DNA from: an uncultured Candidatus Peribacteria bacterium
GTDB taxonomy: Bacteria; Patescibacteriota; Gracilibacteria; UBA1369; UBA12470
NCBI GenBank assembly: GCA_964344725.1
Contig: CAYFOI010000001.1
Location: 61,762 to 125,761 of the forward strand
Direction: 5' to 3'
Length of the DNA stretch: 64,000 bases
Below, piece after piece: positions 1 through 64,000 of this stretch. Both the position numbers and the translations under genes were made by a program. A model generated the notes under the pieces. That model was not told the origin of the DNA. It searched no databases and saw only the letters and a program-made list of their open reading frames with translations. Positions within the stretch are counted from its first letter, which is position 1. Each line of letters starts with the position of its first letter.

Positions 1-744
1 AGACGCAAAACCGGTTTCAGAAACAGCTTTCTCTTCAGCGACCATATCTCCATAAAACAGCTTCTCATCAAACTCAGAATAATCCTCGACGCCTAAATGA
101 TATAAGTGATTTTTATCAAAAAACTCAGCAAGTTGCCCATGAGCAGTCTCAGTATCATCAGAAGGAGGAACGATTACTCCATGCCAAGCTTCGGGCTTCA
201 ACTCTTCAGCAGCGCTATTTCTCTCAAAATCACCGGTATCTTGGTTGAAAATATAAACCTTATCCTCAAAATCTGTATAAGGCAGCATGCTCAAAAACTT
301 ATTGCCACCTTTGGTAACAACAGGGAGTGGAACATCGCCAACAACAACAACACCTACAAGATGATTATCTTCATCCTCGATATCATCCCCATCAAAATAA
401 AGCTTCTCAAGTGCATACGAAATCTCTTCGGCAGTATCACCAGGTTGAACTTGAATGATTACAGACTTGGTCATGCCAAGAGTCGACTGCACATCATATG
501 CATACCTATCAACTCTCTCCGCCAAAGTATTATCACTACTCAAATAAGAACCATACTCATCTCGAAGCCCATCATAACTATTCGAATCATTGTAAACAGT
601 ACTATCAACCAAGATAGCTACAATCCCATACTCCTCAATAACAGGCTTGCTATAAGAGAGGTCAAAAGTAATTAGCTGCGACCCAAGAAAGGCAACAATA
701 AGCCAACTCGTAAGCACTCGTTTTAGAGGAGAAGAAACTAGCAT
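1..744 (-). CDS. hypothetical exported protein, N-terminal part (ORF continues past window start)
   Basis: Not in the ORF track because there is no stop in the window. ATG at 744-742 (rc) is followed by a signal-like MLVSSPLKRVLTSWLIVAFLG. My manual translation of both ends stays open to base 1. Track ORF 106..675(+) is its low-complexity antisense shadow. Confidence 0.55.
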   Translation of the reverse strand, partial: MLVSSPLKRVLTSWLIVAFLGSQLITFDLSYSKPVIEEYGIVAILVDSTVYNDSNSYDGLRDEYGSYLSSDNTLAERVDRYAYDVQSTLGMTKSVIIQVQPGDTAEEISYALEKLYFDGDDIEDEDNHLVGVVVVGDVPLPVVTKGGNKFLSMLPYTDFEDKVYIFNQDTGDFERNSAAEELKPEAWHGVIVPPSDDTETAHGQLAEFFDKNHLYHLGVEDYSEFDEKLFYGDMVAEEKAVSETGFAS

Positions 745-821
745 TAACCTGTAATTTTTGTTTTTAGGTACAATCCGTCAACCCTAATTATATCTGATGT
801 AACAGGTTTGAGACAAACGCG

Positions 822-867
822 AAAACAAAAAATCCGAACCTGTAAAAATTAAATGACTTTACAGGTT
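822..867 (-). terminator. possible intrinsic terminator (AU-rich 10-bp stem AACCTGTAAA/TTTACAGGTT, then AUUUUUUGUUUUC on minus strand)
   Basis: Inverted repeat 837-846/858-867. The minus-strand T-run is encoded by 822-833. The stem has only 3 GC pairs, so it is weak. Confidence 0.35.
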
Positions 868-1021
868 GGTCATATCTGTTCTTATGCTTCAATGGGGATT
901 TGCTCCTTTCGTTATTAAATTTATCCAAAAGAATAAATTTAATACTTAAGGTATTCCGCTATTAGGAAGACTCACGGAGTTCATCTTCCTATCGCTGCGT
1001 AACGCAAATCTCGCCACTACC

Positions 1022-1050
1022 TAAAAAGCCCCCGCCATAAGGCAGGGGCT
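1022..1050 (-). terminator. intrinsic terminator downstream of the pilin gene
   Basis: Minus-strand RNA GCCCCUGCC-UUAU-GGCGGGGGC (9 bp, one G:U) followed by UUUUU, about 25 nt after the pilin stop. Confidence 0.75.
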
Positions 1051-1074
1051 CTAAAACTCTAGAATTCTAAAATT

Positions 1075-1596
1075 CTAATAAACTACAAAGTAATCATCCT
1101 CAGCTGCATCACCTGTAAATTCATCCATTGAAAGCTCATCATGATGATCCTCAACAGCAGGGGTATCGTAAACAAAATCATCTCCACTTTCAGCGACCTC
1201 TAAGTTAGCTGCTATAGCATATTTTGTAAGGCTAGTGCTGCCGTCTGTAGGCTCCATAAACAAAACAACATAATCACCTGCACAGCTAGCTCCGAATGCA
1301 ACGTTTGTGTTGTCATCATCTGGATCAGAAGGAATAGAACCTATAAATGTTTGCAATGTCGAAGAAAGAGTAGCAGCACAAACAGGAGTATTAACAGTAC
1401 CAATGTCGTCAAAAGTCCCATTTTCACTTAGATAATACTCAAGTCCAGTAGCAATACTCTGAAGATCTGTTTGTCTTCGAGCATCCCTAGCGCTAGCACT
1501 TCCACCAACAATCCTTGGAACAAGCGCAACAGCCAAGATACCGATAATAGTTACTACGATCAGTAACTCAATCAGCGTAAAACCTTTTTTGTTCAT
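1075..1596 (-). CDS. type IV pilin / pseudopilin (prepilin-type N-terminal cleavage/methylation domain)
   Basis: N-terminus MNKKGFTLIELLIVVTIIGILAVAL has the G|FTLIE prepilin motif plus a hydrophobic helix. It sits next to pilC/pilB. Confidence 0.85.
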   Translation of the reverse strand: MNKKGFTLIELLIVVTIIGILAVALVPRIVGGSASARDARRQTDLQSIATGLEYYLSENGTFDDIGTVNTPVCAATLSSTLQTFIGSIPSDPDDDNTNVAFGASCAGDYVVLFMEPTDGSTSLTKYAIAANLEVAESGDDFVYDTPAVEDHHDELSMDEFTGDAAEDDYFVVY

Positions 1597-1742
1597 TTTG
1601 TATTTGTTAAATATTTTATTGAAACCAAAGACAATTATACCAAGAGCTAATCTAGAAGCAAACTGTTTTTAGTTTGAAGTTTAAAAGCTTTAATTTACTC
1701 CTGCGAAAATATTTGCACGCTTCTGTTAGGAATAGACATAAT

Positions 1743-1857
1743 GCATTGTAGGAGCTAATGAGAGAATATCAGCAACGCTCCTGGTTTTCTGAGTGCGTAC
1801 ATGTTAGCACGAGGAAAACAGGAAGTGATGCCATGAACGAATTAACTCCTACAATGC
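1743..1857 (-). other. long-range 12-bp perfect inverted repeat (about 115-nt hairpin) between pilC stop and pilin start
   Basis: GCATTGTAGGAG 1743-1754 is the exact reverse complement of CTCCTACAATGC 1846-1857 (14/15 if extended). An inner imperfect stem (CTCCTGGTTTTC / GAAAACAGGAAG) lies within. The outer arm overlaps the pilC stop codon. Confidence 0.5.
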
Positions 1858-3072
1858 GTTCCCTACATCAGTAAGATTCATAATAGGCTGCATCACAGCA
1901 GCTACAAGACCTCCAACACCGACACCCATGATAACTAAGATAACAGGCTCAAGCATCTTGCTGAGACCGCTAATCATATCATCCACTTGCTCCTCATAGT
2001 AATCGGCAATTTTCTCAGCAACTTCATCGACTTTTGCAGTCTGTTCACCGATAGTAATCATCGATACAACCATATCTGGGAAAAGAAATTTAGAATCATT
2101 CAAGTTTTCACCAAGAGGAATACCTTGTGCCACATCTTCTGCAGCCATCAAAATTCTCTTTTTATAAACCTCATTCCCAACAGCACTAGCATTAATCTCC
2201 AAAGCTCTAACAATCGCAATCCCACTCCTCATAAGACTAGAAAGGTTCCTAGCGAAACGTGCAATAGCAAGTTTTCTCAGCATCTCTCCGAAAATCGGCA
2301 AATTAAGGAGTAATCTATGGATTTGATATCTACCAGTTTTAGTTTGTTTAAATAGCCAAAATCCAAGTCCCAGAATTGCAGCGACAATAATTACCTCCAC
2401 ATAAGAATGTTGTGCAATATCGCTCATTGCCATGAGAGTTTTTGTTGAGGTCGGGAGCTCTGTGCCAGATTCTTCAAAAATCCCAGAAATTTTTGGTACG
2501 ACCACAACAAGCATCACAATCAAAGCAGCAATCATGATGCAGATAACTGCAACCGGATAAATCATAGCGCCTTTCACTTTGCTCATAAGGCTAGCGCTTT
2601 TCTGGGTTTGATCGGCAATTTGTCTAAGTACGTCATTTAGCTTACCTGTAGCTTCACCGCTTCTCACCATGCCAACTTCAGCTTCTGGGAAAACTTTTGG
2701 GAAATTACCCATTGCTTCAGAAAGCTTCATGCCTTTTTCAACTTTCTTGGCCATATCTCTAATTATGAGCTTAAGTTTCACGTTTTTAGCCTGATCACTA
2801 AGAACATATAAAGCCCTTATTAAAGGGACTCCAGCATTAATCATAACAGCGAGAAGTTCAAAAAAAGTAACTTTATCCGCAATCTTAATCTTGCTCATAG
2901 ACTGCAAATACATGTTGAACTTATTGTAAAAGTCCACAATAACATTGCCACTAGACGGGACAAAATCATCATCCTGAAGAGGAGCAGCTTCGTTTAAAGC
3001 CTTAAGCCTAGCTTCATCTTCTTCGCTAAGACCTATATCTACTCTGACTTCTTGTTCTGCTTTCTCAGCCAT
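1849..3072 (-). CDS. pilC: type IV pilus / T2SS platform protein (GspF/PilC family)
   Basis: About 400 aa with two repeated GspF-type segments (AGVPLIRALYVL..., SGIAIVRALEI...) and hydrophobic TM segments. It lies immediately downstream of the PilB-type ATPase. Confidence 0.85.
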   Translation of the reverse strand: MAEKAEQEVRVDIGLSEEDEARLKALNEAAPLQDDDFVPSSGNVIVDFYNKFNMYLQSMSKIKIADKVTFFELLAVMINAGVPLIRALYVLSDQAKNVKLKLIIRDMAKKVEKGMKLSEAMGNFPKVFPEAEVGMVRSGEATGKLNDVLRQIADQTQKSASLMSKVKGAMIYPVAVICIMIAALIVMLVVVVPKISGIFEESGTELPTSTKTLMAMSDIAQHSYVEVIIVAAILGLGFWLFKQTKTGRYQIHRLLLNLPIFGEMLRKLAIARFARNLSSLMRSGIAIVRALEINASAVGNEVYKKRILMAAEDVAQGIPLGENLNDSKFLFPDMVVSMITIGEQTAKVDEVAEKIADYYEEQVDDMISGLSKMLEPVILVIMGVGVGGLVAAVMQPIMNLTDVGNAL

Positions 3073-3085
3073 CTATTAAAAAGGA

Positions 3086-4459
3086 TTAAGATTCTTGTGT
3101 TGGTGCTACCTCACTTGGTACTACCTCACTAACATTAACCTCTGCGTCGACCTTCTCCTCAACCTCCACTTCAGACTCTTCACTACTTGGCACTACCTCA
3201 CTATCATCAAGATCCTCAGTATGCCTCGCAACTCTATAAACCTCCTCAAGAGTAGTCATACCTTCAAGAGCTTTAATAACACCAGCTTGTTCAAGAGTAA
3301 CCATGCCTGCAGAATTTTTAGCAGAAGCTTCGATATCCATACTTGATGCTTTTTTCAAAATCAGTCTTCGAAGCTCATTATTCATATGAAGAACCTCATA
3401 AAGACCAACTCGTCCTTGATAACCAGAATTATCACACTTCTCACAACCTTTGCCTTGATAGAATTTTAAACCTTTTATAAGTTCCTGATCCACGTCTGCA
3501 TTTTGAGGTAAATTCCCAAGAGCTGCCTTTACAAGTTCCATAGTACTATCTTGTACCTGCATCTCCTCTTTGCAATGTTCACAAACTCTTCGTACAAGCC
3601 TTTGAGCAATAATTGTATTAATAGTAGAAGTCATCAAGAAAGGCGGAACACCCATATTGTCGATACGAGTCAAAGTCTCAACAGCACTATTCGTATGGAT
3701 TGTAGAAAGCACCAAATGACCTGTTAATGAGGCTTCGATCGCAACATCAATCGTCTCGCGATCACGAATCTCACCTACCATTATAATATCCGGATCCTGA
3801 CGCAAAGCAGTTCTAAGTCCGAACGCAAAAGTATAATCAATATCAGGATGTACTTGACTCTGATTAAGTCCATTCATCTGGATTTCCACAGGATCTTCAA
3901 TTGTAAGGATATTGACTTCGGGTTTGTTTAGCCTACTTAAAGCCGAATACAAAGTCGTTGTCTTACCTGAGCCAGTAGGCCCTGTAGTAAGAATAATCCC
4001 GTTAGGCATGCCAAGACTTTCCTCGATAAATTTAAGTGCAGATCCTCCAATACCAAGCTCAGGCAAATCCGGGATTTCACGTGATTGATCTTGAAGACGC
4101 ATTACAACTTTTTCACCATTTACAGTTGGAAGAGTAGAAACACGAAGATCCATCTCACGCCCATCAGGGGTAGTAACTTGACTCCGTCCATCTTGAGGAA
4201 TTCTTTGCTCATCAATCTTAAGATTCGACATAATCTTAATACGCGATACTACAGCAGGATGAATATTAGGTGGATATTCAACAATACGCCTAAGAACACC
4301 ATCGACTCTGAATCGAATACGTACAAGATTTTCCTCCGGCTCGATATGCACATCACTTGCACGACTATTTATAGCGTGAGAAAGCGAAGTCAAAACAAGT
4401 TGCGGAATGTTTCCCGCAATTATTGAGTCCTGTAATTCTTTAAGTTTGTCTTGAGTCAT
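3086..4459 (-). CDS. pilB: type IV pilus assembly ATPase (GspE/PilB family), short form with acidic C-terminal tail
   Basis: Walker A GPTGSGKTTT, His-box region LVLSTIHTNSA, tetracysteine CEHC...CEKC. There is no long N-terminal GSPII domain. The last ~45 aa are an E/S/V-rich tail. Confidence 0.85.
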   Translation of the reverse strand: MTQDKLKELQDSIIAGNIPQLVLTSLSHAINSRASDVHIEPEENLVRIRFRVDGVLRRIVEYPPNIHPAVVSRIKIMSNLKIDEQRIPQDGRSQVTTPDGREMDLRVSTLPTVNGEKVVMRLQDQSREIPDLPELGIGGSALKFIEESLGMPNGIILTTGPTGSGKTTTLYSALSRLNKPEVNILTIEDPVEIQMNGLNQSQVHPDIDYTFAFGLRTALRQDPDIIMVGEIRDRETIDVAIEASLTGHLVLSTIHTNSAVETLTRIDNMGVPPFLMTSTINTIIAQRLVRRVCEHCKEEMQVQDSTMELVKAALGNLPQNADVDQELIKGLKFYQGKGCEKCDNSGYQGRVGLYEVLHMNNELRRLILKKASSMDIEASAKNSAGMVTLEQAGVIKALEGMTTLEEVYRVARHTEDLDDSEVVPSSEESEVEVEEKVDAEVNVSEVVPSEVAPTQES

Positions 4460-4467
4460 ATCTTATA

Positions 4468-4520
4468 TTGAGCGCTACCGCGCCAAGTTATTTTTAGGCC
4501 TGTGCGCCTTTGGCGCGACC
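4468..4520 (-). repeat. GC-rich hairpin pair (H1 bulged hairpin copy A at 4497-4520, plus GCGC-GGTA-GCGC hairpin at 4468-4487) between two pilus genes
   Basis: Minus-strand reading is GGTCGCGCCAAAGGCGCACAGGCC. Compare the copies at 8006-8029, 39268-39291 and 55958-55981. Confidence 0.7.
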
Positions 4521-5093
4521 TTATTTTTGAAAATAAGCGTTTAATTCTAAGGAATAAGAAAGTACATCATCATCACCCGACAAATTAATAGAGATGCTAT
4601 CCACTCCCATGAGCCTCACTTGATTGTCTAAATTCCCAGATGTCTCAATATATTCCAGGAATTTATAAAAATTATCTTCACTACTTTCAACCTTCATAGA
4701 AAAAGGCAGAACCATATATTTCCCATCAGAAGATTCATTGCTGTCGTTATAATTTATACTGCTGATAAAGAAAGGATTGTTTGAAAAATTATTAGCCACA
4801 GAAAACTCATCAAAAGCTCGAGTTAAAGAAGAAATATCTTCGCTATCCGGAAAAACTCCAGCAATCTCTTCGTTTTTAGCAGCATTAGAGTCTTGGAATA
4901 CCAATTTGCTCTCAGTAATACTGTCAGAAAGTGACGAAACATTACTCTCGACATCAATAATAGTAGCCTCAAGATCCGTATTATAATTGTACAAATCCAG
5001 ATAAGCCGTAACCCGGAAAAATCCAAAAACACCTAGCCCAACTAAGAGGGCAAGTGAAAGCAAAGTTTCGATTTTATTTTTTATTTTGTCCAT
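4521..5093 (-). CDS. hypothetical single-pass membrane protein in pilus cluster (PilN/PilO-like topology)
   Basis: N-terminal TM LLSLALLVGLGVFGFF followed by a ~150-aa soluble part. The assignment rests on position and topology only. Confidence 0.5.
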   Translation of the reverse strand: MDKIKNKIETLLSLALLVGLGVFGFFRVTAYLDLYNYNTDLEATIIDVESNVSSLSDSITESKLVFQDSNAAKNEEIAGVFPDSEDISSLTRAFDEFSVANNFSNNPFFISSINYNDSNESSDGKYMVLPFSMKVESSEDNFYKFLEYIETSGNLDNQVRLMGVDSISINLSGDDDVLSYSLELNAYFQK

Positions 5094-5108
5094 TTATAAA
5101 AAAGTTAT

Positions 5109-6539
5109 TTAAGATTCATCGGTTTCTGTTGCCTCTTCCTCATCTTCAACTTCGTCTTCGTCTTTGACAGCAGGTTCCTCGCTCTCCTCACCCTCTGCTT
5201 CAGACTCCTCACTATTACTTGGTATTGTCTCACTTGGCATTACCTCACTCTCCTCAAGAACAAATGTCGCATCACGCGAATCAGTACCTTCCTGTATTTC
5301 AAATTCCAGCCTAAATCTAGCTTCATATTCATTGTTGTCATCAGAAGCATCACTTTTTGTAAAACTCCTTTCATCAACATTGATAAACAACGAAGATTGT
5401 TCAAGAGCATCAATCAAATTCACAATCAAAGTGAAATTACGAGTGTCGTCAGTAATAGCAGTACCCTGCAATGAAACAGTTTTCGCAGAAGTATCAAATC
5501 CATAAGATGAATAACTAATATCACTCGCAATAGAAGTCCCATAAAGAGGATCTACTTCTTTTGTGATGGTTTGAATTTCCTGAATTATTTCAGACCACTT
5601 TTGTCGATCCGACTTGATCTTAGAAATCACAGTGAAGTTGTCTTCAGTAATATCAGAAAGTCCATCAACAATCTCTTCAGTAGATTCAAGATCTGCCGAA
5701 ACAACTTCTTTCACAAAAGCACCATTTTTAATGAGCGCGAGAGCTCCATTAAGACCACTTATTTCTAGTTGAATATCAGCATCGTCAGCAGCATCCCCAT
5801 CTTCAAGATCTGCAATTTTATCCTCAAGATATTCCTGAGTTGCTTCCTTGAACAAAATATCTACGGATAAATCAGATTCAATCTCAACGCCACTAGGGGA
5901 TACATCTTTAGACAAACGTTCTTGAGCAAGTGACAGCGCTATAGACATATCACTTTCAAGTTCATTTATTTCAGCTTCAAGAGAATCTTTGGTATTAGAT
6001 GATGTATATGCAGATTCATACTGCGAAGTCTTGTAAATATAAGAATCCGCCATATAAGCAAAACTATCCAGATAATAGTAAGCTATCAGATAATTATTAG
6101 CATTAAACTCAGCCTGTGCTCCCATAAGTTCCTCAAGAGAGCTTTCTGAAGCAAGAGTTTGATTAAGCCCAGCCACATCAAAACTAGCGGTAGTTGTAAT
6201 ATAAGATCCGACCAATAAAAGGAGCCACAAGAAAACAACCAACTTAAGTAGACTACCTCCAAAAGAAGAAGGTCTCTCTGCAATATTTAGATTGTCAGTT
6301 TTTGGCTTTGGGCCAAGTATCGATCCTTTAGTTTCAGATTTTTTAATAACAGAATCCGCAACATCATTGTCATTTTTTTCTTTACCCTTTTCTTCGTCAA
6401 ACAAATTAGTAAAAACGTTTCCGTCCGAGCCAGTCGAGGTCTCTTTTTCGGCTTCAGGAGCGGTATCAGGCGCTTTCACCTCGTCTTTTGCTAGCTTTGG
6501 GAAAAGCTTCTTTTTGCCTTTTGAAGTTTTATCGGCCAT
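5109..6539 (-). CDS. hypothetical membrane protein in pilus cluster, charged low-complexity N- and C-termini
   Basis: 476 aa with a single TM near residue 100 (LLKLVVFLWLLLLVGSYI) and an acidic tail ...EESEVMPSETIPSNSEESEAEGEE... I recognise no domain. Confidence 0.5.
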   Translation of the reverse strand: MADKTSKGKKKLFPKLAKDEVKAPDTAPEAEKETSTGSDGNVFTNLFDEEKGKEKNDNDVADSVIKKSETKGSILGPKPKTDNLNIAERPSSFGGSLLKLVVFLWLLLLVGSYITTTASFDVAGLNQTLASESSLEELMGAQAEFNANNYLIAYYYLDSFAYMADSYIYKTSQYESAYTSSNTKDSLEAEINELESDMSIALSLAQERLSKDVSPSGVEIESDLSVDILFKEATQEYLEDKIADLEDGDAADDADIQLEISGLNGALALIKNGAFVKEVVSADLESTEEIVDGLSDITEDNFTVISKIKSDRQKWSEIIQEIQTITKEVDPLYGTSIASDISYSSYGFDTSAKTVSLQGTAITDDTRNFTLIVNLIDALEQSSLFINVDERSFTKSDASDDNNEYEARFRLEFEIQEGTDSRDATFVLEESEVMPSETIPSNSEESEAEGEESEEPAVKDEDEVEDEEEATETDES

Positions 6540-6607
6540 GACTTTTTATTTATTTTTTATCTATATATTGTACCCTAAAAACAGGGAAATAGCAAGGGTG
6601 TAGACAC

Positions 6608-6641
6608 AACAAAAAGACGAGACCACGTAAAGGGCCTCGCC
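6608..6641 (-). terminator. intrinsic terminator after rplL
   Basis: Minus-strand RNA GGCGAGGCC-loop-GGUCUCGUC (9 bp including 2 G:U) followed by UUUUUG. Confidence 0.7.
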
Positions 6642-6666
6642 TTTAAAATCCTAGAATTCTAGAACT

Positions 6667-7224
6667 CTATTTCAATGTAACAGTAGCACCAGCTTCTTCA
6701 AGCTTAGCTTTTGCAGCCTCAGCATCTTCTGTCTTAGCTCCTTCTAGAACGTTCTTTGGAGCACCATCAACGATGTCTTTAGCTTCTTTCAAACCTAGTC
6801 CAGCAAGTTCTTTTACAACCTTGATGACTGCGATCTTTTGGCCTCCAGCAGCCGTAAGCTCAACGTCATAAGAATCTTTTTCTTCAGCGCCTCCAGCATC
6901 TCCGCCAGCAGCAGCGCCTCCAGCAGGCATTGCAGCCATCATTGCAGGAGCAGCAGCGCTAACGCCGAACTCATCTTCCATAGCCTTAACAAGGTCAGCA
7001 ACCTCCATAAGAGACATCTTTTTGACCATGTCTAGAACTTTTTGAGCATCTTTTGATAGCTCTACAGGTTCTTTTTCTTCTTTTGGTTCCTCTTTTTTCT
7101 CTACTTTCTTTGGTTCTTTTTTCTCCTCCTTCTTTTCTTCCTTTGCTTCTTCAGCTGGAGCAGCTTCCTCTGCAGGAGCGTCCTCCTTTTTCTCCTCTTC
7201 AGGAGTAGTGTTTTCGTCTGCCAT
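6667..7224 (-). CDS. rplL: ribosomal protein bL12 (L7/L12) with ~55-aa K/E/P-rich N-terminal extension
   Basis: The C-terminal 130 aa align by eye to L7/L12 ([24 protein letters not shown], Ala/Gly hinge, [27 protein letters not shown]...). It is preceded by [20 protein letters not shown]...KEEKEPVEL. Confidence 0.9.
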
Positions 7225-7282
7225 GATAATAATGGGTTAGAATATTTTTAAAAATAAGGTAAAAACTATTAGTTCCTAGTTA

Positions 7283-7819
7283 TTAGCTACTAGTTTCTTC
7301 AGCTAATTTTGCTCGGTGAGCTTCCAAAACATAAACAAGTCCTCGAGTAACTCCAGCAAGGCTGTTTGCAAGCCCACTCATTGGAGACTTCATAGATCCA
7401 ATAAGTTTTGCAAGAAGTTCTTCTTTTGAAGGCATCTCAGATAGAGCTGTAACCTGTTCTAATGAAAGGACTTCTCCATCCATAAGCCCTCCAAGAAGCT
7501 TAAGAGCTTCATACTCTTTAGCAAGGTCAGCAATAGTTTTTGCTCCTGTAACCTCGTCTTCCGCGAAAATAGCAGCAACAGGACCTTCCATGATTTCGTC
7601 AGGGATAGAATCGTAGCCGTTATCTTTGGCAGCAATCTTAATAAGAGTCTTTTTAGCCACCTTGCATGCAACGTTTTTCTCACGAAGAACGCTTCGAACT
7701 TTCGAAATGTCTTTTACGCTTAGACCGCTATAGGCCGTAAACACAATAGATTTAGCATCTGCAAATTGTGCCTTTAGAGCGGCTAAGATTTCTTCTTTCT
7801 TTTGTCTGGTTATAGCCAT
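7283..7819 (-). CDS. rplJ: ribosomal protein uL10
   Basis: Typical L10 size and sequence (KKEEILAALKAQFADAKSIVFTAYSGLSV...), directly upstream of rplL. Confidence 0.9.
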   Translation of the reverse strand: MAITRQKKEEILAALKAQFADAKSIVFTAYSGLSVKDISKVRSVLREKNVACKVAKKTLIKIAAKDNGYDSIPDEIMEGPVAAIFAEDEVTGAKTIADLAKEYEALKLLGGLMDGEVLSLEQVTALSEMPSKEELLAKLIGSMKSPMSGLANSLAGVTRGLVYVLEAHRAKLAEETSS

Positions 7820-7907
7820 GATTTAGGTAGTTAGTAGATGTAGTGGTAGTTGTAGTAAATGGAGTTCTTCGGACAAATTATTAGTTATTACTTCCTAGTT
7901 CCTAGTT

Positions 7908-7950
7908 AAAAACAAAAAAGTCTCAAATTTTGTGCGCAGACATTTGAGAC
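7908..7950 (-). terminator. intrinsic terminator / attenuator inside the rplJ leader
   Basis: Minus-strand GUCUCAAAU-13 nt-AUUUGAGAC followed by UUUUUUGUUUUU, about 90 nt upstream of the rplJ ATG. Confidence 0.65.
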
Positions 7951-8100
7951 ATGACCCAAAGAAATGGAGATTGAGCTTCCGCTTCGCAGAAGCAGCTATC
8001 TTATTGGCCTGTGCACCTTCGGCGCGGCCTGACCAAATTCTTTTGTCTCGGCAGGTCTTATCAGGTCTCACTACGGGAGCCTGGCCTGCTGTCTGCGACC
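7951..8100 (-). promoter_or_regulatory. structured leader RNA upstream of rplJ-rplL (L10-leader-like), or a separate ~190-nt small RNA
   Basis: A GC-rich stretch between a consensus promoter and a terminator. It contains H1 hairpin copy B (8006-8029) and a GAA-loop hairpin (7974-7997). Track ORFs 7895..8212 and 7932..8246 overlap each other here and look non-coding. Confidence 0.55.
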
Positions 8101-8106
8101 GAGTGC

Positions 8107-8134
8107 ATTCTACTTTGATACTGGGCAAAGTCAA
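8107..8134 (-). promoter_or_regulatory. sigma70-type promoter TTGACT-N16-TAGAAT
   Basis: Read on the minus strand: -35 at 8134-8129 and -10 at 8112-8107. Confidence 0.6.
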
Positions 8135-8151
8135 GGTAAAATACACATCAC

Positions 8152-9090
8152 ATGAGCGATTTACTGACACAACTCGAATCTTTCCTGAAAGAGCCCAAAG
8201 AAAAACCCCCATTAATCATAGTTTTGGGGCCTACAGCTTCAGGTAAGACAAGTTTATCTGTAAAACTTGCCCAAAAATTCAATGGAGAGATCCTCTCTTC
8301 TGATTCTAGGCAAATTTACAGGTATATGGATATAGGAACAGACAAGATTTCGCAAAAAGAAATGCAAGGGATTAAACACTATATGCTAGATGTATGTGAC
8401 CCAGATCGAACTTATACAATGGCCGATTTTCAAAGAGAAGCAACACACTCTATTAAAGAGATCCTTAATAAAGGCAAAATACCATTTTTAGTAGGTGGTA
8501 CGGGACTTTACATAAACGCAATAGCTGACAATTACCAGCTCGACAATGCACCTCCAGATCCAGCATTGCGTACAGAATTAGAACAAGAACTCGAAGAAAA
8601 AGGTGCAGAAGCTCTGCATGAAATGCTCAAAGAACTTGATCCGCTTTCAGCTTCAAAAATCCATCCAAACAATCATCATTACCTGATAAGAGCTCTTGAA
8701 ATAAATCTGAAAACCAAGCAACCGAAAAGCAATCGCCGAGGCGAACCTCCATACGAAACTTTCAAAATTGGTATAGATTGGGATCGCGAAGAACTTTATG
8801 AAAAGATTAACAGCCGGGTAGACGAACAGATAGACCGCGGGATCTTAAACGAAATCAAAACACTTCTAGCAAAAGGATATTCGCGTAATCTGCCGGCAAT
8901 GACAGGACTCGGATACAAAGAGTTCTTCCCATACTTGGATGGAGAAGCAACCCTCGAAGAATGCCTGGAACAACTAAAACAAAACACTCGGAACTATGCG
9001 AAAAGACAAATGACTTGGTTCCGCCGCGACGATGAGATATATTGGATCACCCCAAAGGAAGCAGCACAAATTAAAACTTTAGAATTCTAG
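8152..9090 (+). CDS. miaA: tRNA dimethylallyltransferase
   Basis: P-loop GPTASGKTSL; SSDSRQIYRYMDIGTDK; typical ~310 aa. Confidence 0.9.
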   Translation: MSDLLTQLESFLKEPKEKPPLIIVLGPTASGKTSLSVKLAQKFNGEILSSDSRQIYRYMDIGTDKISQKEMQGIKHYMLDVCDPDRTYTMADFQREATHSIKEILNKGKIPFLVGGTGLYINAIADNYQLDNAPPDPALRTELEQELEEKGAEALHEMLKELDPLSASKIHPNNHHYLIRALEINLKTKQPKSNRRGEPPYETFKIGIDWDREELYEKINSRVDEQIDRGILNEIKTLLAKGYSRNLPAMTGLGYKEFFPYLDGEATLEECLEQLKQNTRNYAKRQMTWFRRDDEIYWITPKEAAQIKTLEF

Positions 9091-9111
9091 AATTCTAAAA
9101 CTCTACGACAG

Positions 9112-9480
9112 ATGAAAACCTCATTCCAGCGCTTAATAGACATCGCAAAAAAACTTCGCTCAGAAAACGGATGTCCTTGGGATAGGGAACAAACAATAGA
9201 ATCTCTGATGGAGGGACTAGAGGAAGAAGCCGGCGAGGTCCTAGAAGCCGTTCAAAAAAACGATTATGCAAATCTTCAAGAAGAACTTGGAGACCTGCTT
9301 TTTCAAATAGTAATGATAAGCCAGATAGCTTCAGAAAAGGGACTATTTACGATGAAAGAAGTCATGGATGACATCGCGCAAAAATTAATAGATAGACATA
9401 CATGGGTGTTCGGCGACGACAAAGCCGAAACCGCAGAAGAAGCTCTCAAAAAATGGAAAGAAAATAAGAAGAAAAAATAA
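9112..9480 (+). CDS. MazG-type nucleoside triphosphate pyrophosphohydrolase (single domain)
   Basis: CPWDREQT, EEAGEVLEA, EELGDLLFQ, RHTWVFG motifs. Confidence 0.8.
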   Translation: MKTSFQRLIDIAKKLRSENGCPWDREQTIESLMEGLEEEAGEVLEAVQKNDYANLQEELGDLLFQIVMISQIASEKGLFTMKEVMDDIAQKLIDRHTWVFGDDKAETAEEALKKWKENKKKK

Positions 9481-9633
9481 CTCGCGCGCGATCCTCCAAC
9501 CCTATAATCCTCCAATCCTATAACTCTCTTCAACTACAAATGGGAAATTCTTAACACAGACTCGAGTCTGACGCCTTTTGAAAAAGTCTTAAAAAACCGA
9601 GGATTAACAGAGAAAGATATCAACAACGACAGT

Positions 9634-11115
9634 ATGCACAGCCCTTGGGATTTCCCAGATATGGAGAAGGCGGTTAAGCGTATAAAAAAAGCTATTGATA
9701 AAAAAGAGAGAATCATGATTTTTGGAGATTATGATGCGGATGGTATTACAGGTACGGCTATTCTGGTAAGAGCTTTGCGTGAATTAGGAGCACAGGTGTC
9801 GTATAGACTGCCACATAGGGAGAATGATGGTTATGGGCTTAGCATGAAATTTATAGAAGAGTTTGTAGATTTAAGTGTAAAACTCATAATAACTGTAGAT
9901 TGCGGAATCGCTTGTCCAGAGGAGGTCAAAAGAGCGAAAGAAGCGGGTATAGATACAATAATTACAGATCATCATGATATTCCGCTTAAACCCGCAAAAG
10001 CTTATGCGATTTTACATACAAAAACAGACTATCCTTTTAGCCACCTTGCTGGAGCGGGAGTAGCTTATAAGTTGGCAGAAGCCTTGTTGGGAGAGAAAGC
10101 ACAAAATTACATAGATTTAGCGGCAATCGGAACAATTGCAGATATAGTGCCATTGATAGGTGAGAATAGAGCTATAGCGAAAGCAGGTTTGCAAAAACTT
10201 GCAAAAACAGAGTGGCCAGGCTTACGTGCTTTGAAAAGAAATGCACAAATATATGACCAAGATTTACTGGAGTTAGACAGTGACTTGATAGGTTATAGAA
10301 TAGGTCCAAGGATAAATGCTGCGGGAAGAATCGACACTCCATACCTAGCGGCGCAGCTTTTGATTTCTGATGAGAAAAACATTAGTGATTTAGCAATGCA
10401 AATAGAAAATTTGAATAAACAGCGCCAAGAATTGGTGAAAGATGTTTTAACAGATCTATCGTACGACGAAGATAGCAAAATCATTTTTGTAATAGGGGAA
10501 TGGCCCAAAGGCATTTTAGGGTTAATAGCCGGAAGAATAAGTGAGCAATCTGGTCGTCCAGTGATCGCTATGGCAGAAAAAGATGGCGTGCTTACAGGCT
10601 CAGCAAGGTCTCATGAATATTTCCATATAACAGAAGCTTTAAAAGAGTTAGACGAAATTCTCGAGGAGTATGGAGGGCATCGAAAAGCTGCAGGATTAAG
10701 CTTAAAAAGAGAAAATGCAGATATCTTGCAAAGAGAATTGAAATCAATGATGAATGCCGTAAAAATACCTCCCAAAAAGCTCAAAATAGACTGCGAAATA
10801 ACGCCTCAGGAACTATCTCAGAGCTTCCTGCAAGCATTAGATGCATTGAAGCCATTTGGAGAAGGGAATGAGCCACCAGTTTTTTTGATGAAGAATATAG
10901 AGATCATAGATATAAAAATGGTAGGCACAGAAGAAAATCATATGAAATTGAGCTGTAAATTTGGTAATAAACAAATCTCAGGCATCAAATTCAACGCTAA
11001 AAATGAAATCCCGCGGGAATTAACAAAAAGAGCTAACATAGCAGGCAAGCTGAAAAAAGACTCCTATGCTAAAACAGGATATAGCTTGTTAATATCAGAT
11101 GTAGAGCCTTGTTAA
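9634..11115 (+). CDS. recJ: single-stranded-DNA-specific exonuclease RecJ (DHH/DHHA1)
   Basis: GDYDADGITG, TVDCGI, ITDHH and GGHRKAAG motifs. The in-frame upstream codons 9541-9633 still look like the RecJ N-terminus, but I saw no ATG/GTG/TTG there. Confidence 0.85.
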   Translation: MHSPWDFPDMEKAVKRIKKAIDKKERIMIFGDYDADGITGTAILVRALRELGAQVSYRLPHRENDGYGLSMKFIEEFVDLSVKLIITVDCGIACPEEVKRAKEAGIDTIITDHHDIPLKPAKAYAILHTKTDYPFSHLAGAGVAYKLAEALLGEKAQNYIDLAAIGTIADIVPLIGENRAIAKAGLQKLAKTEWPGLRALKRNAQIYDQDLLELDSDLIGYRIGPRINAAGRIDTPYLAAQLLISDEKNISDLAMQIENLNKQRQELVKDVLTDLSYDEDSKIIFVIGEWPKGILGLIAGRISEQSGRPVIAMAEKDGVLTGSARSHEYFHITEALKELDEILEEYGGHRKAAGLSLKRENADILQRELKSMMNAVKIPPKKLKIDCEITPQELSQSFLQALDALKPFGEGNEPPVFLMKNIEIIDIKMVGTEENHMKLSCKFGNKQISGIKFNAKNEIPRELTKRANIAGKLKKDSYAKTGYSLLISDVEPC

Positions 11116-11846
11116 GCTGCGGCTCCAGCGGAGGCATTCGCATCAGTTTCTCCATACACCCTCCTTGTTGGTGTCTGCTGCTGAGGCCATGGTCCGTATG
11201 TCTGAGATGGCATAACAGCTATAGTTTTAGGAACTGGTATCGTTGTAGGATGACCTTTCTCATCTAATACAGTTTCTTCTTCCCATGCGGTTGGAAAGCC
11301 TATCCCTGCAAGGATTCTTGTGCTTTCTTCCTGGTCACCATTAATTCCAGCAACGATAGCTCTAACTGTAGCCATTACAATATCTACAACTACTAAGGCC
11401 GACTCTTTGTCATCAATATCAACCTCACGCATTAAAGGACTCGTTGCAAGTTCGTCAGCAATGCGACACCTTAGCACTTTAGCGAAATTACTAACCGGAT
11501 TACCACTTTCATCTAAATCTTCTGCACGTAATTGCGCAGCTTTAATCAAAGCTGGATGTAAGTAATCACGCCTAACTACAGCATAACTAGGACGACCTGC
11601 AGTCCTATCAATTTTGATATCATCATGATCAAAGGCATTTTTTATAAGTCCAGCAATTTCAGAAGATCTCTGCTCAAGAGCTAACCTTATTTCATTCCGA
11701 TCTCTAGTTTCACACCTTTCGTCAGCAACATCTACTCCTTTTTTACCAGAATAGCTCATGCCCCTCTCAGAACCATCAGGTAAAATTGCTACATTAGAGA
11801 ATAAATCAAGCCTTTTATGTACTGGTTTTTCTGCCGAAGATGTCAT
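11112..11846 (-). CDS. hypothetical protein (Arg-rich, no recognised domain)
   Basis: A 244-aa ORF convergent with recJ (4-nt overlap). No motif recognised. Confidence 0.5.
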   Translation of the reverse strand: MTSSAEKPVHKRLDLFSNVAILPDGSERGMSYSGKKGVDVADERCETRDRNEIRLALEQRSSEIAGLIKNAFDHDDIKIDRTAGRPSYAVVRRDYLHPALIKAAQLRAEDLDESGNPVSNFAKVLRCRIADELATSPLMREVDIDDKESALVVVDIVMATVRAIVAGINGDQEESTRILAGIGFPTAWEEETVLDEKGHPTTIPVPKTIAVMPSQTYGPWPQQQTPTRRVYGETDANASAGAAA

Positions 11847-11937
11847 GATTACAGCAATAATAACATAGACACTTAATTTATACTAAAAACACATCCAGTG
11901 TCAAAGTATTTTCACAAAAATATTTAATAAAATACCC

Positions 11938-11965
11938 TTGCAATCGATTGCCCTCATGGTAAACT
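11938..11965 (+). promoter_or_regulatory. promoter TTGCAA-N16-TGgTAAACT (extended -10)
   Basis: -35 at 11938-11943; TG at 11957-58; -10 at 11960-11965. It lies upstream of the nrnA-like gene. Confidence 0.45.
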
Positions 11966-12077
11966 ATCCAGCTAAAGAGCGATATCGCAAGTCTTGACCA
12001 ACTCGTCAAAAAGATGTATAATTATTCGAATACAGCAAATCTCAAGCGATAATTCGCAAACTACAATCTGTAAACAT

Positions 12078-13589
12078 ATGCCAAGAGAAACATCAGAACA
12101 AATCATAAGCCTAATAGAAAAGAGTGAAAAAGTCCTACTTTTGCCGTCCAGCCCGCCGGATGGAGATTCGCTAGGAGCAGCATTGTCGCTATATCTCGTA
12201 CTCAAAAAACTAGGAAAAGAAGTGACGGTAATTTGTGCTGACCCTGTGCCAGATGCTCTCAAATTCTTGCCTACAATCGATGCAATATCCAAAAACTTCG
12301 GTGGTGCAGAAGATTTTGTTGTTACTCTAGACTGTACTGAGTCAGAAGTAGACACAATCAAATATCAAGTAGAGCAGAACAAGGTAAATATCATTATAAC
12401 TCCGCGGAAAGGACGTTTTTCAGAGAAAGACGTGACTTTACACCACGGCGAATCGAAATACGATCTTATAATCACTGTAGATACAGGAGATTTGCAACAG
12501 CTTGGACATGTATACGAGGACAATCCGGAAATGTTCTACTCTATACCTGTTATCAACATCGATCATCATTCTTCAAATAGCGAATTTGGACGTATCAATA
12601 TGATTGATATCACAGCTTCTTCAACAACAGAGATTTTGGTCCCTGTTTTGGAAAAACTTGAAGAAAAAACTGGCCAAAAATTAATAGACCCAGACGTGGC
12701 CACGCTGCTTTTAGCAGGGATAATAACAGATACAGGAAGTTTTCAACACTCTAATACAACACCGCGAGCATTCGCAGTTGCAGCACACCTGCTCGATTTC
12801 GGTGCAAGACAGCAAGAGATCATCAAATATGTCTACAGAACGAAGAGTCTCTCAATGCTTAAATTGTGGGGCAAAGTGCTTTCTAAGATCAAATATGACG
12901 ACGAACACAAGCTAGTATGGTCAACAATTACTCAAGAAGACCTGCAGACTACGGGTAGTACACCTGATGAATCAGCAGGAATAATAGATGAACTGCTTTC
13001 AAACGCTCCAGGAGCGCAAGTAGTTTTGCTTATAAAAGAAAAAAAACCAGGATTAGTATCCGTGAGCGTTAGAACTCCAAATAAAGGAGCAAATGCAAAC
13101 GATATAGCTCAAACGTTTGGAGGCGGCGGACATCCAAAAGCTGCAGGATTTCGCGTGAAAGATATGGAATTTGGAGAAGCAGAAAGTTTTATAATCAAAA
13201 AAATCAAAGAATTTCAAAAAGGAACAGAAGGCGTATCAGCAGAACCACACATGCAACCGGCAGCAGTGGAATTGCCAGAAGTTGAAAATAAGCCAATAAA
13301 TGTAGAAACTCAAAAAACACAGACAGTATCAGATTTACGCAAAGATCCACTTGCAAACGTGCAATTTCAAAAACCAGAAGTAGTCCCAAAGGCTCAACCT
13401 GGCGGAGAGGACCTTCTACTTCAAGATTTTCGCAAGAGAAAACAAGAAAAACAAGATAACGAAGAAAGAGAAGAACGAATAAAAGACATGACCAAAAAGT
13501 TCTTCAGCGAACCAGATGAAAAAGAAGTCACAGTAGAAGACATGTTAAATCAGATCCAAGAAAACGACGAACAAAATCCTAGTCAATAA
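12078..13589 (+). CDS. DHH/DHHA1 phosphoesterase (NrnA-like oligoribonuclease / pAp phosphatase) with ~130-aa charged C-terminal extension
   Basis: PPDGDSLGAALSL, IDHHSSN, GGGGHPKAAGF. I prefer the internal ATG at 12078 (MPRETSEQ...) over the track start 11994, based on typical NrnA N-terminal length. Confidence 0.8.
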   Translation: MPRETSEQIISLIEKSEKVLLLPSSPPDGDSLGAALSLYLVLKKLGKEVTVICADPVPDALKFLPTIDAISKNFGGAEDFVVTLDCTESEVDTIKYQVEQNKVNIIITPRKGRFSEKDVTLHHGESKYDLIITVDTGDLQQLGHVYEDNPEMFYSIPVINIDHHSSNSEFGRINMIDITASSTTEILVPVLEKLEEKTGQKLIDPDVATLLLAGIITDTGSFQHSNTTPRAFAVAAHLLDFGARQQEIIKYVYRTKSLSMLKLWGKVLSKIKYDDEHKLVWSTITQEDLQTTGSTPDESAGIIDELLSNAPGAQVVLLIKEKKPGLVSVSVRTPNKGANANDIAQTFGGGGHPKAAGFRVKDMEFGEAESFIIKKIKEFQKGTEGVSAEPHMQPAAVELPEVENKPINVETQKTQTVSDLRKDPLANVQFQKPEVVPKAQPGGEDLLLQDFRKRKQEKQDNEEREERIKDMTKKFFSEPDEKEVTVEDMLNQIQENDEQNPSQ

Positions 13590-14319
13590 GATCTTCATCT
13601 ATATCAAAATTAGACGACACATTTGTGACATCGTCGTCTTCATCAAGCGCCTCCATAAGCCTAAGAATCTTCTTAGCTTTTTCCTTGTCCTTGATCTTAA
13701 CAGTGTCATTAGGGACAAAAGTAAGTTCTTGCGATTCAACTTCAAGTCCGGCATCGCGCAAAGCTTTAGCAACATCGCCTAAATCAGAAGTCTCAGTGTA
13801 AACAGACATAATGCCGTCTTCGGACTCAATATCAGAAGCGCCGGCATCAATAGCCGTGAGTTCCAATTCGTCAGAATCATTATCGCCTATATTTACAACA
13901 ACCAAACCCTTAGGTTGAAACATCCAAGCGACGCAACCATTTTCTCCAAGGCTTCCTCCGTTTTTGGTGAGAATACTGCGTACATTTGAGACAGTGCGAT
14001 TCTTGTTATCTGTAATACATTGAATATACAAAGCAACTCCAGCAGGTCCATAGCCTTCATAAGTGATCTCCATTAACTGAGCAGCATCTTTATCTGCACC
14101 AGAACCCTTCTTAATGGCACGTTCGATATTTGTATTAGGGGTGTTATCAGCTTTAGCGTTATCTATAGCCAGACGCAAAGCCGGATTCATATCAGGATCG
14201 CCACCGTTCTTGGCAGCTATTTGAATAAGTTTTGCATGTTTTGTGAAAATTTTCCCCCTTTTGGCGTCGGCAGCACCTTTTTTATGTTTAATCGAATGCC
14301 ATTTACTGTGTCCGGACAT
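13579..14319 (-). CDS. YebC/PmpR family DNA-binding transcriptional regulator
   Basis: MSGHSKWHSIKHKKGAADAKRGKIFTK is the hallmark N-terminus; ~245 aa. Confidence 0.9.
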   Translation of the reverse strand: MSGHSKWHSIKHKKGAADAKRGKIFTKHAKLIQIAAKNGGDPDMNPALRLAIDNAKADNTPNTNIERAIKKGSGADKDAAQLMEITYEGYGPAGVALYIQCITDNKNRTVSNVRSILTKNGGSLGENGCVAWMFQPKGLVVVNIGDNDSDELELTAIDAGASDIESEDGIMSVYTETSDLGDVAKALRDAGLEVESQELTFVPNDTVKIKDKEKAKKILRLMEALDEDDDVTNVSSNFDIDEDLID

Positions 14320-14339
14320 AGTTTTGAGCTAAAAAAATA

Positions 14340-15461
14340 CTATTTGATGGAGCTTGCGACAGCATCAGCAACTCCATCATCAAAAATTGACGGAATGATT
14401 CTATCGGAAGTAGGCTCTTTTATCAAATTAGCAAGTGCTTCAGCAGCAGCAATTTTCATATCATCTGTAATCGAGCCAACTCGATTATCGAGAGCTCCAC
14501 GAAAAACCCCAGGAAAGGCGAGAGCATTGTTAACTTGGTTTGGATAATCACTACGACCTGTAGCAATCACCTTAGCTCCAGCCGAAAGAGCATCTTCAGG
14601 AGTGATTTCTGGATCAGGATTCGACATAGCGAAGATAATAGGATCTGTCGCCATAGAAGAAACCATCTCTTTTGTGACAATGCCAGGAGCAGATATCCCA
14701 ATGAATACATCTGCATCTACCAGAACATCGGATAATGATCCAACTTGTCCACCAACGAGTTTCACAAGATCTCCCTTAGACTCATTCATCCGGTCGCGTC
14801 CTTCATGCAAAGCTCCTTGGCTATCACAAACAACAATATGGTGAAACCCATACTTATAAAGTAATTTCGCAATAGCAACTCCAGCAGCACCAGCACCACT
14901 CATGACAATTTTCGGATTTTCACGAGGTGCAACTTTAAGCGCATTAATTAGCCCAGCCAAAACAACTATGGCAGTACCATGCTGATCGTCATGAAAAACA
15001 GGTATAGATAGCTCGTCATCAAGTCTCTTCTCAATCTCAAAACATCTCGGTGCAGATATGTCCTCAAGATTAATTCCCCCAAACTGTGGAGCAATATTTT
15101 TCACAGTCTTGATGATCTCTTCAGTATCCTGTGTGTCCAAACAAATAGGAATCGCATCAATCCCTCCAAATTTCTTAAATAGCAGAGATTTTCCTTCCAT
15201 AACAGGGAAACCAGCAAGTCCACCGATATTTCCGAGACCAAGAACAGCACTGCCGTCAGTTATAACGGCAACCATATTGCCTTTGGGAGTAAGCGCATAA
15301 GCCTCCCCTTGATCTTGAAAAATAGCACGACAAGGCTCAGCTACACCAGGAGTATAATGAGTACTAAGTCCATCTTGGTCATCAACAGAAACTTTGAAAG
15401 AGACTTCCATCTTACCTTTGTGCTTGCGGTGTTCATCTAAAGATTTATCTTCGTAAGTCAT
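14340..15461 (-). CDS. NAD(P)-dependent malic enzyme (short form)
   Basis: VITDGSAVLGLGNIG, DDQHGTAIV and the GAGAAGVAIAKLL Rossmann motif. Confidence 0.8.
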   Translation of the reverse strand: MTYEDKSLDEHRKHKGKMEVSFKVSVDDQDGLSTHYTPGVAEPCRAIFQDQGEAYALTPKGNMVAVITDGSAVLGLGNIGGLAGFPVMEGKSLLFKKFGGIDAIPICLDTQDTEEIIKTVKNIAPQFGGINLEDISAPRCFEIEKRLDDELSIPVFHDDQHGTAIVVLAGLINALKVAPRENPKIVMSGAGAAGVAIAKLLYKYGFHHIVVCDSQGALHEGRDRMNESKGDLVKLVGGQVGSLSDVLVDADVFIGISAPGIVTKEMVSSMATDPIIFAMSNPDPEITPEDALSAGAKVIATGRSDYPNQVNNALAFPGVFRGALDNRVGSITDDMKIAAAEALANLIKEPTSDRIIPSIFDDGVADAVASSIK

Positions 15462-15520
15462 AAATATTAAAAATTATTAACTACAGGTGTAGTTATAGCA
15501 TCAATTGGCTGATCTCGGAA

Positions 15521-15715
15521 CTAAAACTGCCCCATAAGATTATCAACAGCATTCGCAGTAACAGCATCATTAATCTCCCATCCGGTGTTGTAGAAATCTT
15601 CCGGCTCCTTAGGCTCTTCTAAAGAAGGTGAAACAGGCGCATTCATATCGTAATCGCCAGTACAACCGACTAAAGGAAGGATGAACAAAATGATGAATAG
15701 TACTTTCTTGAACAT
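15521..15715 (-). CDS. small lipoprotein
   Basis: Signal peptide with lipobox: MFKKVLFIILFILPLVGC. Confidence 0.5.
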   Translation of the reverse strand: MFKKVLFIILFILPLVGCTGDYDMNAPVSPSLEEPKEPEDFYNTGWEINDAVTANAVDNLMGQF

Positions 15716-15773
15716 ATGGAATTTAACAAAAGGCAGATATTATAGGGCTAAACTCAAAAAAGGCAAGTGTTGT

Positions 15774-15882
15774 TAACTAATAACTAATAACTAACAACTA
15801 ATAACTAATAACTAACAACTAATAACTAATAACCACCACTACATACTACGGATTACGGATTAAGTACTACGTACTACCACTA
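15774..15882. repeat. stop-rich 7-nt-period word array (AACTAAT/AACTAAC x8, then TACGGAT / TACGTAC words)
   Basis: Direct reading: AACTAAT AACTAAT AACTAAC repeated, then CCACTACATAC TACGGAT TACGGAT TAAGTAC TACGTAC TAC. It starts at the stop of the SLH gene. Confidence 0.9.
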
Positions 15883-17208
15883 AAACGCCGTCGTCTGTCC
15901 GTCAGCAATATCGAGAATCATATCAAAAGATCTCTCATACTTAATAGTAACATCAGCTCCAGCACTGTAATAGTAGTCGACAGGGCCAGTACCAACGCCG
16001 ATTGTATCAGTTTCAATCAAATATCTATCGTCAAATAACGACAAAACATAAGTCCCCATATCCTCAGACATAATAAGCGAACGAGCCTCCTCTAAGATCT
16101 CATCCCAGTCAGTCGTTGTGGTAACAGCATCCTCAACATAAGTGGCACTAACTTCGAGGAAATAAATTTGTTTATGCGAATGCTCAGCCAGCGCGCCATC
16201 GCCATAACTACCATGCATTGTAAGAACATCACCACTTTCTAAATACACATACATATCGAGAACAGGCTCAACATCATCAGATATATAAACTTGCAAAGCC
16301 GATAGTCCGTTAACATTAAGCTCGGTAAAAGAAGCTCCATCATAGTCCATCATATCCATAACATCATCAAAAAACTCTCCCGAGGACAAGCCTTCATCGT
16401 TACTGTGAACAAACAGACTAACGCTAGCTGAATTAGGATATTGCCTATCCCAACCAGCTTGATTATTCCCTTCATCTTTGTTCCAAAGGACAACACCACC
16501 ATCTGAGCTAGAGACTACCTGCCAATCATAAGGATACTGAACTTCGTAACCTTGCTCGTTTTGATAAGATTGCCAATTTAAACTTATATCAAATTCAGAA
16601 AGCCCATAATCCTGCACATACATAAATCGATATACGATCTCCGAAAGCTCCGCACGACTCAAAGTCTGAGCCGGATAAAGAAGACCATCATCTTCTGGCT
16701 CAATCAGGTTGAAGTCTTTCGCATAAGCAACGTATTCTGCAAACCAGACATCAGCAGAAACATCTTCGTATGGATCCGACATACCCTCATAATCAAGCTC
16801 AGTTCCAGCAGCCAAAGTTAGCATTTTGAGAGCCTCTGCCAGATTAACAGTTTGATCAGGCGCAAAAGTAGAGTCGCTATACCCAGAAACAATCCCCATA
16901 TCATAAGCTGTATTTATATAAGGCAAATACCACGCGTCATTTGTAAGATCGGAAAAAGGCAACTCGTAAGTATCAAGTTCAGGAGAATCTACTCCAGCCC
17001 CGGAAAGTATGATTTTTAAAGCCTCCGCTCTGTTTATATCCTGATCTGGCATGAAAGTTCCATCATCATAACCACTAATAATGCCGTTAGATTCAAGATA
17101 AGAAATAGCAGCATAATATCGATATCCTTCCGAGACATCTGAAAAACTTGCCATAGCAAGCGAAGACCCGAAGAGAACCAAGATAAGTGAAGTAAATATC
17201 TTTTTCAT
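15880..17208 (-). CDS. S-layer homology (SLH) domain protein
   Basis: Signal peptide, then three SLH-like repeats (FSDVSEGYRYYAAISYLESNGIISGYDDGTFMPDQ..., FSDLTNDAWY...GIVSGYSDSTFAPDQ..., YEDVSADVWF...). Confidence 0.75.
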   Translation of the reverse strand: MKKIFTSLILVLFGSSLAMASFSDVSEGYRYYAAISYLESNGIISGYDDGTFMPDQDINRAEALKIILSGAGVDSPELDTYELPFSDLTNDAWYLPYINTAYDMGIVSGYSDSTFAPDQTVNLAEALKMLTLAAGTELDYEGMSDPYEDVSADVWFAEYVAYAKDFNLIEPEDDGLLYPAQTLSRAELSEIVYRFMYVQDYGLSEFDISLNWQSYQNEQGYEVQYPYDWQVVSSSDGGVVLWNKDEGNNQAGWDRQYPNSASVSLFVHSNDEGLSSGEFFDDVMDMMDYDGASFTELNVNGLSALQVYISDDVEPVLDMYVYLESGDVLTMHGSYGDGALAEHSHKQIYFLEVSATYVEDAVTTTTDWDEILEEARSLIMSEDMGTYVLSLFDDRYLIETDTIGVGTGPVDYYYSAGADVTIKYERSFDMILDIADGQTTAF

Positions 17209-17238
17209 AGTTTTATTTTAATTTTTTATAAGAGAAAT

Positions 17239-17592
17239 CTACTCTCCCGAAGAAACTACTTCGGGTACAGGGCATCCAGCAGCTTCTCCAAGCTCTTCAA
17301 AGGTTTGAACACCCATATCAAGAAGCTCACCATTCATATGCCAAGTAGGATAACCAATGACACCTGCCTCAGAACACTCTTCAGAATGGAAGTCACAATT
17401 TACAAAAGTAATATATTCAAAATCATCCCCAAACATTTCTTTTTGATTACTGCAATGTCCACACCAGTCAGTTCCATAAAAAACCAAGCCAGCATCAGTG
17501 AGACATTTTGCAAACTGCTTGTATGGGCCACCACAACCAGCAATAAAAAGTAGACAGTAAACTGTAAAGAGTAGAATTGCGATCTTTTTCAT
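17239..17592 (-). CDS. thioredoxin-fold thiol-disulfide oxidoreductase lipoprotein
   Basis: Lipobox LFIAGC; WCGHC active site; ...GYPTW... resembles the Trx-like domains that partner with bacterial VKOR/DsbB. Confidence 0.6.
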   Translation of the reverse strand: MKKIAILLFTVYCLLFIAGCGGPYKQFAKCLTDAGLVFYGTDWCGHCSNQKEMFGDDFEYITFVNCDFHSEECSEAGVIGYPTWHMNGELLDMGVQTFEELGEAAGCPVPEVVSSGE

Positions 17593-17602
17593 GTTGTTTT
17601 TT

Positions 17603-17703
17603 GTTAGAATTCTAGAATTTTAGAGTTTTAGACCATCACCACCTACTACTGACTACCCACTACACTACGTACTACGGATTACGGATTACGTACTACCAAC
17701 TAG
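17603..17703. repeat. stop-rich word arrays (CTAGAATT family inverted, then CTAC / GGATTACG family)
   Basis: GTTAGAATTCTAGAATTTTAGAGTTTTAGACC, then CACCTACTACTGACTACCCACTACACTACGTACTACGGATTACGGATTACGTACTACCAACTAG, ending on the hisS stop. Confidence 0.9.
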
Positions 17704-19043
17704 TAAACAATCTCCCCAGGTGAATACGTATCCAAGTTCTCTTCGCCAATCAATTTGATAACTTCTTCAACGGTTTGATCAAAAGGAACAGTTTTCTGCT
17801 GACCTTTCTCCATGTCGCGGATGATAATTACACCTTCACGGACCTCTGTTATTCCCATAATGAGAGTGTAAGGTACTTTGAACTTATCGGCCAAACGTAA
17901 CTGGGCTTTCATACTTGCTTTTCCAAGAGCACCAACAGTTTTCACACCTCGATCACGCAGTTTATTCATAAGAGGAAGACATTTCTTTTTAGCTTCGTCA
18001 CCGAGCTGAGCAACGAAAATATGAATATCATCTTTAGAAGGAACTATCACGTTTTCACGTTTCATATTCATAATAATTCTCTCAATCCCAGCAGCATAGC
18101 CAGACCCTGGAGTAGGTTGGCCACCCATAAGTTCAATTAGACCATCATATCTGCCACCACCACCAATAGCATTCTGAGCACCTTGAGTCTTATCCCAGAA
18201 TTCAAAAACAGTTCCAGTATAATAATCAAGGCCTCGAACTAGCTTCGAATTCTCGACATACTCTATTTCTAATTCATCAAGAAAACTTTTAAGCTTAGTA
18301 TGGAAATCCACACAATCATCACACCTGTACTGATCAAATTTAGGGGCTAATTCTGCAAGAATTTGGCAATCTTCTTCTTTGCAGTCAAGAAGCCTAAGCG
18401 GATTACTATGTAGCCTCTCTTGGCAATTGTCACAAAGTGATCTCTCTTTACCAACATAAAAATTTACAAGATCTTCCTTGTACTTCGTACGACATTTCGG
18501 ACAACCGATATTATTAAGCTGAATTGTAAAAAGATGAGCTACGCCAAGATCCTCGTTGATTCTGTTAGCAATATCAATTATTTGAGCATCCAAAGCAGGA
18601 TCACTCTCTCCAATTATTTCAAACCCAATCTGCCAAAACTGGCGATAACGACCTTTTTGAGGTTTGTCATAACGGAAGTGAGGCTCAATATAATAAAGCT
18701 GTACCGGCTGAGGCCACTCTTTCATCCCATGTTGAATATAGGAACGAACAACACCAGCAGTACTCTCTGGTTTTAGGGTTAAACTGCGTTCGCCTTTGTC
18801 TTCAAATGTATACATCTCTTTACTAACAATATCTGTCGAATCACCAACACCACGTGCAAAAACCTCAGTGTTCTCAAAAATTGGAGTCGTAATACGTTTA
18901 AAACCAGCTTGCCTCGCACGATGACGAACAACCTTCTTGATAAAAGTAAAATACTCATGATCGTCAGGTAATAAATCATGAGCTCCGACAGGTGTTTGTA
19001 ACTTTTGTTTTTTTGTCTTCTCTTCGCCAGTATCTTCAGACAT
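17700..19043 (-). CDS. hisS: histidine--tRNA ligase
   Basis: Class II motifs including GGGGRYDGL and YAAGIERI. It has a Cys-rich insertion (CPKC...CDNC...CKEEDC...CDDC). Confidence 0.9.
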   Translation of the reverse strand: MSEDTGEEKTKKQKLQTPVGAHDLLPDDHEYFTFIKKVVRHRARQAGFKRITTPIFENTEVFARGVGDSTDIVSKEMYTFEDKGERSLTLKPESTAGVVRSYIQHGMKEWPQPVQLYYIEPHFRYDKPQKGRYRQFWQIGFEIIGESDPALDAQIIDIANRINEDLGVAHLFTIQLNNIGCPKCRTKYKEDLVNFYVGKERSLCDNCQERLHSNPLRLLDCKEEDCQILAELAPKFDQYRCDDCVDFHTKLKSFLDELEIEYVENSKLVRGLDYYTGTVFEFWDKTQGAQNAIGGGGRYDGLIELMGGQPTPGSGYAAGIERIIMNMKRENVIVPSKDDIHIFVAQLGDEAKKKCLPLMNKLRDRGVKTVGALGKASMKAQLRLADKFKVPYTLIMGITEVREGVIIIRDMEKGQQKTVPFDQTVEEVIKLIGEENLDTYSPGEIVY

Positions 19044-19129
19044 ATGTTTTCAGGTTTACGAAAATAAAGTGCAAAGTTAATTGTACCAGATCAAGGCTTT
19101 AAGTAAACCTGTTTTTGGCTTAGGAGAAA

Positions 19130-19651
19130 TCAGTCTAGCCAAAACTTTGACGGAAAAAGATAATTACGCATACCAATCTCCATAACGCCATTATATTTGT
19201 AAGATTTGCTTGGGGACAAAATCGTATCGATAAAAAGACACTCGTGACCGGGAAGATCACCATAAAGAACATCATTATACAGTTCACATGAATATTCATC
19301 GTAATATATGCTACTTACTTCATCTGCCCATTCACCACTTCCGTCAGATTCATCATAGCAATTGATTTGAAAGATGCCATGATCGTCATCATAAGTATAG
19401 TTCGTACAAACATCATCCCAATGTAGAGAATAAATGTATCCAGTATCATGACAATATACGCTACCGTTGTCAGCAACATCATAATCAGAACAATACTCAT
19501 CCCAAGGTGGATCATAAGTGCCATCGCGGAGAATCAACATGCCAACAGGAGGATACCACCCATAAGCTCCATAACAGATAGACATTGACCCGAATACAGA
19601 AGTCATAATAATCAATGCTGAAAGAAGCCACTTAAGTTTATGGTTTCTCAT
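19130..19651 (-). CDS. hypothetical secreted Cys/Tyr/Asp-rich protein
   Basis: N-terminal signal peptide (WLLSALIIMTSVFGS); about 10 Cys; no recognised domain. Confidence 0.5.
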   Translation of the reverse strand: MRNHKLKWLLSALIIMTSVFGSMSICYGAYGWYPPVGMLILRDGTYDPPWDEYCSDYDVADNGSVYCHDTGYIYSLHWDDVCTNYTYDDDHGIFQINCYDESDGSGEWADEVSSIYYDEYSCELYNDVLYGDLPGHECLFIDTILSPSKSYKYNGVMEIGMRNYLFPSKFWLD

Positions 19652-19678
19652 TTGGAAAAAATTATAGAGTAGACATGT

Positions 19679-20650
19679 CTACAATAGCGTGGCTTTGTTT
19701 GTAGCTTCAACATTCTGCCACTTTCGATACTGATTTGAGCCAGAAATATAGCGAAAATACCCAGCAACAGCGATCATTGACGCATTATCTGTGCAGTAAG
19801 CGATTTTTTTAGGAAATCTCAGTGGCAAACTTATCCTCTCAGCTACCATCTCACGCAATCTAGTATTCGCACTAACACCTCCAGCAAGATGAACCTCTTT
19901 CGCACCGAACTTCTCAGCTGCACGACGTAATTTCTCAGACAAAACATCACAAACAGCTTCCTGAAAGCTCGCCGCGACATTATTGGTGTCCTCAAGCGGC
20001 AACCTAGAGGCAGCAGTTTTCAATCCAGAAAAACTGAAATCGAAGCTGTCTGGGGAGAGCCAAGCCCGTGGTAAATCATATTTATTTGGATTACCATCTT
20101 CTGCAGCTTTTGAAATATAAGGTCCGCCAGGATATCCCAGGCCAAGCAGCCTAGCAACTTTATCAAAAGCCTCGCCGGCAGCGTCATCAAGGGTTTCGCC
20201 AATAACTTCAAAATCGCCATGCCCTCGCATCAAAACAAGCTCATTGTGTCCGCCCGAAACTGTCAAAACAACAATAGGGAACTGAATCTCAGAAGCATCA
20301 CGTTCAAGCCAATTCGCATAAATATGTCCTTCAATATGATTCACAGGTATCAACGGTTTCTCAAGAACAAGAGCCATAGTCGAAGCGGTCACGGTCCCAG
20401 TTAATAGCGAGCTAATAAGCCCGGGCCCTTGTGTAACAGCAATAGCATCTATTTCATCAAGATTAATCTCATCGAGAGCAGGAATAATCTTCAAAATATG
20501 TTCACGCGCAGCAACCTCCGGCACAACTCCGCCGGTCTTCGCATGCATATCAATTTGCGAATAAATAATATTCTTAAGAACTTTTGTCCCGTTCTCGACT
20601 ACAGCAACTGCAGTTTCATCACAAGAAGTTTCAATCCCAAGAATTTTCAT
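19679..20650 (-). CDS. tsaD: tRNA N6-adenosine threonylcarbamoyltransferase
   Basis: ILGIETSCDETAVAVV, HIEGHIYA, SGGHNEL, GPGLISSLL. Confidence 0.9.
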   Translation of the reverse strand: MKILGIETSCDETAVAVVENGTKVLKNIIYSQIDMHAKTGGVVPEVAAREHILKIIPALDEINLDEIDAIAVTQGPGLISSLLTGTVTASTMALVLEKPLIPVNHIEGHIYANWLERDASEIQFPIVVLTVSGGHNELVLMRGHGDFEVIGETLDDAAGEAFDKVARLLGLGYPGGPYISKAAEDGNPNKYDLPRAWLSPDSFDFSFSGLKTAASRLPLEDTNNVAASFQEAVCDVLSEKLRRAAEKFGAKEVHLAGGVSANTRLREMVAERISLPLRFPKKIAYCTDNASMIAVAGYFRYISGSNQYRKWQNVEATNKATLL

Positions 20651-20752
20651 ATTTAGAAGTAATTTGCTTTATCTAGCCCATCCATTAAAATCTAAAAAAG
20701 CAAAAACTACAACCCACTTGGTACCACCTCACTTGGGTCTATCTCACTAATC

Positions 20753-22069
20753 ATGGAGAAAACATCCATAAAAATAGTAAAAATCCTTCGGAAAGCTGGC
20801 TACGATGCTTTTTGGGCCGGGGGCTGTGTTCGTGACACGCTGATGCTACGCAAACCAAAGGACTACGACATAGTAACAAGCGCCAAACCGGATGTTATTG
20901 AGGATCTTCTTGAGCATACAATACCGATCGGGAAAGAATTTGGAGTGATTCTCGCAGTAGTAAAAGGCCATCATTTCGAGATAGCAACATTTAGGTCAGA
21001 CAGTGGATACTCAGATGGACGTAGGCCAGACGCTGTAGAGTTCACACATCCAGAAGAAGATGCGAAGCGGAGAGACTTTACGATCAATGGACTTTTTTAC
21101 GATCCGATAAAAAAACAAATCCACGATTTTGTAGACGGGAAACGCGATATAAAAGATAAACTCATTAGGTTCATCGGCGATCCACACGAACGTATCCTCG
21201 AAGATCACCTCAGAATAGTTCGTGCAATAAGGTTCAAAACGACACTCGACTTCCAATATCATCCGGATACATACAAGGCGATAAAAAAACACGCATCGCT
21301 TTCAGCAAAAGTATCAGCGGAACGTCTTCGTGACGAACTCGACAAGATGATGTTAGATGACAATCCAGTCGAAGGATGGGAAGACATGGAAGATACTGGC
21401 GTACTTGAACATGTCATGCCTGAATTACTTGAACTAAAAGGCATAGCGCAGCCACTAGAATTTCATCATGAAGGAGATGTATGGGACCATACAATGCAAG
21501 CTCTCGGTTCCTTGCCGACAACCGCAACTCTCGAAGAAAAATGGGCGGTCCTTCTCCACGACATAGCCAAGCCACAAACTTTCGAACAAAAGGAACGTAT
21601 CCGTTACGACGGTCATCCGGAAAAGTCTGCAGAAATGGCAAATGTTATTTTGCGCCGCCTCAAATTCCCAAAATATTTTATCAAACGCGTGTGTTTCGGA
21701 ATCAAACACCACTTCGACATGAAGCAACTAATCGAAATGCCCGAAGGCACCCGCATAAAATGGTTTAAGAAACCCGCCTTCCCGGTACTTATGACAGTTT
21801 TCAAAGCCGATATAGCGGGCACAACACCAAGTGACTATTCCATGTACGAGAAACTTGAGAAACTTTACAAAAAAGCCAAGAAGAAAATCGCAAAAGAACC
21901 AAAAAAACTTATTACGGGAGAAGACGTCATAAAGATTCTAGAGATAAAGCCAGGACCAAAACTCGGACAAATACTCGAAGAACTTTACGAGAAACAACTT
22001 GCTGGAGAAATCAAAAATAAACGCGCAGCTTTAAAATGGGTAAATTCACTGAAAAAGTCTACGAAGTAG
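20753..22069 (+). CDS. cca: CCA-adding tRNA nucleotidyltransferase with HD domain
   Basis: GGCVRDTLM...DYDIVT, RRDFTINGLFYD, and downstream HD (LLHDIAKP). Confidence 0.85.
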   Translation: MEKTSIKIVKILRKAGYDAFWAGGCVRDTLMLRKPKDYDIVTSAKPDVIEDLLEHTIPIGKEFGVILAVVKGHHFEIATFRSDSGYSDGRRPDAVEFTHPEEDAKRRDFTINGLFYDPIKKQIHDFVDGKRDIKDKLIRFIGDPHERILEDHLRIVRAIRFKTTLDFQYHPDTYKAIKKHASLSAKVSAERLRDELDKMMLDDNPVEGWEDMEDTGVLEHVMPELLELKGIAQPLEFHHEGDVWDHTMQALGSLPTTATLEEKWAVLLHDIAKPQTFEQKERIRYDGHPEKSAEMANVILRRLKFPKYFIKRVCFGIKHHFDMKQLIEMPEGTRIKWFKKPAFPVLMTVFKADIAGTTPSDYSMYEKLEKLYKKAKKKIAKEPKKLITGEDVIKILEIKPGPKLGQILEELYEKQLAGEIKNKRAALKWVNSLKKSTK

Positions 22070-22290
22070 TTCGCCGTATTCCTCGCGGCAAAACTATGAC
22101 TTATGGCGAAGTCGCACGCCTAGCTGGAAACCCAAAGGCCGCCAGAGCCGTCGGCAATATTTTGCATAACAACCCAGATCCAAAGAAGATCCCATGCCAT
22201 AGAGTAGTTAACGCAAAAGGAAAAGTAGCCAAAAACTACGCATTTGGCGGAGGAATGGCTCAGAGAAAGAAGCTACAAGAGGAAAGCTAG
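22036..22290 (+). CDS. MGMT-family DNA-binding domain protein (stand-alone Ogt C-terminal domain, PCHR motif present)
   Basis: TYGEVARLAGNPKAARAVGNIL...IPCHRVVNAKG. 84 aa. Overlaps the cca 3' end by 34 nt. Confidence 0.75.
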   Translation: MGKFTEKVYEVVRRIPRGKTMTYGEVARLAGNPKAARAVGNILHNNPDPKKIPCHRVVNAKGKVAKNYAFGGGMAQRKKLQEES

Positions 22291-22296
22291 CTGACT

Positions 22297-22929
22297 ATGC
22301 CATTTTGTGGTAAAATTATAAGATTAATTTGTCACAAAATGACTAACGAAGGCTCACCAGACAGAGCAGAAAAAATAGAAACACTCAAGGCAGAACTAGA
22401 GGTAATATACGACACGGGATACTCAGCATTTGGACATGGTACAATTGAAGGACACGCTCAAAAAACATTTGAATCTGGCTTAAAAAGTCAGGACAAAAGA
22501 ATACAAAGTACGATGATACCAATATTAGATTATGATAGAAGTTTTGAAGAACAATGGGATGATCTGTTAGAACGGTTAGAACATTGGCCTCATTACAATC
22601 TAAGCTTCATAGTCATCGTAATGATTCCGGCACCAGCACCCGGTGATGTAGGAGGTATCGGTCACTATGAACAGGTTTGGGAAGACAATCCAGATCCAGA
22701 CAAAGATGATAAGTTTTATAGAAAGCCATGGAGGGTCCCAGGCAGATATGTCATAGGATATGTAGACATTAATAAATTAGAGTTCGTTCGTAATCAAGAA
22801 TTTAATCCCCAGGCATTACCATCACTAGGTAGATTGGATGAAATGGAGACATGGGAACCAGACGAAATGGATCTTACAGCTCTGTTAGATCCTAATCCAG
22901 ATTTGGATCTAGATGATGATGTCTGGTGA
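22297..22929 (+). CDS. hypothetical protein (acidic C-terminus)
   Basis: 210-aa ORF with no recognised domain. An alternative start at 22339 (MTNEGS...) is possible. Confidence 0.5.
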   Translation: MPFCGKIIRLICHKMTNEGSPDRAEKIETLKAELEVIYDTGYSAFGHGTIEGHAQKTFESGLKSQDKRIQSTMIPILDYDRSFEEQWDDLLERLEHWPHYNLSFIVIVMIPAPAPGDVGGIGHYEQVWEDNPDPDKDDKFYRKPWRVPGRYVIGYVDINKLEFVRNQEFNPQALPSLGRLDEMETWEPDEMDLTALLDPNPDLDLDDDVW

Positions 22930-22986
22930 CGAGACGAATAAACGGTTCAAAAACCCAAGTTAATTCGTGAAGTAGCTTCAAAATTA

Positions 22987-23092
22987 TCGAGAGAGCATCA
23001 GCAATGTCCCTAGTTCTTCTCCAAGATTTTTTTGAATGTTAAGAGCGAACTTGGAAACGTCCGAAGGACTTTCCCGCGAGCGAAAAACATTA
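22987..23092 (+). repeat. mosaic intergenic element, short version (modules M1, M3, M4; GGAAACGTCC-GAA-GGACTTTCC hairpin at 23053-23074)
   Basis: Both flanks align by eye to 55907-55944 and 56028-56053. The 5' part aligns to 49169-49200 and 1760-1793. Confidence 0.65.
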
Positions 23093-23105
23093 CAAAAAAA
23101 TCCCT

Positions 23106-24323
23106 TTAAACTAATTTCTTCTTCCTAAGCTCAACAACAATTTTTTCCATATAAATCACAAGTCCACCTAGAGCGATGAACATAACGATCCAATTAACAA
23201 ACAGACCGATATAAGGGACCGCAGACAATATCAAGAGAAGTCCTAGCCCGAGAGCCATTCGTCCAAAATCAGGCCAGAATTTACTAGTTTTAGTCTTCGG
23301 TTTCAAAATCATACTGCCGATCAAATAACCAGCATATATCTTCGCCAAAACCCAATAAATAGCCACAATTAGTAGTAAGATCAAAGCCATCTTAAATCCA
23401 ACAAGCGTAAACATAAGCATGACAGATACAATGGGCAGTCCAATGATGAATATCAGCCCATAAAAAAGACTCTTCCAGTATTTTTGATAAACAATCTCAC
23501 AAGTATTTCGCATAGAGTAAGGAACGAGAAGAGCCAGCACCAAACCAATTACTAACAAGCTCAAAAGTGACCAGATCTTCATAAATATAAATCCAACACT
23601 AGTAACCTTAGCAGCCTCTTGTTTAAGCTCATCAGCTTGAGCAGTTAACTCTTCTTTGGCTTGAGAAAAATCCAAAGCACTTATTTGCTCAAAAGCTACC
23701 CTGCCACCAACAACATCATCATTAACCATTAACTCACTCGAAGATCTATAACTCAAATTCCCCTCAATCCATGCTTTGTCAGATATATGGATCCCAGATT
23801 CAGAAGTGAAATTAGCATTGCCCAAAACAGTCCCACCAAAAACAAGAGTAGAAGCAATGAAAGTAAGGTCGTTCGCATAAGTACCGTTCAAATTAGCATT
23901 GCCGGAAGTCCCATAGACATCACCACCAACACTACTATCTGGAGACATAGACACAGTGCCTCCAAGAATCATAACATCATCACCAACAGCACCATTGATA
24001 TTAACCCACCCTCCAGCACAACGAACATCATCTCCGACATCTCCAGAGAGCACAACTTGCCCACCAGTTATAAGAATGTCACCGGCAACATCTCCAGAAA
24101 TCTCAACATTTCCACCAACCACTATAAGATCACCATTAACATCTTCCTTAACGACAACATTGCCGCCAAATACATACAAATCGTCATCATAAGCCTCCTC
24201 AAGAATTGATGTCTCGGCATACTCAAAACTAGCAGCCTTTGCAACTAAGCTAAGTCCAACAACGCTTAGGCAGATAGCCACAAGCGCAATAATAGCTATA
24301 GTCTTTTTCATTTTTTGTTTCAT
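23106..24323 (-). CDS. membrane protein with N-terminal extracytoplasmic G-D-V repeat (bactofilin/beta-helix-like) region and C-terminal multi-TM domain
   Basis: Signal/TM, then repeated GGNVxxxGDVxGD units and 5-6 hydrophobic segments. The family assignment is tentative. Confidence 0.45.
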   Translation of the reverse strand: MKQKMKKTIAIIALVAICLSVVGLSLVAKAASFEYAETSILEEAYDDDLYVFGGNVVVKEDVNGDLIVVGGNVEISGDVAGDILITGGQVVLSGDVGDDVRCAGGWVNINGAVGDDVMILGGTVSMSPDSSVGGDVYGTSGNANLNGTYANDLTFIASTLVFGGTVLGNANFTSESGIHISDKAWIEGNLSYRSSSELMVNDDVVGGRVAFEQISALDFSQAKEELTAQADELKQEAAKVTSVGFIFMKIWSLLSLLVIGLVLALLVPYSMRNTCEIVYQKYWKSLFYGLIFIIGLPIVSVMLMFTLVGFKMALILLLIVAIYWVLAKIYAGYLIGSMILKPKTKTSKFWPDFGRMALGLGLLLILSAVPYIGLFVNWIVMFIALGGLVIYMEKIVVELRKKKLV

Positions 24324-24418
24324 TTTGTTTGTTTTATGGAAATTCTCTTCAAATTCTAACCTAGAAGTAAAAAAAGTTCAAAATTTCAACAAAAAGGCCG
24401 ATGCCGCGACACACACAT

Positions 24419-24463
24419 CCCACTACATACTACGGATTACGTACTACGTACTAACAACGCTAC
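24419..24463. repeat. CTAC / GGATTACG word array overlapping the rlmD-like 3' end
   Basis: CCCACTACATACTACGGATTACGTACTACGTACTAACAACGCTAC. The stop (TAA, rc of 24437-39) and the last ~8 codons (..ALLVRST) lie inside the array. Confidence 0.85.
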
Positions 24464-25816
24464 ATCCTCAATATGATAAGTATGCGGGAACATATCCACA
24501 GGCTGAACATACTCTAATTTATACCCACGATCCTCAAAAAACTTAACATCCCTCGATAAATTCACAGGGTCACAAGACACATAAACAATTCGTCCAGGCT
24601 CAAACCCGCAGACCTTGTCTGTAACCTTTTCGCCAAGCCCACACCTTGGTGGATCAACTATCACGACATCAGGCACTCCTGGAATGTCATACAGTCGAGC
24701 ATCAACATCGCCAGCCTTGAACCACGCGTTCTCGATCCCATTCAGCATCATGTTCTGCTTGGCATTCTTAGTTGCAGACTCATTCAGCTCAATTCCATAA
24801 ACCATCTTGGCCTGATTTGCACAAAACAGCCCAATAGTTCCAGTCCCACAATACAAGTCAAAGACATTTTCTTCTCCTGTCAGCTGTGCTGCCTTAAGAA
24901 CTTCCGCATATAGAACTTCAGCTTGCCTAGTATTCGGCTGAAAGAAAGCTTGCGGTGAAATTTTAAACTTCAAACTGGACCCATCAGGACGTCTAAGCTC
25001 TTCTTGAATGGTTGGCTTCCCATACAAAAGATGTTCGACATGTTGAGTAGGCATGCCACGCTTCCTCTTGATAATTGTCCAATAAATAGACGCACAAATA
25101 TCTTGCAAGAGCTCAACAAACTCCTTCTGCGGTTCAAAATCAGGCTTGCAAGTCACAAGATTCACCATGATTTCGCCTGTACTTTTGCTTTCACGAATAA
25201 AAAGAGAAGAAAGTAGTCCCTCGTCAGTTCGATAATTATAAAAAGTAAGCCTATGATCAGCAACGAACTTGCGAACTCGCGCAAGAATCTCCGAAGCCTT
25301 CTCAGAACCGAGAAAGCACTCCTCAACATCAAATACATCGACTCTTCGCCCAGCAGGATGCAATCCCACCCTCACAACAGGATCCTCTTTCGACTCATTT
25401 CCAAAAGAAAACTCCATCTTATTGCGATAAAACCAAAAATTTTCACAGCCAATAATAGGCCTAACGATTTCCGAAACATTAGTAACCCCTCCAGTATGAG
25501 TAAGGGCTTCACGAACCTGTTCCTCTTTATATTTAAGTTGTTCTTCATAGGGTAGCATCTGCCACTTACAACCACCACAACGATCAAAATGCTTGCATCT
25601 CGGATTAACTCGAGCCTTAGACGGCTCAACAACTTTCACAAGACTAGCCTCAGCGTAATTTTTCTTGATCTTGCTCAGGCTAACCTCAGCTTTGTCTCCA
25701 GGCACGACCCCTTCGACAAAAACTTTGCGTCCATCTTCAAGCGCACCAATACCTCTACCTCCAAAGGCAAGTTTTTTAATTTCGGCAGTTATAATTTGAC
25801 CTTTTTGAAGTTGCAT
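24437..25816 (-). CDS. rlmD: 23S rRNA (uracil-C5)-methyltransferase, RlmD/RumA family
   Basis: N-terminal TRAM-like domain, Fe-S Cys cluster CKHFDRCGGCKWQ, SAM motif DLYCGTGTIG, catalytic YVSCDP. Confidence 0.8.
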   Translation of the reverse strand: MQLQKGQIITAEIKKLAFGGRGIGALEDGRKVFVEGVVPGDKAEVSLSKIKKNYAEASLVKVVEPSKARVNPRCKHFDRCGGCKWQMLPYEEQLKYKEEQVREALTHTGGVTNVSEIVRPIIGCENFWFYRNKMEFSFGNESKEDPVVRVGLHPAGRRVDVFDVEECFLGSEKASEILARVRKFVADHRLTFYNYRTDEGLLSSLFIRESKSTGEIMVNLVTCKPDFEPQKEFVELLQDICASIYWTIIKRKRGMPTQHVEHLLYGKPTIQEELRRPDGSSLKFKISPQAFFQPNTRQAEVLYAEVLKAAQLTGEENVFDLYCGTGTIGLFCANQAKMVYGIELNESATKNAKQNMMLNGIENAWFKAGDVDARLYDIPGVPDVVIVDPPRCGLGEKVTDKVCGFEPGRIVYVSCDPVNLSRDVKFFEDRGYKLEYVQPVDMFPHTYHIEDVALLVRST

Positions 25817-25856
25817 ATGTAAGATCTCAAAGTAAGCACGCGCATATTAAGAATAA

Positions 25857-26279
25857 ATGCTCAAAATAACAATCCTAAAAATCGGCAAACTCAAAAAAGA
25901 GTACGTAGAAGCAGAAAAAGAATTTCTAAAACGTCTCCAAGCCTTCGCCGACGTAACAGTAGAAACAAAAAAAGACGACGAATCTATAGCAAAATCACTA
26001 GATCCACAAACACACATAATCTCACTTGATCGTGAAGGCAAGCAATATTCATCCGAAGATTTTGCAGAAATAATCCGCGATCAAAGAGATTTCGGCAAAG
26101 GAGCGATCACTTTTTTAATCGGAGGTCCCCACGGGTTCCCTGAAGAAATAACAAGAAAAGCACACCTGCGCCTATCTTTCTCAAAGCTGACTTTTACGCA
26201 CCAGCTCGCATACATACTGCTTCTCGAACAACTCTATCGTACACACACCATTCTAAGCGGCAAAAAATACCACTACTAG
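25857..26279 (+). CDS. rlmH: 23S rRNA (pseudouridine1915-N3)-methyltransferase
   Basis: SPOUT fold motifs FLIGGPHGF, LSFSKLTFTHQL, EQLYR. Confidence 0.85.
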   Translation: MLKITILKIGKLKKEYVEAEKEFLKRLQAFADVTVETKKDDESIAKSLDPQTHIISLDREGKQYSSEDFAEIIRDQRDFGKGAITFLIGGPHGFPEEITRKAHLRLSFSKLTFTHQLAYILLLEQLYRTHTILSGKKYHY

Positions 26280-26313
26280 CTACTGACTACTGACTAAATC
26301 CTACTGACTGATA
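26268..26313. repeat. CTACTGA 7-nt word array spanning the rlmH stop to the next start
   Basis: TACCACTACTAG CTACTGA CTACTGA CTAAATC CTACTGA CTGATAA. A TGA or TAA occurs in each 7-nt unit. Confidence 0.9.
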
Positions 26314-26316
26314 AAA

Positions 26317-27405
26317 ATGCTCACCAAAATAATAACAACAATCCTCCTAATAATAAGCCAAGTCACTGGATACATGCTCCAGGATAATATTTTTATGACG
26401 TATAGATCTTACTCAGCAGGCAAACACGTCTACACAAGAACGATAGAGCCTAGAGAGATGGAAAGAGCTCCTGCCGAGATGTTGTTTTTTGGCGATGTTA
26501 TGCTAGGACGTTATATCGAAACGCTTCGTAGTAGATATGCAGAAGAAGAGCCAACATTCCCCTTAACAAACCTCCCAGAAATTATAGGCACATATTCAGA
26601 TGACCCCGACATTGTCGCAGTGAATCTCGAAGGACCAATCACAGATTTTCAAATATCTTATTGTGACCTTTGTTTTCGCTTCCTTCCCGAAACAGCAGAC
26701 CTCTTAGCTCAGCAAGGCGTGTCTTTTGTAAATCTGGCCAATAACCACATGTTTAACCAGGGCGAAACAGGCTACGACCAAACCAAAGAATATATCATAG
26801 CAGCTGGGATTAATTACGTAGGCCACGCTCACGAAGTGAATGAATTTTCATCATATATCCAAGAGATAAACGGCTACGAAATAGGATGGCTCGGATTTGA
26901 TGATGTAGAGGTTGCACTAGACTACGAAGCGGCGGTTGCGCTCACGCAGGAGATAGCAGCGCAAACAGATTTTACGATAGTTGCAATTCATTGGGGGACA
27001 GAATATGTAAATACACCATCAAGTTCTATTCAGCAGCATGCACATGATTTCATTGATGCAGGTGCAGATATGATTTGGGGAACTCATCCTCATGTAATTC
27101 AATCAATAGAAAACTACAGCGATGGAATGATTTTCTACTCACTTGGGAATTTTGTTTTTGATCAATATTGGTCAGCAGGGACGCAAGAAGGACTCGGAGT
27201 TTATCTAACATTCCAAGATCCAGGCGATCCGACTTACGAACTTATACCAATCAAACTAGCAGAGTCTTACAGAGGCGACCCATACCTTATGAATGAAGAA
27301 GAAAAAGCGGATATGCTCTCAAGATTAAAAACATACTCAGAAGCTATCGGCGTAGTGGCAGATGAAAATATGAACTTTGCAGAAAGTATTTTGAAGCCTT
27401 GGTAA
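26317..27405 (+). CDS. CapA/PgsA-family metallophosphoesterase (poly-gamma-glutamate capsule synthesis-like)
   Basis: FFGDVMLGR, NLEGPIT, NLANNH, HWGTEY, GTHPHV, SLGNFVFDQ. Confidence 0.75.
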   Translation: MLTKIITTILLIISQVTGYMLQDNIFMTYRSYSAGKHVYTRTIEPREMERAPAEMLFFGDVMLGRYIETLRSRYAEEEPTFPLTNLPEIIGTYSDDPDIVAVNLEGPITDFQISYCDLCFRFLPETADLLAQQGVSFVNLANNHMFNQGETGYDQTKEYIIAAGINYVGHAHEVNEFSSYIQEINGYEIGWLGFDDVEVALDYEAAVALTQEIAAQTDFTIVAIHWGTEYVNTPSSSIQQHAHDFIDAGADMIWGTHPHVIQSIENYSDGMIFYSLGNFVFDQYWSAGTQEGLGVYLTFQDPGDPTYELIPIKLAESYRGDPYLMNEEEKADMLSRLKTYSEAIGVVADENMNFAESILKPW

Positions 27406-27465
27406 AGATAGTTATTGAATTATTTTATGTTACAATAATGCCAACATCATATAAATAAAAAAACA

Positions 27466-27804
27466 ATGAACGAAACAAAAGTTATGAAACACTCTGGGGT
27501 TGGAATCGCAGCGTTTGTGATCTCGATAGTAGTCGGAGTGTTAGAGTTCTTCCTGACCCTACTTGCTGGGTATATGGAAATGTCTACGCCAGGCGGTATT
27601 AGCGAAACAGACCCAATGGCAGCGGTATTAGGACTATTGCTGCTGGGAGGTCTTTTGCTGGCTTTTGTAGGTGTCGGTCTTGGTATTGGAACCCTTTTTC
27701 AAAAGGACAAAAAGAAAATATTTGGTATTTTGGGATTGATATTTAGCTCAGTGATCCTGTTAGGGATGGGAGGACTGATGTTATTAGGTTCAGCAGCAGC
27801 TTAA
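27466..27804 (+). CDS. small hypothetical membrane protein (3-4 TM)
   Basis: 112 aa, almost entirely hydrophobic segments. Confidence 0.5.
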   Translation: MNETKVMKHSGVGIAAFVISIVVGVLEFFLTLLAGYMEMSTPGGISETDPMAAVLGLLLLGGLLLAFVGVGLGIGTLFQKDKKKIFGILGLIFSSVILLGMGGLMLLGSAAA

Positions 27805-27815
27805 TCAAAACCACA

Positions 27816-28448
27816 ATGAGGAAAACAGAATTAACAACTGTACTACTGACAGTAGCTTCGATAGTGTCTGCTTGGCTTTTATATCCTCATATGCCGCCAG
27901 AGATGGCTTCGCATTGGAATGCTGCAGGAGAGGTCGATGGATATATGAGTAAATTTTGGGGGCTCGCACTATTCCCAATCCTCTTCGGATTTATGACAGT
28001 GCTTTTTATAGCAATTCCACGTATCGATCCGCTCAAAAAAAACATCAAAAAATTCCAGAGCTATTTCGATGGATTCATAATCCTTTTATACCTGTTTTTC
28101 GTATGGATTTTTGCACAGATGGTGCTGTGGAACTTCGGGATAGAAATCTCAATGATGATAACGATGCCAATAGCAATGGCAATACTTATGTTTTACATTG
28201 GAATTCTTTTGGAAAAAGCTAAACAAAATTGGTTTATAGGAATTCGTACCCCTTGGACACTCTCTAGCGAAAAAGTTTGGGATAAAACTCACAAACTGGG
28301 AGCAAGATTGTTCAAAACACTGGCAGTAATAATACTTGCAAGCCTTCTTGTGCCAAAGTACTCGATTTGGATCGTCATAATGCCGATTATAGCCACAGCA
28401 TTATGGCTTTTTATATATTCTTATTTAGAATTTAAAAAAGAAAAATGA
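27816..28448 (+). CDS. SdpI/YhfL-family membrane protein (DUF1648 + SdpI)
   Basis: MASHWNAAGEVDGY and GIRTPWTLSSEKVWDKTHK motifs; 5-6 TM. Confidence 0.6.
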   Translation: MRKTELTTVLLTVASIVSAWLLYPHMPPEMASHWNAAGEVDGYMSKFWGLALFPILFGFMTVLFIAIPRIDPLKKNIKKFQSYFDGFIILLYLFFVWIFAQMVLWNFGIEISMMITMPIAMAILMFYIGILLEKAKQNWFIGIRTPWTLSSEKVWDKTHKLGARLFKTLAVIILASLLVPKYSIWIVIMPIIATALWLFIYSYLEFKKEK

Positions 28449-28747
28449 AACCTGGCATACAAGCCACAAGCAGAGTGCCAATAGACGGATATGGTCAGCT
28501 GAGAACAGAAGATAATGGGGATGGAGAAACTACAATAACTTTCGAAGGGCAAAGCTGGATTGTGCCGACAGGCAGAACGGCTGCAATAGTCAAAGAAATG
28601 AGAAGACCAATGGCAAGGATGGATGGGGCAAGTGCAATGGATAAAATCCAGCTGCCGTCTCTCGCTAGTCTGGAAGAACCTCTAGCAAGAATAGAAATGC
28701 TGGTCAAACAATACGGTGGAAGAGCAGCCGAAGCCACACAGCCCTAG
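28445..28747 (+). CDS. hypothetical soluble protein (Arg-rich), start overlaps the sdpI-like stop (ATGA)
   Basis: 100-aa ORF with no recognised domain. Confidence 0.4.
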   Translation: MKPGIQATSRVPIDGYGQLRTEDNGDGETTITFEGQSWIVPTGRTAAIVKEMRRPMARMDGASAMDKIQLPSLASLEEPLARIEMLVKQYGGRAAEATQP

Positions 28748-28806
28748 CGCAACTTGCGAAAACATGGTATAATAACAGGAGTAAATAAAAACAAAACTCC
28801 TTTTAT

Positions 28807-30189
28807 ATGAAATTCACATCTTACGGAGCAGCGCGCGAAGTCACTGGTTCAAAGCACCTCATCCAATTAGGGGACAAAAAAGTCCTATTTGATTGTGGAA
28901 TGTTCCACGGTCGCAGGAAGGAAGCGAATCAAAAAAACCGAGAATTCGCATTTAATCCATCAGAAATAGATGCGGTTGTTCTTTCACATGCGCACATTGA
29001 TCACAGCGGAAGCCTTCCGAACCTGGCAAAACAAGGATTTCAAGGTCCGATCTACTGTACTCCAGCAACTCGAGATCTATGCCAACACATGCTACGCGAT
29101 AGTGCATACATCCAAGAACGTGAAGCAGAATATATAAACGAAAAACACCGCAAAAAAGGAGAAGAACTCATTGAGCCGATCTATACACAAGAAGACGCAG
29201 AACTAGCTCTTCAATACTTTAGATCACAAAAATACGGCGAAACTTTTGAGCCAGTAGAAGGGATGAAAGTAACTTTTCGCGAAGCTGGCCATATCCTTGG
29301 TGCAGCAATAGTAGAAATAGAAGCAGAGGGTAAAAAAATAGTTTTCACAGGAGATCTAGGACGAAAAGACTTACCTGTTTTAAAAGATCCATACCTTCCA
29401 GCACAAGCAGATATCTTGATTACCGAAGCAACTTACGGTAATCGCCTGCACGAATCTGTAGTCGAAGCTGAAGAGAAACTAGGAGACATCATAAATCGTA
29501 CAATCAAAAAAGGAGGAAAAGTAATCATCCCCGCGTTTGCACTAGGAAGAACACAGGAAGTTGTATACGCAATCCACAAATTAGTACAAGAAGGTAGGGT
29601 TAGCGCAGATTTGCCAGTTTATGTAGACAGTCCACTCGCAGTCAACGTTACAGACGTATTTAGGCAGCACAAAGAGTGTTATGACACAGAAGCAAAAGAA
29701 CTTTTTACAGACAGAGAAGAAGACGCATTCGGATTTTCACGTCTCAAGTACATAACAAAAGTCGAAGAATCTAAAGCTCTCAACCATCACGTTGGGCCAT
29801 GCATAATTATCTCGGCATCTGGGATGTGTGAGTTCGGACGAATAACACATCACCTCAAGAATAATGTCGAAGACCACAAGAACACAGTTCTCATAGTCGG
29901 ATACATGGCCGAAAATACTTTGGGAAGAAAACTCCTAGAAAAACAGAAAGAAGTCAAAATCTTCGGGAAACCTTATCAAGTCCACGCAGAAGTTGAGGTA
30001 ATTGATTCATATTCAGCACATGCAGACCGTTCAGACCTTCTTAATTTCGCAACACACTTAGAAGGACTTAAAAAAATCTTTATAGTTCACGGCGAGGAAA
30101 CAGCACAAATGGACTACAAAGAAGCTCTTAAACAGAACGGATTCACTGATATACAGATCCCAAAGCAGGGGGAAGAATTTGAGATATAA
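28807..30189 (+). CDS. MBL-fold beta-CASP ribonuclease (CPSF-73/RNase J-like)
   Basis: HAHIDHSG, EATYG and later His/Asp motifs. ~460 aa, typical of COG1236-type RNA-processing exonucleases. Confidence 0.75.
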   Translation: MKFTSYGAAREVTGSKHLIQLGDKKVLFDCGMFHGRRKEANQKNREFAFNPSEIDAVVLSHAHIDHSGSLPNLAKQGFQGPIYCTPATRDLCQHMLRDSAYIQEREAEYINEKHRKKGEELIEPIYTQEDAELALQYFRSQKYGETFEPVEGMKVTFREAGHILGAAIVEIEAEGKKIVFTGDLGRKDLPVLKDPYLPAQADILITEATYGNRLHESVVEAEEKLGDIINRTIKKGGKVIIPAFALGRTQEVVYAIHKLVQEGRVSADLPVYVDSPLAVNVTDVFRQHKECYDTEAKELFTDREEDAFGFSRLKYITKVEESKALNHHVGPCIIISASGMCEFGRITHHLKNNVEDHKNTVLIVGYMAENTLGRKLLEKQKEVKIFGKPYQVHAEVEVIDSYSAHADRSDLLNFATHLEGLKKIFIVHGEETAQMDYKEALKQNGFTDIQIPKQGEEFEI

Positions 30190-30190
30190 A

Positions 30191-30823
30191 ATGGCACTTC
30201 CAGGTAAAAGAATAGGATTCCGAAAAGCACCAGCATTAACAGGGCCGTTAATGAAAATTTTAGAGTCCATAACTGAGACTACAGTTGCATTTGAAGTGGA
30301 GAAAATGTGCCAAGATCCAGATTTCGCGGTAGCTTTCACGGCAAGAGTTCCAGATCCTGCTGAACAAAGAAGATATTTGACGGAAACATCAAAATATCTA
30401 ATCCAAGGTCCCAAGGCAGCAGATCATAGATATGTTCTTGTTTTTAGAAGGACTTTGCCATCAGAAACTCCAAAAGCGGAGGAGCATTGGACAGCTGAAT
30501 ATATTCAAGCAAGAAATGGGCTTAGAAGAGAGATTCCAGAAGGACCACATAGATGGTATAGCGTAATCCTATGTTCTAGCTTGGACGATATCATGTCTGA
30601 TGGAGGATTACATCCAGAACAAAACGAAGCGACAACAGACGGAGAAGTAAAAGTGATAAGCCCAGCTTATGACGTTTCTAGATGTGTTTGTATTATAAAA
30701 CCCGAAAGAGAACAACAAGCATTAGCTGAATATCTAGAAACTGCAGGAGCAATAACCTTAGATGAACTCAGAGGTCGAATCGCACGTAAATGGGGAAAAA
30801 CTACAGGAGAATCCGAGATCTAA
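30191..30823 (+). CDS. hypothetical protein (Arg-rich)
   Basis: ORF; I prefer the ATG at 30191, just after the upstream stop. No recognised domain. Confidence 0.45.
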   Translation: MALPGKRIGFRKAPALTGPLMKILESITETTVAFEVEKMCQDPDFAVAFTARVPDPAEQRRYLTETSKYLIQGPKAADHRYVLVFRRTLPSETPKAEEHWTAEYIQARNGLRREIPEGPHRWYSVILCSSLDDIMSDGGLHPEQNEATTDGEVKVISPAYDVSRCVCIIKPEREQQALAEYLETAGAITLDELRGRIARKWGKTTGESEI

Positions 30824-31263
30824 AAAGCTCTATTCCTGCCGTTGCCGCGACCACGACCGCGACCACATCCTCTGCGAGGTCTTTGATCTTGTTGTGAATT
30901 GTCTTTGTCGTCGCATGGTCCCATGCCGCGACCTGTTTTTGGGCCTTTGCCTTGAGGCCCGGTTCCGTCTCGATTTGGCATATTTATATTGGTTAAAATT
31001 TTGATAGCTTTGCCGTTTACTAAAGCATCTGAAACTTTTTTGTGAGCAGATGATAGAATTCTTTGGAAAGTTGCTTTGGAAATGGTCATTTTTTTAGAAG
31101 CCTCATCCATCTTTAGTCCATCGATATTTGAGAGTCTCATAGCTTCAAGCTCATCATCTTCTAAATCGATTTGTTTAAGTAGGGAAGCGGGAACCCCTTG
31201 CGGCTTGTAGTAAGTAACGTCAGGAGAGAATCGAATTCGACGACGTCTTTTTGGCCTTGTCAT
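30820..31263 (-). CDS. DUF134 (HTH) protein fused to DUF5320-like Gly/Arg-rich C-terminus
   Basis: MTRPKRRRRIRFSPDVTYYKPQG...LEAMRL...SKATFQRIL is DUF134-like. MPNRDGTGPQGKGPKTGRGMGPC is DUF5320-like. Confidence 0.65.
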   Translation of the reverse strand: MTRPKRRRRIRFSPDVTYYKPQGVPASLLKQIDLEDDELEAMRLSNIDGLKMDEASKKMTISKATFQRILSSAHKKVSDALVNGKAIKILTNINMPNRDGTGPQGKGPKTGRGMGPCDDKDNSQQDQRPRRGCGRGRGRGNGRNRAF

Positions 31264-31333
31264 TCAGTGCGTAGTTACGAAACATGTCTCATAACTATTT
31301 TAGCAAAACAAATGAAAAAAACAAACGTTTTCC

Positions 31334-31361
31334 TTGACATTAACGTTTCGATGAATAAAAT
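31334..31361 (+). promoter_or_regulatory. candidate ilv promoter TTGACA-N16-TAAAAT flanked by palindrome AAACGTT(31323-29)/AACGTTT(31342-48)
   Basis: Direct reading. The transcription start would fall only a few nt before the leader-peptide ATG. Confidence 0.45.
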
Positions 31362-31371
31362 CGAGGTAACT

Positions 31372-31431
31372 ATGAAATTTCTACGCGGAACAAAACTAAT
31401 TTCAATTATTCTAATCCTAGCCCTGAGTTAG
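31372..31431 (+). CDS. Ile/Leu-rich leader peptide MKFLRGTKLISIILILALS
   Basis: 19 codons, with 8 of codons 9-18 being Ile or Leu. It lies immediately upstream of alternative hairpins and a terminator, and of BCAA genes. Confidence 0.65.
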   Translation: MKFLRGTKLISIILILALS

Positions 31432-31453
31432 CGAGATCTTTTATGTAAATATG

Positions 31454-31497
31454 TCCCCGCAAAGAACCTCGCTAACTAAGAAGCGGGGATTTTTTTT
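31454..31497 (+). terminator. attenuator terminator TCCCCGC-22 nt-GCGGGGA + T8
   Basis: Stem 31454-60/31483-89 followed by 8 T. A competing 10-bp stem (31426-35/31468-77) overlaps the leader stop codon. Confidence 0.65.
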
Positions 31498-31806
31498 GGC
31501 CACCTAAAACATATTTACTATCTAAGAACTTAAAAAAATGGATCCCGAAATTACAAGTACCGCAGAAAAGCCAAGCATTACAGCAATAATCGCCCAAATA
31601 GCACAAGAAAGACCAGAATTGTTTGCTAACCAAGGCAAACCGGGAGATGTAGGTCCATGGGACCGGCAGAAGACCCTAGATTAACAGCAGAAATAGAAGC
31701 AAGAATGATGAGAGCACATACAGGTCAGGCAGCCGTAAACGCTACTCAAATAGGAATACCAGCCGCCGCCACTTAAAACTCGTTTACCTCACTAATTCAC
31801 TAAAAA

Positions 31807-33648
31807 ATGAACCACCAGAAATTCTACAAACTTAGATGCGTACAATGTAAGAAAGAAACTGCCGAAGAAAAAACAGCGACGGTTTGCCCAAGTTGCGGAG
31901 GTGCTTTGGATGTGGAATACGATTACGAGTACATCAAATCAAAGATGAATTTCTATTCGCTTAGGAACGCTCCGATATCGGCTAGGAAGTATCTTGGGTT
32001 TTATCCTCTGAACAACCTGAATCTGCTGGTTACGCTGAGTGAGGGCGGAACTCCCCTGAGAAACGCCCACAAACTCGGCAAGAAACTAGGACTGAAAAAT
32101 CTGTATATAAAAAATGAAGGCGCCAACCCCACGGGCGTCTTCAAAGATAGAGGGTCACTTGTAGAGCTTACAAAAGCTCGTGAACTTGGCGCAAAAGCTG
32201 TTTGCTGTGCATCAACAGGTAATATGGCAGCATCTGTTTCCGCTTATGCTGCAGCCTCAAATATGCCATGCTATGTGTTGGTGCCAGAAGGAACGCCAAT
32301 TGGCAAGTTGGCTCAGAGTCTGATTTACGGAGCTCGTATCCTCCAAATCCGTGGAACTTATGCAGACTGTTGTAGGCTTTGTGAGGAGATGGCGAAAAAG
32401 CACAACTTCTATCTTGCTGGAGACTATGTTTTCCGCGCAGAGGGACAGAAGTCTTGTGCTTATGAAATAATTGAACAGCTTTTTTGGAAAGTACCTGATG
32501 CGGTAATTGTGCCGATGGGTTGTGGTACAAACATTTCGGCTATTTGGAAAGGATTTAAAGATCTAAAAGCACTCGGCTTTATAAGAAAAATGCCAAAAAT
32601 GATAGGTGTACAACCTGAAAAAGTACCAACCATCGTTGATGCTTTTAGAAATAATAAAAAGAGATATACGAGAGTCGACAAACCATCTTCAGTAGCATCG
32701 GCGGTTGGAATTGGAGAACCGCTCGATGACATAAAAGCATTACGCACACTGCGCGAATCGGACGGCTGGGCAGAATCAGCAGAAGAAATGGAAATATTAC
32801 AGGCAGAAAAAGACATGGCCCACGAAGAGTCGATATTCGTCGAGCCAAGTGCAGCTTTGCCAGTCGCTTGTTTGAAAAAACTCCTCAAAAAGAAAGTAAT
32901 TAAGGAAAATGACGTTGTCGTATGTATTGCAACAGGCTTAGGACTGAAAGATCCGAAGTCAGCAACAGCAATTATGCCGGATCCACCGGTTTTAGAGCCG
33001 ACAAATGATGACATAGACAGATATCTAAAACACAAAATCTACGAAATTCGTGCAGCCTCAGTCGCAGGACGTGAAAATATGCTTTGGACAAAGATCCCAA
33101 CCAAAGAACAACTCAAGAAAATCGTAAAAAAAGAGTTCAATTTGACCCTGTCCAAAGGACATTTAGAAGAAGCTATCAGGCAAGTTAAGCTTTTCCACGA
33201 AAAAACAGAAAAAATGCGCCAAGCAGACTTGCAGTACATTGTTGAAAACGTCCTTAAGAACTTCACCGACAAGAAAAAAGTCCTAGAAGTTAAAGATTAC
33301 AAACTTGACGTAACTCGCCACGAAAAACCACGTGCAGAAGTAGAAGTCCTATACTTCGGCGAAACAATCCGTGTCGCAGCAAAAGGTGCGGGTCCAGTCG
33401 ACGCTATAATCAAAGCTGCCCGCAAAGCCATAGAAGGGAAGGATAAGCTAGAATGCTGGCTCACATCTTACAATGTAGAGATAAGCACCCAAGGTACAGA
33501 CGCCGTCGTAGAAGTTCAAATGGGTGTGAAATCAAAAGATGGAACAGAAGTCCTAGTCTCAGCAACATCACCTGATATAATCGTGGCATCAATTGATTGC
33601 TTCGAAAAAGGTTACAATAATTTATTCTATAAATCGAATGGCAAATGA
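31807..33648 (+). CDS. threonine-synthase-family PLP enzyme with N-terminal zinc ribbon and C-terminal LeuA/CimA-type (LeuA_dimer-like) regulatory domain
   Basis: CVQC...CPSC ribbon; NEGANPTGVFKDRG PLP-lysine motif; CASTGNMAAS. The C-terminal ~140 aa carry AAKGAGPVDAIIKAARKAI and SPDIIVASIDCFEKGYNNL, as in IPMS/citramalate synthase regulatory domains. Confidence 0.7.
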   Translation: MNHQKFYKLRCVQCKKETAEEKTATVCPSCGGALDVEYDYEYIKSKMNFYSLRNAPISARKYLGFYPLNNLNLLVTLSEGGTPLRNAHKLGKKLGLKNLYIKNEGANPTGVFKDRGSLVELTKARELGAKAVCCASTGNMAASVSAYAAASNMPCYVLVPEGTPIGKLAQSLIYGARILQIRGTYADCCRLCEEMAKKHNFYLAGDYVFRAEGQKSCAYEIIEQLFWKVPDAVIVPMGCGTNISAIWKGFKDLKALGFIRKMPKMIGVQPEKVPTIVDAFRNNKKRYTRVDKPSSVASAVGIGEPLDDIKALRTLRESDGWAESAEEMEILQAEKDMAHEESIFVEPSAALPVACLKKLLKKKVIKENDVVVCIATGLGLKDPKSATAIMPDPPVLEPTNDDIDRYLKHKIYEIRAASVAGRENMLWTKIPTKEQLKKIVKKEFNLTLSKGHLEEAIRQVKLFHEKTEKMRQADLQYIVENVLKNFTDKKKVLEVKDYKLDVTRHEKPRAEVEVLYFGETIRVAAKGAGPVDAIIKAARKAIEGKDKLECWLTSYNVEISTQGTDAVVEVQMGVKSKDGTEVLVSATSPDIIVASIDCFEKGYNNLFYKSNGK

Positions 33649-35339
33649 AATCTGATAATTTTAGTGAACAACAGCTGGGAGGGGGAGCTCGTGAGGGGGA
33701 ACCTAAGGTGCCCACTCACGAATTAAGATCTGATATTTTAAAAAAAGACGTTGCAACAATCCCACACCGCGCGCTCTTGCGAGCATGCGGCGTTACAGAG
33801 GATGACTTCAAAAAACCTTTCATCGGAGTCGCAAACTCATATAACGACGTAGTGCCAGGACACATACATCTGAACGAATTAACAGAGGAAGTTAAGCGCG
33901 GAATCCGCGATGCTGGAGGCGTCCCATTTGCTTGGGGAGTGCCTGGAGTTTGTGACGGGATAGCGATGTATGCGGAAATGCGTTTATCTCTTCCATCTCG
34001 AGAACATATTGCTGACAACATCGAGATCATGATGCTTTCTCATTCGTTTGATGGATGGGTCGGAGTCACTAATTGCGACAAAATTACGCCAGGAATGCTC
34101 ATGGCAGCAGGTCGTTTAGACTTGCCAGCAATGCTGATAACAGGCGGCCCTATGAAAAGAGCGGAAAGTGATGGTGAAAAAGTTCATCCAATCCAAGGAT
34201 TCGGATACGCAGGACAAGTTAAAGCCGGCAAAATGAGCCTCGAAGAAGCTGAAAAGAAACTCCAAATCTGCTCAAAATGTGGAGCCGGCTCTTGCGTTGG
34301 TCTATACACAGCAAACACAATGGCTTGTGTGACCGAAACACTCGGTATGTCCGTCACGAAATGTGCAACGACATGGGCTCTTTCAGAAGAAAAAAAGAAT
34401 CAGGCTTACGAAACAGGTCGTCGCATAGTTGAGTTGGTACAGCAAGACATGAAACCGTCTCAAATTATGACGAAAGAATCTTTTGAAAACGCAGTCAGGG
34501 TAGATATGACAATGGGAGGATCCACAAACGCAGTTCTTCATATCCCAGCGATCGCAAAAGAACTCGGTATCGAGATTGGCAACGACGATTTCGATAGGAT
34601 AGCTCGTGAAACCCCGAACATCTGCAAGCTTATTCCGGCCTCGGACAAATATGAAATGATCGATCTTGATAGGGCAGGCGGAATCCCCGCAGTTTTGAGT
34701 CGGATAAAAGATATGATTAATGATGGACAGACTGTGAACGGACGAACCATTATGGAAATCGCATCTTCAGCTGAAATTCTAGACGATGATGTTGTGAGAC
34801 CACTAGACAATCCTTACTTCGAACAAGGTGGAATAGCCGTTTTGAAAGGCAACATCGCGGAAGGATCTGTAATCAAACAAACAGCAGTCGTAGAAGACAT
34901 GATGGAGCACTCAGGTCCGGCAAAAGTTTTCACTTCAGAAGAAGATTTACTTGTAGCAATTGAGAAGAAAGAGATCGAAGAAGGCGACGTAGTTGTAATG
35001 CAATATATGGGACCGGCTGGAGCACCTGGAATGCCGGAAATGCTTACTCCGACAGACGCGATCAAAGGCGCAGGTTACAAAAAAGTCGCACTAATAACAG
35101 ATGGCAGATTTTCAGGAGGAACCGTAGGTCCATGCATAGCTCATATCGAACCAGAAGCATTTAACGGTGGACCAATTGCAGCAATCCGAGATGGTGACAT
35201 CATAGAAATCAGCGTCCCAAATCGTACACTCAATGTGAAACTCTCAGACGAAGAAATCGCAGAACGTCTCAAAACCGCACAAGCACCAGAAAGAAAAATG
35301 ACATCAGTCCTTGAAAGATATCGTGACATGTATTCATAA
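33645..35339 (+). CDS. ilvD: dihydroxy-acid dehydratase
   Basis: PHRALLRACGV, CDGIAM, CDKITPGMLMAA, TDGRFSGGT. The ATG overlaps the upstream stop (ATGA). Homology begins near codon 24, and an in-frame GTG at 33708 is an alternative start. Confidence 0.9.
   Translation: MKSDNFSEQQLGGGAREGEPKVPTHELRSDILKKDVATIPHRALLRACGVTEDDFKKPFIGVANSYNDVVPGHIHLNELTEEVKRGIRDAGGVPFAWGVPGVCDGIAMYAEMRLSLPSREHIADNIEIMMLSHSFDGWVGVTNCDKITPGMLMAAGRLDLPAMLITGGPMKRAESDGEKVHPIQGFGYAGQVKAGKMSLEEAEKKLQICSKCGAGSCVGLYTANTMACVTETLGMSVTKCATTWALSEEKKNQAYETGRRIVELVQQDMKPSQIMTKESFENAVRVDMTMGGSTNAVLHIPAIAKELGIEIGNDDFDRIARETPNICKLIPASDKYEMIDLDRAGGIPAVLSRIKDMINDGQTVNGRTIMEIASSAEILDDDVVRPLDNPYFEQGGIAVLKGNIAEGSVIKQTAVVEDMMEHSGPAKVFTSEEDLLVAIEKKEIEEGDVVVMQYMGPAGAPGMPEMLTPTDAIKGAGYKKVALITDGRFSGGTVGPCIAHIEPEAFNGGPIAAIRDGDIIEISVPNRTLNVKLSDEEIAERLKTAQAPERKMTSVLERYRDMYS
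33654..33720 (+). repeat. 67-nt G-rich hairpin module, copy 1 (inside annotated ilvD 5' end)
   Basis: 61/67 identical to 35447-35513 by manual alignment. Stems CGTGAG/CTCACG and GGGAACC/GGTGCCC. Confidence 0.9.
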
Positions 35340-37183
35340 TGACAAAGAATATTAAAAAAGGTGAATTAAAATTATACGAGCGCACGTCGAAACAAAAGAG
35401 ACGGGTCTCGTGGGTCCCGGCTCGCCTTGTTTCTAAGTTTAGTGAGGATGATTTTAATGAACAACAGCTGGGAGGGGGAGCCCGCGAGGGGGAACCTAAG
35501 GTACCCACTCGCGACAACTTAACAGGGTCGGATATAATAATGAAAAGCCTTATTAAAGAGGGAACAAAAGTCATATTCGGATATCCAGGAGGCGCGCTGA
35601 TCCCAATTTATGATGCAATGACCAACTATCCAGAGCTCAGGCATATCCTTGTAAGACACGAACAAGGCGCAGCTCTCGCCGCAGACGGATACGCTAGATC
35701 AACCGGCGAAGTTGGGGTTTGCCTAGGGACGTCAGGTCCAGGCGCAACCAACCTAGTCACGGGTATTGCAAACGCATACATGGACTCGGTCCCAATGGTT
35801 GCGATAACAGGACAGGTTAACAAAGGAATGCTAGGTAGCGACGCTTTCCAAGAAGTCGATATTACAGGAATTACGCTCCCGATTACGAAACACAATTATC
35901 TTGTCGACAATACAGAGGATCTCCCGATGATTATTAAGGAAGCTTTTTATATAGCAAAAAGCGGTCGCCCGGGTCCTGTGCATATCGATATTCCAGTCGA
36001 TCTTTGTAAAAAATCTTTAGACAGCTTTGAATATCCAGAAAAAATAGAAATCCCAGGCTTCGAAATCCCAGGTAAAGCGGACGAAGAAGCTGTGAAGAGA
36101 GCGGTAGAACTGATCCAAGAGTCAAAAAAACCGGTAATAATCTGTGGACATGGAGTTCCGATTTCAGGAGCATCCAAAGAGCTCACAGAACTTGCAGAAA
36201 GAAGCCACATTCCAGTAGTTCACACAATCCTCGGCAAAGGATCTTTCCCAGAAAGCAGTCCATTGTCATTCGGAATGCTAGGAATGCATGGTATGGCTTA
36301 TGCGAACTTCGCAGTTCATCACTCAGACTTAATAATCAATGTCGGATCACGTTTTGACGATAGAATTACAGGCAGCTTAGACGCTTTCGCAAAAGGAGCG
36401 AAGGTGATTCATGTCGATATCGACGCATCCGAGATCAACAAAAACGTTCCAGCATACTTGCCAGTAGTCGGTGACGCAAAAAAAGTCCTCAAGCAAATTC
36501 TCGAAATCCTGCCACACAAAAAACACCCAGATTGGCTTGATGAAATCGACGGATGGACTAAGAATTACCCACTCGCAGGCAAGGAAACAGAGATGCTCAC
36601 AGTTCCAAAAGTCCTTGTAAAACTGCACGAAGCAACAAAGGGTGATGCTCTTATAGTAACAGATGTAGGACAGCACCAAATGTGGTCAGCCCAATACTAT
36701 CCCCAAGACAAACCAAATAAATTCCACACATCAGGAGGTCTTGGCGCAATGGGATACGGACTCCCTGCAGCAATTGGAGCCCGTGTCGCAGATCCTGACG
36801 AAGAAATTTGGCTAATCAGCGGCGATGGAAGCTTCCAAATGAACATTCAGGAGCTTATGACAATTGTTCAGGAAAACATCGATATAAAGATCGCAATAAT
36901 GAACAATGGATTCCTTGGCATGGTCCGCCAATGGCAAGAAATGTTTTACGACAAAAACTACTCAGGCACACCGATAACAAGTCCAGATTACCAACTAATC
37001 GCAGAAGGCTACGGACTAAAACACTTAAGAGCTCGCACGGAGCAGGAGGCAGAAGACGTTATAAAAGCGGCTCGCGATCTCAAAGGTACGGTAATATGCG
37101 AATTTATAATAGAGCCAGAAGACAACGTATTTCCAATGGTCGCACCAGGCAAAGGACTAAAAGACACGTTGATTGGGAAATAG
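35339..37183 (+). CDS. ilvB: acetolactate synthase (AHAS) large subunit
   Basis: FGYPGGALIPIYDA, GLGAMGYGLPAAIGA, GDGSFQMN. The ATG overlaps the ilvD stop (TAATG). Homology starts near codon 62, and ATG 35540 is an alternative start. Confidence 0.9.
   Translation: MTKNIKKGELKLYERTSKQKRRVSWVPARLVSKFSEDDFNEQQLGGGAREGEPKVPTRDNLTGSDIIMKSLIKEGTKVIFGYPGGALIPIYDAMTNYPELRHILVRHEQGAALAADGYARSTGEVGVCLGTSGPGATNLVTGIANAYMDSVPMVAITGQVNKGMLGSDAFQEVDITGITLPITKHNYLVDNTEDLPMIIKEAFYIAKSGRPGPVHIDIPVDLCKKSLDSFEYPEKIEIPGFEIPGKADEEAVKRAVELIQESKKPVIICGHGVPISGASKELTELAERSHIPVVHTILGKGSFPESSPLSFGMLGMHGMAYANFAVHHSDLIINVGSRFDDRITGSLDAFAKGAKVIHVDIDASEINKNVPAYLPVVGDAKKVLKQILEILPHKKHPDWLDEIDGWTKNYPLAGKETEMLTVPKVLVKLHEATKGDALIVTDVGQHQMWSAQYYPQDKPNKFHTSGGLGAMGYGLPAAIGARVADPDEEIWLISGDGSFQMNIQELMTIVQENIDIKIAIMNNGFLGMVRQWQEMFYDKNYSGTPITSPDYQLIAEGYGLKHLRARTEQEAEDVIKAARDLKGTVICEFIIEPEDNVFPMVAPGKGLKDTLIGK
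35447..35513 (+). repeat. 67-nt G-rich hairpin module, copy 2 (inside annotated ilvB 5' end)
   Basis: See copy 1. The outer stem here is CGCGAG/CTCGCG. Confidence 0.9.
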
Positions 37184-37254
37184 TCAGTAGAAACTAACTT
37201 GCGCAAAGCGCTCCACTACTAAAATCCTCTAATCCTACAACCCTACAATCCTCC
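37181..37254. repeat. word array + GCGC-AAA-GCGC hairpin (37198-37214) + AATCCTNN 8-nt array between ilvB and ilvN
   Basis: TAGTCAGTAGAAACTAACTTGCGCAAAGCGCTCCACTACTAAAATCCTCTAATCCTACAACCCTACAATCCTCC, then ATG. Confidence 0.85.
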
Positions 37255-37722
37255 ATGAAAGCAGTCATCCAAATAATCTCAGAAGATCGTCCAGGCGTGC
37301 TCAATCGTGTCACAGCGCTACTACGTCGCAAACGCTTCAATATAATCGGAATCACAGCAGGACCTGTCCTCAGGCCGAACACATCCCGGTTTGCAATAAC
37401 GCTTGATGACACAGAAGAACGCATAGCAACGATCATGAAGCAAATCTACAAACTTGTAGAAGTAATAAGCGTAAAAAACATGGTTGCTGAGGGAGCTATA
37501 ATGCGCGAAATGCTACTTGCTGAATTTGAAAAAATGTACGAAATGCCCGAAGATATGAAAGAGTTCAAAGCAGAAATAATAGGTGAGGACGAGGGCCGTA
37601 CACTCGTAGAAGTAGTAGGATCTCCAGAAGAAATAGATAAATTTATAAATAAATTCCGCGACAAAGGCATGAACAGAATCGCACGAAGCGGAATCACATC
37701 ACTTAAATCACTAAAAACATGA
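37255..37722 (+). CDS. ilvN: acetolactate synthase small (regulatory) subunit
   Basis: ACT-domain start ISEDRPGVLNRVTALLRRKRFNI; ~155 aa; follows ilvB. Confidence 0.85.
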   Translation: MKAVIQIISEDRPGVLNRVTALLRRKRFNIIGITAGPVLRPNTSRFAITLDDTEERIATIMKQIYKLVEVISVKNMVAEGAIMREMLLAEFEKMYEMPEDMKEFKAEIIGEDEGRTLVEVVGSPEEIDKFINKFRDKGMNRIARSGITSLKSLKT

Positions 37723-38096
37723 AAGAAATCGTATCAACAGACCAGGCTCCAGCAGCAGTAGGACCGTACTCACAGGCTACAAAGGCAAACGGATTCGTAT
37801 TTTGCTCAGGACAAATCCCTTACACGCCTGCGGGAGAACTTGTAAGTGAAGATGTGGCCGAACAAGCGAGCCAATGTATGAAGAATGTAAAAGCTGTCCT
37901 CGAAGCTGCAGGATCAAGCCTCGACAGGATCATGAAAACAACAATCTTCCTTAAAGATATGGGAGATTTCAAAACAGTTAACGAAATATACGCATCTTTC
38001 TTCGAGTCGGACCCGCCAGCAAGAGCAACGGTAGAGGTTGCAAGGCTTCCATTAGATGTTAAGGTAGAGATTGACGCAGTTGCACTAACAAACTAG
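37719..38096 (+). CDS. ridA: RidA/YjgF-family reactive enamine/imine deaminase
   Basis: APAAVGPYSQA, GQIP, PARATVEVARLP; 125 aa. Confidence 0.85.
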   Translation: MKEIVSTDQAPAAVGPYSQATKANGFVFCSGQIPYTPAGELVSEDVAEQASQCMKNVKAVLEAAGSSLDRIMKTTIFLKDMGDFKTVNEIYASFFESDPPARATVEVARLPLDVKVEIDAVALTN

Positions 38097-38137
38097 AAAA
38101 CTAATTCTAGAATTCTAAAACTCTAAAATTCTAACCC
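38091..38137. repeat. CTAGAATT/CTAAAACT 8-nt word array between ridA and ilvC
   Basis: AACTAGAAAACTAATTCTAGAATTCTAAAACTCTAAAATTCTAACCC. The same family occurs at 1051-1081, 6645-6669, 9073-9105 and (inverted) 17603-17634. Confidence 0.9.
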
Positions 38138-38146
38138 ATATACACT

Positions 38147-39190
38147 ATGCAAATGGATTTCGGTGGCACAGTCGAAGATGTCATCACAAAACAAGAATTC
38201 TCAATGGACAAAGCTAGAGAAACCATGAAAGATGAAACTCTAGCAATAATCGGCTACGGCGTTCAAGGTCCTGGCCAAGCTCTCAACCTCCGTGACAATG
38301 GATTCAACGTAATCATTGGACAACGCGAAGGAGGGAGGTCTTGGGACAAAGCTGTTGAGGACGGTTGGGTGCCAGGAGAAACACTCTTTCCAATAGAAGA
38401 AGCTTGTAAACAAGGAACAGTGATCTTTGATCTACTTTCAGACGCAGGACAAAAAGAAGTTTGGCCACGCATGAAGCCTCATCTTACAGAGGGGAAGACA
38501 CTTTATTTTTCACACGGATTTTCAGTAGTTTACAAAGACCAAACCGGCGTAGAACCACCGGAAAACATCGATGTCATTCTCGTAGCGCCAAAAGGCCCAG
38601 GAGCATACCTAAGAAAACTCTTCCTAGAGGGGAAAGGTGTTAACTCAAGTTATGCTATTCACCAAGACTACTCAGGCAAAGCTCGCGAAAAAGCGCTAGC
38701 AATAGGCATCGGGGTAGGCTCTGGGTTCCTATTCGAAACAACTTTCGAAAAAGAAGTATGGAGCGACCTAACAGGAGAAAGAGGAGTGCTAATGGGAGCG
38801 CTATGCGGAGTTATGGAAGCTCAATACAACGAACTACGCAAACGCGGACATAGCCCAAGCGAAGCTTTCAACGAGACCGTAGAAGAAGCAACACGTAGCC
38901 TTATCCCGCTCATCAACGAGAAAGGCATGGACTGGATGTTCGCCAACTGCTCAACAACAGCTCAAAGAGGCGCACTAGACTGGCGCCATGAATTTCGCAA
39001 GGCAACGGAGCCTGTATTTGAACGTCTATACGATAGCGTCAAAAGTGGCGAAGAAACTCGCATAGTTCTCGAAGCAAACAGCGCCGCAGACTATCGCGAA
39101 AAACTCGAAGCCGAGCTAAAAGAAATGCGCGAATCAGAAATGTGGCAGGCGGGTGAGACAACACGAAAATTGCGTCCAGAGAACAACTAA
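38147..39190 (+). CDS. ilvC: ketol-acid reductoisomerase (class I)
   Basis: IIGYGVQGPGQALNLRDNG, LLSDAGQ, FSHGF, ...CSTTAQRGA. Confidence 0.9.
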   Translation: MQMDFGGTVEDVITKQEFSMDKARETMKDETLAIIGYGVQGPGQALNLRDNGFNVIIGQREGGRSWDKAVEDGWVPGETLFPIEEACKQGTVIFDLLSDAGQKEVWPRMKPHLTEGKTLYFSHGFSVVYKDQTGVEPPENIDVILVAPKGPGAYLRKLFLEGKGVNSSYAIHQDYSGKAREKALAIGIGVGSGFLFETTFEKEVWSDLTGERGVLMGALCGVMEAQYNELRKRGHSPSEAFNETVEEATRSLIPLINEKGMDWMFANCSTTAQRGALDWRHEFRKATEPVFERLYDSVKSGEETRIVLEANSAADYREKLEAELKEMRESEMWQAGETTRKLRPENN

Positions 39191-39221
39191 GATTGCATCG
39201 TAAAAGCTGATAAGCGATAAT

Positions 39222-39341
39222 AACTTTCGAACGGACCATGTCGGGCCGAAAGTTTTGTCAGCCAGCAGGCCGCGCCGAAGGCGCACAGGCCACAACGCTC
39301 GCAAGAGCGCAGTATATAAAAGTTTCGCCGTAAGGCGAAAC
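39222..39341 (+). other. cluster of four consecutive GC-rich hairpins downstream of ilvC (includes H1 copy C)
   Basis: AACTTTCG/CGAAAGTT (39222-54); H1 GGCCGCGCCGAAGGCGCACAGGCC (39268-91); CGCTC-GCAA-GAGCG (39296-309); GTTTCGCC-GTAA-GGCGAAAC (39322-41). None is followed by a T-run. Confidence 0.7.
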
Positions 39342-39386
39342 ACAAATTACTATGTACTACCACTACTAACTACACACTACACAAAA

Positions 39387-40568
39387 ATGCCATACTTCGA
39401 AATATTTCTACTTCTAGCCAGCGTTTGGGCCATCGGCCGCGTATTTAGGAAATTCAATTGGCCACCTTTATTCGGTGAGATCCTCGCAGGAATAATCGTA
39501 GGACCTGTTGTCCTCGGCGTTGTTGAAGAAAGTGAAGCGATCAAAGTTATGGCAGAGCTGGGTATATTCTTCTTAATGCTCCACGCAGGATTGGAAACGA
39601 GTCCAAAAGATCTTTTTCAGGCATCTAAGAGAGCATTTTTAGTAGGGGTTGGAGGAGTAGTTCTACCTTTTGTGTTTGGCTTAGGAGTTTCACATCTATT
39701 TGGATATTCGCTAGGGGAGTCGTTGTTTATTGCAATGGGGCTTTCTATTACAGCCATTGCAGTAAGTGCAAAACTTTTCAAAGACTATGCGATAATGAGC
39801 TCGAGAGTTGCACATATAACGATGGGTGCAGCCATAATTGACGACATACTTGGCCTCATACTCTTCTCGGTAGTTCTAAGTATTGCAGACAGCGGATCAG
39901 TAGATGTAGTCGCACTATCTATTTTGATAGCGAAGATCATGGCGTTTTTTGGCATAGTCCTGTTTTTGGGAAGAAAATTTTTCAAACAACTTCACAAAAT
40001 GCTTTATACTGGTAACAAAGCATTTACTTTCACTATAGTCATAGCACTAGCGTTTGGTCTTTTGTCTGAAGTGATTGGTCTCCACATAATTATCGGAGCA
40101 TTTTTAGCAGGACTTTTTATTAGAGAAGAAATCGTAGAGATAAGCTTGTTTAACAAGATAGAAGATCGTGTTTACGGACTCGCTTACAGTCTTTTTGGGC
40201 CGATATTTTTTGCGTCGCTTGCCTTTCATTTAGATTTTTCAGCATTTGAAACGGCAGCACTCTTCACGGTAGTTGTGATACTTATAGCGACTGCAGGGAA
40301 AATTATCGGATGTGGGCTTGCAGCTAGAGTGACAAAACTGGGGCCGAAGGAATCCCTAGGTATAGGTCTAGCAATGAATAGCCGAGGGGCGGTAGAACTT
40401 ATTATTGCTTCAATTGGTTTAGAATATGGTGTCATCGGAGCAGAAGTGTTCTCGATTTTAGTCGTAATGGCATTCGCAACCACCATAATATCCATAGTAG
40501 GATTGAAACCACTCGTAAAATACTTTCCAAAAGGCACAGCAGCATCAACGCCTAGGGAAGAAATTTAA
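39387..40568 (+). CDS. cation:proton antiporter (CPA2/Kef-NapA type)
   Basis: Start MPYFEIFLLLASVW...GEILAGIIVGP is typical. About 11 TM. The track start 39255 reads through the hairpin cluster and is rejected. Confidence 0.8.
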   Translation: MPYFEIFLLLASVWAIGRVFRKFNWPPLFGEILAGIIVGPVVLGVVEESEAIKVMAELGIFFLMLHAGLETSPKDLFQASKRAFLVGVGGVVLPFVFGLGVSHLFGYSLGESLFIAMGLSITAIAVSAKLFKDYAIMSSRVAHITMGAAIIDDILGLILFSVVLSIADSGSVDVVALSILIAKIMAFFGIVLFLGRKFFKQLHKMLYTGNKAFTFTIVIALAFGLLSEVIGLHIIIGAFLAGLFIREEIVEISLFNKIEDRVYGLAYSLFGPIFFASLAFHLDFSAFETAALFTVVVILIATAGKIIGCGLAARVTKLGPKESLGIGLAMNSRGAVELIIASIGLEYGVIGAEVFSILVVMAFATTIISIVGLKPLVKYFPKGTAASTPREEI

Positions 40569-40640
40569 GTAAGTTGCAGCAAAAATGGAAAAATTGAAGC
40601 AGATGATGTATTCTCAGACTGTTCTTTAACCAAAACAAAC

Positions 40641-41030
40641 ATGTCACCAAACACAATCGTCCTAGCCAAGCTATTAGGACCAATTTTTGTGTTCGCAGGA
40701 CTTGGAATCGCTGTGAACAAGAAATTGATGAAAAAGATCGTAGAAGATTTCGGCAAAAACTATGGAATGCTCTATTTCATGGGAATGTTCACTATGATCG
40801 TAGGTATGATCATGGTAATAACTCACACTATTTGGACTAGTATCCCTGCTGGAATTATCACGGTATTTGGATGGATGGCAGCTATCAAAGGAGCTCTACT
40901 GATGGTAATTCCGGATCATCTTATGAAGCTTTCAAAGAAAATGAGCAAGACGACAGATCTGTATGTGCTTATCGGAATAATTTGGGTTGGGCTAGGGATC
41001 TATATAGGGTACGTGGGGTATTTTATGTAA
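40641..41030 (+). CDS. small hypothetical membrane protein (4 TM)
   Basis: 129 aa, hydrophobic. Confidence 0.5.
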   Translation: MSPNTIVLAKLLGPIFVFAGLGIAVNKKLMKKIVEDFGKNYGMLYFMGMFTMIVGMIMVITHTIWTSIPAGIITVFGWMAAIKGALLMVIPDHLMKLSKKMSKTTDLYVLIGIIWVGLGIYIGYVGYFM

Positions 41031-41031
41031 A

Positions 41032-41802
41032 TTAATCATGTGTTAACTGAGCAAGGAGCAAACCGTCTTGATCGAGTTCGCTAAGATTTGCAAAAACCCA
41101 TTCTCCACCAAATTGATCGACGGCCTCATTAAGATGAGTAGAAACCAAATCGTTTCTTCTATCTGTGGGTAAAAGCGAATTTTCAGTAATAAAAACCTGG
41201 CGTCTGGTATTTGAAAGCAAGGCCAATATTTCTGGCAAATCTTGTCCAAAGACATGTCCTCTAAGAAGAGCGTGAGGAATCTCTCTTCTCAAAGCTACAA
41301 TGCCTTCTCTATGAGCCCTTCTGTGAAATTGTAGCTGCAGATCAAAAACGTCGCGATCTTCATCAGGAAGGCCTAAGCCCGTATCGATCAAAGTTACATT
41401 TTCTGAATCAGGAAGCCTAGCCCCAGGTCTAATAGTAGTGTCAACTACAGTAGGCGAATCAATCTGGAGACGCCCCCCATATTGCGCATAGAGTTGAGCA
41501 AACTGCTCATGCGGATCATTATCTGCCAATATGACTCTTTTAGCACGCCTTGCTACTTGCAAAGCAATTGGCACGACACCAGGCCCTGAAAACAAATCCA
41601 AAAGCTCGTCACATTGCAGTACCTTTAATAAGCCCAAAAAATAAGCACGTTGCATCGGTCTGCTTGCCTCCATCCAATCTCGAATATCTCGTCTTACCGC
41701 CTTTTCTGGCATGCCAGTCTGCCTAGATATATGACCAGCATGTATATCTTCCCTAGCTTTCCATGTTCTATCAAAAGGTCTTGTTTTGCCAAATAAAGGC
41801 AT
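41032..41802 (-). CDS. hypothetical protein with Rossmann methyltransferase-like motif I (Arg-rich)
   Basis: LLDLFSGPGVVPIAL...VILADND resembles SAM-MTase motifs I/II. I saw no clear (D/N)PP(Y/F) motif. Confidence 0.45.
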   Translation of the reverse strand: MPLFGKTRPFDRTWKAREDIHAGHISRQTGMPEKAVRRDIRDWMEASRPMQRAYFLGLLKVLQCDELLDLFSGPGVVPIALQVARRAKRVILADNDPHEQFAQLYAQYGGRLQIDSPTVVDTTIRPGARLPDSENVTLIDTGLGLPDEDRDVFDLQLQFHRRAHREGIVALRREIPHALLRGHVFGQDLPEILALLSNTRRQVFITENSLLPTDRRNDLVSTHLNEAVDQFGGEWVFANLSELDQDGLLLAQLTHD

Positions 41803-41824
41803 AAGCTACGCATTAGAAGGCGGT

Positions 41825-41853
41825 ATCATAAAACGAAGAAGGGCTCGCGTCAA
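41825..41853 (-). promoter_or_regulatory. promoter TTGACG-N17-TATGAT
   Basis: Read on the minus strand: -35 at 41853-41848 and -10 at 41830-41825. Confidence 0.5.
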
Positions 41854-41878
41854 GATCATGCGGAGTGCGGGACTGGGG

Positions 41879-42817
41879 CTATCGTTTCCTCTTCCTAGAA
41901 GCAATATATCTCTCGATAGCCTGTTTGGTTGTAACCCAGTTCCGCCCATCTTTGTGGGCTTCTAATTTTCCTTGAGTAGCCAATTTTCTTAAATAAGCTG
42001 CAGAATAAGGTGAATCTTTGGAAAGTTCCTTAAGGCTAATATATTGTTCATCTTTTTTTTGGCTAGGGCTCAAAATACCTAAATAAATATTCAAACTTCG
42101 AATAACAGCTTGCGCAATAAATTCGCAAAGTGGGGCATAATTACCATCATCAGCTAAAGACAAAACCCTATAATAACGTTTCCGATCATTCTTTAGGATA
42201 ACTGCAATAGGATAGCCTTTACTCATTATTAAAATATTCATAACAAGACGAGCAGTTCTTCCATTGCCATCCCAGAAAGGGTGGATATAAGCCAATTTAT
42301 GATGCAAGAGAGCAGAAAACTCTACAGGATGCAACTTCCTTTTATTATTAGAAGCCCAATCAATAATACTCTTCATTTGAGAAGGAACTTGCAAATAACT
42401 TGGTGGTTTATGATCAGCTCCCCCAATAATGACATCTCCGTCGCGATATTTACCTGCTATATCTCTTTGAGAATCACGAACAACTAAAGTATGTAACTCT
42501 TTAATCAAATGTTCGGAGATAGTATGCCTTTTACTGTTATCAATAAGTTCGTAAAGATATTCCAAAGCTTCTTTATGATTTTTTGCTTCCAAATGATCTT
42601 TTAAAGGTTTTTCTTTAATAGTGATGCCTTCTTGTATTACCCAGAAAGTCTCTTTTAGGGTAAGGGAATTACCTTCGATAGCATTAGAATTATAAGTCAT
42701 TTCTATTTGAAATTGCTCTCGAATTTTGGCAAGTACGCTAGGATGAATTGGCCTTAATGAGTTGAGTTTCTTAAGTTTCTCTTCTAGGGCACGAATTGTA
42801 TTTCCTGAAAGATGCAT
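41879..42817 (-). CDS. Fic-family AMPylase with intramolecular inhibitory motif and C-terminal HTH
   Basis: HPFWDGNGRTARL Fic motif; SNAIEGN matches (S/T)xxxE(G/N). The C-terminal ISLKELSKDSPYSAAYLRKLATQGKLEA is HTH-like. Start moved to ATG 42817 because a consensus promoter lies inside the longer track ORF. Confidence 0.8.
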   Translation of the reverse strand: MHLSGNTIRALEEKLKKLNSLRPIHPSVLAKIREQFQIEMTYNSNAIEGNSLTLKETFWVIQEGITIKEKPLKDHLEAKNHKEALEYLYELIDNSKRHTISEHLIKELHTLVVRDSQRDIAGKYRDGDVIIGGADHKPPSYLQVPSQMKSIIDWASNNKRKLHPVEFSALLHHKLAYIHPFWDGNGRTARLVMNILIMSKGYPIAVILKNDRKRYYRVLSLADDGNYAPLCEFIAQAVIRSLNIYLGILSPSQKKDEQYISLKELSKDSPYSAAYLRKLATQGKLEAHKDGRNWVTTKQAIERYIASRKRKR

Positions 42818-42850
42818 AAGGTTAAAATAAGGTACGATAGGCTCAAAAAC

Positions 42851-42879
42851 ATTATATCGTACCTTAAGCAATAAGTCAA
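42851..42879 (-). promoter_or_regulatory. promoter TTGACT-N17-TATAAT
   Basis: Read on the minus strand: -35 at 42879-42874 and -10 at 42856-42851. Confidence 0.6.
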
Positions 42880-42985
42880 TTTTTTATGCAAAAGCAACGT
42901 TGGCTCAGTGCTGTAAGGCGCAAAAATTTCGCAAAATTCCGTTTGGAGCTCCTTATGGAAGGAAGTGCGGACTGTGGTTGTCTTT

Positions 42986-44101
42986 TTAGCTTAGGAAAAA
43001 CTCGCCTTGGCGATGAATTAAACGGAAAGCCTCCATAACTCTAGCTATTTCTTCTTCAGACTCATCACCGCAGATTGTCAAAGGAGATCCGTGGTCTCTT
43101 AGGCGTGCAAAAGTATCCACGACAGGGTCAAGTCCAGAAGCTTCGTGAGGTTCAAGTGCTACACGATTCACCAATATATCGTAGAATCTATCTTGTAAAT
43201 CAGGGAGATGTAGCCAATGCATATCACCTTGCTTAGCACGAAATCCCAACCCCTTGGCAAAAGCATCATAGTCATAATTAACACCTGAAGCTGGAATTAA
43301 AGTAAATCTTTTATCTCTAGCACCTGCTAATGACAAGCATTTCATAGAATCGGCACCGAGATCATAAGCAACATACATAGCAAGTAAGCCGAGAGCTCTA
43401 GAAGGATGTAGTTTTAATGCTTTCTTAAATCTGCCACACGCCTGGACTTTTTCATCATAACCAGCTTTCTTTGGGGACATGCCGCTGCCACAGCGAACAA
43501 TCCTAACAGCTGTACCATCTTCGACCTGTTCAGTATCTAAACCAAGTCGCCAAACTTCTCCAGATATATGAAACCTCTGTCCTTTTTCAACACCTATAGC
43601 CAAATCGACAGAAAATGTCCCTGATCCACTACCACCTTTGCAAGACAAATAACAGCCAGTTCCAGGTATAGTTTCTTTATAAAACATTCCACGTTGTTTA
43701 GAATACTTAGGATGTCTTGCAAAAAAGTCCATTCCAAATCGACTAATCCAAAACTGTGCATTAGTCAAGATCTGATCTAGAACATGATCTAAGTCTGTAG
43801 AGGTAGTCATGTATTTAAAAGCATTAGACTTAAAGAAGTCTTTAAACTGAGTAACAACGCCTAAGTCACCTAGAAACGCAGCAACTCTATCGGATTGATC
43901 TGCAGATGGAGGATCAGAAATAAGACCTTTTAGCTTAAGATACTTCATAAATCCATCAATAACCCTACGAGGCATTTCTACAGATGGAGCAAGATCTAAT
44001 GCTCCCTGATCAGGCAGTAGCAAGCCATCTCCGCCAGGTATAACAAGCCTATCTGTTTTAATCCCTTGATCTTCCATAAGAATAAATATAACGACAGACA
44101 T
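42986..44101 (-). CDS. hypothetical protein (372 aa, no recognised domain)
   Basis: Track ORF trimmed to ATG 44101, because codons 1-31 overlap the tRNA-Gly gene and its terminator. Confidence 0.5.
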   Translation of the reverse strand: MSVVIFILMEDQGIKTDRLVIPGGDGLLLPDQGALDLAPSVEMPRRVIDGFMKYLKLKGLISDPPSADQSDRVAAFLGDLGVVTQFKDFFKSNAFKYMTTSTDLDHVLDQILTNAQFWISRFGMDFFARHPKYSKQRGMFYKETIPGTGCYLSCKGGSGSGTFSVDLAIGVEKGQRFHISGEVWRLGLDTEQVEDGTAVRIVRCGSGMSPKKAGYDEKVQACGRFKKALKLHPSRALGLLAMYVAYDLGADSMKCLSLAGARDKRFTLIPASGVNYDYDAFAKGLGFRAKQGDMHWLHLPDLQDRFYDILVNRVALEPHEASGLDPVVDTFARLRDHGSPLTICGDESEEEIARVMEAFRLIHRQGEFFLS

Positions 44102-44107
44102 AATAAA

Positions 44108-44133
44108 ACAAAAAAGCCTTCTAGTCAAGGCCT
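44108..44133 (-). terminator. weak intrinsic terminator after tRNA-Gly
   Basis: Minus-strand GCCUU-GACUAG-AAGGC followed by UUUUUUGUUUU. Confidence 0.4.
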
Positions 44134-44208
44134 TGGAGCGGGTAACGGGAATTGAACCCGTGTTTACTGATTGGCAACCAGTCGTAATAGCCACTATACG
44201 ATACCCGC
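44134..44208 (-). tRNA. tRNA-Gly (anticodon GCC), CCA encoded
   Basis: Manual cloverleaf: acceptor GCGGGTA/TACCCGC, anticodon stem ACTGG/TCAGT with loop TTGCCAA, T arm ACGGG-TTCAATT-CCCGT, discriminator T, CCA. 75 nt. Confidence 0.9.
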
Positions 44209-44262
44209 CTGTTTTTCGATGTGCGAAGACATTATACGAAATCGAATTCCAAACACAACATT

Positions 44263-44294
44263 AAGATATTTTTAATTCTTAGAGCGACCTAGCG
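44263..44294 (+). repeat. module M3 copy of the mosaic intergenic element
   Basis: AAGATATTTTTAATTCTTAGAGCGACCTAGCG aligns with 55907-55940 and 23023-23057. Confidence 0.5.
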
Positions 44295-44354
44295 ATTAGC
44301 CTCGGGAACTAAAAAAATTAAAAAATCCACAAGCTACTAGCTACAACCTACGAG

Positions 44355-45635
44355 CTATACTTCAGCCTGTCTCTTCATAATCCCCAAAATAACCTGATTA
44401 GTCTTTTCCATACCCGCAACTGTAATTTCCGCTAAATTCTGCATAGTTTTTTCCGCAGTCTCACCAATAATTCCATTTGGTCCTGATGCACGATATCCAT
44501 CCAAAGCTGCAAAAGCCGCAGACAGAGCGCTGTGAGCCGAACTAGCAACTTTCACAGCACAACCCATATTGGCTCCATTACAGAACATCCCTCCAAGATC
44601 ATTCGCTACATTATCAATCGCATAAGTAATAAGTCGCAGATCTTTTTTCTTCTGGTAAACACAAGCCGCAGCCGCACCAACTCCAGCAGCAATAGCACAC
44701 TGGCAGATAGGGGACAACTCTCCGGCAAAAGCTTTCACATAAGCGTTCAGCAGATGCGAAAGGGCAATACTCCTAAGCATCTTTATCCTTCCGATACCAT
44801 AATGCTTTGCCCAAAAATACGGTACCAAAATCGCAACAATACCCTGATTGCCAGACCCTCCGCTGCTCATAACAGGTAGGGACATCCCAGACATACGACC
44901 ATCAGAAGCTGAAGCCACAGCAATTTTCGCTTCAGAAAACAGACCTTTCTTGACTTCACCCATATCTTGTAAACGCTTAACTTCAGCAGCATACCCATCA
45001 TACTTCAGCCCTTCGTGGCTTGCTTCAAGGTTCATCTCAATGCCTTCTTCAATATATTTAAGATCAGCAGGCGTGGCTTGATCAGCCGCTTCAATAAGGT
45101 CTGCAAGAGTGGATCTCTCGAGTTTCTTTTTATATACCGACAAAGTCATGCCCTTTTTATGACCAGACTTTTTCTTGACGCTCACACCATTTTTCTTAAG
45201 CTCAATTAAATTCGTATGACTCTTCACGATTTTAGCGATTCCTTCACCTTTATCTGTTTTCACTTTAACGCGAATATATAAATACGGCTTTGAAAAATTC
45301 GGTTTCAAAACAACCTCATGAGCAGCAAGTAGCTTCTTAGCTTCCTTGAGATCTTTCTTCTGAACATTTTGCAAAACGCTGAGCCCATCTTGTGGATCAC
45401 CGCAAAGAGCTCCAAGAGCCGCAGCAACAGGTATGCCTATTGCACCTTCCGCGCCAGGAATAGCAACATTCATTCCATTCTTGAACGTCCCAGCATCCAA
45501 CATGACAGTCACGCGCCAAACCTTCCCGCCAACAACATTGCTCGCATAAGCAGCAGCAAGCGCTACCGCAACAGGTTCGGTACAACCCATTGCAGGCATC
45601 ACTTCATGCTTGAGAACTGATTTAAGGAGAGTCAT
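44355..45635 (-). CDS. UPF0597 / L-cysteine desulfidase family protein (serine dehydratase alpha-like)
   Basis: N-terminal ...PAMGCTEPVAVALAAAYA is the hallmark of the YhaM/CdsB family; ~426 aa. Confidence 0.7.
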   Translation of the reverse strand: MTLLKSVLKHEVMPAMGCTEPVAVALAAAYASNVVGGKVWRVTVMLDAGTFKNGMNVAIPGAEGAIGIPVAAALGALCGDPQDGLSVLQNVQKKDLKEAKKLLAAHEVVLKPNFSKPYLYIRVKVKTDKGEGIAKIVKSHTNLIELKKNGVSVKKKSGHKKGMTLSVYKKKLERSTLADLIEAADQATPADLKYIEEGIEMNLEASHEGLKYDGYAAEVKRLQDMGEVKKGLFSEAKIAVASASDGRMSGMSLPVMSSGGSGNQGIVAILVPYFWAKHYGIGRIKMLRSIALSHLLNAYVKAFAGELSPICQCAIAAGVGAAAACVYQKKKDLRLITYAIDNVANDLGGMFCNGANMGCAVKVASSAHSALSAAFAALDGYRASGPNGIIGETAEKTMQNLAEITVAGMEKTNQVILGIMKRQAEV

Positions 45636-45636
45636 T

Positions 45637-45710
45637 TAACTAGGAACTAGGGACTAGAAACTAGGAACTCGGAGCCTAGCTAGCTAAATAGCTAACAAGC
45701 TAACTAGCTA
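45637..45710. repeat. CTAGGAA 7-nt array followed by AGCTAANN 8-nt array
   Basis: TAACTAGGAACTAGGGACTAGAAACTAGGAACTCGGAGCCTAGCTAGCTAAATAGCTAACAAGCTAACTAGCTA, ending on the pnp stop. Confidence 0.9.
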
Positions 45711-47836
45711 TCCATGGCATCTTTACGCGACAGATTATACCGTCCCTCTTTGTCGATTTCTAGCAGTTTTACCTTGATTTGATCGCCCTCTTTCACAACA
45801 TCCTCAACTTTCTCGACACGTTTATTCTCAAGTTTAGATATGTGAACTAGACCTTGTTTACCAGGCATGAACTCAACAAAAGCACCAAAATCCATGATCT
45901 TAACAACCTTAGCTTCATAGATAGCACCGACCTCAGGATCGGCAACGATACTTTTGATCCAGTCGATAGCTTTTTGACCTTTCTCCTGGTCTGGAGCGGT
46001 AACCATGACAAGTCCATCATCTTCAATATCGATTTCAACTTCGCATTCAGCGGTGATTTTTTGAATAGTTTCGCCACCTTTGCCAATAACTTCGCGAATC
46101 TTTTCAGGATCAATCTGGATGTTAGTAATCATAGGCGCATAAGGGGACATATTCTCGCGAACAGCGGGGATAGCCTCAAGCATTTTGCCCATAATATGCA
46201 TGCGACCTTCATTAGCTTTTGCGAGTGCCTCACGCATGATGTCTACAGTCAATCCTTTGACTTTAATATCCATCTGCAAAGCCGTAATACCATTCTTAGT
46301 ACCAGTAACCTTGAAGTCCATATCTCCAGCAAAGTCCTCCATTCCTTGGATATCCGAAAGAATCACATACTTTCCACCAGGGGTGAGAACTCCATTTTCA
46401 TTCTCAGTAACAAGCCCCATCGCAATTCCTGAAACAGGAGCAACAATAGGAACTCCAGCATCCATAAGACTAAGAGTAGATCCACAAACGCTAGCCATCG
46501 AGCTTGACCCGTTACAAGCCAAAATCTCCGACACAACACGCATTGTGTAAGCAAACTTCTCTTTCTCAGGAATCATTAGCTCCAAAGCACGTTCCGCTAG
46601 ATAACCATGTCCGATTTCACGTCTAGAAGTCCCGCGTAGTGGCCTAGCTTCTCCAACAGAATAAGGAGGGAAGTTGTAGTGATGCATATACCTTCTAGTA
46701 TCATCTTGGTCCATAGTGTCTACAAGCTGAGCTGCACCTGGAGATCCAAGAGTTGTGATAGTAAGAGCTTGAGTTTCACCTCTTTGAAAAATCGCACTAC
46801 CATGAGTACGAGGAAAAACACCAACCTTACAAGTGATAGGCCTGATTTCTTCTGGTTTACGACCATCTATACGTACTTCTTTATCCAAAATATTCTTACG
46901 CATTCTCTTTTTGAAAGCCGTATCAAGAGCGTCCGCTAAGTCTCTTTCAGTAAACACCTCTTCTTCGAGCTGAGAAGCATATTTTTCTAGAAGTTTATCT
47001 TCAAGAACATGCAATTTGTCCTTAACTTGATTCTTGTCACCCGTAACGCCGTCCAAATCTGCCTCAGTTATAGCCTCTTGGACAGCATTTGCAGCTTCTT
47101 CAGAAACAGCAGCCTCTGTATGTTCACGAACTTCAACACCGACTTTGTCACGAAGTTCTATCTGCAATTCACAAAGCTTCTTAATATGCTGATGAGCCAA
47201 TTCAAGAGCTTCAAGCATTTTCTCTTCAGTTACTTCTTTTGCACCAGCTTCAACCATAGTAATAGCATCAGTAGTACCGGCTACAATCAGATTAAGTTGC
47301 CCTTCTTCTTCTTGTTCAAGAGTTGGATTTACAATAAGTTCATCATTGATCATACCGATCCGAATACCTGCAATAGGCCCTTCGAAAGGCATTCCAGAAA
47401 GCATCAAAGCAGTGCTCGCTGCAGTCATAGCCGTCGTTCCTGGGTCAACCTCCATATCCGCAGACAAGACAGTACAGATAACCTGCACATCATTCCTCAT
47501 CATCTTAGGGAAAAGCGGTCTAAGAGGTCGATCAATCAAACGAGAAGTAAGTACAGCCTTATCCGAAGGTCGACCTTCACGTTTAATGAATCTACTACCG
47601 CTTATTTTGCCAGTAGCGTAAAATTTCTCTTCATAATCGCACATAAGAGGGAAAAAATCAGTGCCCTCCCGAGAGCCACCCATGGTAGTGGTAGCCAAAA
47701 TAACAGTATCGCCTAAGCTGGCAACAACAGATCCATGTGCTTGACCCGCTAATTCGCCAGTTTTCAATGTAAACTCGCGACCAGCAAGATCAATAGAAAC
47801 AGAATGTTCCATGTCTTTTTTAGGGTTAAATTCCAA
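45704..47836 (-). CDS. pnp: polyribonucleotide nucleotidyltransferase (PNPase)
   Basis: Two RNase PH domains, KH (GKGGETIQKI) and S1 (FGAFVEF). The track start is TTG at 47836, and ATG at 47812 (MEHSVS...) is an alternative. Confidence 0.9.
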   Translation of the reverse strand: MEFNPKKDMEHSVSIDLAGREFTLKTGELAGQAHGSVVASLGDTVILATTTMGGSREGTDFFPLMCDYEEKFYATGKISGSRFIKREGRPSDKAVLTSRLIDRPLRPLFPKMMRNDVQVICTVLSADMEVDPGTTAMTAASTALMLSGMPFEGPIAGIRIGMINDELIVNPTLEQEEEGQLNLIVAGTTDAITMVEAGAKEVTEEKMLEALELAHQHIKKLCELQIELRDKVGVEVREHTEAAVSEEAANAVQEAITEADLDGVTGDKNQVKDKLHVLEDKLLEKYASQLEEEVFTERDLADALDTAFKKRMRKNILDKEVRIDGRKPEEIRPITCKVGVFPRTHGSAIFQRGETQALTITTLGSPGAAQLVDTMDQDDTRRYMHHYNFPPYSVGEARPLRGTSRREIGHGYLAERALELMIPEKEKFAYTMRVVSEILACNGSSSMASVCGSTLSLMDAGVPIVAPVSGIAMGLVTENENGVLTPGGKYVILSDIQGMEDFAGDMDFKVTGTKNGITALQMDIKVKGLTVDIMREALAKANEGRMHIMGKMLEAIPAVRENMSPYAPMITNIQIDPEKIREVIGKGGETIQKITAECEVEIDIEDDGLVMVTAPDQEKGQKAIDWIKSIVADPEVGAIYEAKVVKIMDFGAFVEFMPGKQGLVHISKLENKRVEKVEDVVKEGDQIKVKLLEIDKEGRYNLSRKDAMDS

Positions 47837-47884
47837 ATAAAAAAATGACGCAAAAACGCGCCTAAAGATAACTGAGAAACGAAT

Positions 47885-47985
47885 TTTAGGTAGTAGCTTG
47901 TGGCTTGTAGCTTGTAGTATATATTGCGCGAAGCGCTCAATTACTACTGACTAATTCCTACTCTCTACTGACTACTGACTAAAAT
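47885..47985. repeat. tripartite element: GTAG-word arm, TTGCGC-GAA-GCGCTCAA hairpin (47924-47940), CTAC/CTGA-word arm
   Basis: TTTAGGTAGTAGCTTGTGGCTTGTAGCTTGTAGTA...TTGCGCGAAGCGCTCAA...TTACTACTGACTAATTCCTACTCTCTACTGACTACTGACTAA. Confidence 0.85.
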
Positions 47986-48049
47986 TCACCTCCCAGCGCT
48001 GAGGGATTCACGATGAATGCCAAGATTTCAAAGAACTAATATTGTAAGT

Positions 48050-48313
48050 TTATTTGCGAAGTTTCAACTTAGTGACCAATTCGTCATAAGAATCTTTGCT
48101 CTTGTTCTTCAGGTAATTAAGAAGACCTCTTCTTTTTCCAACCATCTGAATAAGACCTCTCCTAGAATGGTTGTCTTTAGGATGAGTCTTCAAATGCTCG
48201 CTCAAATCATTGATTTTCTGAGTTAGAACAGCGATTTGAACCTGTGGAGAGCCAGTATCTTTATCGTGGACTTGATGTTTTTTAATAACTTTCTTCTTTT
48301 TATCGCTCTTCAT
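48050..48313 (-). CDS. rpsO: ribosomal protein uS15
   Basis: [34 protein letters not shown]...; 87 aa; upstream of pnp as in many bacteria. Confidence 0.9.
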
Positions 48314-48412
48314 TTTGAGTTTAAGTTTAAAAATATTCGCAAAAGAAATTATACTGATAACCTGAAACTAAAGCAAGAGATTTTACAAACAGTCAAATTG
48401 ACGTCAAAATAC

Positions 48413-48440
48413 TTGACAAAACCCAGGCAGCATGTATAAT
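48413..48440 (+). promoter_or_regulatory. promoter TTGACA-N16-TATAAT
   Basis: -35 at 48413-18 and -10 at 48435-40. The -10 overlaps the track ORF start 48439, so that start is unlikely. Confidence 0.6.
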
Positions 48441-48477
48441 GAGCATCCTTTTCACCAATTTTATAACTAAAAATATT

Positions 48478-49080
48478 ATGACAGAAATAACACAAACCAC
48501 AGAGGCACAACGCCCAGGTATCTTGTCACAAGCTATGGGCCTAGCGGGCAAAGCTCTAGACAGAGTCCCCGGTGGACTTAAGCAAGCCCTAAAATACGCT
48601 CCTCTAGCAGTAGCTCTTGTTCTATCTCCAGGATGTCGTAATGACGACAACGGTGATGACTGCGAAGGCAGTTGTGCTGGTGAGGTTGATTCAGGATATA
48701 CTGACGACGATACAGACAATTTAGTCTGTGTAGATTCTAGTGGAGACATAGTGGAGACACAGTGTTCAGACGGAGTTGATAATAATGACGATGGCGTTCA
48801 AGATGCAGATGATCCATACTGTCAGGTTAGCGGAGAATACAATCCATGTGACGACACAGAGTTGTCTGAATGTGATGACCATGTCGACAATGATGGTGAC
48901 GGAGTAATGGATTCAGACGATTCAGACTGTGAAGATGGATACGATGGTAATGAACGAAAAACATGCTATAACGACTTTGATGACGATGGAGACGGATGGA
49001 CTGATAATGAAGATCCAGATTGTGACGGTGAAGACGGAAACTACGACAAGGATTTAGAAGAAGACGGAAGCACTAACTAA
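48478..49080 (+). CDS. secreted/lipoprotein with three Cys-bounded Asp-rich (CxDxxDNDxDGxxDxxDxxC) putative metal/Ca-binding repeats
   Basis: LAVALVLSPGC lipobox-like; repeats CSDGVDNNDDGVQDADDPYC, CDDHVDNDGDGVMDSDDSDC, CYNDFDDDGDGWTDNEDPDC. Confidence 0.6.
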   Translation: MTEITQTTEAQRPGILSQAMGLAGKALDRVPGGLKQALKYAPLAVALVLSPGCRNDDNGDDCEGSCAGEVDSGYTDDDTDNLVCVDSSGDIVETQCSDGVDNNDDGVQDADDPYCQVSGEYNPCDDTELSECDDHVDNDGDGVMDSDDSDCEDGYDGNERKTCYNDFDDDGDGWTDNEDPDCDGEDGNYDKDLEEDGSTN

Positions 49081-49120
49081 TCCTAAATAAGCGTTTAATC
49101 TCCCCTTCAAATAAGCAAAA

Positions 49121-49148
49121 GGCCTCGTAGAAATGCGAGGTCTTTTTT
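49121..49148. terminator. bidirectional intrinsic terminator
   Basis: GGCCTCG-8 nt-CGAGGTC, with T6 downstream on the plus strand and a shorter U-run (UUUUG) downstream on the minus strand. Confidence 0.7.
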
Positions 49149-49168
49149 ACGAAAAGATTTTGTTATTG

Positions 49169-49260
49169 TCGAAAGAGCATCTAGCAGCACTAACAAGATT
49201 TTTGGCGATAGGCGAAAGAACGTACTTATGCGAAGTGAAAGAGCCTATCGACCAAAAATC
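49169..49260. repeat. mosaic element modules M1 + M2; M2 forms a 17-bp long-stem hairpin abutting the corA stop
   Basis: GATTTTTGGCGATAGGC (49197-213) pairs with GCCTATCGACCAAAAATC (49243-60), with one bulged A. The 5' arm is shared with 55864-55880. Confidence 0.7.
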
Positions 49261-50199
49261 TCATAACCATCTCTTCAACTTAAAGAAAAGCAACATCACC
49301 AAAACAACCATCGCCATCGCACCCGTAATACCAATGAAAACTTGAGGATTCTCAGCATAAGGTAGTGCAACATTCATCCCATACAAACCTGTAAGGAACG
49401 TCAGCGGCAGCATGATTACAGAAAAAATCGTAAGAACCTTGATCACATTGTTTGTGGTATGAGAAATTATCGATTCGTTGGTTTCCTGGAGAGAAATCAT
49501 AAGATCTTTCATGCCCTCAAGATTGCTCCAGATTTTCTCAACTTTATCGACCAAATCATCAAAATAAATGTCCAAGTTTTCAGGCAAGAATTGTTTGTTC
49601 TTATGCTCAAGTTGAGCCATAACGGTCCTCTGTGGTCCAATAATCCTCCTCATCGTAATAATATCCTTCTTCAAAATCAAAATATCCTTAAGCATATCAT
49701 GCTGCTCAGTACCCGTACCGAAAACACTTCTTTCAATAGTTTTTGTATTTTTTGAAAGGTAATCCAGAAGTCCAAAAGAATCGTTAAGCATCGCATCAAT
49801 AATTTCATAAAGAAGAAATCCAGTACCATTAGCCATATAAGCACGTCTTTGTTTCAGAGATTCACCACATTTATCAAAAAGCTCATTCAGAGGTTTCAAA
49901 ACTCCGTCATGAATAGTAATCAAGTAATTTTGACCTATAAATATATCGACCTCCTCGGTCACCATCGCCTTACGTCTTTTATCAAAATGAGGGAAATGCA
50001 GAACTATGAATAGATATTTGCCATATTCATCAATCTTTGGCCTTTGATTTTCAGAGGCACAATCTTCAAGATCAAGTTCGTGGAACTTATGTTTCTTTTT
50101 CAGAGCTTCTAAAGTTTCTTGGTCAGGTGCGACAATATCGGTCCAAACTGTCTTCTTAAACTTAACTCTTTCAATTTTTGTTTTTGATTCAGCAGGCAT
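49261..50199 (-). CDS. corA: CorA-family magnesium/cobalt transporter
   Basis: YGMNV motif between two C-terminal TM helices; ~312 aa. Confidence 0.85.
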   Translation of the reverse strand: MPAESKTKIERVKFKKTVWTDIVAPDQETLEALKKKHKFHELDLEDCASENQRPKIDEYGKYLFIVLHFPHFDKRRKAMVTEEVDIFIGQNYLITIHDGVLKPLNELFDKCGESLKQRRAYMANGTGFLLYEIIDAMLNDSFGLLDYLSKNTKTIERSVFGTGTEQHDMLKDILILKKDIITMRRIIGPQRTVMAQLEHKNKQFLPENLDIYFDDLVDKVEKIWSNLEGMKDLMISLQETNESIISHTTNNVIKVLTIFSVIMLPLTFLTGLYGMNVALPYAENPQVFIGITGAMAMVVLVMLLFFKLKRWL

Positions 50200-50282
50200 A
50201 ATTAAATCTGTTAGCCTTCCACTTTAATTTAGGAGCTTCATATGATAAAGTCAACTAAAACCGCCAAAAGTAAAGAAATATA

Positions 50283-51269
50283 ATGGATTACAAAAAGGTA
50301 ATTAAAGATGCTTGGTTTTTGGCTCGTGACGACAGAAGGTTGTTTTGGTGGTGGGCTTTCTTCCCAGCAATTATATCTATTGTCGCTGGCATAGGGATTT
50401 TCATGTATCAGGTCATGGCTTTTAGATATTCTCCAGTAATGCATTCTGGAGAGCATAGTGATAGTTTTATGAGAATGATATTTGAATGGGCATACGATTT
50501 CATGGAAGCAAATACGTCAATTGGAATAGTTTTGATAGTTATCGCAGCAATTGTGACGCTGCTGTATTTCGTATATCCGACTTTTTCCCAGGTTGCTTTG
50601 ATACAACTTATTGCCAGAGTTAGAAATGGACAGCAGGTCAGCATGATCGACGGAATTACATACGGGGCCCTTGGGTTTATGAAGCTTTTTGAGTATCATC
50701 TTATAATAAAAACATTCAGCATAATCACTCTCGCAACGGAGGCTATGTTTGTTTTGAGAAATCTTGGCTGGGATGCGTTCAAAATAATAATAATACCTTT
50801 TGCACTTTTCGGGATATTTGGCTTGGTCCTAATGCTATTTCTGACCTATACGGATTTCTACATCGTTATTGATGAAGAAGGAGTAATTAAATCTATGGGG
50901 AAAAGCGTAAAATTAGTAACCTTGAACTGGAGACATACAATCCTACTTCTGATCTTGATGTTAGTCATAACTCTTAGAATTATTCTCAATATAATTCTAG
51001 TACTACTTGTTCCGTCATTAATATTCTTGGCCGCTGGATTAATAGCAACGGTGACGTTGGCCAAAATAGGTATAATCATAGGTGTATTGGTTGGAATTGT
51101 TGCTCTTCTGTTTGCCGCATATTTCACGGGTATACTAGAGGTGTTTGCAAATGCTGTATGGGTATTCACATTTCTAGAATTAACTGAAAAAGGCGAAATC
51201 AGCGCTCGCGACAAAGGCGAGGTCAAATTTAACGCTAGAGGGGAAGAAGTTACTGAACCAAATACGTAA
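50283..51269 (+). CDS. hypothetical polytopic membrane protein
   Basis: 328 aa, about 6-7 TM, no recognised motif. Confidence 0.5.
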   Translation: MDYKKVIKDAWFLARDDRRLFWWWAFFPAIISIVAGIGIFMYQVMAFRYSPVMHSGEHSDSFMRMIFEWAYDFMEANTSIGIVLIVIAAIVTLLYFVYPTFSQVALIQLIARVRNGQQVSMIDGITYGALGFMKLFEYHLIIKTFSIITLATEAMFVLRNLGWDAFKIIIIPFALFGIFGLVLMLFLTYTDFYIVIDEEGVIKSMGKSVKLVTLNWRHTILLLILMLVITLRIILNIILVLLVPSLIFLAAGLIATVTLAKIGIIIGVLVGIVALLFAAYFTGILEVFANAVWVFTFLELTEKGEISARDKGEVKFNARGEEVTEPNT

Positions 51270-51828
51270 AAGCTAAAAAGACAGCATACACAACTGCAAA
51301 AGCGAAAACCCTTCTCGACATGGCGTCGTAATGGCGTTTGTATTCAAGCTTTGGATTCTTATGTCGCTGAATTTGATAAATAACAATATCCAAAGCATAA
51401 GAAAACAGTATCAAAAGTGCCCCGTAAACGTATAAGTTGCCATTAAAATAAAGCTTGCTAAGAAGTTCAGACTCAATATGTGCCGGTTTGAGATGATAAA
51501 TCAAATAATTCCCTACAAAAAATATTACCAAAATATGAAAGAATTGATCCAAAAAGAATGGATATGATTTTTTCTCTTTATTATATTTCTTTTCATAAAA
51601 AACTTTAGCCCAATCTTGAATAAAATGTGTTACTCCTAGAATAATTAGTGCCCACCAAAGGAGAGCCTGATCTAAATAGGGAAAAAACAAAGCAAGGTTA
51701 ATAGCAATAACAATAAGTACATGGACTAATATGCCCACAGGACTTTTTTGTTTCCATTCGACAAGCTTCCCGGGTTGGAACAAAAAATCTCCAGCTAGAT
51801 GTGCCAAAACAAGAATATATGTAGCCAC
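51250..51828 (-). CDS. DUF3307-like membrane protein
   Basis: LAHLAGDFLFQ and HFIQDWAK motifs. Recognised from memory only. Confidence 0.45.
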   Translation of the reverse strand: MATYILVLAHLAGDFLFQPGKLVEWKQKSPVGILVHVLIVIAINLALFFPYLDQALLWWALIILGVTHFIQDWAKVFYEKKYNKEKKSYPFFLDQFFHILVIFFVGNYLIYHLKPAHIESELLSKLYFNGNLYVYGALLILFSYALDIVIYQIQRHKNPKLEYKRHYDAMSRRVFAFAVVYAVFLAFTYLVQ

Positions 51829-51838
51829 AGGATTTGAA

Positions 51839-52234
51839 TTAGTTACGTTCTATTACAGCTTTTTTGAGCGCCTCTTCGGCCTCAGGATTGTTTGCAAGTA
51901 GAAGACCGAGATCAGATCTCTTTAGAATAAATATCTCAGAGTCCTCGACAATTTTTGCAGAAGCATTTCTAGCTTCATCTGAAACGAGGGCAAGCTCACC
52001 AAAAAAATCATTGTCAGACAGAACCGCGACTTCCTTACCGTCTTTTACGATTTGAACCTTGCCGCTCTTGATAATATACATCTCAACGCCAGGATCTCCC
52101 TGCTTAAAAAGCTCATAATCAGCAGGGTAATATTGAAGAGTGACGTTGTCGATAATCTGCTTGTGAACCCGTTGATCCAGATGTGAAAAAATAGGTATCT
52201 TCTGCAGAATAGGTAGGATTGATTGATCGTTCAT
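51839..52234 (-). CDS. cyclic-nucleotide-binding domain protein (stand-alone)
   Basis: GDPGVEMYIIKSGKV...FFGELALVSDEARNASA. Confidence 0.7.
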   Translation of the reverse strand: MNDQSILPILQKIPIFSHLDQRVHKQIIDNVTLQYYPADYELFKQGDPGVEMYIIKSGKVQIVKDGKEVAVLSDNDFFGELALVSDEARNASAKIVEDSEIFILKRSDLGLLLANNPEAEEALKKAVIERN

Positions 52235-52375
52235 ATTTTTATATTTATTTAACGTATCAAATTATAACATGAGGTCTCTGCGGAAGTACAACAGCCGTAC
52301 GATAAATGAATAAATTTGAGCGAAAATTCTGCGAAGCGACAACGGCGTATCAGGTTTGAAAGGGCGCCTTAGGGG

Positions 52376-52404
52376 TTGACTTTCGTAAAAATGTGTTTTA
52401 TAAT
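52376..52404 (+). promoter_or_regulatory. promoter TTGACT-N17-TATAAT
   Basis: -35 at 52376-81 and -10 at 52399-404. Confidence 0.6.
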
Positions 52405-52442
52405 ATAACACTGAGGGGATAAAACAAGAAAAACCAAAATCA

Positions 52443-52631
52443 ATGCAGTACATCCAATCCCTGACACCTCGTGCTAAGCTAGTAATTATCGTTGTATCTA
52501 TATTCATTGTAAGTATCACGATAGGACTGTTGGTCTTCGGAGTTAATATGGAGACAGAACAGATTTATGTAGACTCTCTTCACAATGTCAGCAGTGATAT
52601 GATTTTGGTGCCTCACGGAGAGGCTGAATAG
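52443..52631 (+). CDS. small single-TM hypothetical protein
   Basis: 62-aa ORF downstream of a consensus promoter. TM VIIVVSIFIVSITIGLLVFGV. Confidence 0.4.
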   Translation: MQYIQSLTPRAKLVIIVVSIFIVSITIGLLVFGVNMETEQIYVDSLHNVSSDMILVPHGEAE

Positions 52632-52712
52632 TAGTAGTTTGTAGTGGTAGTAGGTAGTAATGGAGCGCTTCGCGCAAATACACTACGTACTACGGATTAT
52701 GTACTACATTTG
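52632..52712. repeat. tripartite element: TAG/GTAG arm, GGAGCGC-TTC-GCGCAAA hairpin (52662-52678), CTAC/GGATTA arm
   Basis: TAGTAGTAGTTTGTAGTGGTAGTAGGTAGTAATGGAGCGCTTCGCGCAAATACACTACGTACTACGGATTATGTACTAC. Confidence 0.85.
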
Positions 52713-52775
52713 CAACCTTCCCCCTGTTTAGAGTATTATTCGCTCTGAACTTTTTACAAATAAATTAAAACGGCA

Positions 52776-55187
52776 ATGCCTGCAAAGAAAAAACACAATC
52801 CCAAGGTCTTAGAAAAAAAATGGCGCGAAATTTGGGATAAAAAGAAACTCTACAAAACTAACTTAAAGACAACAAAAAAACCTAAATTCTATAACCTGGT
52901 GATGTTCCCATATCCATCAGGCGACAAGCTCCATATTGGACACTGGTATAGCTATGCACCGGCAGACTCTTGGGGTCGTTATATGCGAATGAAAGGACAT
53001 GAAGTTTTTCAGCCAATCGGATTTGATTCCTTCGGCTTGCCAGCAGAAAATTATGCAATCAAAACAGGTATCCATCCATCAAAGACGACTAAGACAAACA
53101 CCGATTATATGCGCAAACAGCTATCAGCAATGGGAGCAGCATGGGACTGGGACGCAGAGGTTATGACATCCAGCCCAGAGTATTACAAATGGACTCAATG
53201 GGTTTTCTTGCAGCTTTATAAAAACAAACTCGCGTATCGCAAAGCAGCACCGGTGAACTGGTGTCCAGGGTGTAAAACCGTACTTGCAAACGAACAAGCT
53301 CAAGATGGAACTTGCGAAAGGTGCGATAGCGAAGTTGAACAAAAAGACCTAACTCAATGGTTTTTTGCAACTCGCAAATATGCAAAAAAACTCCTCAATT
53401 ACAAAGGATTAGACTGGCCAGAGAAAACGATAACTATGCAGAAGAACTGGATAGGGCGCAGCGAAGGAATCGACATTGAATACGAAGTTGAAGGTCTCAA
53501 AGATACAATAAAAGTTTTCACAACAAGGCCAGATACAAACTTCGGAGCAACATTCATAGTCGTAGCTCCGGAGAGCAAATTCGTACAAAAGAATTTCAAC
53601 AAATTTTCAAACCAGAAAAAATGCCAGACGTATATCGATAAAGCAAAAAACAAGAGCGAAATGGAAAGGATCGCAGAAGGACGCAAAAAAACAGGTGTGT
53701 TTACAGGTCTATATGCGCTAAACAACCTCAACAAGAAGAAGATGCCGATTTACATCAGTGATTTTGTACTCGCAACAGTTGGTACAGGCTGCGTGGTCGG
53801 TGTACCTGGACATGACATCAGAGATTTCGAATTCGCAAAAGAAAAAAAGCTAGAAATAATCAGAGTTGTGGTCGGCTCAGACGGAGATAAATCAAAAATC
53901 ACCAAAGCATCACAAGTGCAGGAAGAAGAGGGAACAATGGTAAACAGCGGCTTCTTAAACGGCATGGATATCCACAAGGCCACAGAAGCGGTCAAAGACT
54001 ACTTAGTCGAAAAAGAATGGGGGAAAAGAGTCGTGAATTATCGTCTCAAAGACTGGCTCCTTTCACGTCAACGTTTCTGGGGAGCGCCAATTCCAATTGT
54101 GTACTGCGATAAGTGTGGAGAACAACCAGTCCCAGACAAAGATCTCCCAGTAGAATTACCAAAATATGTGGACTTTAATCCAAAAGGTGACGGAAAATCA
54201 CCACTTGCGACATCACACAAATTTGTTAATACGAAATGTCCAAAATGTAAGGGGCCAGCGAAGCGCGAAACAGACACAATGGACACATTCGTATGCTCAA
54301 GTTGGTACTTCTTGCGTTATCCAACAGCCAAGCTAAAAAGAGCAGCATTCGACAAAAAAATGCTCGATAAATGGATGCCGGTTGACATGTACATCGGAGG
54401 TCCAGAACACGCTTGCATGCACCTTATTTATGCTCGCTTCATTCATCGTGTAATGCACGATCTTGGTTACGTCAAAGCAAAAGAGCCATTCAAAAGACTT
54501 GTTCACCAAGGAATGATTACAAAGGATGGTGCAAAGATGTCTAAATCAAAAGGTAACGTTGTTAGCCCTGACGAATTCGTCAAAAAATATGGCAGCGACG
54601 TCTTCCGAATGTACTTAATGTTTATGGGGCCTTTCACTCAAGGCGGTGACTGGAGTGACAAAGGCATTATGGGTGTAAAAAGATTCGCTGATAGATTCTG
54701 GGATGTTATGACGGCAGAGGACTCCGAAGGTAACGACGCAATAGTTCACAAAACGATCAAAAAAGTCACAGACGATATGGAAAAGCTTCATTTCAATACA
54801 GTTATCGCAGCTGTAATGGAGCTCACAAACGCATCTATGAAAACAGGCTTAAATAGGAAGCAAAAGCAAGCAGTTATCAGGCTTCTTGCGCCATTAGCGC
54901 CTCATTTATGTGAAGAATTATGGGAGGTTAATGGAGGACGCGGTAGTGTTTTCAATGCAGATTGGCCAGAGTACGATGAAAAGCTTCTTATTGAGGACAC
55001 AATCACAATTGCAGTCCAAGTTAATGGTAAACTGCGTGGAACTATCGAAGTAGGAAAAGATTCCCCTAAAGATGACGTTCTCTCTGCGGCTAAAGAAGTA
55101 GAAAACGTAAAGAAATACCTAGATTCAGGGAAGCTTGTTAAAGAAATCTACGTGCCAGGGAAGCTGGTGAGTTTGGTTGTGAAATAG
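52776..55187 (+). CDS. leuS: leucine--tRNA ligase
   Basis: HIGH-type motif (LHIGHWYSY), KMSKS (KMSKSKGN), CP1 editing region; ~800 aa. Confidence 0.9.
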   Translation: MPAKKKHNPKVLEKKWREIWDKKKLYKTNLKTTKKPKFYNLVMFPYPSGDKLHIGHWYSYAPADSWGRYMRMKGHEVFQPIGFDSFGLPAENYAIKTGIHPSKTTKTNTDYMRKQLSAMGAAWDWDAEVMTSSPEYYKWTQWVFLQLYKNKLAYRKAAPVNWCPGCKTVLANEQAQDGTCERCDSEVEQKDLTQWFFATRKYAKKLLNYKGLDWPEKTITMQKNWIGRSEGIDIEYEVEGLKDTIKVFTTRPDTNFGATFIVVAPESKFVQKNFNKFSNQKKCQTYIDKAKNKSEMERIAEGRKKTGVFTGLYALNNLNKKKMPIYISDFVLATVGTGCVVGVPGHDIRDFEFAKEKKLEIIRVVVGSDGDKSKITKASQVQEEEGTMVNSGFLNGMDIHKATEAVKDYLVEKEWGKRVVNYRLKDWLLSRQRFWGAPIPIVYCDKCGEQPVPDKDLPVELPKYVDFNPKGDGKSPLATSHKFVNTKCPKCKGPAKRETDTMDTFVCSSWYFLRYPTAKLKRAAFDKKMLDKWMPVDMYIGGPEHACMHLIYARFIHRVMHDLGYVKAKEPFKRLVHQGMITKDGAKMSKSKGNVVSPDEFVKKYGSDVFRMYLMFMGPFTQGGDWSDKGIMGVKRFADRFWDVMTAEDSEGNDAIVHKTIKKVTDDMEKLHFNTVIAAVMELTNASMKTGLNRKQKQAVIRLLAPLAPHLCEELWEVNGGRGSVFNADWPEYDEKLLIEDTITIAVQVNGKLRGTIEVGKDSPKDDVLSAAKEVENVKKYLDSGKLVKEIYVPGKLVSLVVK

Positions 55188-55267
55188 TATAGAAATTTTT
55201 CAGGAAAATTTAATGTGAGAGAAGTATTATAAGTAATGCTCCTCTTTTGATTTTCTCTAAAAGACAA

Positions 55268-55296
55268 TTGACCTGTAGGTGTAAAAAGTATATACT
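55268..55296 (+). promoter_or_regulatory. promoter TTGACC-N17-TATACT with overlapping palindromes (AGTATATACT, GTACAT)
   Basis: -35 at 55268-73 and -10 at 55291-96, upstream of the TA pair. Confidence 0.55.
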
Positions 55297-55323
55297 AAGT
55301 ATGTACATCGTAAACACCGCTGT

Positions 55324-55605
55324 ATGAGCACGATAATCAATGTAAAAACCGATCCAAAGGTTAAAAGCACAGCTCAAAAAATAGCATCAGAGCTAGGACT
55401 CAGCTTAAGTAGCGTAATAAACGCTTATTTAAGAGAATTCATTCGTACAAAAACAATACGTGTAAGCCTAGAGACACCTTCTGAAAAGCTAAAACAAGCT
55501 ATATCAGAAGCGAAAGAAGAACTCGAAAGGGGAAAGGTTGTATCTTTTGATCAGGCAAAAGATGCAATCGATTACCTCGATCAGTTCATCAAAAAGAAGA
55601 AATGA
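55324..55605 (+). CDS. RelB/DinJ-family antitoxin
   Basis: INVKTDPKVKSTAQKIASELGLSLSSVINAYLREFIR is a ribbon-helix-helix DinJ-like N-terminus. The stop overlaps the toxin start (ATGA). Confidence 0.8.
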   Translation: MSTIINVKTDPKVKSTAQKIASELGLSLSSVINAYLREFIRTKTIRVSLETPSEKLKQAISEAKEELERGKVVSFDQAKDAIDYLDQFIKKKK

Positions 55606-55865
55606 AAATTAGCTACTCAAAGAAATTTTTGAAAAAATTTCAAAAAAGCCCCCGAAAAATAAAGCTAGCATTCAAAAAAAGGTTAACATTATTTGTAGAA
55701 AACGAATATCACCCAAGCCTCAACAACCATGCGCTATTAGGTGAATACGAAAGCTATAGGAGTATAAATATAACAGGTAATTGGCGTGCGATTTTTCAGA
55801 AATTAAAAAATGATGAAATTGTATTCTTCATCATGCTGGGGACGCATAGTGAACTTTATAAATGA
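55602..55865 (+). CDS. RelE/YafQ/ParE-superfamily toxin
   Basis: 87 aa; ...HPSLNNHALLGEYESYRSINITGNWRAIFQ...GTHSELY. Confidence 0.75.
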   Translation: MKISYSKKFLKKFQKSPRKIKLAFKKRLTLFVENEYHPSLNNHALLGEYESYRSINITGNWRAIFQKLKNDEIVFFIMLGTHSELYK

Positions 55866-56053
55866 TTTTTGGCGATAGGCCAAAAACTCCTAACAGATTG
55901 CCACGTAAGATTTTTTTAAGGCTTAGAGCAACCTTAGAAACGTCTCGCCAGATAACAGGCCGCTCCAAAGGAGCACAGGCCCCATACAAATAAACGCGTT
56001 CTAAAAGAACGCTTCCTAATAATGCGAGACTTTCTCGAGAGCGAAAAGCATTA
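55864..56053 (+). repeat. mosaic intergenic element, long version (M2, M3, H1 copy D at 55958-55981, second hairpin, M4)
   Basis: Basal stem GAAACGTC (55937-44) / GACTTTC (56028-34) encloses ~83 nt that are absent from the otherwise homologous copy at 23023-23092. Confidence 0.7.
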
Positions 56054-56061
56054 AAACATCT

Positions 56062-56541
56062 CTAATCCACCTCCTCCGCGATCCCGCTCAACTTGTGTAC
56101 AATAATATCTTGCGATAATTCACCGGAACTTATTGCAAACTCCAGATCCTCAGGGTCAGCTTCGCCATCTACATAATCTACAGTGAAATCTCCATAAGGT
56201 GCTTCGTAATATACAGACCACTCTTCTGGATAAGTAGACACACCTTCAAAACTATAGGTCTCAATGGTGTCGGTATCATCTCCATCTATTGTTATCTCAA
56301 AACCATCTGCAACAGTCGTAAGATTTACATAGTAGATGTCATACATTTCCCCATCTATCTCAACATTCTTAATTGCATACCCACGTGCTTCTTGAAAAAC
56401 AGCGATAATATCTTGAACCGTATCGTTGAATTCAGAACTAAGTAAATGTGCTCTCCACGCGCCAATAGAAACAGCAGAAGTCATTGCAACGATTGTAACA
56501 ACTATAACCAACTCTAATAATGTAAATCCTGACCTTTTCAT
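56062..56541 (-). CDS. prepilin-type N-terminal cleavage/methylation domain protein (pseudopilin)
   Basis: MKRSGFTLLELVIVVTIVAMTSA. The start overlaps the rsmI stop. Confidence 0.8.
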   Translation of the reverse strand: MKRSGFTLLELVIVVTIVAMTSAVSIGAWRAHLLSSEFNDTVQDIIAVFQEARGYAIKNVEIDGEMYDIYYVNLTTVADGFEITIDGDDTDTIETYSFEGVSTYPEEWSVYYEAPYGDFTVDYVDGEADPEDLEFAISSGELSQDIIVHKLSGIAEEVD

Positions 56542-57209
56542 TTTTGTTTTTTGAAATTTTTTGGTGCGATCATGACGACGAATTCTCCTTTAGCTTTAAC
56601 CTTGTCTTTGACCTCCCCTGCAGTTCCTCTTATAAACTCTTCATAAACCTTGGTAAGCTCTCGCGCAACAACAATATACCGTTCCGGCATACGCTCCGCA
56701 ATCTCAGAGAGGGTCTTAGCTATCCTATGAGGCGACTCATAAAAAATCACTGTTCGTTCTTCATCCATCATGGAATCTAAGAGCTTCTTCCGACCTTTTT
56801 TAAGTGGCAAAAATCCAAGATACAGGAATTTATCAGTCGGTAGCCCAGAAGCTTGTAAAGCACAAAGAAAAGCACTCGCACCAGGTATAGGAATGACATC
56901 AATACCTTCGTCCCGAGCTTGTTTGATAAGTACAAAACCAGGATCAGAGATCCCAGGCGTTCCAGCATCAGAAATCAAAGCCACATCATCACCATCCCGT
57001 AGCCTATCCATAATTTTCTCAAGCTTTCCATGTCCAGAATGAGAATGGAAACTATCCATAGGGGTCGCAATTTCATATTTCTTAAGCAAAATCCCAGAAT
57101 GTCTCGTATCCTCAGCGACGATTAAGTCGACATCTCGCAAAACTTTAACAGCACGATACGTAATATCATCTAAATTCCCGATAGGTGTTGCAACTGTATA
57201 AAGCGTCAT
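56538..57209 (-). CDS. rsmI: 16S rRNA (cytidine1402-2'-O)-methyltransferase
   Basis: LYTVATPIGNLDDITYRAVKVL...DAGTPGISDPG (tetrapyrrole-methylase fold). Confidence 0.85.
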   Translation of the reverse strand: MTLYTVATPIGNLDDITYRAVKVLRDVDLIVAEDTRHSGILLKKYEIATPMDSFHSHSGHGKLEKIMDRLRDGDDVALISDAGTPGISDPGFVLIKQARDEGIDVIPIPGASAFLCALQASGLPTDKFLYLGFLPLKKGRKKLLDSMMDEERTVIFYESPHRIAKTLSEIAERMPERYIVVARELTKVYEEFIRGTAGEVKDKVKAKGEFVVMIAPKNFKKQK

Positions 57210-57619
57210 TTTTTAGGCATAGTAATATTAGGAGGCTTATCATAGAACGGTTCAACCATATCACATTTCTCAAGTTCTTGAAGACTCAGACCCTTCACAA
57301 ATTCTCCAAAACTTTCCTCGTCTCGCTCAGGAGTTTTCATCGTATAAATAGGCACCTTAAGTAAAAACGCCAAAGTATTCACGATAGTAATGCCAACGCG
57401 CAAAGCGGTAAAACGCCCAGGCCCCTTGAAAACAAAAAGCTCATCAATATCTTGGAAATTAAGCTTGAGCTCCGCAAAAGTATCTCTCAAATATGGAAGT
57501 ATGCGATCACTCTCATTCGCATCTGCCTCCCACGAATCTTCTTTCAAAACCTTGTCATCACGCAAAATAGCGATTTCCGTAGTCGAGGTTGCCGTATTGA
57601 TTGCTAATAAAATACTCAT
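57206..57619 (-). CDS. tsaB: TsaB-like t6A biosynthesis protein (short form)
   Basis: ILLAINTATSTTEIAIL...GPGRFTALRVGITIVNTLAF; 137 aa. Confidence 0.7.
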   Translation of the reverse strand: MSILLAINTATSTTEIAILRDDKVLKEDSWEADANESDRILPYLRDTFAELKLNFQDIDELFVFKGPGRFTALRVGITIVNTLAFLLKVPIYTMKTPERDEESFGEFVKGLSLQELEKCDMVEPFYDKPPNITMPKK

Positions 57620-57689
57620 CGCAAAAGATGGTAAGTTATTTAAGCAATAACATCAACTCAACCACCCCAACACTCCAAGTTTCAAATTC

Positions 57690-57941
57690 CTAGTTCCTAG
57701 TTTCTAGTTTCTTCTTCAAAAGCTCACTCCTCCTCTGCTCCAACTTAGAAGTCAGCTCTCTAAGGTGATGAATCAGTTTATCCAAAACTTTTAAATTATC
57801 CCAATATTTACCTCGAGAAAGCACGCCATTAATTTTCTCAATACATCCCATAATAGACCTTTCGATGAATCCCCCTGCCAAAGGCATTATGTTAAACGTT
57901 ACATCGACGCAGTCCTTATTTTCGCAAGGGAGTTTCTTCAT
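57690..57941 (-). CDS. small hypothetical protein
   Basis: 83 aa. The start overlaps the upstream stop by 4 nt. The last codons (..LETRN) are built from the CTAG word array at 57686-57714. Confidence 0.4.
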   Translation of the reverse strand: MKKLPCENKDCVDVTFNIMPLAGGFIERSIMGCIEKINGVLSRGKYWDNLKVLDKLIHHLRELTSKLEQRRSELLKKKLETRN

Positions 57942-60900
57942 AGATCTGTTATATGTTTGATTTCTACATCAGTGTAATAGTATTCAATGATTTCGTCATA
58001 ACTGCTGCCATCCTCAGCCGCAGCCTCAGCTCCACATCCGCTAAGCCCGACTCCATGTCCACTGAACTCACTCGCATCACAAAGAGAATCAGCAACAGGG
58101 ACTAGCCAAGGTGTATCAGTCCAACCCCAAACTTCCTCAGCACTCTTTGTATAAGTTCCATCTGTGCTGTTGAAGTAAGGCGTCTTCACAAGATTTCCAT
58201 CATAAGTTACGACCAAACCTTCTGTGTCCCCAGCAGCCTCGGCCATATTTGGAGATCTCGCTTCGTAACCATATCCAAGATATTTTTGACAGTAATCAGG
58301 ATCATCATTCAGGTGATATGGGAAACCAGGAAACTTCTCATCCTCATAAATGTAATAAAGCGCGTAAGTCCTTGCCAAGACCGCCATGGTTTTGAGCTTC
58401 TCCTCAGGATCGCTGTTCGAAACCTCAGCAACACCTTTTACATAATCTTCAAGCGGCAGCTCATTAATCACAACAATCTCGCCATCAATCTCTCTGATCT
58501 CAATATTTCCGCGGTAACGATTGTCATTGAGTGACTCATCCCAAGCAGGACGATTTTCAAAATCCTCAATTTCCATAATAACGTCATCGTCATCCGGAAC
58601 GAAAACAGGATAAGAATCAAGAACCCACGCATGAGTGCCAGATCTTGCCTGGAAATATGTACCGTCAAAACTAACATCAACACTGTCATCTTCAGTAAAC
58701 TCGCTAACCAAATCGTCGTCATCATACATAGCAAAATCACCATCAGCAGTGATCGAAGGCTCATCACCATCATAGCTTAAGGCAACTCGCACATCCGGAT
58801 CAGCATAATCACCTGCAGTTCCAGGTACTACAGAGAACTCATAATAAAAACTTCCTTGATACAAATTGCGACCATTTACACGTGGCTTAATATAAATTTT
58901 ATAATCTCCTACCTCGTCAGGCGCTGTAACAGTGAACTTTATCTTGCCGGTTTCACCAGGTTCAACAGAGCTCTCAACCAAATATTCGCTCTTCACTCCA
59001 ATCTCCGTATATTTGATAAATCCAACAGTCAAATTATCATCAGTCCAAGTCTGATAGCCGGTATTAAGAAGCTCAAGAAAGACTTCTTCCTGCTCACCAG
59101 GATAAAACTCATCCTTGTCACTCTTGTCACTGAACTCAGCTTGCTGGGAATTGTTATATACGAGAACTTCAAACGAAGTATCGTCATCGGTTTCTCCAGC
59201 TCCGATATCTCCGAATGACAAAGTGAACTCCTCTAAATAATTATCAGCCTCTGTCGATCCTTCGATAGTGAATTCAAAAGTTGCTGTCTCGCCAGGCTCA
59301 ACTTCGCTTTCACTCATAAGAATCTCATCGAAGAACATTGTACCCTCAAGAGTAGCCGGATAATCACCAGTATTACTCCAAACTATATTTCCAGTATTTT
59401 TAAGTTCAACAATGACGTCCATTTCATCGCCACTCTCAAGCCTGCTACTTCCCAAATCAATATCAGAAACCTCATAACTCAAATCAGGAAACTCAACATA
59501 AACAGGCAAGCTCATGTAATTCGAAGTCTTCTTATATCCATTAAAAATCGGCGTTATATCAAAACTCACAAAACCACCGACAATAGTAGAATCCAAAGTT
59601 ACATCAAAAGTCGCAGTTTCACCAGGGCTAACTTCGTCCTCATTCATAGGCGCAATGCCAGTATTGTCAGTCTTGTTAATGTCTACAACAGAATCCGCAT
59701 CAACATCGGTATTCGACGTCAAATAGGTATCACTATCCCAAGTTTCAGTACCAACATTTTCAATCTCAAAAGTAACAGCCACAGAATCCTCAGGCGTCAT
59801 ATAGATAGGTTCCCAATCTGAAACAGTTTGATATGCATACTCATCATCGTCGTCATAAGAATAAGAAACGTAAGATGCACCAACAGCAGATTCTATATCC
59901 GGTAGCATATTGTAAATATACTCACCAGGACAAAGCGTAGCACCAACATCTCTATGACCAAGTAAGTTAGGGATAACTTCACCCCTAAACATCGAATTAG
60001 CTTCCACATCTATATTATGCTCATCAGAAAGCTCTTCAATTAAAGCCATCAAGCTAACAAGAGCCTCGTAAGTAAGTGGCTCATTCTCAAAATTACCAAG
60101 CATAGCTATGCCAACCGAACCAACGTTATATCCAGCAGCATGTCCTCCAACAACCCCTTCGCCACCATAACGTCCTTCGTAAATATTCCCATATTGATCG
60201 ATAATGTAGTTATATCCGATATCCCCCCAACCACGGGTTATAGCGTGATAATAATAAATAGCACGAATTGCAGCTTCAGGATCATCCAAATTAGAAGTTG
60301 TAGCTGTATGATGAATGATAATCTTGTCTACATCTTCAGGATATTCAAGCGCCCATGACAGCTTCTCTCCTCCTTCATGAGTCACGATATCCTCAATAGC
60401 AAGTTCTTCATCATAAAGCCCTTCCCAAAGCTCACTCTCAATAGCCGAAGAAAGCCCATCATCATCTTCGAGCTCCTCTTCATCTCCATCAAAAAAACGG
60501 TAATCCTCATCAGCTCCCCATTCACTACGGGAGATAATATCCACATCACCAGAATTGAACTCAAGTTTATTTAAATCAAAAGACAAAGGCGACCGAGTAG
60601 TCGCCAAAGTAGAATCTATATATTGGAACTCAATATCTGCGAGATAAGGAGTCGCGTATCCGTCCTCTGAATGCATCACAACCTTATACTGAAAAGCATT
60701 CGAAGTGTCTGTCATAATAAAACTATAAGCTGTACCAAAAGAATCCCCCTTATCTTCAGGATCTTTCTCGAGCTCCTGCCAATCTGTCCATTCGCTATCT
60801 TGCGAAAACCTTATGTAAAGCTCACTCGAAGTGCCGCCTGGAACCTCTTCGTACCACTCCAGACCTACAGCATTAAAATCAAAATCTCCATAAAACTCTT

Positions 60901-61099
60901 CTGAAATAAAGACCTTATCAAGCTGATATTTCGAAGCATAATCCTCCAAAGAAGCTGTTACCTCGTGATCTAGAGACAGCTCAATATCATCATAAATATA
61001 ACCGACCTTAATGTCCTGGGACGGCTCTGAATAGGTAAGAGTGTATCCAAACAACGCAGTTATAAGTGCAACGATTAGAGCGCTAGCAATTTTTTTCAT
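57938..61099 (-). CDS. secreted peptidoglycan hydrolase fusion: Amidase_2 (PGRP-type MurNAc-L-Ala amidase) + Ig-like repeats + SpoIID/LytB domain
   Basis: Signal peptide. IIIHHTATT...GWGDIGYNYIIDQYGNIYEGR...LGHRDVGATLCPG is the amidase. There are 3-4 repeats with V(E/S)PGETATF. The C-terminal YRGNIEIRE...VINELPLEDYVKGVAEV...ARTYALYY...YFNSTDGTYT is SpoIID. Confidence 0.75.
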   Translation of the reverse strand: MKKIASALIVALITALFGYTLTYSEPSQDIKVGYIYDDIELSLDHEVTASLEDYASKYQLDKVFISEEFYGDFDFNAVGLEWYEEVPGGTSSELYIRFSQDSEWTDWQELEKDPEDKGDSFGTAYSFIMTDTSNAFQYKVVMHSEDGYATPYLADIEFQYIDSTLATTRSPLSFDLNKLEFNSGDVDIISRSEWGADEDYRFFDGDEEELEDDDGLSSAIESELWEGLYDEELAIEDIVTHEGGEKLSWALEYPEDVDKIIIHHTATTSNLDDPEAAIRAIYYYHAITRGWGDIGYNYIIDQYGNIYEGRYGGEGVVGGHAAGYNVGSVGIAMLGNFENEPLTYEALVSLMALIEELSDEHNIDVEANSMFRGEVIPNLLGHRDVGATLCPGEYIYNMLPDIESAVGASYVSYSYDDDDEYAYQTVSDWEPIYMTPEDSVAVTFEIENVGTETWDSDTYLTSNTDVDADSVVDINKTDNTGIAPMNEDEVSPGETATFDVTLDSTIVGGFVSFDITPIFNGYKKTSNYMSLPVYVEFPDLSYEVSDIDLGSSRLESGDEMDVIVELKNTGNIVWSNTGDYPATLEGTMFFDEILMSESEVEPGETATFEFTIEGSTEADNYLEEFTLSFGDIGAGETDDDTSFEVLVYNNSQQAEFSDKSDKDEFYPGEQEEVFLELLNTGYQTWTDDNLTVGFIKYTEIGVKSEYLVESSVEPGETGKIKFTVTAPDEVGDYKIYIKPRVNGRNLYQGSFYYEFSVVPGTAGDYADPDVRVALSYDGDEPSITADGDFAMYDDDDLVSEFTEDDSVDVSFDGTYFQARSGTHAWVLDSYPVFVPDDDDVIMEIEDFENRPAWDESLNDNRYRGNIEIREIDGEIVVINELPLEDYVKGVAEVSNSDPEEKLKTMAVLARTYALYYIYEDEKFPGFPYHLNDDPDYCQKYLGYGYEARSPNMAEAAGDTEGLVVTYDGNLVKTPYFNSTDGTYTKSAEEVWGWTDTPWLVPVADSLCDASEFSGHGVGLSGCGAEAAAEDGSSYDEIIEYYYTDVEIKHITDL

Positions 61100-61247
61100 A
61101 TTTGGAGGGAGTTTTATTTAAATTCATGTTCAGTAAATTATAACATATTTCAGGAGAAGATGGTACGATGTTGATGTTGACAAAAGAGACGGAAAGGTCC
61201 GTTTAAATATTCGAAAATCTTAATAAAAACGGAATAAATACAGTTAT

Positions 61248-61298
61248 GAATTAGCACTCGCTACATTCGCTTGCTAATTCAAAATGTTGTGATAGAAT
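61248..61298 (+). promoter_or_regulatory. trxA promoter TTGCTA-N16-TAGAAT overlapped by 9-bp inverted repeat GAATTAGCA/TGCTAATTC
   Basis: -35 at 61271-76 and -10 at 61293-98. Palindrome arms at 61248-56 and 61272-80. Confidence 0.45.
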
Positions 61299-61336
61299 GG
61301 GGCCGATTTTGAAAAATACTTAACCAAAAACACACA

Positions 61337-61651
61337 ATGGCACAAGTTTTCACAGATCAAGATTTCGAAGCAGAAGTTTTGAAAGCTGATGGTCTCGTAC
61401 TCATAGACTTTTTTGCAGAATGGTGCGGTCCTTGTAAAATGCTAGCTCCAATTATTGATGAGCTCGCAAGCTCTGCAGAAGGAGTTAAAATAGGCAAGGT
61501 TGACGTAGACAATGCACCAGAAACAGCAAGAAAATATGGAGTTATGAGCATACCGACACTTCTTTTCTTCAAAAGCGGAGAAGTTGTTGAACAAATGGTT
61601 GGAATGAAATCAAAAGAAGACCTAGAAGCAAAGATCGCTGAGCTAAAATAA
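61337..61651 (+). CDS. trxA: thioredoxin
   Basis: WCGPCK active site; 104 aa. Confidence 0.9.
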   Translation: MAQVFTDQDFEAEVLKADGLVLIDFFAEWCGPCKMLAPIIDELASSAEGVKIGKVDVDNAPETARKYGVMSIPTLLFFKSGEVVEQMVGMKSKEDLEAKIAELK

Positions 61652-61678
61652 TCAATAATCTTTGAAGCGATCTTGCGA

Positions 61679-62314
61679 TTAGTCACGGGAGCTGAAAAGA
61701 TTCACGGATTTCGATTCAATACGTTTTAAATTCGCCTCTGTTTTAGGGGCGAATTTTATATATTTACCGCAAAAAGTACAGTCGACACGAATAGGTGATT
61801 CATCGGATTTTTGGCTTAAGATGCCGGGCGTCTCCTTCTGACACTTCTCACAAAAAAAACTACTACTACCACTACCGCTATCAACTACAACACTACTACT
61901 ACTGTTACAACAACTACTACTCATCTCCTGCGCAAGCCGATCACACTCATTATTGTATTTATTCTTTGCATGACCTTTTACCCATTCCCATTTAATCGTA
62001 AGTCCCTCTGTAACTTCCCCAAGCTGAGCCCATAGATCGGTATTTTTTTTGGTCTTCCAGCCTTCATTCATAGTTTTGATTATCAGATCAGAATCACTCC
62101 TAACCAAAACAGCTGGAATATCTTTTTTGAAATTCTCACGCACCCACTCAAAAGCTTTGATAACAGCAAGAAGCTCCATCCGATTATTAGTCGTATTAGG
62201 CTCACTACCAAAAAGTTTATGAGTCTTGCGGTCATACATAACAAGAGCGGCCCAACCTCCAGGGCCTGGATTGCCTTTGCTGCTGCCGTCCGTATAGATA
62301 GTGATTTTTTTCAT
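61679..62314 (-). CDS. rnhA: ribonuclease HI with Ser-rich linker and C-terminal Cys4 zinc-ribbon extension
   Basis: YTDGSSKGNPGPGGWA, TTNNRMEL, SDSDL, WVKGH...NECDRLA. This is followed by SSSCCNSSSSVVVDSGSGSSS and CEKC...CTFC. Confidence 0.85.
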   Translation of the reverse strand: MKKITIYTDGSSKGNPGPGGWAALVMYDRKTHKLFGSEPNTTNNRMELLAVIKAFEWVRENFKKDIPAVLVRSDSDLIIKTMNEGWKTKKNTDLWAQLGEVTEGLTIKWEWVKGHAKNKYNNECDRLAQEMSSSCCNSSSSVVVDSGSGSSSFFCEKCQKETPGILSQKSDESPIRVDCTFCGKYIKFAPKTEANLKRIESKSVNLFSSRD

Positions 62315-62364
62315 ACAAAAACCACTTTAAAAGGCAAAACCTCGAACGTCAATCAGTTTGGATG

Positions 62365-62754
62365 TTAAATTCCAGTATCTTCATCGCAAATCGGGGTACC
62401 ATCTTGTCTAGTACACCAATCGTAATCAATAGTACATCCATCTGGTGCGCTAAAGAAAGTTTCATTTAAATATTCTTCCAATTTAGGTCTGGTCCACTCA
62501 TGACAATGAAGTTCTTGCATCGCAATCACGCGCCCATAACCGACATCACGTTGATCGCAAGAAGCTTCTGAATAACAGGTCAAATTTCCCTGAGGATGTT
62601 CTTCGCAATAATCAGCAACAGTAGGAGCAGCAGTAGCAGGATCAAGATTGCAATATTGCTCTCCCTGAGGAGACGCGCATCCCAACGCAAGAACAGCAGA
62701 TAGAAGAACCGCGTGGCTAGAATTAGAAAGAGTAGGATTAGAACGTGGAGGCAT
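62365..62754 (-). CDS. hypothetical Cys-rich lipoprotein
   Basis: LSAVLALGC lipobox; about 10 Cys. Confidence 0.45.
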   Translation of the reverse strand: MPPRSNPTLSNSSHAVLLSAVLALGCASPQGEQYCNLDPATAAPTVADYCEEHPQGNLTCYSEASCDQRDVGYGRVIAMQELHCHEWTRPKLEEYLNETFFSAPDGCTIDYDWCTRQDGTPICDEDTGI

Positions 62755-62820
62755 AACAAAATAAGGTTAACAAAATGGGAAATAATGATGACATAATTAA
62801 TAAGATTAAACAAAAAACAC

Positions 62821-63741
62821 ATGCTGGCGCAACAAGATATTAAAGGCTACAATCTATCGCGTATGGATTACAACGAAAAAATCAAACAAGAAGGTGAGTT
62901 TTGGGATCGGGAAGCTAATGAGCTGAAGTCTCGTGGGTTTGATTTCAAATCTCGAAAAAATTTCCGCACACATTCTACAATATCGATTTGGGAAGATTCG
63001 TTCCTGGAAGATCTCATTAGAGGGCCTTATAAAAATGAGATAATAAAGCTAGCGGTAGAGACAGGCGGTCCAACATTAGAACTAGGATGTGGTACTGGCT
63101 GGCTGACCCGTGAAATTGCAAAAAAGGGAATCGAAGCAGAAGGTTACGACGTAGCAGAAGAAAACATCAAAATGGCATCCGAATTCGCAAAAAACTTATC
63201 AGCGAAATTTGCCGTCAAAGACCTCAATTTCGCAGAATTTCCTGAAAATAAATTCGGTGCAGTTGTCGTATGGGACTCTCTGCATCATTTCGCTGAGCTT
63301 GAGCGAATCTGTAAAGAAATCAAAAAAACCCTAAAGCCAAATGGCTATTTCTTGATCTGGGATCATATAGAACTCCAAGGGATTCGCGGTGCTCTAAGTA
63401 AAATACTAGCCTTGTTCTTTTACCTTTTACTTCCGACGGAAGAACGTCTTGGCAAGAAACTCAAATACACCTGGAACAAATTACGTGGGAAAAAGACAGG
63501 AGACGAATCCCCATTCGAAGATGTCGCAAGCGCATCTCTTGAACAGACAGTAGAAAAAAACTTCAAAGTCGAGCACAAATCGTATCCGATAACTTTCATT
63601 CGCTTTTTTATAGCAAGAATTAGACCGAAAATTCCAGCCTATGAATTAATAATCAAATTTTTGGTGAACCTCGACAAACTGCTTGGTAAAATAAGACTGC
63701 TCAAAGGCGAATATGTATTTATGATCTGTAAAAATGACTAA
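62821..63741 (+). CDS. class I SAM-dependent methyltransferase
   Basis: LELGCGTGWLT motif I, VVVWDSLHH, NGYFLIWD. Confidence 0.75.
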   Translation: MLAQQDIKGYNLSRMDYNEKIKQEGEFWDREANELKSRGFDFKSRKNFRTHSTISIWEDSFLEDLIRGPYKNEIIKLAVETGGPTLELGCGTGWLTREIAKKGIEAEGYDVAEENIKMASEFAKNLSAKFAVKDLNFAEFPENKFGAVVVWDSLHHFAELERICKEIKKTLKPNGYFLIWDHIELQGIRGALSKILALFFYLLLPTEERLGKKLKYTWNKLRGKKTGDESPFEDVASASLEQTVEKNFKVEHKSYPITFIRFFIARIRPKIPAYELIIKFLVNLDKLLGKIRLLKGEYVFMICKND

Positions 63742-64000
63742 AGCTTTAATCTTTGGAAATTACGGTGCAAAAAACTTCGGCGACGAACTCGTGCTGAGAG
63801 GGATTTTGAACATAATCAAGGATAAAAAATACGATATCCGAGTTCTTTCTAGTGACCCAAAAGAAACAAAAAAACTGCATAACGTAAAATCCGGATGGGT
63901 CTTCCCAACAGGTTTGAAATCGCTACTAAGAGGTCGTATTTTCCGAACGCTCAAATACTATTGGCAAGCGGACATCATTATATTCGGTGGCGGAACATTA
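63734..64000 (+). CDS. polysaccharide pyruvyl transferase (CsaB-like), N-terminal part, runs off window end
   Basis: Not in the track. ATG at 63734; MTKALIFGNYGAKNFGDELVLRGIL...ADIIIFGGGTL is open to base 64000. Confidence 0.6.
   Translation, partial: MTKALIFGNYGAKNFGDELVLRGILNIIKDKKYDIRVLSSDPKETKKLHNVKSGWVFPTGLKSLLRGRIFRTLKYYWQADIIIFGGGTL

Follow-up and report, generated by a model that had tools for sequence, protein, structure and literature searches.

A structured, G+C-rich repeat element in frame at the 5' ends of ilvD and ilvB in a Peregrinibacteria-like CPR bacterium

Here we describe a sequence module shared by the first codons of ilvD and ilvB which, with a probability of roughly 0.7, is not a peptide tag and belongs to a non-autonomous repeat element of Peregrinibacteria-like CPR bacteria, ~170 nt long, structured and G+C-rich. 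The window, the whole 64-kb stretch of DNA that was analysed, contains exactly two occurrences of a 52-nt core, GAACAACAGCTGGGAGGGGGAGCYCGYGAGGGGGAACCTAAGGTRCCCACTC, at 33666-33717 and 35459-35510 (+ strand in both cases); the core had 0 matches in shuffled sequence. The extended module is 69 nt long (33654-33722 and 35447-35515), and its copies, 1.8 kb apart, have 7 mismatches (62/69, or 90% identical). An earlier note, made from the sequence alone, had claimed that both copies share the frame of their host ORFs and add a common peptide. Sequence and translation agree with this: the encoded peptide is D(N/D)F(S/N)EQQLGGGAREGEPKVPT(H/R), and the two genes encode near-identical stretches of 23 residues.

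Module copies at the starts of ilvD and ilvB

The overlaps between ORF starts and preceding stop codons described in the earlier note are seen at both genes, as ATGA at 33645 for ilvD and TAATG at 35339 for ilvB. The ilvD ORF begins with the ATG at 33645-33647 (+), which shares bases with the stop codon TGA (33646-33648) of a thrC-like gene lying upstream. This ATG is probably the ancestral coupled start, judging from the fit of its MKSD.. to the ortholog start M(K/R)SD... Module copy 1 (33654-33722, +) corresponds to the 3' third of the element and consists of a remnant of the P1 3' strand, the conserved linker GAACAACAGCTGGGAGGGGGAGC, and hairpin P3, in which 33690-33702 pair with 33708-33720 (+). 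The insertion is flanked by 16-nt direct repeats. The left repeat, AAATCTGATAATTTTA (33648-33663, +), overlaps the P1 remnant, and the right repeat, AGATCTGATATTTTAA (33726-33741, +), corresponds to the native IlvD codons RSDIL; they are identical at 13/16 positions and spaced 78 nt, or 26 codons, apart. The 564-aa ORF matches IlvD family profiles from residue ~25 onwards.

In ilvB, the ATG at 35339-35341 (+) overlaps the ilvD stop TAA (35337-35339), and a full-length element, copy 2, spans 35350-35515 (+). On this strand, helix P1 pairs 35361-35375 with 35448-35462, with inner pairs between 35380-85 and 35437-43, and the outer stem of P2 pairs 35389-95 with 35427-33. A conserved apical 19-mer, ACGGGTCTCGTGGGTCCCG, lies at 35401-35419 (+), followed downstream by the linker (35463-35482, +) and hairpin P3 (35483-35495 with 35501-35513). 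The inverted repeat CGAGC/GCTCG pointed out in the earlier note is present, but it is located one base off, at 35378-82 and 35421-25, and lies outside the conserved fold. There is no clear flanking duplication at the ilvB copy, only GACAA. Directly behind the element are the native IlvB N-terminal codons NLTGSDII (35516-35539, +), and the 614-aa ORF matches AHAS family profiles from residue 59-62 onwards. The ilvB extension, previously put at ~60 codons, is thus real and non-homologous, although the net insertion is 55 codons.

Empty orthologous sites and further copies

An alignment of related orthologs, which had been proposed as a check, shows that all are without the extension and keep their conserved starts. 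In the closest relative, L003, IlvB is 87% and IlvD 84% identical and the module is absent at both genes. Its ilvB starts MKNTNLTGSD, with an ATGA overlapping the ilvD stop, which is the same kind of overlap as in the window but with an empty site; its ilvD starts MRSDILKKD. Across ~45 related loci, all IlvD proteins start M(R/K)SD and all IlvB proteins start 1-5 residues before TG(A/S). None of these ~45 orthologous ilvD/ilvB loci contains the module, which was seen only in contigs of the same organism.

We found five copies in four genomes, with the source genome scanned within the window: in ilvD, in ilvB, in dinB, adjacent to a tRNA gene, and between ilvN and rid. A phmmer search with the 61-aa extension against 1.84 billion proteins returned one match, a DinB with a 77-aa extension; the search for the peptide on other proteins, also proposed earlier, thus found this single DinB and no other protein. 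A word-indexed protein search with the 75-aa extension gave no candidate, but it missed the window's own 614-aa protein as well and so carries no information. The dinB copy belongs to another Peregrinibacteria genome (L099), where it sits in the first codons of the gene and its DNA aligns along the whole ilvB insertion. Perfect direct repeats of 15 nt, 201 nt apart, border this copy, and its excision restores a normal DinB, MEYNRIFRAILHVDADAFF. The element is absent from the three dinB loci compared, and the lexA-dinB gaps in DinB relatives are just 18-42 nt.

Covariance-model searches located the remaining copies, both of which are non-coding. The first, L101:2798-2970, scored 83.5 bits under model R1 and 162.5 bits under model R2; its end lies 5 nt upstream of a tRNA gene. 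The second, L003:3838-3943 (copy region 3808-3946), lies between ilvN and rid and represents the 5' half of the element; a direct repeat of 23 nt, identical at 22/23 positions, borders it. The window retains the empty target site at its own ilvN/rid junction (ATCACATCACTTAAATCACTAA, 37690-37722, +), which contains the sequence duplicated around the L003 copy. These findings refute the idea that the repeat belongs to no wider family and arose once and locally, by duplication or gene conversion from one gene start of the operon to the other. The 62/69 identity of the window copies over a distance of 1.8 kb would suit such an event, but L099, L101 and L003 carry homologous copies of the same fold at unrelated sites in three other genomes, and we regard it as hardly tenable.

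All five copies are in sense orientation, clustered either within ~12 codons of a gene's start or at junctions between genes. The flanking direct repeats are long and variable (15/15 in L099, 13/16 in ilvD, 22/23 in L003), and inspection found no terminal inverted repeats at the ends that these repeats define in L099 and L003. Insertion lengths of 78 nt (ilvD), 165 nt (ilvB) and 201 nt (dinB) are all multiples of three with one open frame each, a pattern that is partly an ascertainment effect because both ORF-embedded copies were detected via their open frames.

Several further candidates were set aside. The dinB extension of L106 (P0134), considered as a sixth copy, matches neither covariance model and appears to be a different element. 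The 19-mer had 0 matches in viral contigs, and the one viral-contig match to a looser pattern (L107) had no covariance-model match and was taken as chance. Blastn against plasmids and phages gave no match. The exact P3-hairpin pattern had 0 matches in genome and metagenome contigs; being too strict to find L099 or L101, it tells little about the family.

The distribution of copies also bears on whether the peptide is a functional N-terminal tag that both enzymes carry in translated form and that selection maintains for targeting, co-localisation or regulated degradation. The two in-frame copies encode almost identical 23-residue peptides, translation through the ilvB module is likely, and the two host enzymes act in one pathway, all of which would suit a tag. 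It is nevertheless missing from all orthologs, even at 87% identity, while the same element occurs in dinB, beside a tRNA gene and at an intergenic junction. The upstream half of the ilvB extension is in another frame in the dinB host, the only non-synonymous core change compensates an RNA pair, the extension is predicted to be disordered, and apart from one DinB none of the 1.84 billion proteins carries the peptide. With extension-free orthologs and a DNA module that occurs independently of frame, both among the grounds for refutation named in the earlier note, and with two further copies in non-coding sequence, a purposeful tag of the kind proposed in the earlier note is very improbable.

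A fold conserved at the nucleic-acid level

The element has a conserved fold. RNAalifold on two copies gave 44 pairs, 7 of them compensatory and 0 broken. With five copies, 96.1% of cells pair, compared with 33-47% in slid controls, and 20/44 pairs change on both sides, which 0/500 shuffles reached. Independent minimum-energy folds have the same architecture, with z-scores from -3 to -6.5 and an advantage of 9-12 kcal/mol in stability for the sense over the antisense strand. The earlier claim that three of the four core differences are synonymous was correct, and the single non-synonymous change that remains is itself an RNA-pair compensation: CGT/CGC and CAC/CGC form the two sides of one base pair in hairpin P3, U-A versus C-G. 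One and the same 19-mer encodes RVSWVP in ilvB and, in a different frame, TGLVGP in the dinB host. Because the 19-mer is read in different frames and the H/R change compensates CGT/CGC in P3, the constraint acts on the nucleic acid and not on the peptide.

Two stretches, GAGCGCA and GAACAACAG, are unpaired but conserved. In addition, the heptamer GAGGGGG occurs both in the linker and in the P3 5' arm; in L101, A-runs take its place in both, with a compensating U-run. The conserved unpaired stretches and the parallel change from G-run to A-run hint at an RNA-level activity, which a view of the element as selfish DNA alone leaves unexplained. Rfam searches with the window copies, L099 and L101 returned only tRNA above the gathering threshold and nothing credible at E up to 10. 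A reading of the hairpins as terminators was rejected, as they have no following T-run.

This structure could instead belong to a cis-regulatory RNA for ilvD/ilvB (a riboswitch, attenuator or translational operator), in which the purine-rich linker and the P3 5' arm compete for the P3 3' arm. A covariation-backed, sense-strand-specific structure with conserved unpaired nucleotides is consistent with this, and the GAGGGGG repeat of linker and P3, with its joint change to A-runs in L101, is the pattern expected from mutually exclusive helices. The same sites are, however, empty in all relatives, and the hosts are unrelated in function (the SOS polymerase gene dinB, a tRNA gene, the ilvN/rid junction). 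Copies truncated to the 5' or the 3' part also occur, target duplications at the flanks mark insertion, no Rfam family matches, and the element lies inside the ORF, 3' of the start codon that is in fact available. The earlier idea of an RNA switch for ilv regulation therefore fares poorly, given an element that is sporadic, found in unrelated contexts and present as truncated pieces, and we consider it unlikely.

Translation start and probable read-through

In ilvB, no in-frame ATG, GTG or TTG lies between 35339 and 35540, which leaves the ATG at 35339 as the sole canonical in-frame start before the conserved N-terminus. The codon at 35501-35503 (+) is GTA and not a start codon; both the ilvD copy and the dinB copy of L099 have GTG at the matching codon. 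Since the ilvB sequence including this GTA is identical in two independent metagenome assemblies, L001 and L002, it is not an assembly error. This agrees with the earlier statement that the candidate starts are ATG 35339 and ATG 35540 only. Initiation at 35540 would, as also anticipated, drop conserved N-terminal residues of AHAS, as NLTGSDII would be lost. In comparison with L003, the NLTGSD codons have 5 synonymous and 0 non-synonymous differences; since all are synonymous, these codons are translated and under purifying selection.

A Shine-Dalgarno-like motif precedes just 1/32 long ORFs in the window. Given this near-absence, and the GTA in ilvB in place of the GTG of ilvD, the coupled ATGs are the most likely initiation sites, with ribosomes then passing through the module and adding a tail predicted to be disordered. 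The earlier suggestion of translation through the module thus stands as the most likely course on sequence grounds, with ilvB lacking any other usable start. The AlphaFold2 model of IlvB assigns residues 1-58 a pLDDT of 25-29 and no secondary structure, and the AHAS core begins at residue 61. The extension is accordingly predicted to be disordered, though it has no alignment depth and its low pLDDT is therefore weak evidence. Tryptic peptides expected from the predicted read-through are LVSKFSEDDFNEQQLGGGAR for IlvB and SDNFSEQQLGGGAR for IlvD.

We also considered that the element may supply its own ribosome-binding site and start codon (GAGGGGGA, 7 nt, then the GTG in P3), giving a near-native N-terminus and making the upstream ORF irrelevant; for IlvD, this predicts the N-terminus MPTHELR. 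The in-frame GTG of the ilvD hairpin (33708-33710, +) sits where IlvD orthologs start, the usual DinB start position is matched just as exactly, and both copies have a purine run 7 nt upstream. Against this, the ilvB copy has GTA in three assemblies, L101 has neither the G-run nor the GTG, Shine-Dalgarno motifs are as rare as noted above, and the site is buried in a stable hairpin. A Shine-Dalgarno-led GTG start within the module was thus rejected and seems improbable overall; GTG 33708 as a secondary ilvD start is possible but unlikely. An alternative genetic code (Gracilibacteria code 25) was considered as well and set aside, since ORF lengths are normal under table 11.

Relation to known elements

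The comparative data support the alternative raised in the earlier note, an in-frame palindromic repeat insertion like those of Rickettsia. Rickettsia palindromic elements (RPEs), the nearest known analogue, are short structured repeats that insert in frame into housekeeping ORFs and into non-coding sites (review PMC10969869). The present element resembles them in being short (~100-190 nt), in its stable secondary structure, in its presence in frame in unrelated ORFs as well as in non-coding sites, in the element-encoded peptide gained by the host, and in the small size of host genomes. The phylum differs, and the likeness is an analogy of functional class, with no homology to RPE families claimed. 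Unlike RPEs, the present copies are all in sense orientation and lie within the first ~12 codons or at a junction between genes, with 15-23 nt flanking repeats, and covariation shows their fold to be conserved from genome to genome.

Bacterial MITEs (Correia/NEMIS, ERIC, RUP, Nezha) are likewise small, repeated, without mobility genes of their own and bordered by target duplications, and they are sometimes fused to ORFs in frame and transcribed within host mRNAs. The present element differs from them in having no terminal inverted repeats, far longer and variable duplications, and no known parent IS. Target-site duplications of 16-28 bp are produced by a bacterial transposase in IS1202-group insertion sequences (PMC10132070). 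These elements, however, measure 1.5 kb, have TGT...ACA ends and inverted repeats of 24-26 bp, and encode a transposase; the present element shares none of these features.

Eukaryotic SINE-like retroposed RNAs have variable flanking duplications and no inverted repeats, and they insert by target-primed reverse transcription; we know of no such retroposed small RNA system in bacteria. The variable duplications, the missing inverted repeats, the RNA-like structured body and the 5'-truncated ilvD copy with its intact 3' end are shared features. In contrast to SINE-like RNAs, the present element has no A-tail and no linked reverse transcriptase, and the L003 copy is 3'-truncated, which simple target-primed reverse transcription does not predict. 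The ilv riboswitches and leaders (Rfam ilvB-OMG, ilvH) are also sense-strand structured RNAs at the 5' ends of branched-chain amino-acid genes, but the present element has no Rfam match, lies inside an ORF, has empty orthologous sites and occurs at unrelated genes too.

Insertion model and significance

We propose that the element inserted in sense orientation at gene boundaries. In ilvB, a near-full-length copy sits a few codons past the native coupled ATG, with a net gain of 55 codons; in ilvD, the 3' third alone lies likewise a few codons past the ATG, adding 26. Such insertions would be tolerable for three reasons: their lengths are multiples of three, the element has one open frame, and the folded core of the enzyme begins beyond the insertion site. 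Ribosomes initiating at the old ATGs would then traverse the element and produce a disordered N-terminal tail, and the peptide shared by IlvD and IlvB would be a by-product of read-through.

Mobility may have been RNA-mediated, by target-primed insertion, or may have depended on a trans-acting transposase making long staggered cuts. Both routes fit long flanking duplications that vary in length (15, ~16 and 23 nt), ends without terminal inverted repeats, copies in sense orientation only, and one copy truncated at its 5' end. A more speculative reading, which we think rather unlikely, is a new class of sense-strand RNA-based mobile element in CPR, copied into transcribed gene boundaries by retroposition or a process like reverse splicing, and maybe itself active, for instance by self-processing or by switching between two states of linker and P3. 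The covarying fold, the conserved unpaired nucleotides and the sense-only orientation would fit such an element.

An inserted element accounts for the odd annotation of AHAS (614 aa) and IlvD (564 aa), whose N-termini are non-homologous, and it is a warning that shared peptides should not be read automatically as tags. CPR genomes are tiny and thought to be poor in mobile DNA, and this is apparently the first documented RPE-like, in-frame structured insertion element in CPR bacteria. Given its long variable duplications, sense-only orientation and covarying fold, the element is a candidate for mobility by an unusual and possibly RNA-mediated mechanism, and the covariance model can now be used for mapping the element family. 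The two loci also show how essential genes in packed, translationally coupled operons can take up insertions at their 5' ends.

Two in-frame module copies in ilvD and ilvB

Re-reading of positions 33400-35900 and translation from both ORF starts confirmed a 69-nt module in ilvD (33654-33722) and again in ilvB (35447-35515), each copy in frame with its host ORF (33645-35339 and 35339-37183, respectively). The copies differ at 7 positions. Across the 64-kb window their 52-nt core has exactly two occurrences, 33666-33717 and 35459-35510, which share the + strand; shuffled sequence yielded 0 matches. The initial ATG of each ORF shares bases with the stop codon of the gene before it (ATGA for ilvD, TAATG for ilvB). 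IlvD profiles begin at residue ~25 of the 564-aa ilvD ORF, and AHAS profiles at residue 59-62 of the 614-aa ilvB ORF. GTG 33708 in copy 1 corresponds to GTA 35501 in copy 2, and there is no ATG, GTG or TTG in the ilvB frame between 35339 and 35540. This stretch is identical, GTA included, in L001 and L002, two independent metagenome contigs from the same organism.

The operon order is a ThrC-like/LeuA_dimer fusion (31807-33648), ilvD, ilvB, ilvN, rid and ilvC. In the first gene a PLP-dependent ThrC/IlvA-like domain is joined to LeuA_dimer, the C-terminal domain with which isopropylmalate synthase is regulated, and the fusion is kept in relatives, including contig L005 (6352-8202). The fused product may be a threonine-utilising enzyme under feedback regulation that replaces IlvA. 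A beta-CASP/metallo-beta-lactamase nuclease gene (28807-30189) adjoins the operon in L005 too. The top NCBIfam match of its product, "type VII CRISPR-associated Cas14", scores 440 bits, far below the 800-bit cutoff, and the product is probably an ordinary CPSF/RNase J-like nuclease.

Orthologous loci begin at conserved N-termini

The extension is absent from all orthologs examined, whose IlvD and IlvB begin at conserved N-termini. The closest IlvB relatives are P0002 (87% identity) and P0003 and P0004 (72%); the rest are at 60% or below. In L003, the closest relative of the window, IlvB begins MKNTNLTGSD, its ATGA overlapping the ilvD stop, and IlvD begins MRSDILKKD. The corresponding N-termini are MQNKLTGAH and MQSRILKSD in L004, and MTTLTGAH and MYHLKSD in L005-L010. 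IlvD-based scans added 88 loci, whose record titles, apart from several obvious mislabellings, point to the Peregrinibacteria/Peribacteria of the candidate phyla radiation (CPR). IlvD has an M(R/K)SD-like N-terminus in every one, and IlvB, wherever the locus also holds ilvB, starts 1-5 residues ahead of TG(A/S). Neither blastn nor a covariance model detected the module in the scanned IlvD/IlvB loci, and both segments are therefore organism-specific insertions. Several of the scanned contigs (among L012-L017, L021, L025, L028 and L032) encode IlvD 65-74% identical to that of the window, yet were deposited as Methanosarcinales, Nanoarchaeota or Micrarchaeota MAGs; these archaeal labels likely reflect mis-binning or mislabelling.

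The six codons directly 3' of the ilvB module (NLTGSD) show five differences from L003, all synonymous, and differences in the RSDIL codons of ilvD are likewise all synonymous. This pattern indicates that the NLTGSD codons are translated, which on sequence grounds places the ilvB start upstream of 35516.

A longer element contains the module

When the 61-residue ilvB extension was run exhaustively against 1.84 billion proteins with phmmer, a single match came back, P0121 (E = 9e-4). This DNA polymerase IV, encoded in a Peregrinibacteria genome, carries 77 extra residues ahead of the canonical ILHVDADAFF. The lexA-dinB locus encoding it (L099) aligns with the entire ilvB insertion, beyond the module alone. 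The element is a repeat of ~170 nt, near full length in ilvB (35350-35515). The 19-mer ACGGGTCTCGTGGGTCCCG, identical in both, reads RVSWVP in ilvB and TGLVGP in dinB, so its conservation is at the nucleic-acid level. Among the proteins searched, the peptide recurs only in this DinB, where the 19-mer is read in a different frame. The shared N-terminal tag proposed in the earlier note is not supported, since orthologs lack the module and the 19-mer is conserved as nucleic acid.

A perfect direct repeat of 15 nt, TCGGGCTATTTTACA, edges the L099 insertion, its copies 201 nt apart; without the insert and one repeat copy, MEYNRIFRAILHVDADAFF is restored. In DinB relatives (57-63% identity) the lexA-dinB spacer is 18-42 nt and holds no element. 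At its 5' end (L099:3970-4005) the dinB insertion has a perfect 14-19 bp hairpin, ACAATCTCGAAATTT / AAATTTCGAGATTGT, whose stem runs into the left direct repeat and which has no counterpart in other copies.

A covariance model derived from the ilvB and dinB copies, the two full ones, was searched against about 0.7 Mb of related sequence. In the window it recovered the ilvD and ilvB sites and nothing else; outside it, two new copies. One, full length and intergenic (L101:2798-2970), stops 5 nt short of a tRNA gene (2971-3042). Across this junction (L101:2966-3042), processing of the tRNA by RNase P would free the 3' end of the element, and this copy may be an original source instead of an insertion. 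The other (L003:3838-3943), the 5' half only, is located after the ilvN stop and before the rid start within a 22/23 direct repeat, ATCACATCACTTAAATCA(C/T)TAAC, and the ilvN/rid junction of the window is the empty version of this site. A Peregrinibacteria-like lexA-dinB locus (L106:3277-3500) has a different, G+C-rich dinB 5' extension of ~76 codons with three strong hairpins and a direct repeat, CGGTGCCG(A/G). It matches neither of our two covariance models and may belong to a second, similar element family.

Fold of the element

RNAalifold predicted 44 pairs from the ilvB and dinB copies, 7 of them compensatory and 0 broken. A long-range helix, P1, closes a long hairpin, P2, which is capped by the conserved 19-mer; a purine-rich conserved linker and hairpin P3 follow. 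In a five-copy alignment, whose fitting to the model biases counts toward structure, 96.1% of cells pair vs 33-47% with slid partners, and 20 of the 44 pairs are altered on both sides (reached by 0/500 shuffles). Minimum-energy folds of three full copies, run independently, gave the same architecture (z-scores -3.0, -6.0 and -6.5), with the sense strand favoured over the antisense by 9-12 kcal/mol. Between the window copies, the CGT/CGC and CAC/CGC differences form opposite sides of one P3 pair, which makes the sole non-synonymous core change a compensation at the RNA level. L101 has A-runs in place of the G-runs in both the linker and the P3 5' arm, matched by a U-run in the P3 3' arm, a pattern that fits an alternative pairing. 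No Rfam family matches any element copy.

In ilvD only the 3' third of the element is present, bounded by a 13/16 direct repeat whose copies are 78 nt apart. The left repeat coincides with the internal P1 3' strand, and the truncation may have arisen by deletion between the left target duplication and this similar internal sequence.

Translation start of the host genes

The P3 GTG sits exactly at the usual IlvD and DinB start position, 7 nt after GAGGGGGA, which at first sight suggests a portable ribosome-binding site and start codon. Four observations oppose this: an SD-like tetramer lies within 25 nt upstream of the start in only 1 of 32 long ORFs of the window, ilvB carries GTA instead, both the G-run and the GTG are missing from the L101 copy, and a stable hairpin encloses the site. 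Leaders of the long ORFs are G-poor and A/C/T-rich (e.g. 37230-37254 and 33620-33644), often with short CTACAA, CCTACAA or CTAGTT-type repeats directly before the ATG. Relatives show the same pattern, with (CTACAAA)x4 before ilvD (L003:1-31) and similar repeats before ilvB (L005:9975-10000).

The ATGs at 33645 and 35339 retain the ancestral stop/start overlap, as at the empty ilvD/ilvB site of L003, and the MKSD... at 33645 resembles the ancestral IlvD N-terminus. Translation from these ATGs through the element is the best reading of the sequence and would lengthen IlvD by 26 residues and IlvB by 55. AlphaFold2 modeling of the IlvB ORF (20 homologues) gave a confident AHAS core from residue 61 and pLDDT of 25-29 without secondary structure for residues 1-58, though for a tail without alignment depth such low confidence is weak evidence. 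Each ORF-embedded copy has only one of three frames open, as would follow if essential genes tolerate no other insertions; ascertainment also contributes to the pattern, since these copies came to light via their ORFs.

Probable mobility and relation to known elements

We infer that the element is a non-autonomous mobile element. It is marked as such by its sporadic presence, one site that is filled or empty among close relatives, duplicated flanks of 15, ~16 and 23 nt, the lack of terminal inverted repeats (which also separates it from a classical MITE), the sense orientation of all five copies relative to surrounding genes, and truncated copies. The variable duplications, taken with one 5'-truncated copy, are also reminiscent of target-primed retroposition. 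The 3'-truncated L003 copy is no simple fit to that route, nor to an IS1202-like transposase, a group with precedent for long duplications of 16-28 bp (PMC10132070).

By analogy, the closest counterparts are the Rickettsia palindromic elements, short structured repeats that lie in frame inside unrelated ORFs (PMC10969869), and our element is probably no member of that family. An in-frame insertion of this kind, an alternative already raised in the earlier note, is supported by the organism-specific insertion, the copies at unrelated loci and their in-frame placement in ORFs. An RNA switch regulating the ilv genes, also mentioned there, is unlikely; RNA-level activity of the element itself is possible.

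Follow-up and report, generated by a model that had tools for sequence, protein, structure and literature searches.

A probable family of REP-like hairpin repeats in transcribed spacers of Candidatus Peregrinibacteria

REPs are short (20-40 nt), GC-rich imperfect palindromes that lie outside genes, mostly downstream of ORFs, with some within genes (PMC3733652, PMC3333891, PMC3116915), and one of their ends carries a conserved tetranucleotide, GTAG or CGTC (PMC3733652, PMC3333891). The hairpin analyzed here, hairpin A, resembles REP, BIME and REPIN elements as an imperfect palindrome with an unpaired feature in its stem (24-25 nt, 9 bp, with an ACA bulge). Like REPs, it is extragenic, plausibly transcribed and mosaic with linkers and hairpins, and its occupancy varies between related genomes. 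In contrast to REPs, no GTAG or CGTC tag was present on either strand at hairpin A, where the 5' flanks are TAACA, TAA, TCA or GCA and the 3' side is C/A-rich, and no inverted pairs of the BIME/REPIN type were found; the copies are single and the neighboring hairpins belong to other sequence families. Hairpin A is therefore not a REP in the strict sense. The two also differ in density, with REPs often exceeding 100 per genome and hairpin A appearing much sparser (4 copies in the 64-kb window, by which we mean the whole stretch of 64,000 nucleotides that was analyzed). REP hosts are Proteobacteria in which the repeats flank a RAYT (Y1 HUH transposase) gene, whereas the host of hairpin A belongs to the CPR, its copies are strictly sense and no RAYT was found in the sequence scanned. 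REPs stabilize upstream mRNA, and Liang, Rudd and Deutscher reportedly found in 2015 that REPs within ~15 nt of a stop codon reduce expression via ribosome stalling and tmRNA.

Elhai et al. are said to have described in 2008 (Genome Res) the SDR1-8 repeats of Nostocaceae as 21-27-nt intergenic repeats without target duplication that are sometimes nested in larger hairpins. To our knowledge, stop-codon abutment and sense-only orientation are not SDR features. SDRs and hairpin A are both short intergenic repeats without target duplication whose presence or absence differs between relatives; SDRs are reported in Nostocaceae only and SDR5 targets HIP1, whereas the host of hairpin A is a Peregrinibacterium. 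The SDR work is cited in passages of PMC5861425 and PMC4390886. IS608-type chemistry is described in PMC3333891, and IS200/IS605 elements have bulged subterminal hairpins that are recognized as single strands, with strand-specific insertion 3' of a short target and no duplication (PMC3333891). Hairpin A resembles them in its bulge, its strand specificity and its lack of a clear target duplication. In contrast, the module that contains hairpin A is only ~55-80 nt long, its two hairpins are unlike each other and no transposase was found in the sequence scanned.

Rickettsia palindromic elements are 100-150 bp long and can sit in frame within genes, and GC clusters are small GC-rich palindromes of yeast mitochondrial DNA. 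Together with hairpin A, all are small GC-rich palindromic insertions in AT-rich genomes. The in-frame insertion of Rickettsia palindromic elements is paralleled by a hairpin A copy in the rplX gene of one organism (organism A, below). Neither these elements nor the GC clusters are related in sequence to hairpin A. Intercistronic stem-loops are also found in the selectively processed and stabilized Rhodobacter puf and clostridial cip-cel operons; these and hairpin A are both stable intercistronic hairpins and could set segmental mRNA stability, but the puf and cip-cel stem-loops are locus-unique and form no dispersed family.

In the literature, no dispersed repeat families were found described for CPR/Peregrinibacteria, and the Peribacteria genome paper mentions none; hairpin A would be a new family of REP-like elements in a phylum with none found described. 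We consider it probable (about 0.6) that its copies make up one family of dispersed palindromes, short, GC-rich and REP-like, carried by a subgroup of Candidatus Peregrinibacteria (Peribacteria-like CPR bacteria). Its unusual traits are sense-only orientation, stop-codon abutment and a bias to ribosomal-protein operons. In tiny CPR genomes, pressure is expected on every intergenic base, and sense-only landings past stop codons in essential ribosomal-protein operons offer a handle on operon mRNA organization without Shine-Dalgarno motifs. Hairpin A also points to a copying mechanism outside the GTAG-REP/RAYT scheme. In practical terms, filled and empty sites might help to tell strains apart, and repeats of this kind can disrupt the assembly of metagenomes.

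Hairpin A and its accompanying hairpins in the window

The window has a GC content of 40.8% and its closest named L10 relatives are Candidatus Peregrinibacteria (CPR), with up to 77-78% identity. Its genes include rplJ-rplL followed by a type IV pilus operon, ilvC and a RelB/YafQ toxin-antitoxin pair. An initial annotation of the window had proposed four copies of a bulged GC hairpin. Searching with its pattern returned exactly these four, with the sequences it had quoted, compared with 0 in dinucleotide-preserving shuffles (0 expected). The consensus of hairpin A is GGCC-GCGCC-GAA-GGCGC-ACA-GGCC and its degenerate motif is GGYCGCNCC-N3-4-GGNGCACAGGCC. The copies in the window are as follows.

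39268..39291, + strand: hairpin A between ilvC (KARI) and a Na+/H+ exchanger gene
55958..55981, + strand: hairpin A with a U:A compensatory pair, an AAA loop and TAACA at its 5' side
8006..8029, - strand: hairpin A, G:U variant, within the rplJ 5' leader
4497..4520, - strand: hairpin A, outer U:G variant with an AAA loop

The contexts differ, as the annotation had described (pilus operon, rplJ leader, after ilvC, and a mosaic after a toxin gene), and gene annotation agreed. The 39268 copy lies 78 nt past the ilvC stop codon and 95 nt ahead of the exchanger ATG, and the 55958 copy has the YafQ-like toxin gene on one side and a convergent pilin-like gene on the other. The 4497 copy begins immediately 3' of the TAA stop of a 190-aa pilO-like gene of the pilus operon, and its end is 37 nt from the ATG of pilB (T2SSE). 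All four copies are sense to the nearest co-directional gene. Copy orientation seems to track the local gene strand, and neither skew switches lastingly along the window.

RNA folding reproduced the proposed architecture for every variant, with stems of 4 bp (outer) and 5 bp (inner) below a 3-nt loop and with ACA bulged on the 3' side, at predicted energies of -11.2 to -13.9 kcal/mol; the reverse complement (antisense) was of equal stability. The substitutions listed in the annotation were all found, with the third inner pair being G:C, G:U or U:A and the outer stem carrying a U:G pair. When folded in native context, hairpin A formed at three of the four window copies; at 4497, pairing with the second hairpin competes as an alternative. 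A kink-turn was rejected, as there are no tandem G.A pairs beside the bulge. In Rfam searches a tRNA was the sole window match at gathering score, and local E-value searches placed nothing on hairpin A.

A DNA-level signal, either a DNA-uptake sequence or a solitary CRISPR repeat, might be suspected from the type IV pilus genes and from a loose resemblance to CRISPR repeat stems. We regard this as extremely unlikely. The copies occur at a density of only ~1 per 16 kb, are strictly sense, lie kilobases apart and form no arrays with regular spacing, and no Rfam CRISPR match fell on the hairpin.

A second hairpin 3' of each copy had also been noted, and a GC-rich hairpin was indeed present after 4-13 nt at all four. 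The modules and hairpins that accompany hairpin A in the window are as follows.

7975..8029, - strand: rplJ-leader module of about 55 nt, consisting of hairpin A, AATAAGATA and a second hairpin (7975-7996)
4460..4520, - strand: pilus-junction module of 61 nt, consisting of hairpin A, TAAAAATAACTTG, GCGC-GGTA-GCGC (4472-4483) and TCAATATAAGAT
39296..39309, + strand: second hairpin CGCTC-GCAA-GAGCG, 4 nt past hairpin A
39323..39340, + strand: third hairpin TTTCGCC-GTAA-GGCGAAA, in the same spacer as the 39268 copy
55994..56014, + strand: second hairpin ACGCGTTC-TAAAA-GAACGCTT, 12 nt past hairpin A
55942..56030, + strand: enclosing stem, GTCTCGC (55942-55948) with GCGAGAC (56024-56030), containing hairpin A and the second hairpin

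The region within the enclosing stem (55942..56030) had a fold z of -5.8. At most copies the usual order is hairpin A, a G-poor A/C-rich linker (..CAATAAC..), a variable second GC hairpin, ..TCAA(T).. and the next ATG. Second-hairpin types include GTCGC-RAA-GCGAC, GCGCC-AAA-GGCGC and GCGC-N3-4-GCGC, among others. The motifs ..AATAAC and ..TCAA(T) recur around second hairpins in several genomes.

Occupied and empty junctions in related genomes

We compared the window with four syntenic relatives (loci L118-L125; L10 identity 63-78%). No hairpin A copy was found in them with up to 5 mismatches allowed. The 61-nt module at 4460..4520 makes up the entire spacer from the pilO-like gene to pilB in the window. 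In the four relatives this spacer is 1-3 nt (...CAAAAATAA-CGA-ATG or another 1-3 nt), and the protein ends are the same. An 8-nt sequence, AAAAATAA, flanks the 4497-4520 copy at 4484-4491 and 4521-4528 (- strand); the pair may have arisen by target duplication or, in sequence this rich in A, by chance. A 7-nt target duplication (ACAGGCC on either side of the inner hairpin) was considered and rejected, as it is missing at four copies.

Two features of the rplJ region define the setting of the 8006 copy.

8134-8107, - strand: rplJ promoter-like site TTGACT-16-TAGAAT, upstream of the 8006 copy and conserved
7905-8116, - strand: L10-leader-like attenuator with a hairpin plus U-run and an L10-binding-like stem

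The promoter-like site and the attenuator place the 8006 copy in the sense direction of transcription. When the window was aligned with L118 and L123, the promoter, a GGTCGCAGACAGCAGG...CCTGCCGAGAC stem and the hairpin-plus-U-run attenuator matched on both sides, and ~55 extra bases in the window (hairpin A, AATAAGATA and the second hairpin) were missing from L118 and L123. The Rfam L10_leader model (RF00557) matched the rplJ leader at 20.5 bits, below its gathering score of 44, and its alignment models the 8006 module as an insert in an unpaired linker. This sub-threshold match suggests that the rplJ leader is a divergent CPR version of the L10 leader. The product of rplL (6667-7224, - strand) is 185 aa compared with 146-171 aa in relatives, and its N-terminus carries a Lys/Glu-rich extension of ~55 aa preceding the L12 dimerization domain.

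Judged from these alignments, the copies in the rplJ leader and the pilus junction are clean insertions. Hairpin A is no ancestral part of the rplJ and pilus regions, because it is absent from relatives with conserved flanks, and neither for rplJ nor for the pilus operon or ilvC does it represent an ancestral control site.

Copies outside the window were identified in two ways. A highly degenerate pattern was run against genome contigs, and among the matches listed the true ones were L022 and L023 (Candidatus Peribacteria MAGs), the remaining listed matches being chance matches in high-GC genomes. The original pattern matched seven stretches in JGI metagenomes, three of them true (L129-L131), and gave 0 matches in viral contigs. 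Two organisms were represented by several loci each: organism A (L022, L133-135, L139-140) and organism B (L130, L131, L136, L141-143), whose rpoA is 82% identical to that of organism A. No genes common to the window and organisms A-D were detected by tblastn. In total ~12 copies were seen.

Organism A has one intact copy, in the rpoA-rplQ gap, where the first G of the element is the G of the TAG stop. In L144, whose rpoA is 90% identical to that of organism A, the same junction consists of TTTTTCACT only, a 9-nt spacer. Two further, decayed copies in organism A have been absorbed into the 3' ends of coding regions. In rplX, a 23-nt hairpin A copy lies in frame (L139 9036-9058) and adds 4 aa, so that the protein reads AAPKAQGPS compared with KDDKA in organism B. 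In rpsQ, the decayed copy (L139 8370-8416) is read through and lengthens the C-terminus by 14 aa, up to the rplN start. Organism B carries four intact copies in ~12 kb of ribosomal-protein operon.

Organism B, rplP-rpmC (L16-L29): intact copy
Organism B, rpsN-rpsH (S14-S8): intact copy, loop GATA
Organism B, rpsH-rplF (S8-L6): intact copy
Organism B, rpsK-rpsD (S11-S4): intact copy, loop GCTA

The proteins upstream of these inserts keep their native C-termini and stop codons. At the same four junctions, organism A has overlapping genes, tiny gaps or unrelated hairpins. Such junctions show that hairpin A has been inserted where spacers are transcribed, be it in gaps between cistrons, in a 5' leader or in 3' regions. 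It is gained and lost between species, and it decays when absorbed into gene 3' ends.

A stable GC-rich hairpin 3' of genes could also be an intrinsic transcription terminator or attenuator. This is very unlikely for hairpin A, as a U-run follows none of the copies and several stand within essential operons (S8-L6, L16-L29, rpoA-L17). Hairpin A was not called by the terminator scan. The rplJ attenuator of this genome is of the canonical type, with a hairpin and a U-run.

Orientation, placement and sequence constraint

Ten independent intact sites were examined for common features. All ten were sense to the upstream gene (two-sided binomial ~0.002), and this strand bias favors relevance at the RNA level. 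The element starts 0-2 nt past the native stop codon at 7 of the 10 sites, with junctions of the form TAA-CA-GGCC (n=4), TAA-GG(C/T)C (n=2) and TAG-GCC (n=1), and six of the ten belong to ribosomal-protein operons or the rplJ leader. No general tendency to hairpins 3' of stop codons was seen across the window. TAACA forms the 5' flank at 6 of 11 copies and TAA or TAG at 3. TAA-CA also precedes unrelated hairpins in the same spacers, and may therefore be stop-codon context and no part of the element. A boxA/boxB nut-like site was rejected, TAACA being the sole match and equal to stop-codon context; a SECIS or read-through signal was likewise rejected, as the stops are TAA or TAG at native positions.

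The stems and bulge of the intact copies contained one double compensatory change and two G:U changes, all of them pair-preserving on the sense strand, and were otherwise invariant. The loops were GAA, AAA, GATA, GCTA or TTC. A search with up to 6 mismatches revealed no intact-length copy with broken pairs, and the lack of pair-breaking change in intact copies also favors relevance at the RNA level. Statistical support for covariation was thin, with 7 of the 9 pairs invariant and the observed score reached by 57 of 500 shuffles. Thus, the structure-preserving substitutions put forward in the annotation are real as individual changes, but as a covariation signal they carry little weight. A structure-only search for any 4+5-bp hairpin with an ACA bulge added no members of different sequence, which argues that hairpin A is a sequence family and not a structure family. 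Given this and the weak covariation, the main signal is sequence invariance.

In L129 and L023, hairpin A occupies one orthologous site (L023 904-927, L129 5456-5479), 14 nt upstream of a multicopper-oxidase gene. All 21 of the 21 non-loop bases are identical, compared with 53% identity at four-fold degenerate sites of the flanking genes; this difference indicates either constraint or homogenization of the element. The two species differ in the loop (GAA versus TTC), which looks like a hairpin-loop inversion.

These regularities bear on the possibility that hairpin A is a selected cis-acting RNA element, a site at which a specific RNA-binding protein or an endoribonuclease would process or tune polycistronic mRNAs, above all those of ribosomal-protein operons, with copies recruited and kept by selection and not selfish. 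We consider this possible, if rather unlikely. It would fit the sense orientation of all ten sites even though the antisense hairpin is equally stable, the abutment of seven to a stop codon and the location of six in ribosomal-protein operons or the rplJ leader. It would also fit the invariance of the ACA bulge and stems with a free loop, the conservation of the L129/L023 copy well past neutral expectation, and the finding that both single substitutions are wobble-compatible on the sense strand only. However, the same essential junctions lack the hairpin in close relatives, and in other species an occupied junction may hold unrelated hairpins instead. Coding sequence tolerates copies, which decay there, and others stand in unrelated contexts (toxin-antitoxin and ilvC 3' regions). 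No candidate protein was identified and covariation is weak.

Possible modes of spread and effects on mRNA

The annotation had left two explanations side by side, a protein-recognition or RNA-processing hairpin and a REP-like core. The latter is better supported, on the basis of filled/empty polymorphism with conserved flanks, species-specific occupancy, hairpin mosaics and decay in coding 3' ends, which typify REP-like small dispersed repeats and not a regulator dedicated to one gene. The former is favored by the strand bias, but no RNase or regulator was identified for it. Conservation at the orthologous site and strict sense orientation could equally reflect a selected RNA function rather than selfish spread. 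The sense-only orientation does not follow from stability alone, since the antisense hairpin is equally stable; it needs either recognition of the RNA sequence (the 3'-side ACA bulge) or copying tied to the transcribed strand. That stem and bulge are retained in several genomes while the loop is free to vary points to a trans-acting protein that recognizes the element by its sequence. This protein might be an enzyme that copies the element or an RNA-binding factor. A copying enzyme could be of the ssDNA-specific HUH/Y1 type and work on the non-template strand that is displaced when operons are highly transcribed, and such action would account for the bias to ribosomal-protein operons.

A specific version of this idea is a miniature IS200/IS605-type (PATE-like) element, with hairpin A as its left end, the second hairpin as its right end, insertion 3' of TAAC(A) without duplication, an end at TCAA, and a Y1 HUH transposase acting in trans on ssDNA. 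The bulged hairpin, strand specificity and lack of target duplication are compatible with it, as are TAACA 5' of 6 of 11 copies, the presence of two hairpins in both window insertions (rplJ leader and pilus junction) and ..TCAA(T) just 3' of the second hairpin at window copies 4497 and 8006 and at three organism B copies. We nevertheless think such an element unlikely. The unlike sequences of the second hairpins speak against one transposon with two ends, and several copies (rpoA-rplQ, L129/L023) have no second hairpin. TAA-CA, as described above, precedes unrelated hairpins too, and orientation tracks genes with no evident replication strand. No Y1 transposase (PF01797) was found among 20 window ORFs by Pfam scan or in the Pfam lists of ~250 kb of related loci. 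The missing transposase and the differing second hairpins also weigh against the REP-like reading, as does the finding that the copies showed no terminal inverted repeats beyond the hairpin itself and no clear target duplication.

Under the REP-like reading, the effect on the host would be that of a stable mRNA hairpin (about -12 to -14 kcal/mol) just 3' of a stop codon. If it acts at all, hairpin A probably acts as an intercistronic mRNA hairpin. It may block 3' exonucleases and insulate the cistrons from one another, and the second hairpin may cap the downstream segment before an unstructured, G-poor, Shine-Dalgarno-less leader. Analysis of the 20 nt upstream of 65 window start codons revealed weakly structured leaders with 8.8% G and 43% A, and no GGAGG-type Shine-Dalgarno motif was present in them; translation initiation in this organism is probably independent of Shine-Dalgarno pairing. 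A broader and doubtful proposal is that CPR bacteria lacking Shine-Dalgarno motifs punctuate their polycistronic mRNAs with a modular, sequence-specific system made up of hairpin A, the G-poor linker and the second hairpin. The stem and ACA bulge on sense RNA, just 3' of the stop codon, would be read by a dedicated protein that controls processing, stability or re-initiation, above all in ribosomal-protein operons, and new copies would arise through an undescribed transcription-linked copying.

Other short hairpins and repeats were seen in the same spacers. GCGC-N3-GCGC mini-hairpins occurred three times in the window compared with 0.26 expected.

37201..37211, + strand: solo mini-hairpin GCGC-AAA-GCGC, of the same type as second hairpins

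Related solo mini-hairpins lie at 47926-47936 and 52665-52675. The form GCGC-N3/4-GCGC, also seen at 4472-4483, resembles the inner stem of hairpin A, and 47924-47953 and 52648-52677 are inverted copies of one 30-nt unit. The sequence TTTTTGGCGATAGGC occurs twice in the window, at 55866-55886 as an A/T-flanked hairpin directly 3' of the toxin gene and at about 49195-49215 as one arm of a long hairpin.

Tandem or dispersed repeats of 7-8 nt (TAACTAA; CTACTGA; TAGAATTC/TAAAACTC; ACTACGGATTACGGATTA) are abundant in window spacers, often with a small GC hairpin on one side and the following start codon on the other. Such spacers lie at 1052-1086, 9072-9111, 15774-15876, 17605-17702, 24414-24453, 26271-26310, 38100-38139, 47958-47983 and 52634-52713. 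The heptamer repeats prompted comparison with a cyanobacterial SDR element, which was ruled out as the window proteins are those of Peregrinibacteria. A 68-nt direct repeat (91% identical; 33654-33721 and 35447-35514) coincides with the starts of two adjacent paralogous genes of ~600 aa. Finally, a third hairpin family, YGGAAAC.GG-loop-CC.GTTTCCR, was seen in organisms A and B, where it lies directly 3' of TAA-C(C)A in spacers between ribosomal-protein genes (L139 10388-10441 and 9920-10000; L134 9312-9364; L141 2060-2106), at junctions that differ from those occupied by hairpin A.

Follow-up and report, generated by a model that had tools for sequence, protein, structure and literature searches.

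Nested repeated hairpin-forming elements in the intergenic DNA of a Peregrinibacteria-like bacterium

Introduction

ERIC (IRU) and Correia (NEMIS) elements are said to be imperfect palindromes of ~100-150 bp that lie in transcribed intergenic DNA, and their size classes reportedly reflect internal deletions and insertions of tens of bp at fixed sites, with the ends of the element conserved. Small dispersed repeats (SDR) of 21-27 nt are likewise reported from Nostoc punctiforme. According to Di Nocera et al. (PMC3733652), REPs are palindromes of 20-40 bp whose distance from the 3' end of a convergent or co-directional ORF is below 20 bp. They sometimes supply the stop codon and can pair into larger structures, and a REP has an unpaired GTAG or CGTC tag at one end (PMC3733652).

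Here we analyze a 64-kb stretch of bacterial DNA (the window), in which a 196-nt gap (55866-56061) separates the converging stops of a yafQ-type toxin gene and a pilin-like gene. The DNA of this gap, counted from the first overlapping hairpin (55864-56061), consists of nested small repeated hairpin-forming elements. Genomes of the CPR/Patescibacteria, to which the host belongs, are small and are usually called poor in repeats and mobile DNA.

Host genome and relatives

The window has a GC content of 41%, and the use of TGA as the stop in 12 of its 65 ORFs indicates that the host follows the standard genetic code. The nearest homologues of its LeuRS are metagenome proteins (77% and 74% identical), the next ones (59-69% identity) come from MAGs of Patescibacteria, Gracilibacteria and Peregrinibacteria, and a DUF8173 gene of the window shows 71% identity to a Crystal Geyser Peregrinibacteria genome (GCA_001873565.1). 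Judged by these protein similarities, the host is a Peregrinibacteria/Gracilibacteria-class (CPR) bacterium; a cyanobacterium, which the GC content and the heptamer repeats described below might suggest, is rejected on the basis of the LeuRS and DUF8173 homologues.

Short contigs identical to the window are present in ENA assemblies of PRJEB17505 (L001, L154 and L170). One of them, L170, extends the home genome by 1.35 kb that hold no further repeat copy, and the sequence read from the host itself thus comprises the 64-kb window plus 1.35 kb. Syntenic loci were compared from four relatives: L029-L032 (LeuRS 77% identical), L033 (74%), L155-L160 (the Crystal Geyser Peregrinibacteria) and L163, a 1.3-Mb genome that shares its 1.3-Mb contig with L166 and whose LeuRS is 59% identical to that of the window.

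Long hairpins with a common stem and different apices

Read from left to right, the gap contains hairpin 'a' (55864-55888), an 18-nt linker and long hairpin A (55908-56061); it is flanked on the left by a relB/yafQ pair (55324-55865, plus strand) and on the right by the pilin-like gene (56062-56541, minus strand, TAG stop). The original prediction had aligned the two arms of A with a second site in the window, and that alignment holds: 23023-23061 matches 55907-55944 at 82% (36.5 bits), and collinearly with it 23067-23095 matches 56028-56056 at 86% (35.6 bits). When 39 intergenic stretches were compared all against all, both arm matches exceeded the best of 20 shuffled sets (33.7). Without its central 83 nt, A (55907-56061) aligns globally with the second site (23023-23102) at a score of 65, compared with 3.6±2.7 for 2000 shuffles.

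At both sites GAAACGTC pairs with GACTTTC around a bulged C, as had been predicted, and at the second site this stem closes directly (GGAAACGTCC-GAA-GGACTTTCC, 23053-23074), while in A the same stem encloses 83 nt (55945-56027) with two further hairpins. This inner stem, GAAA(C)GTC/GACTTTC, is the top part of a longer hairpin in which the outer arms, GATTTTTTT.../...AAAAAAATC, pair too. The second site is described here as long hairpin B (23025-23102), a single hairpin of 78 nt with the apex GTCC-GAA-GGAC. Its folding energies are -25 (plus strand, z ~ -3.8) and -28 kcal/mol (minus strand, z ~ -3.2), and A folds with the same architecture. The arms of A (55907-55944 and 56028-56061) are homologous to those of B, and two compensatory pairs distinguish the outer stems of A and B (GCTT/AAGC vs TGTT/AACA).

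The 83-nt segment of A stands in place of the 5-nt CGAAG apex of B, and its ends, TCGC...GCGA, lengthen the stem. It contains the micro-hairpin H1, treated below, and hairpin 'c' (55996-56012, minus strand, GCGTTC-TTTTA-GAACGC), which is followed by GTTTATTTGT on the minus strand and so resembles an intrinsic terminator for the pilin-like gene.

A third member of the family had been taken for a partial copy at 44263. The M3 module on which that claim was based is indeed there, and it is part of a complete 63-nt hairpin, C (44265-44327), which includes a 3' arm and combines the outer stem seen in A and B with a distinct apex (GCGATTAGCC core), located between an SDH_alpha-family gene and tRNA-Gly. 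The outer stem common to A, B and C reads GAT(T/A)TTTT.../...AAAA(A/T)ATC. A covariance model of the basal stem and arms, built from B and from A without its insert, matches C from end to end with E = 4e-5. In the window the model finds only B and C, A being missed because of its 83-nt insert, and it has no match in 91 kb of the relatives' DNA. A scan of the contig collection with the M3 pattern gave 27 matches, all of them chance matches in unrelated phyla. Neither the pattern scan, nor the covariance model, nor the loci of relatives thus gave a copy of the A/B/C arms in any other genome.

The surroundings of C contain other features. A Fic/DOC-family gene with an HTH domain (41879-42871) lies just upstream of tRNA-Gly and C, and its neighbors (40641-41802 and 42986-44131) have no assigned function; this region may be another accessory segment.

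A second sub-family, related to A/B/C, consists of hairpin 'a' and long hairpin D. The sequence GATTTTTGGCGATAGGC that the original prediction had placed at 55864 and 49197 is the same at 17 of 17 bases: the first 17 nt of 'a' and D are identical, CAAAAA follows, and 'a' equals D minus its central 39 nt. Hairpin 'a' (GATTTTTGGC-GATAG-GCCAAAAAC) overlaps the TGA stop of yafQ, and D (49197-49260; GATTTTTGGCGATAGGC...GCCTATCGACCAAAAATC) adjoins the corA gene (49261-50199, minus strand) at its TGA stop with a spacing of 0 nt. L033 retains D in the orthologous gap beside corA (73 nt at 82% identity, E = 1e-12), where one pair has changed in a compensatory way (GATAGGC/GCCTATC in the window, AATAGGC/GCCTATT in L033) and the apical loop sequence is conserved, and the corA gap of L029 has the same short form as 'a', GTTTTGCC-GATA-GGCAAAAC. 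The persistence of D at the orthologous site of L033 is equally compatible with selection and with a resident repeat.

The pattern of one outer stem with differing apices is thus found in A/B/C and again in D vs 'a'. Since 'a' is D without its apex and the apex of A is filled, a single 196-nt gap holds both an apex-less and an apex-expanded hairpin. Variation in the apices of L029 runs parallel to this (GCC-GATA-GGC vs GC-GAA-GC).

One of the modules proposed earlier dropped out. Copies of a TCGAGAGAGCATCAGCA-like sequence had been listed at 49169, 1760 and 56036; no second copy with up to 3 mismatches is present at these positions, the window has just one other match, which is intragenic, and two or more matches arise in 4 of 100 shuffles.

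The micro-hairpin H1

H1 is a discrete unit of 26 nt that is separate from the long hairpins. Four copies are found in the window, with 0 expected by chance. The copy in the apex of A (55956-55981, plus strand, CAGGCCGCTCCAAAGGAGCACAGGCC) is preceded by TAA and has a compensatory change from G:C to U:A relative to the other copies. The second (39266-39291, plus strand) belongs to a 77-nt block of three hairpins (39264-39340), the third (8006-8031, minus strand) lies in a 332-nt leader upstream of rplJ, and the fourth (4497-4521, minus strand) shares bases with the TAA stop of a gene at 4521-5093 (minus strand) and is located upstream of pilB. The 64 kb hold three long hairpins of the A/B/C type and two of the D/'a' type alongside these four. 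When metagenome contigs were scanned with the H1 pattern, the matches listed included at least two real copies, both from Patescibacteria, one right after a TAA stop (L112, 5454-5479) and one between rplK and rplA that touches a TAA (L139, 784-808), the rest being high-GC coding sequence; a scan of viral contigs for H1 gave no match.

Substitutions in the stem of the six H1 copies all keep the pairing (100% of stem cells), one being compensatory and two leading to wobble pairs on the sense strand. TAA precedes four of the six copies (P ~1e-5 to 2e-4); three of these are real stop codons, and the fourth lies inside the apex of A. At 4497, 39266, 55956, L112 and L139 the hairpin has the same orientation as the gene that precedes it, with 8006-8031 as the exception, and every copy in the window is followed by another small GC-rich hairpin.

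Comparison with relatives for presence or absence of the modules, an approach that the original prediction had named, uncovered two indels. In L112 the H1 sequence (CAGGCCGCGCCGAAGGCGCACAGGCC) is an exact 26-nt presence/absence difference from the same-genus sequences L165/L166 (5986-6001) and L168; it follows the TAA stop of the preceding gene without any spacer, 14 nt separate it from the start codon that comes next, its indel junction is ambiguous by at most 1 nt, and it is identical to the window copy at 39266-39291 in 26 of 26 positions. In the window, the 77-nt block at 39264-39340, which holds H1 and two more tetraloop hairpins, is a clean, unpolarized indel relative to L156, with conserved sequence on both sides.

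The leader that contains the third H1 copy is a feature in its own right. It is a 332-nt non-coding region (7820-8151) upstream of rplJ (L10) and divergent from miaA, with several hairpins in addition to H1, and the Rfam L10 leader was not detected upstream of rplJ.

Gene context in the window and in relatives

In L033 1 nt, and in L163 27 nt, separate the stop of leuS from that of the pilin-like gene. Everything that lies between these two genes in the window (55188-56061, plus strand), namely a 136-nt spacer, relB/yafQ and the mosaic gap, is therefore specific to the lineage of the window. The same holds for 22291-23105 (plus strand), which contains a 210-aa gene (22297-22929) and the 176-nt B gap, because the stops of the flanking MGMT-like and DUF8173 genes are 1 nt apart in L156. 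A and B each lie at the 3' edge of lineage-specific genes that are set between ancestral convergent genes, and both are missing from the orthologous gaps of the relatives. A precise empty site of a long hairpin alone was not found; absence of the hairpin was seen only together with absence of the extra genes.

The long hairpins are also placed close to stop codons. The distance to the neighboring stop is 1 nt for A (pilin-like gene) and 3 nt for B (TAA of the DUF8173 gene, 23106-24323, minus strand), and D abuts the stop of corA, so A, B and D begin 0-3 nt after the stop of a minus-strand gene (joint P ~1e-3), and 'a' overlaps that of yafQ. As originally noted, A, B and the element at 49197 all occupy convergent gene gaps. 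The adjacency to stop codons fits either a target preference or a role of a stem-loop near the stop in the 3' UTR.

Other repeats and conserved regions

Several further kinds of repeat are present in this DNA. Stop-rich tandem repeats with a period of 7 or 8 (TAGTACG, CTACTGA, TAACTAA, TAGAATTC and CTAGTTC types) adjoin gene ends in many gaps, including 15774-15876, 17605-17702, 24414-24453, 26271-26310, 1052-1086, 6644-6678, 9072-9114, 38100-38139, 7256-7291, 7875-7910, 45621-45666, 57674-57719, 47958-47983, 52634-52713 and 39346-39373 in the window and 5840-5872 in L029. They often begin with the TAG that ends the gene and continue as far as a canonical terminator, and because the period is not a multiple of three they place stops in all three frames. 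Over all genes, the number of downstream stops is in modest excess (2.97 vs 2.48 per 42 nt), with 5-6 in the subset that has the repeats. The period-7/8 repeats resemble the STRR heptamers of cyanobacteria, whereas the host here is Peregrinibacteria-like. A small hairpin module, TTGCGC(G/A)AAGCGCTC, followed by CTAC-type heptamers, is found at 37199-37221, 47924-47953 and 52648-52677, one of them inverted.

Among the relatives, L029 has a mosaic of three hairpins, ~100 nt long, in two gaps (5757-5836 and 700-770); its two copies are ~82% identical over 148 aligned columns and differ in the apex of one hairpin. A single gap of L033 contains two copies of TATTTATTT(C/T)TAGTTCGAAGTGAC (583-606 and 770-795).

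A direct repeat of 68 nt that is 91% identical (33654-33721 and 35447-35514) lies in the 5' parts of two neighboring genes, one ilvD-like (33645-35339) and one for an acetolactate-synthase-like large subunit (35339-37183); a common N-terminal extension, or a repeat inserted into the genes, may account for it. Two intergenic islands stand out by their conservation: 19030-19119, in the leader of a hisS-like gene, is 91% conserved in L156 (13744-13834), and 50185-50294, in the gap between corA and a divergent gene, is 87% conserved in L033 (1765-1874). Neither has an Rfam match, the proteins of the genomes that share the two islands are only ~70-75% identical, and the islands are possibly regulatory leaders.

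Comparison with described repeat classes

Like the REP/BIME elements of Enterobacteria and Pseudomonas, including REPIN doublets, the elements described here are small imperfect palindromes with a bulge that gives them an orientation, and they are extragenic, follow the 3' ends of genes, are near the stop codon or supply it, and form mosaics and larger hairpins (PMC3733652, PMC3116915). H1, a repeated imperfect palindrome of 26 nt, falls within the REP size range of 20-40 bp, and apart from the copy at 8006-8031 it is extragenic near the 3' ends of co-directional or convergent ORFs. BIMEs are recurrent combinations of a few short motifs in varying order and orientation; here modules are shared among several gaps, in copies too few for a grammar of this kind, the TCGAGAGAGCATCAGCA-like module being insignificant. 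In contrast to REPs, neither H1 nor the long hairpins have a GTAG or CGTC tag (it is absent from the flanks of the six H1 copies on either strand), and no RAYT is found among the proteins scanned. They also differ from REP/BIME in their low copy number in 64 kb, in their CPR host and in that H1 copies are single and do not form inverted doublets.

The long hairpins resemble ERIC and Correia elements in that they appear to vary internally while their ends persist. They are unlike these elements in having no sequence similarity to them, no identified TA target duplication or long terminal inverted repeats, and three to five copies in the DNA covered here. H1 can be compared with the SDRs of Nostoc, as it too is a hairpin of ~26 nt that looks precisely inserted in conserved DNA, nests in other repeats and lies beside tandem heptamers; it differs from them in phylum and sequence, in occurring in more than one genus and in the association with a TAA before it.

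As for MITEs, the outer stems of the long hairpins could act as terminal inverted repeats, and presence or absence at orthologous sites is seen for H1 and, together with the extra genes, for the long hairpins. No direct repeat or clear target-site duplication flanks A, B, C, D or 'a', and a parent IS was not found. A Pfam scan of window proteins detected neither a transposase nor a RAYT nor an integrase, the direct scan covering ORFs outside 17700-30189 and 38147-48313. Nested palindromic repeats of a REP/BIME/ERIC-like nature are a known kind of element; their CPR host is unusual.

Origin of the mosaic and competing explanations

The gap at 55864-56061 is probably a compound of lineage-specific repeated extragenic palindromes of the REP/BIME/ERIC-like kind. 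Folds that outdo those of shuffled sequences (z = -3.2 to -6.5) fit this reading. Of the two readings that the original prediction had left side by side, a mosaic repeat is supported, on sequence comparison, by modules that recur in varied combinations, by varying apices and by the H1 indels, while the evidence argues weakly for a structured RNA family.

With regard to the mode of spread, any enzyme and any function at the RNA level, we infer the following. A would be a long hairpin of the B type with an H1 unit and a terminator-like hairpin filled into its apex, and 'a' would be a D-type hairpin that has lost its apex, such units being gained and lost at the DNA level. Small hairpins may insert into single-stranded or loop DNA, and slippage or template switching across the hairpin may delete apices or make them palindromic. 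The outer stem would survive because both arms are needed for the hairpin; a variable apex on a conserved basal stem would then be expected, since loops would be the sites of hairpin insertion and slippage deletion and stems left with one arm would be unrecognizable. Once in place, the elements would be transcribed as stem-loops that start 0-3 nt after stop codons, and by analogy with REPs they most likely serve as 3'-end protecting or translation-proximal structures.

It is also conceivable, if unlikely, that the long hairpins belong to one structured RNA family, a cis element of the 3' UTR or a small RNA, with the basal helix as its core and an apex that is free to vary. The compensatory outer-stem changes that separate A from B and D from its L033 orthologue, the conserved apical loop of D and the start of the hairpins 0-3 nt after stops are all consistent with this proposal, as is the fold of C, which is much better in the sense direction of the upstream gene, the minus strand (-16 vs -8 kcal/mol). 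However, A, B and D fold about equally well on either strand, and G:U asymmetry, used as a strand indicator, gives a signal only for C and two H1 copies. At the gathering threshold as well as at an E-value threshold the window has a single Rfam match, tRNA-Gly, and a search with the 206-nt region at 55860-56065 alone gave none at E up to 10 except a chance match of E = 1.4. A and B are missing from the orthologous gaps of relatives, and the genes upstream of the hairpins are functionally unrelated (pilin-like, DUF8173, SDH_alpha-family and corA). In addition, hairpin 'c' in the apex of A would end minus-strand transcripts before they reach the 3' arm.

The mosaic of extragenic palindromes must also be set against recombination sites of the attC kind, by means of which, or together with which, relB/yafQ and the 210-aa gene would have entered; this we regard as improbable. 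Like attC sites, the long hairpins are imperfect palindromes with extrahelical bases (here a bulged base) and a variable terminal structure (5 to 83 nt) at the 3' end of an acquired gene, and A and B do lie at the 3' edge of lineage-specific genes where the flanking stops are 1-27 nt apart in relatives. Toxin-antitoxin cassettes, moreover, are common integron cargo. Yet the attC core sites (RYYYAAC R'' and GTTRRRY R') are absent from both strands of all four gaps, and the scanned window proteins include no integrase. Neither C nor D is beside an extra gene, the closest homologues of yafQ (71% and 64% identity) have no such element downstream, and the copies are single and 33 kb apart rather than in an array.

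The idea that the hairpins are ordinary bidirectional intrinsic terminators, alike by shared constraint or by chance, draws on their position in convergent gaps and on the terminator-like hairpin 'c' but is the least probable of all, as their sequence similarity is far above chance, whichever strand is read, the 5' arm holds the T-tract and the 3' arm the A-tract, which leaves the stem with no U-tract after it, a terminator scan detected none at the long hairpins (only the inner hairpin at 55996-56012 qualified, on the minus strand), and canonical terminators exist apart from them, such as the one with an A-tract, GC-rich stem and T-tract at 49117-49150 in the gap of D itself.

Perspectives

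That H1 is identical in genomes whose LeuRS proteins are ~59% identical, and looks exactly inserted after a stop codon, points to active movement of a very small piece of DNA. A bolder proposal, which we put forward as a tentative and rather doubtful one, is that H1 is a self-contained mobile hairpin of 26 nt that moves within and between genomes of Gracilibacteria-class CPR bacteria and lands right after TAA, usually a stop codon, and that the GATTTTT...AAAAATC hairpins mark junctions that capture new genes, such as the toxin-antitoxin pair and the 210-aa gene, between convergent genes; together these would amount to repeat-driven gene gain in streamlined genomes, with the help of a hypothetical enzyme. 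H1 would be a handle for finding the enzyme that moves it.

The elements also offer markers for strain typing and can help in the study of how genes enter tight convergent pairs. For annotation they advise caution, as conservation of a basal stem beneath a variable apex is not by itself proof of an RNA gene. More broadly, the intergenic DNA of this lineage appears to be built from a vocabulary of small hairpins that are gained, lost and nested, despite the image of CPR genomes as poor in repeats.
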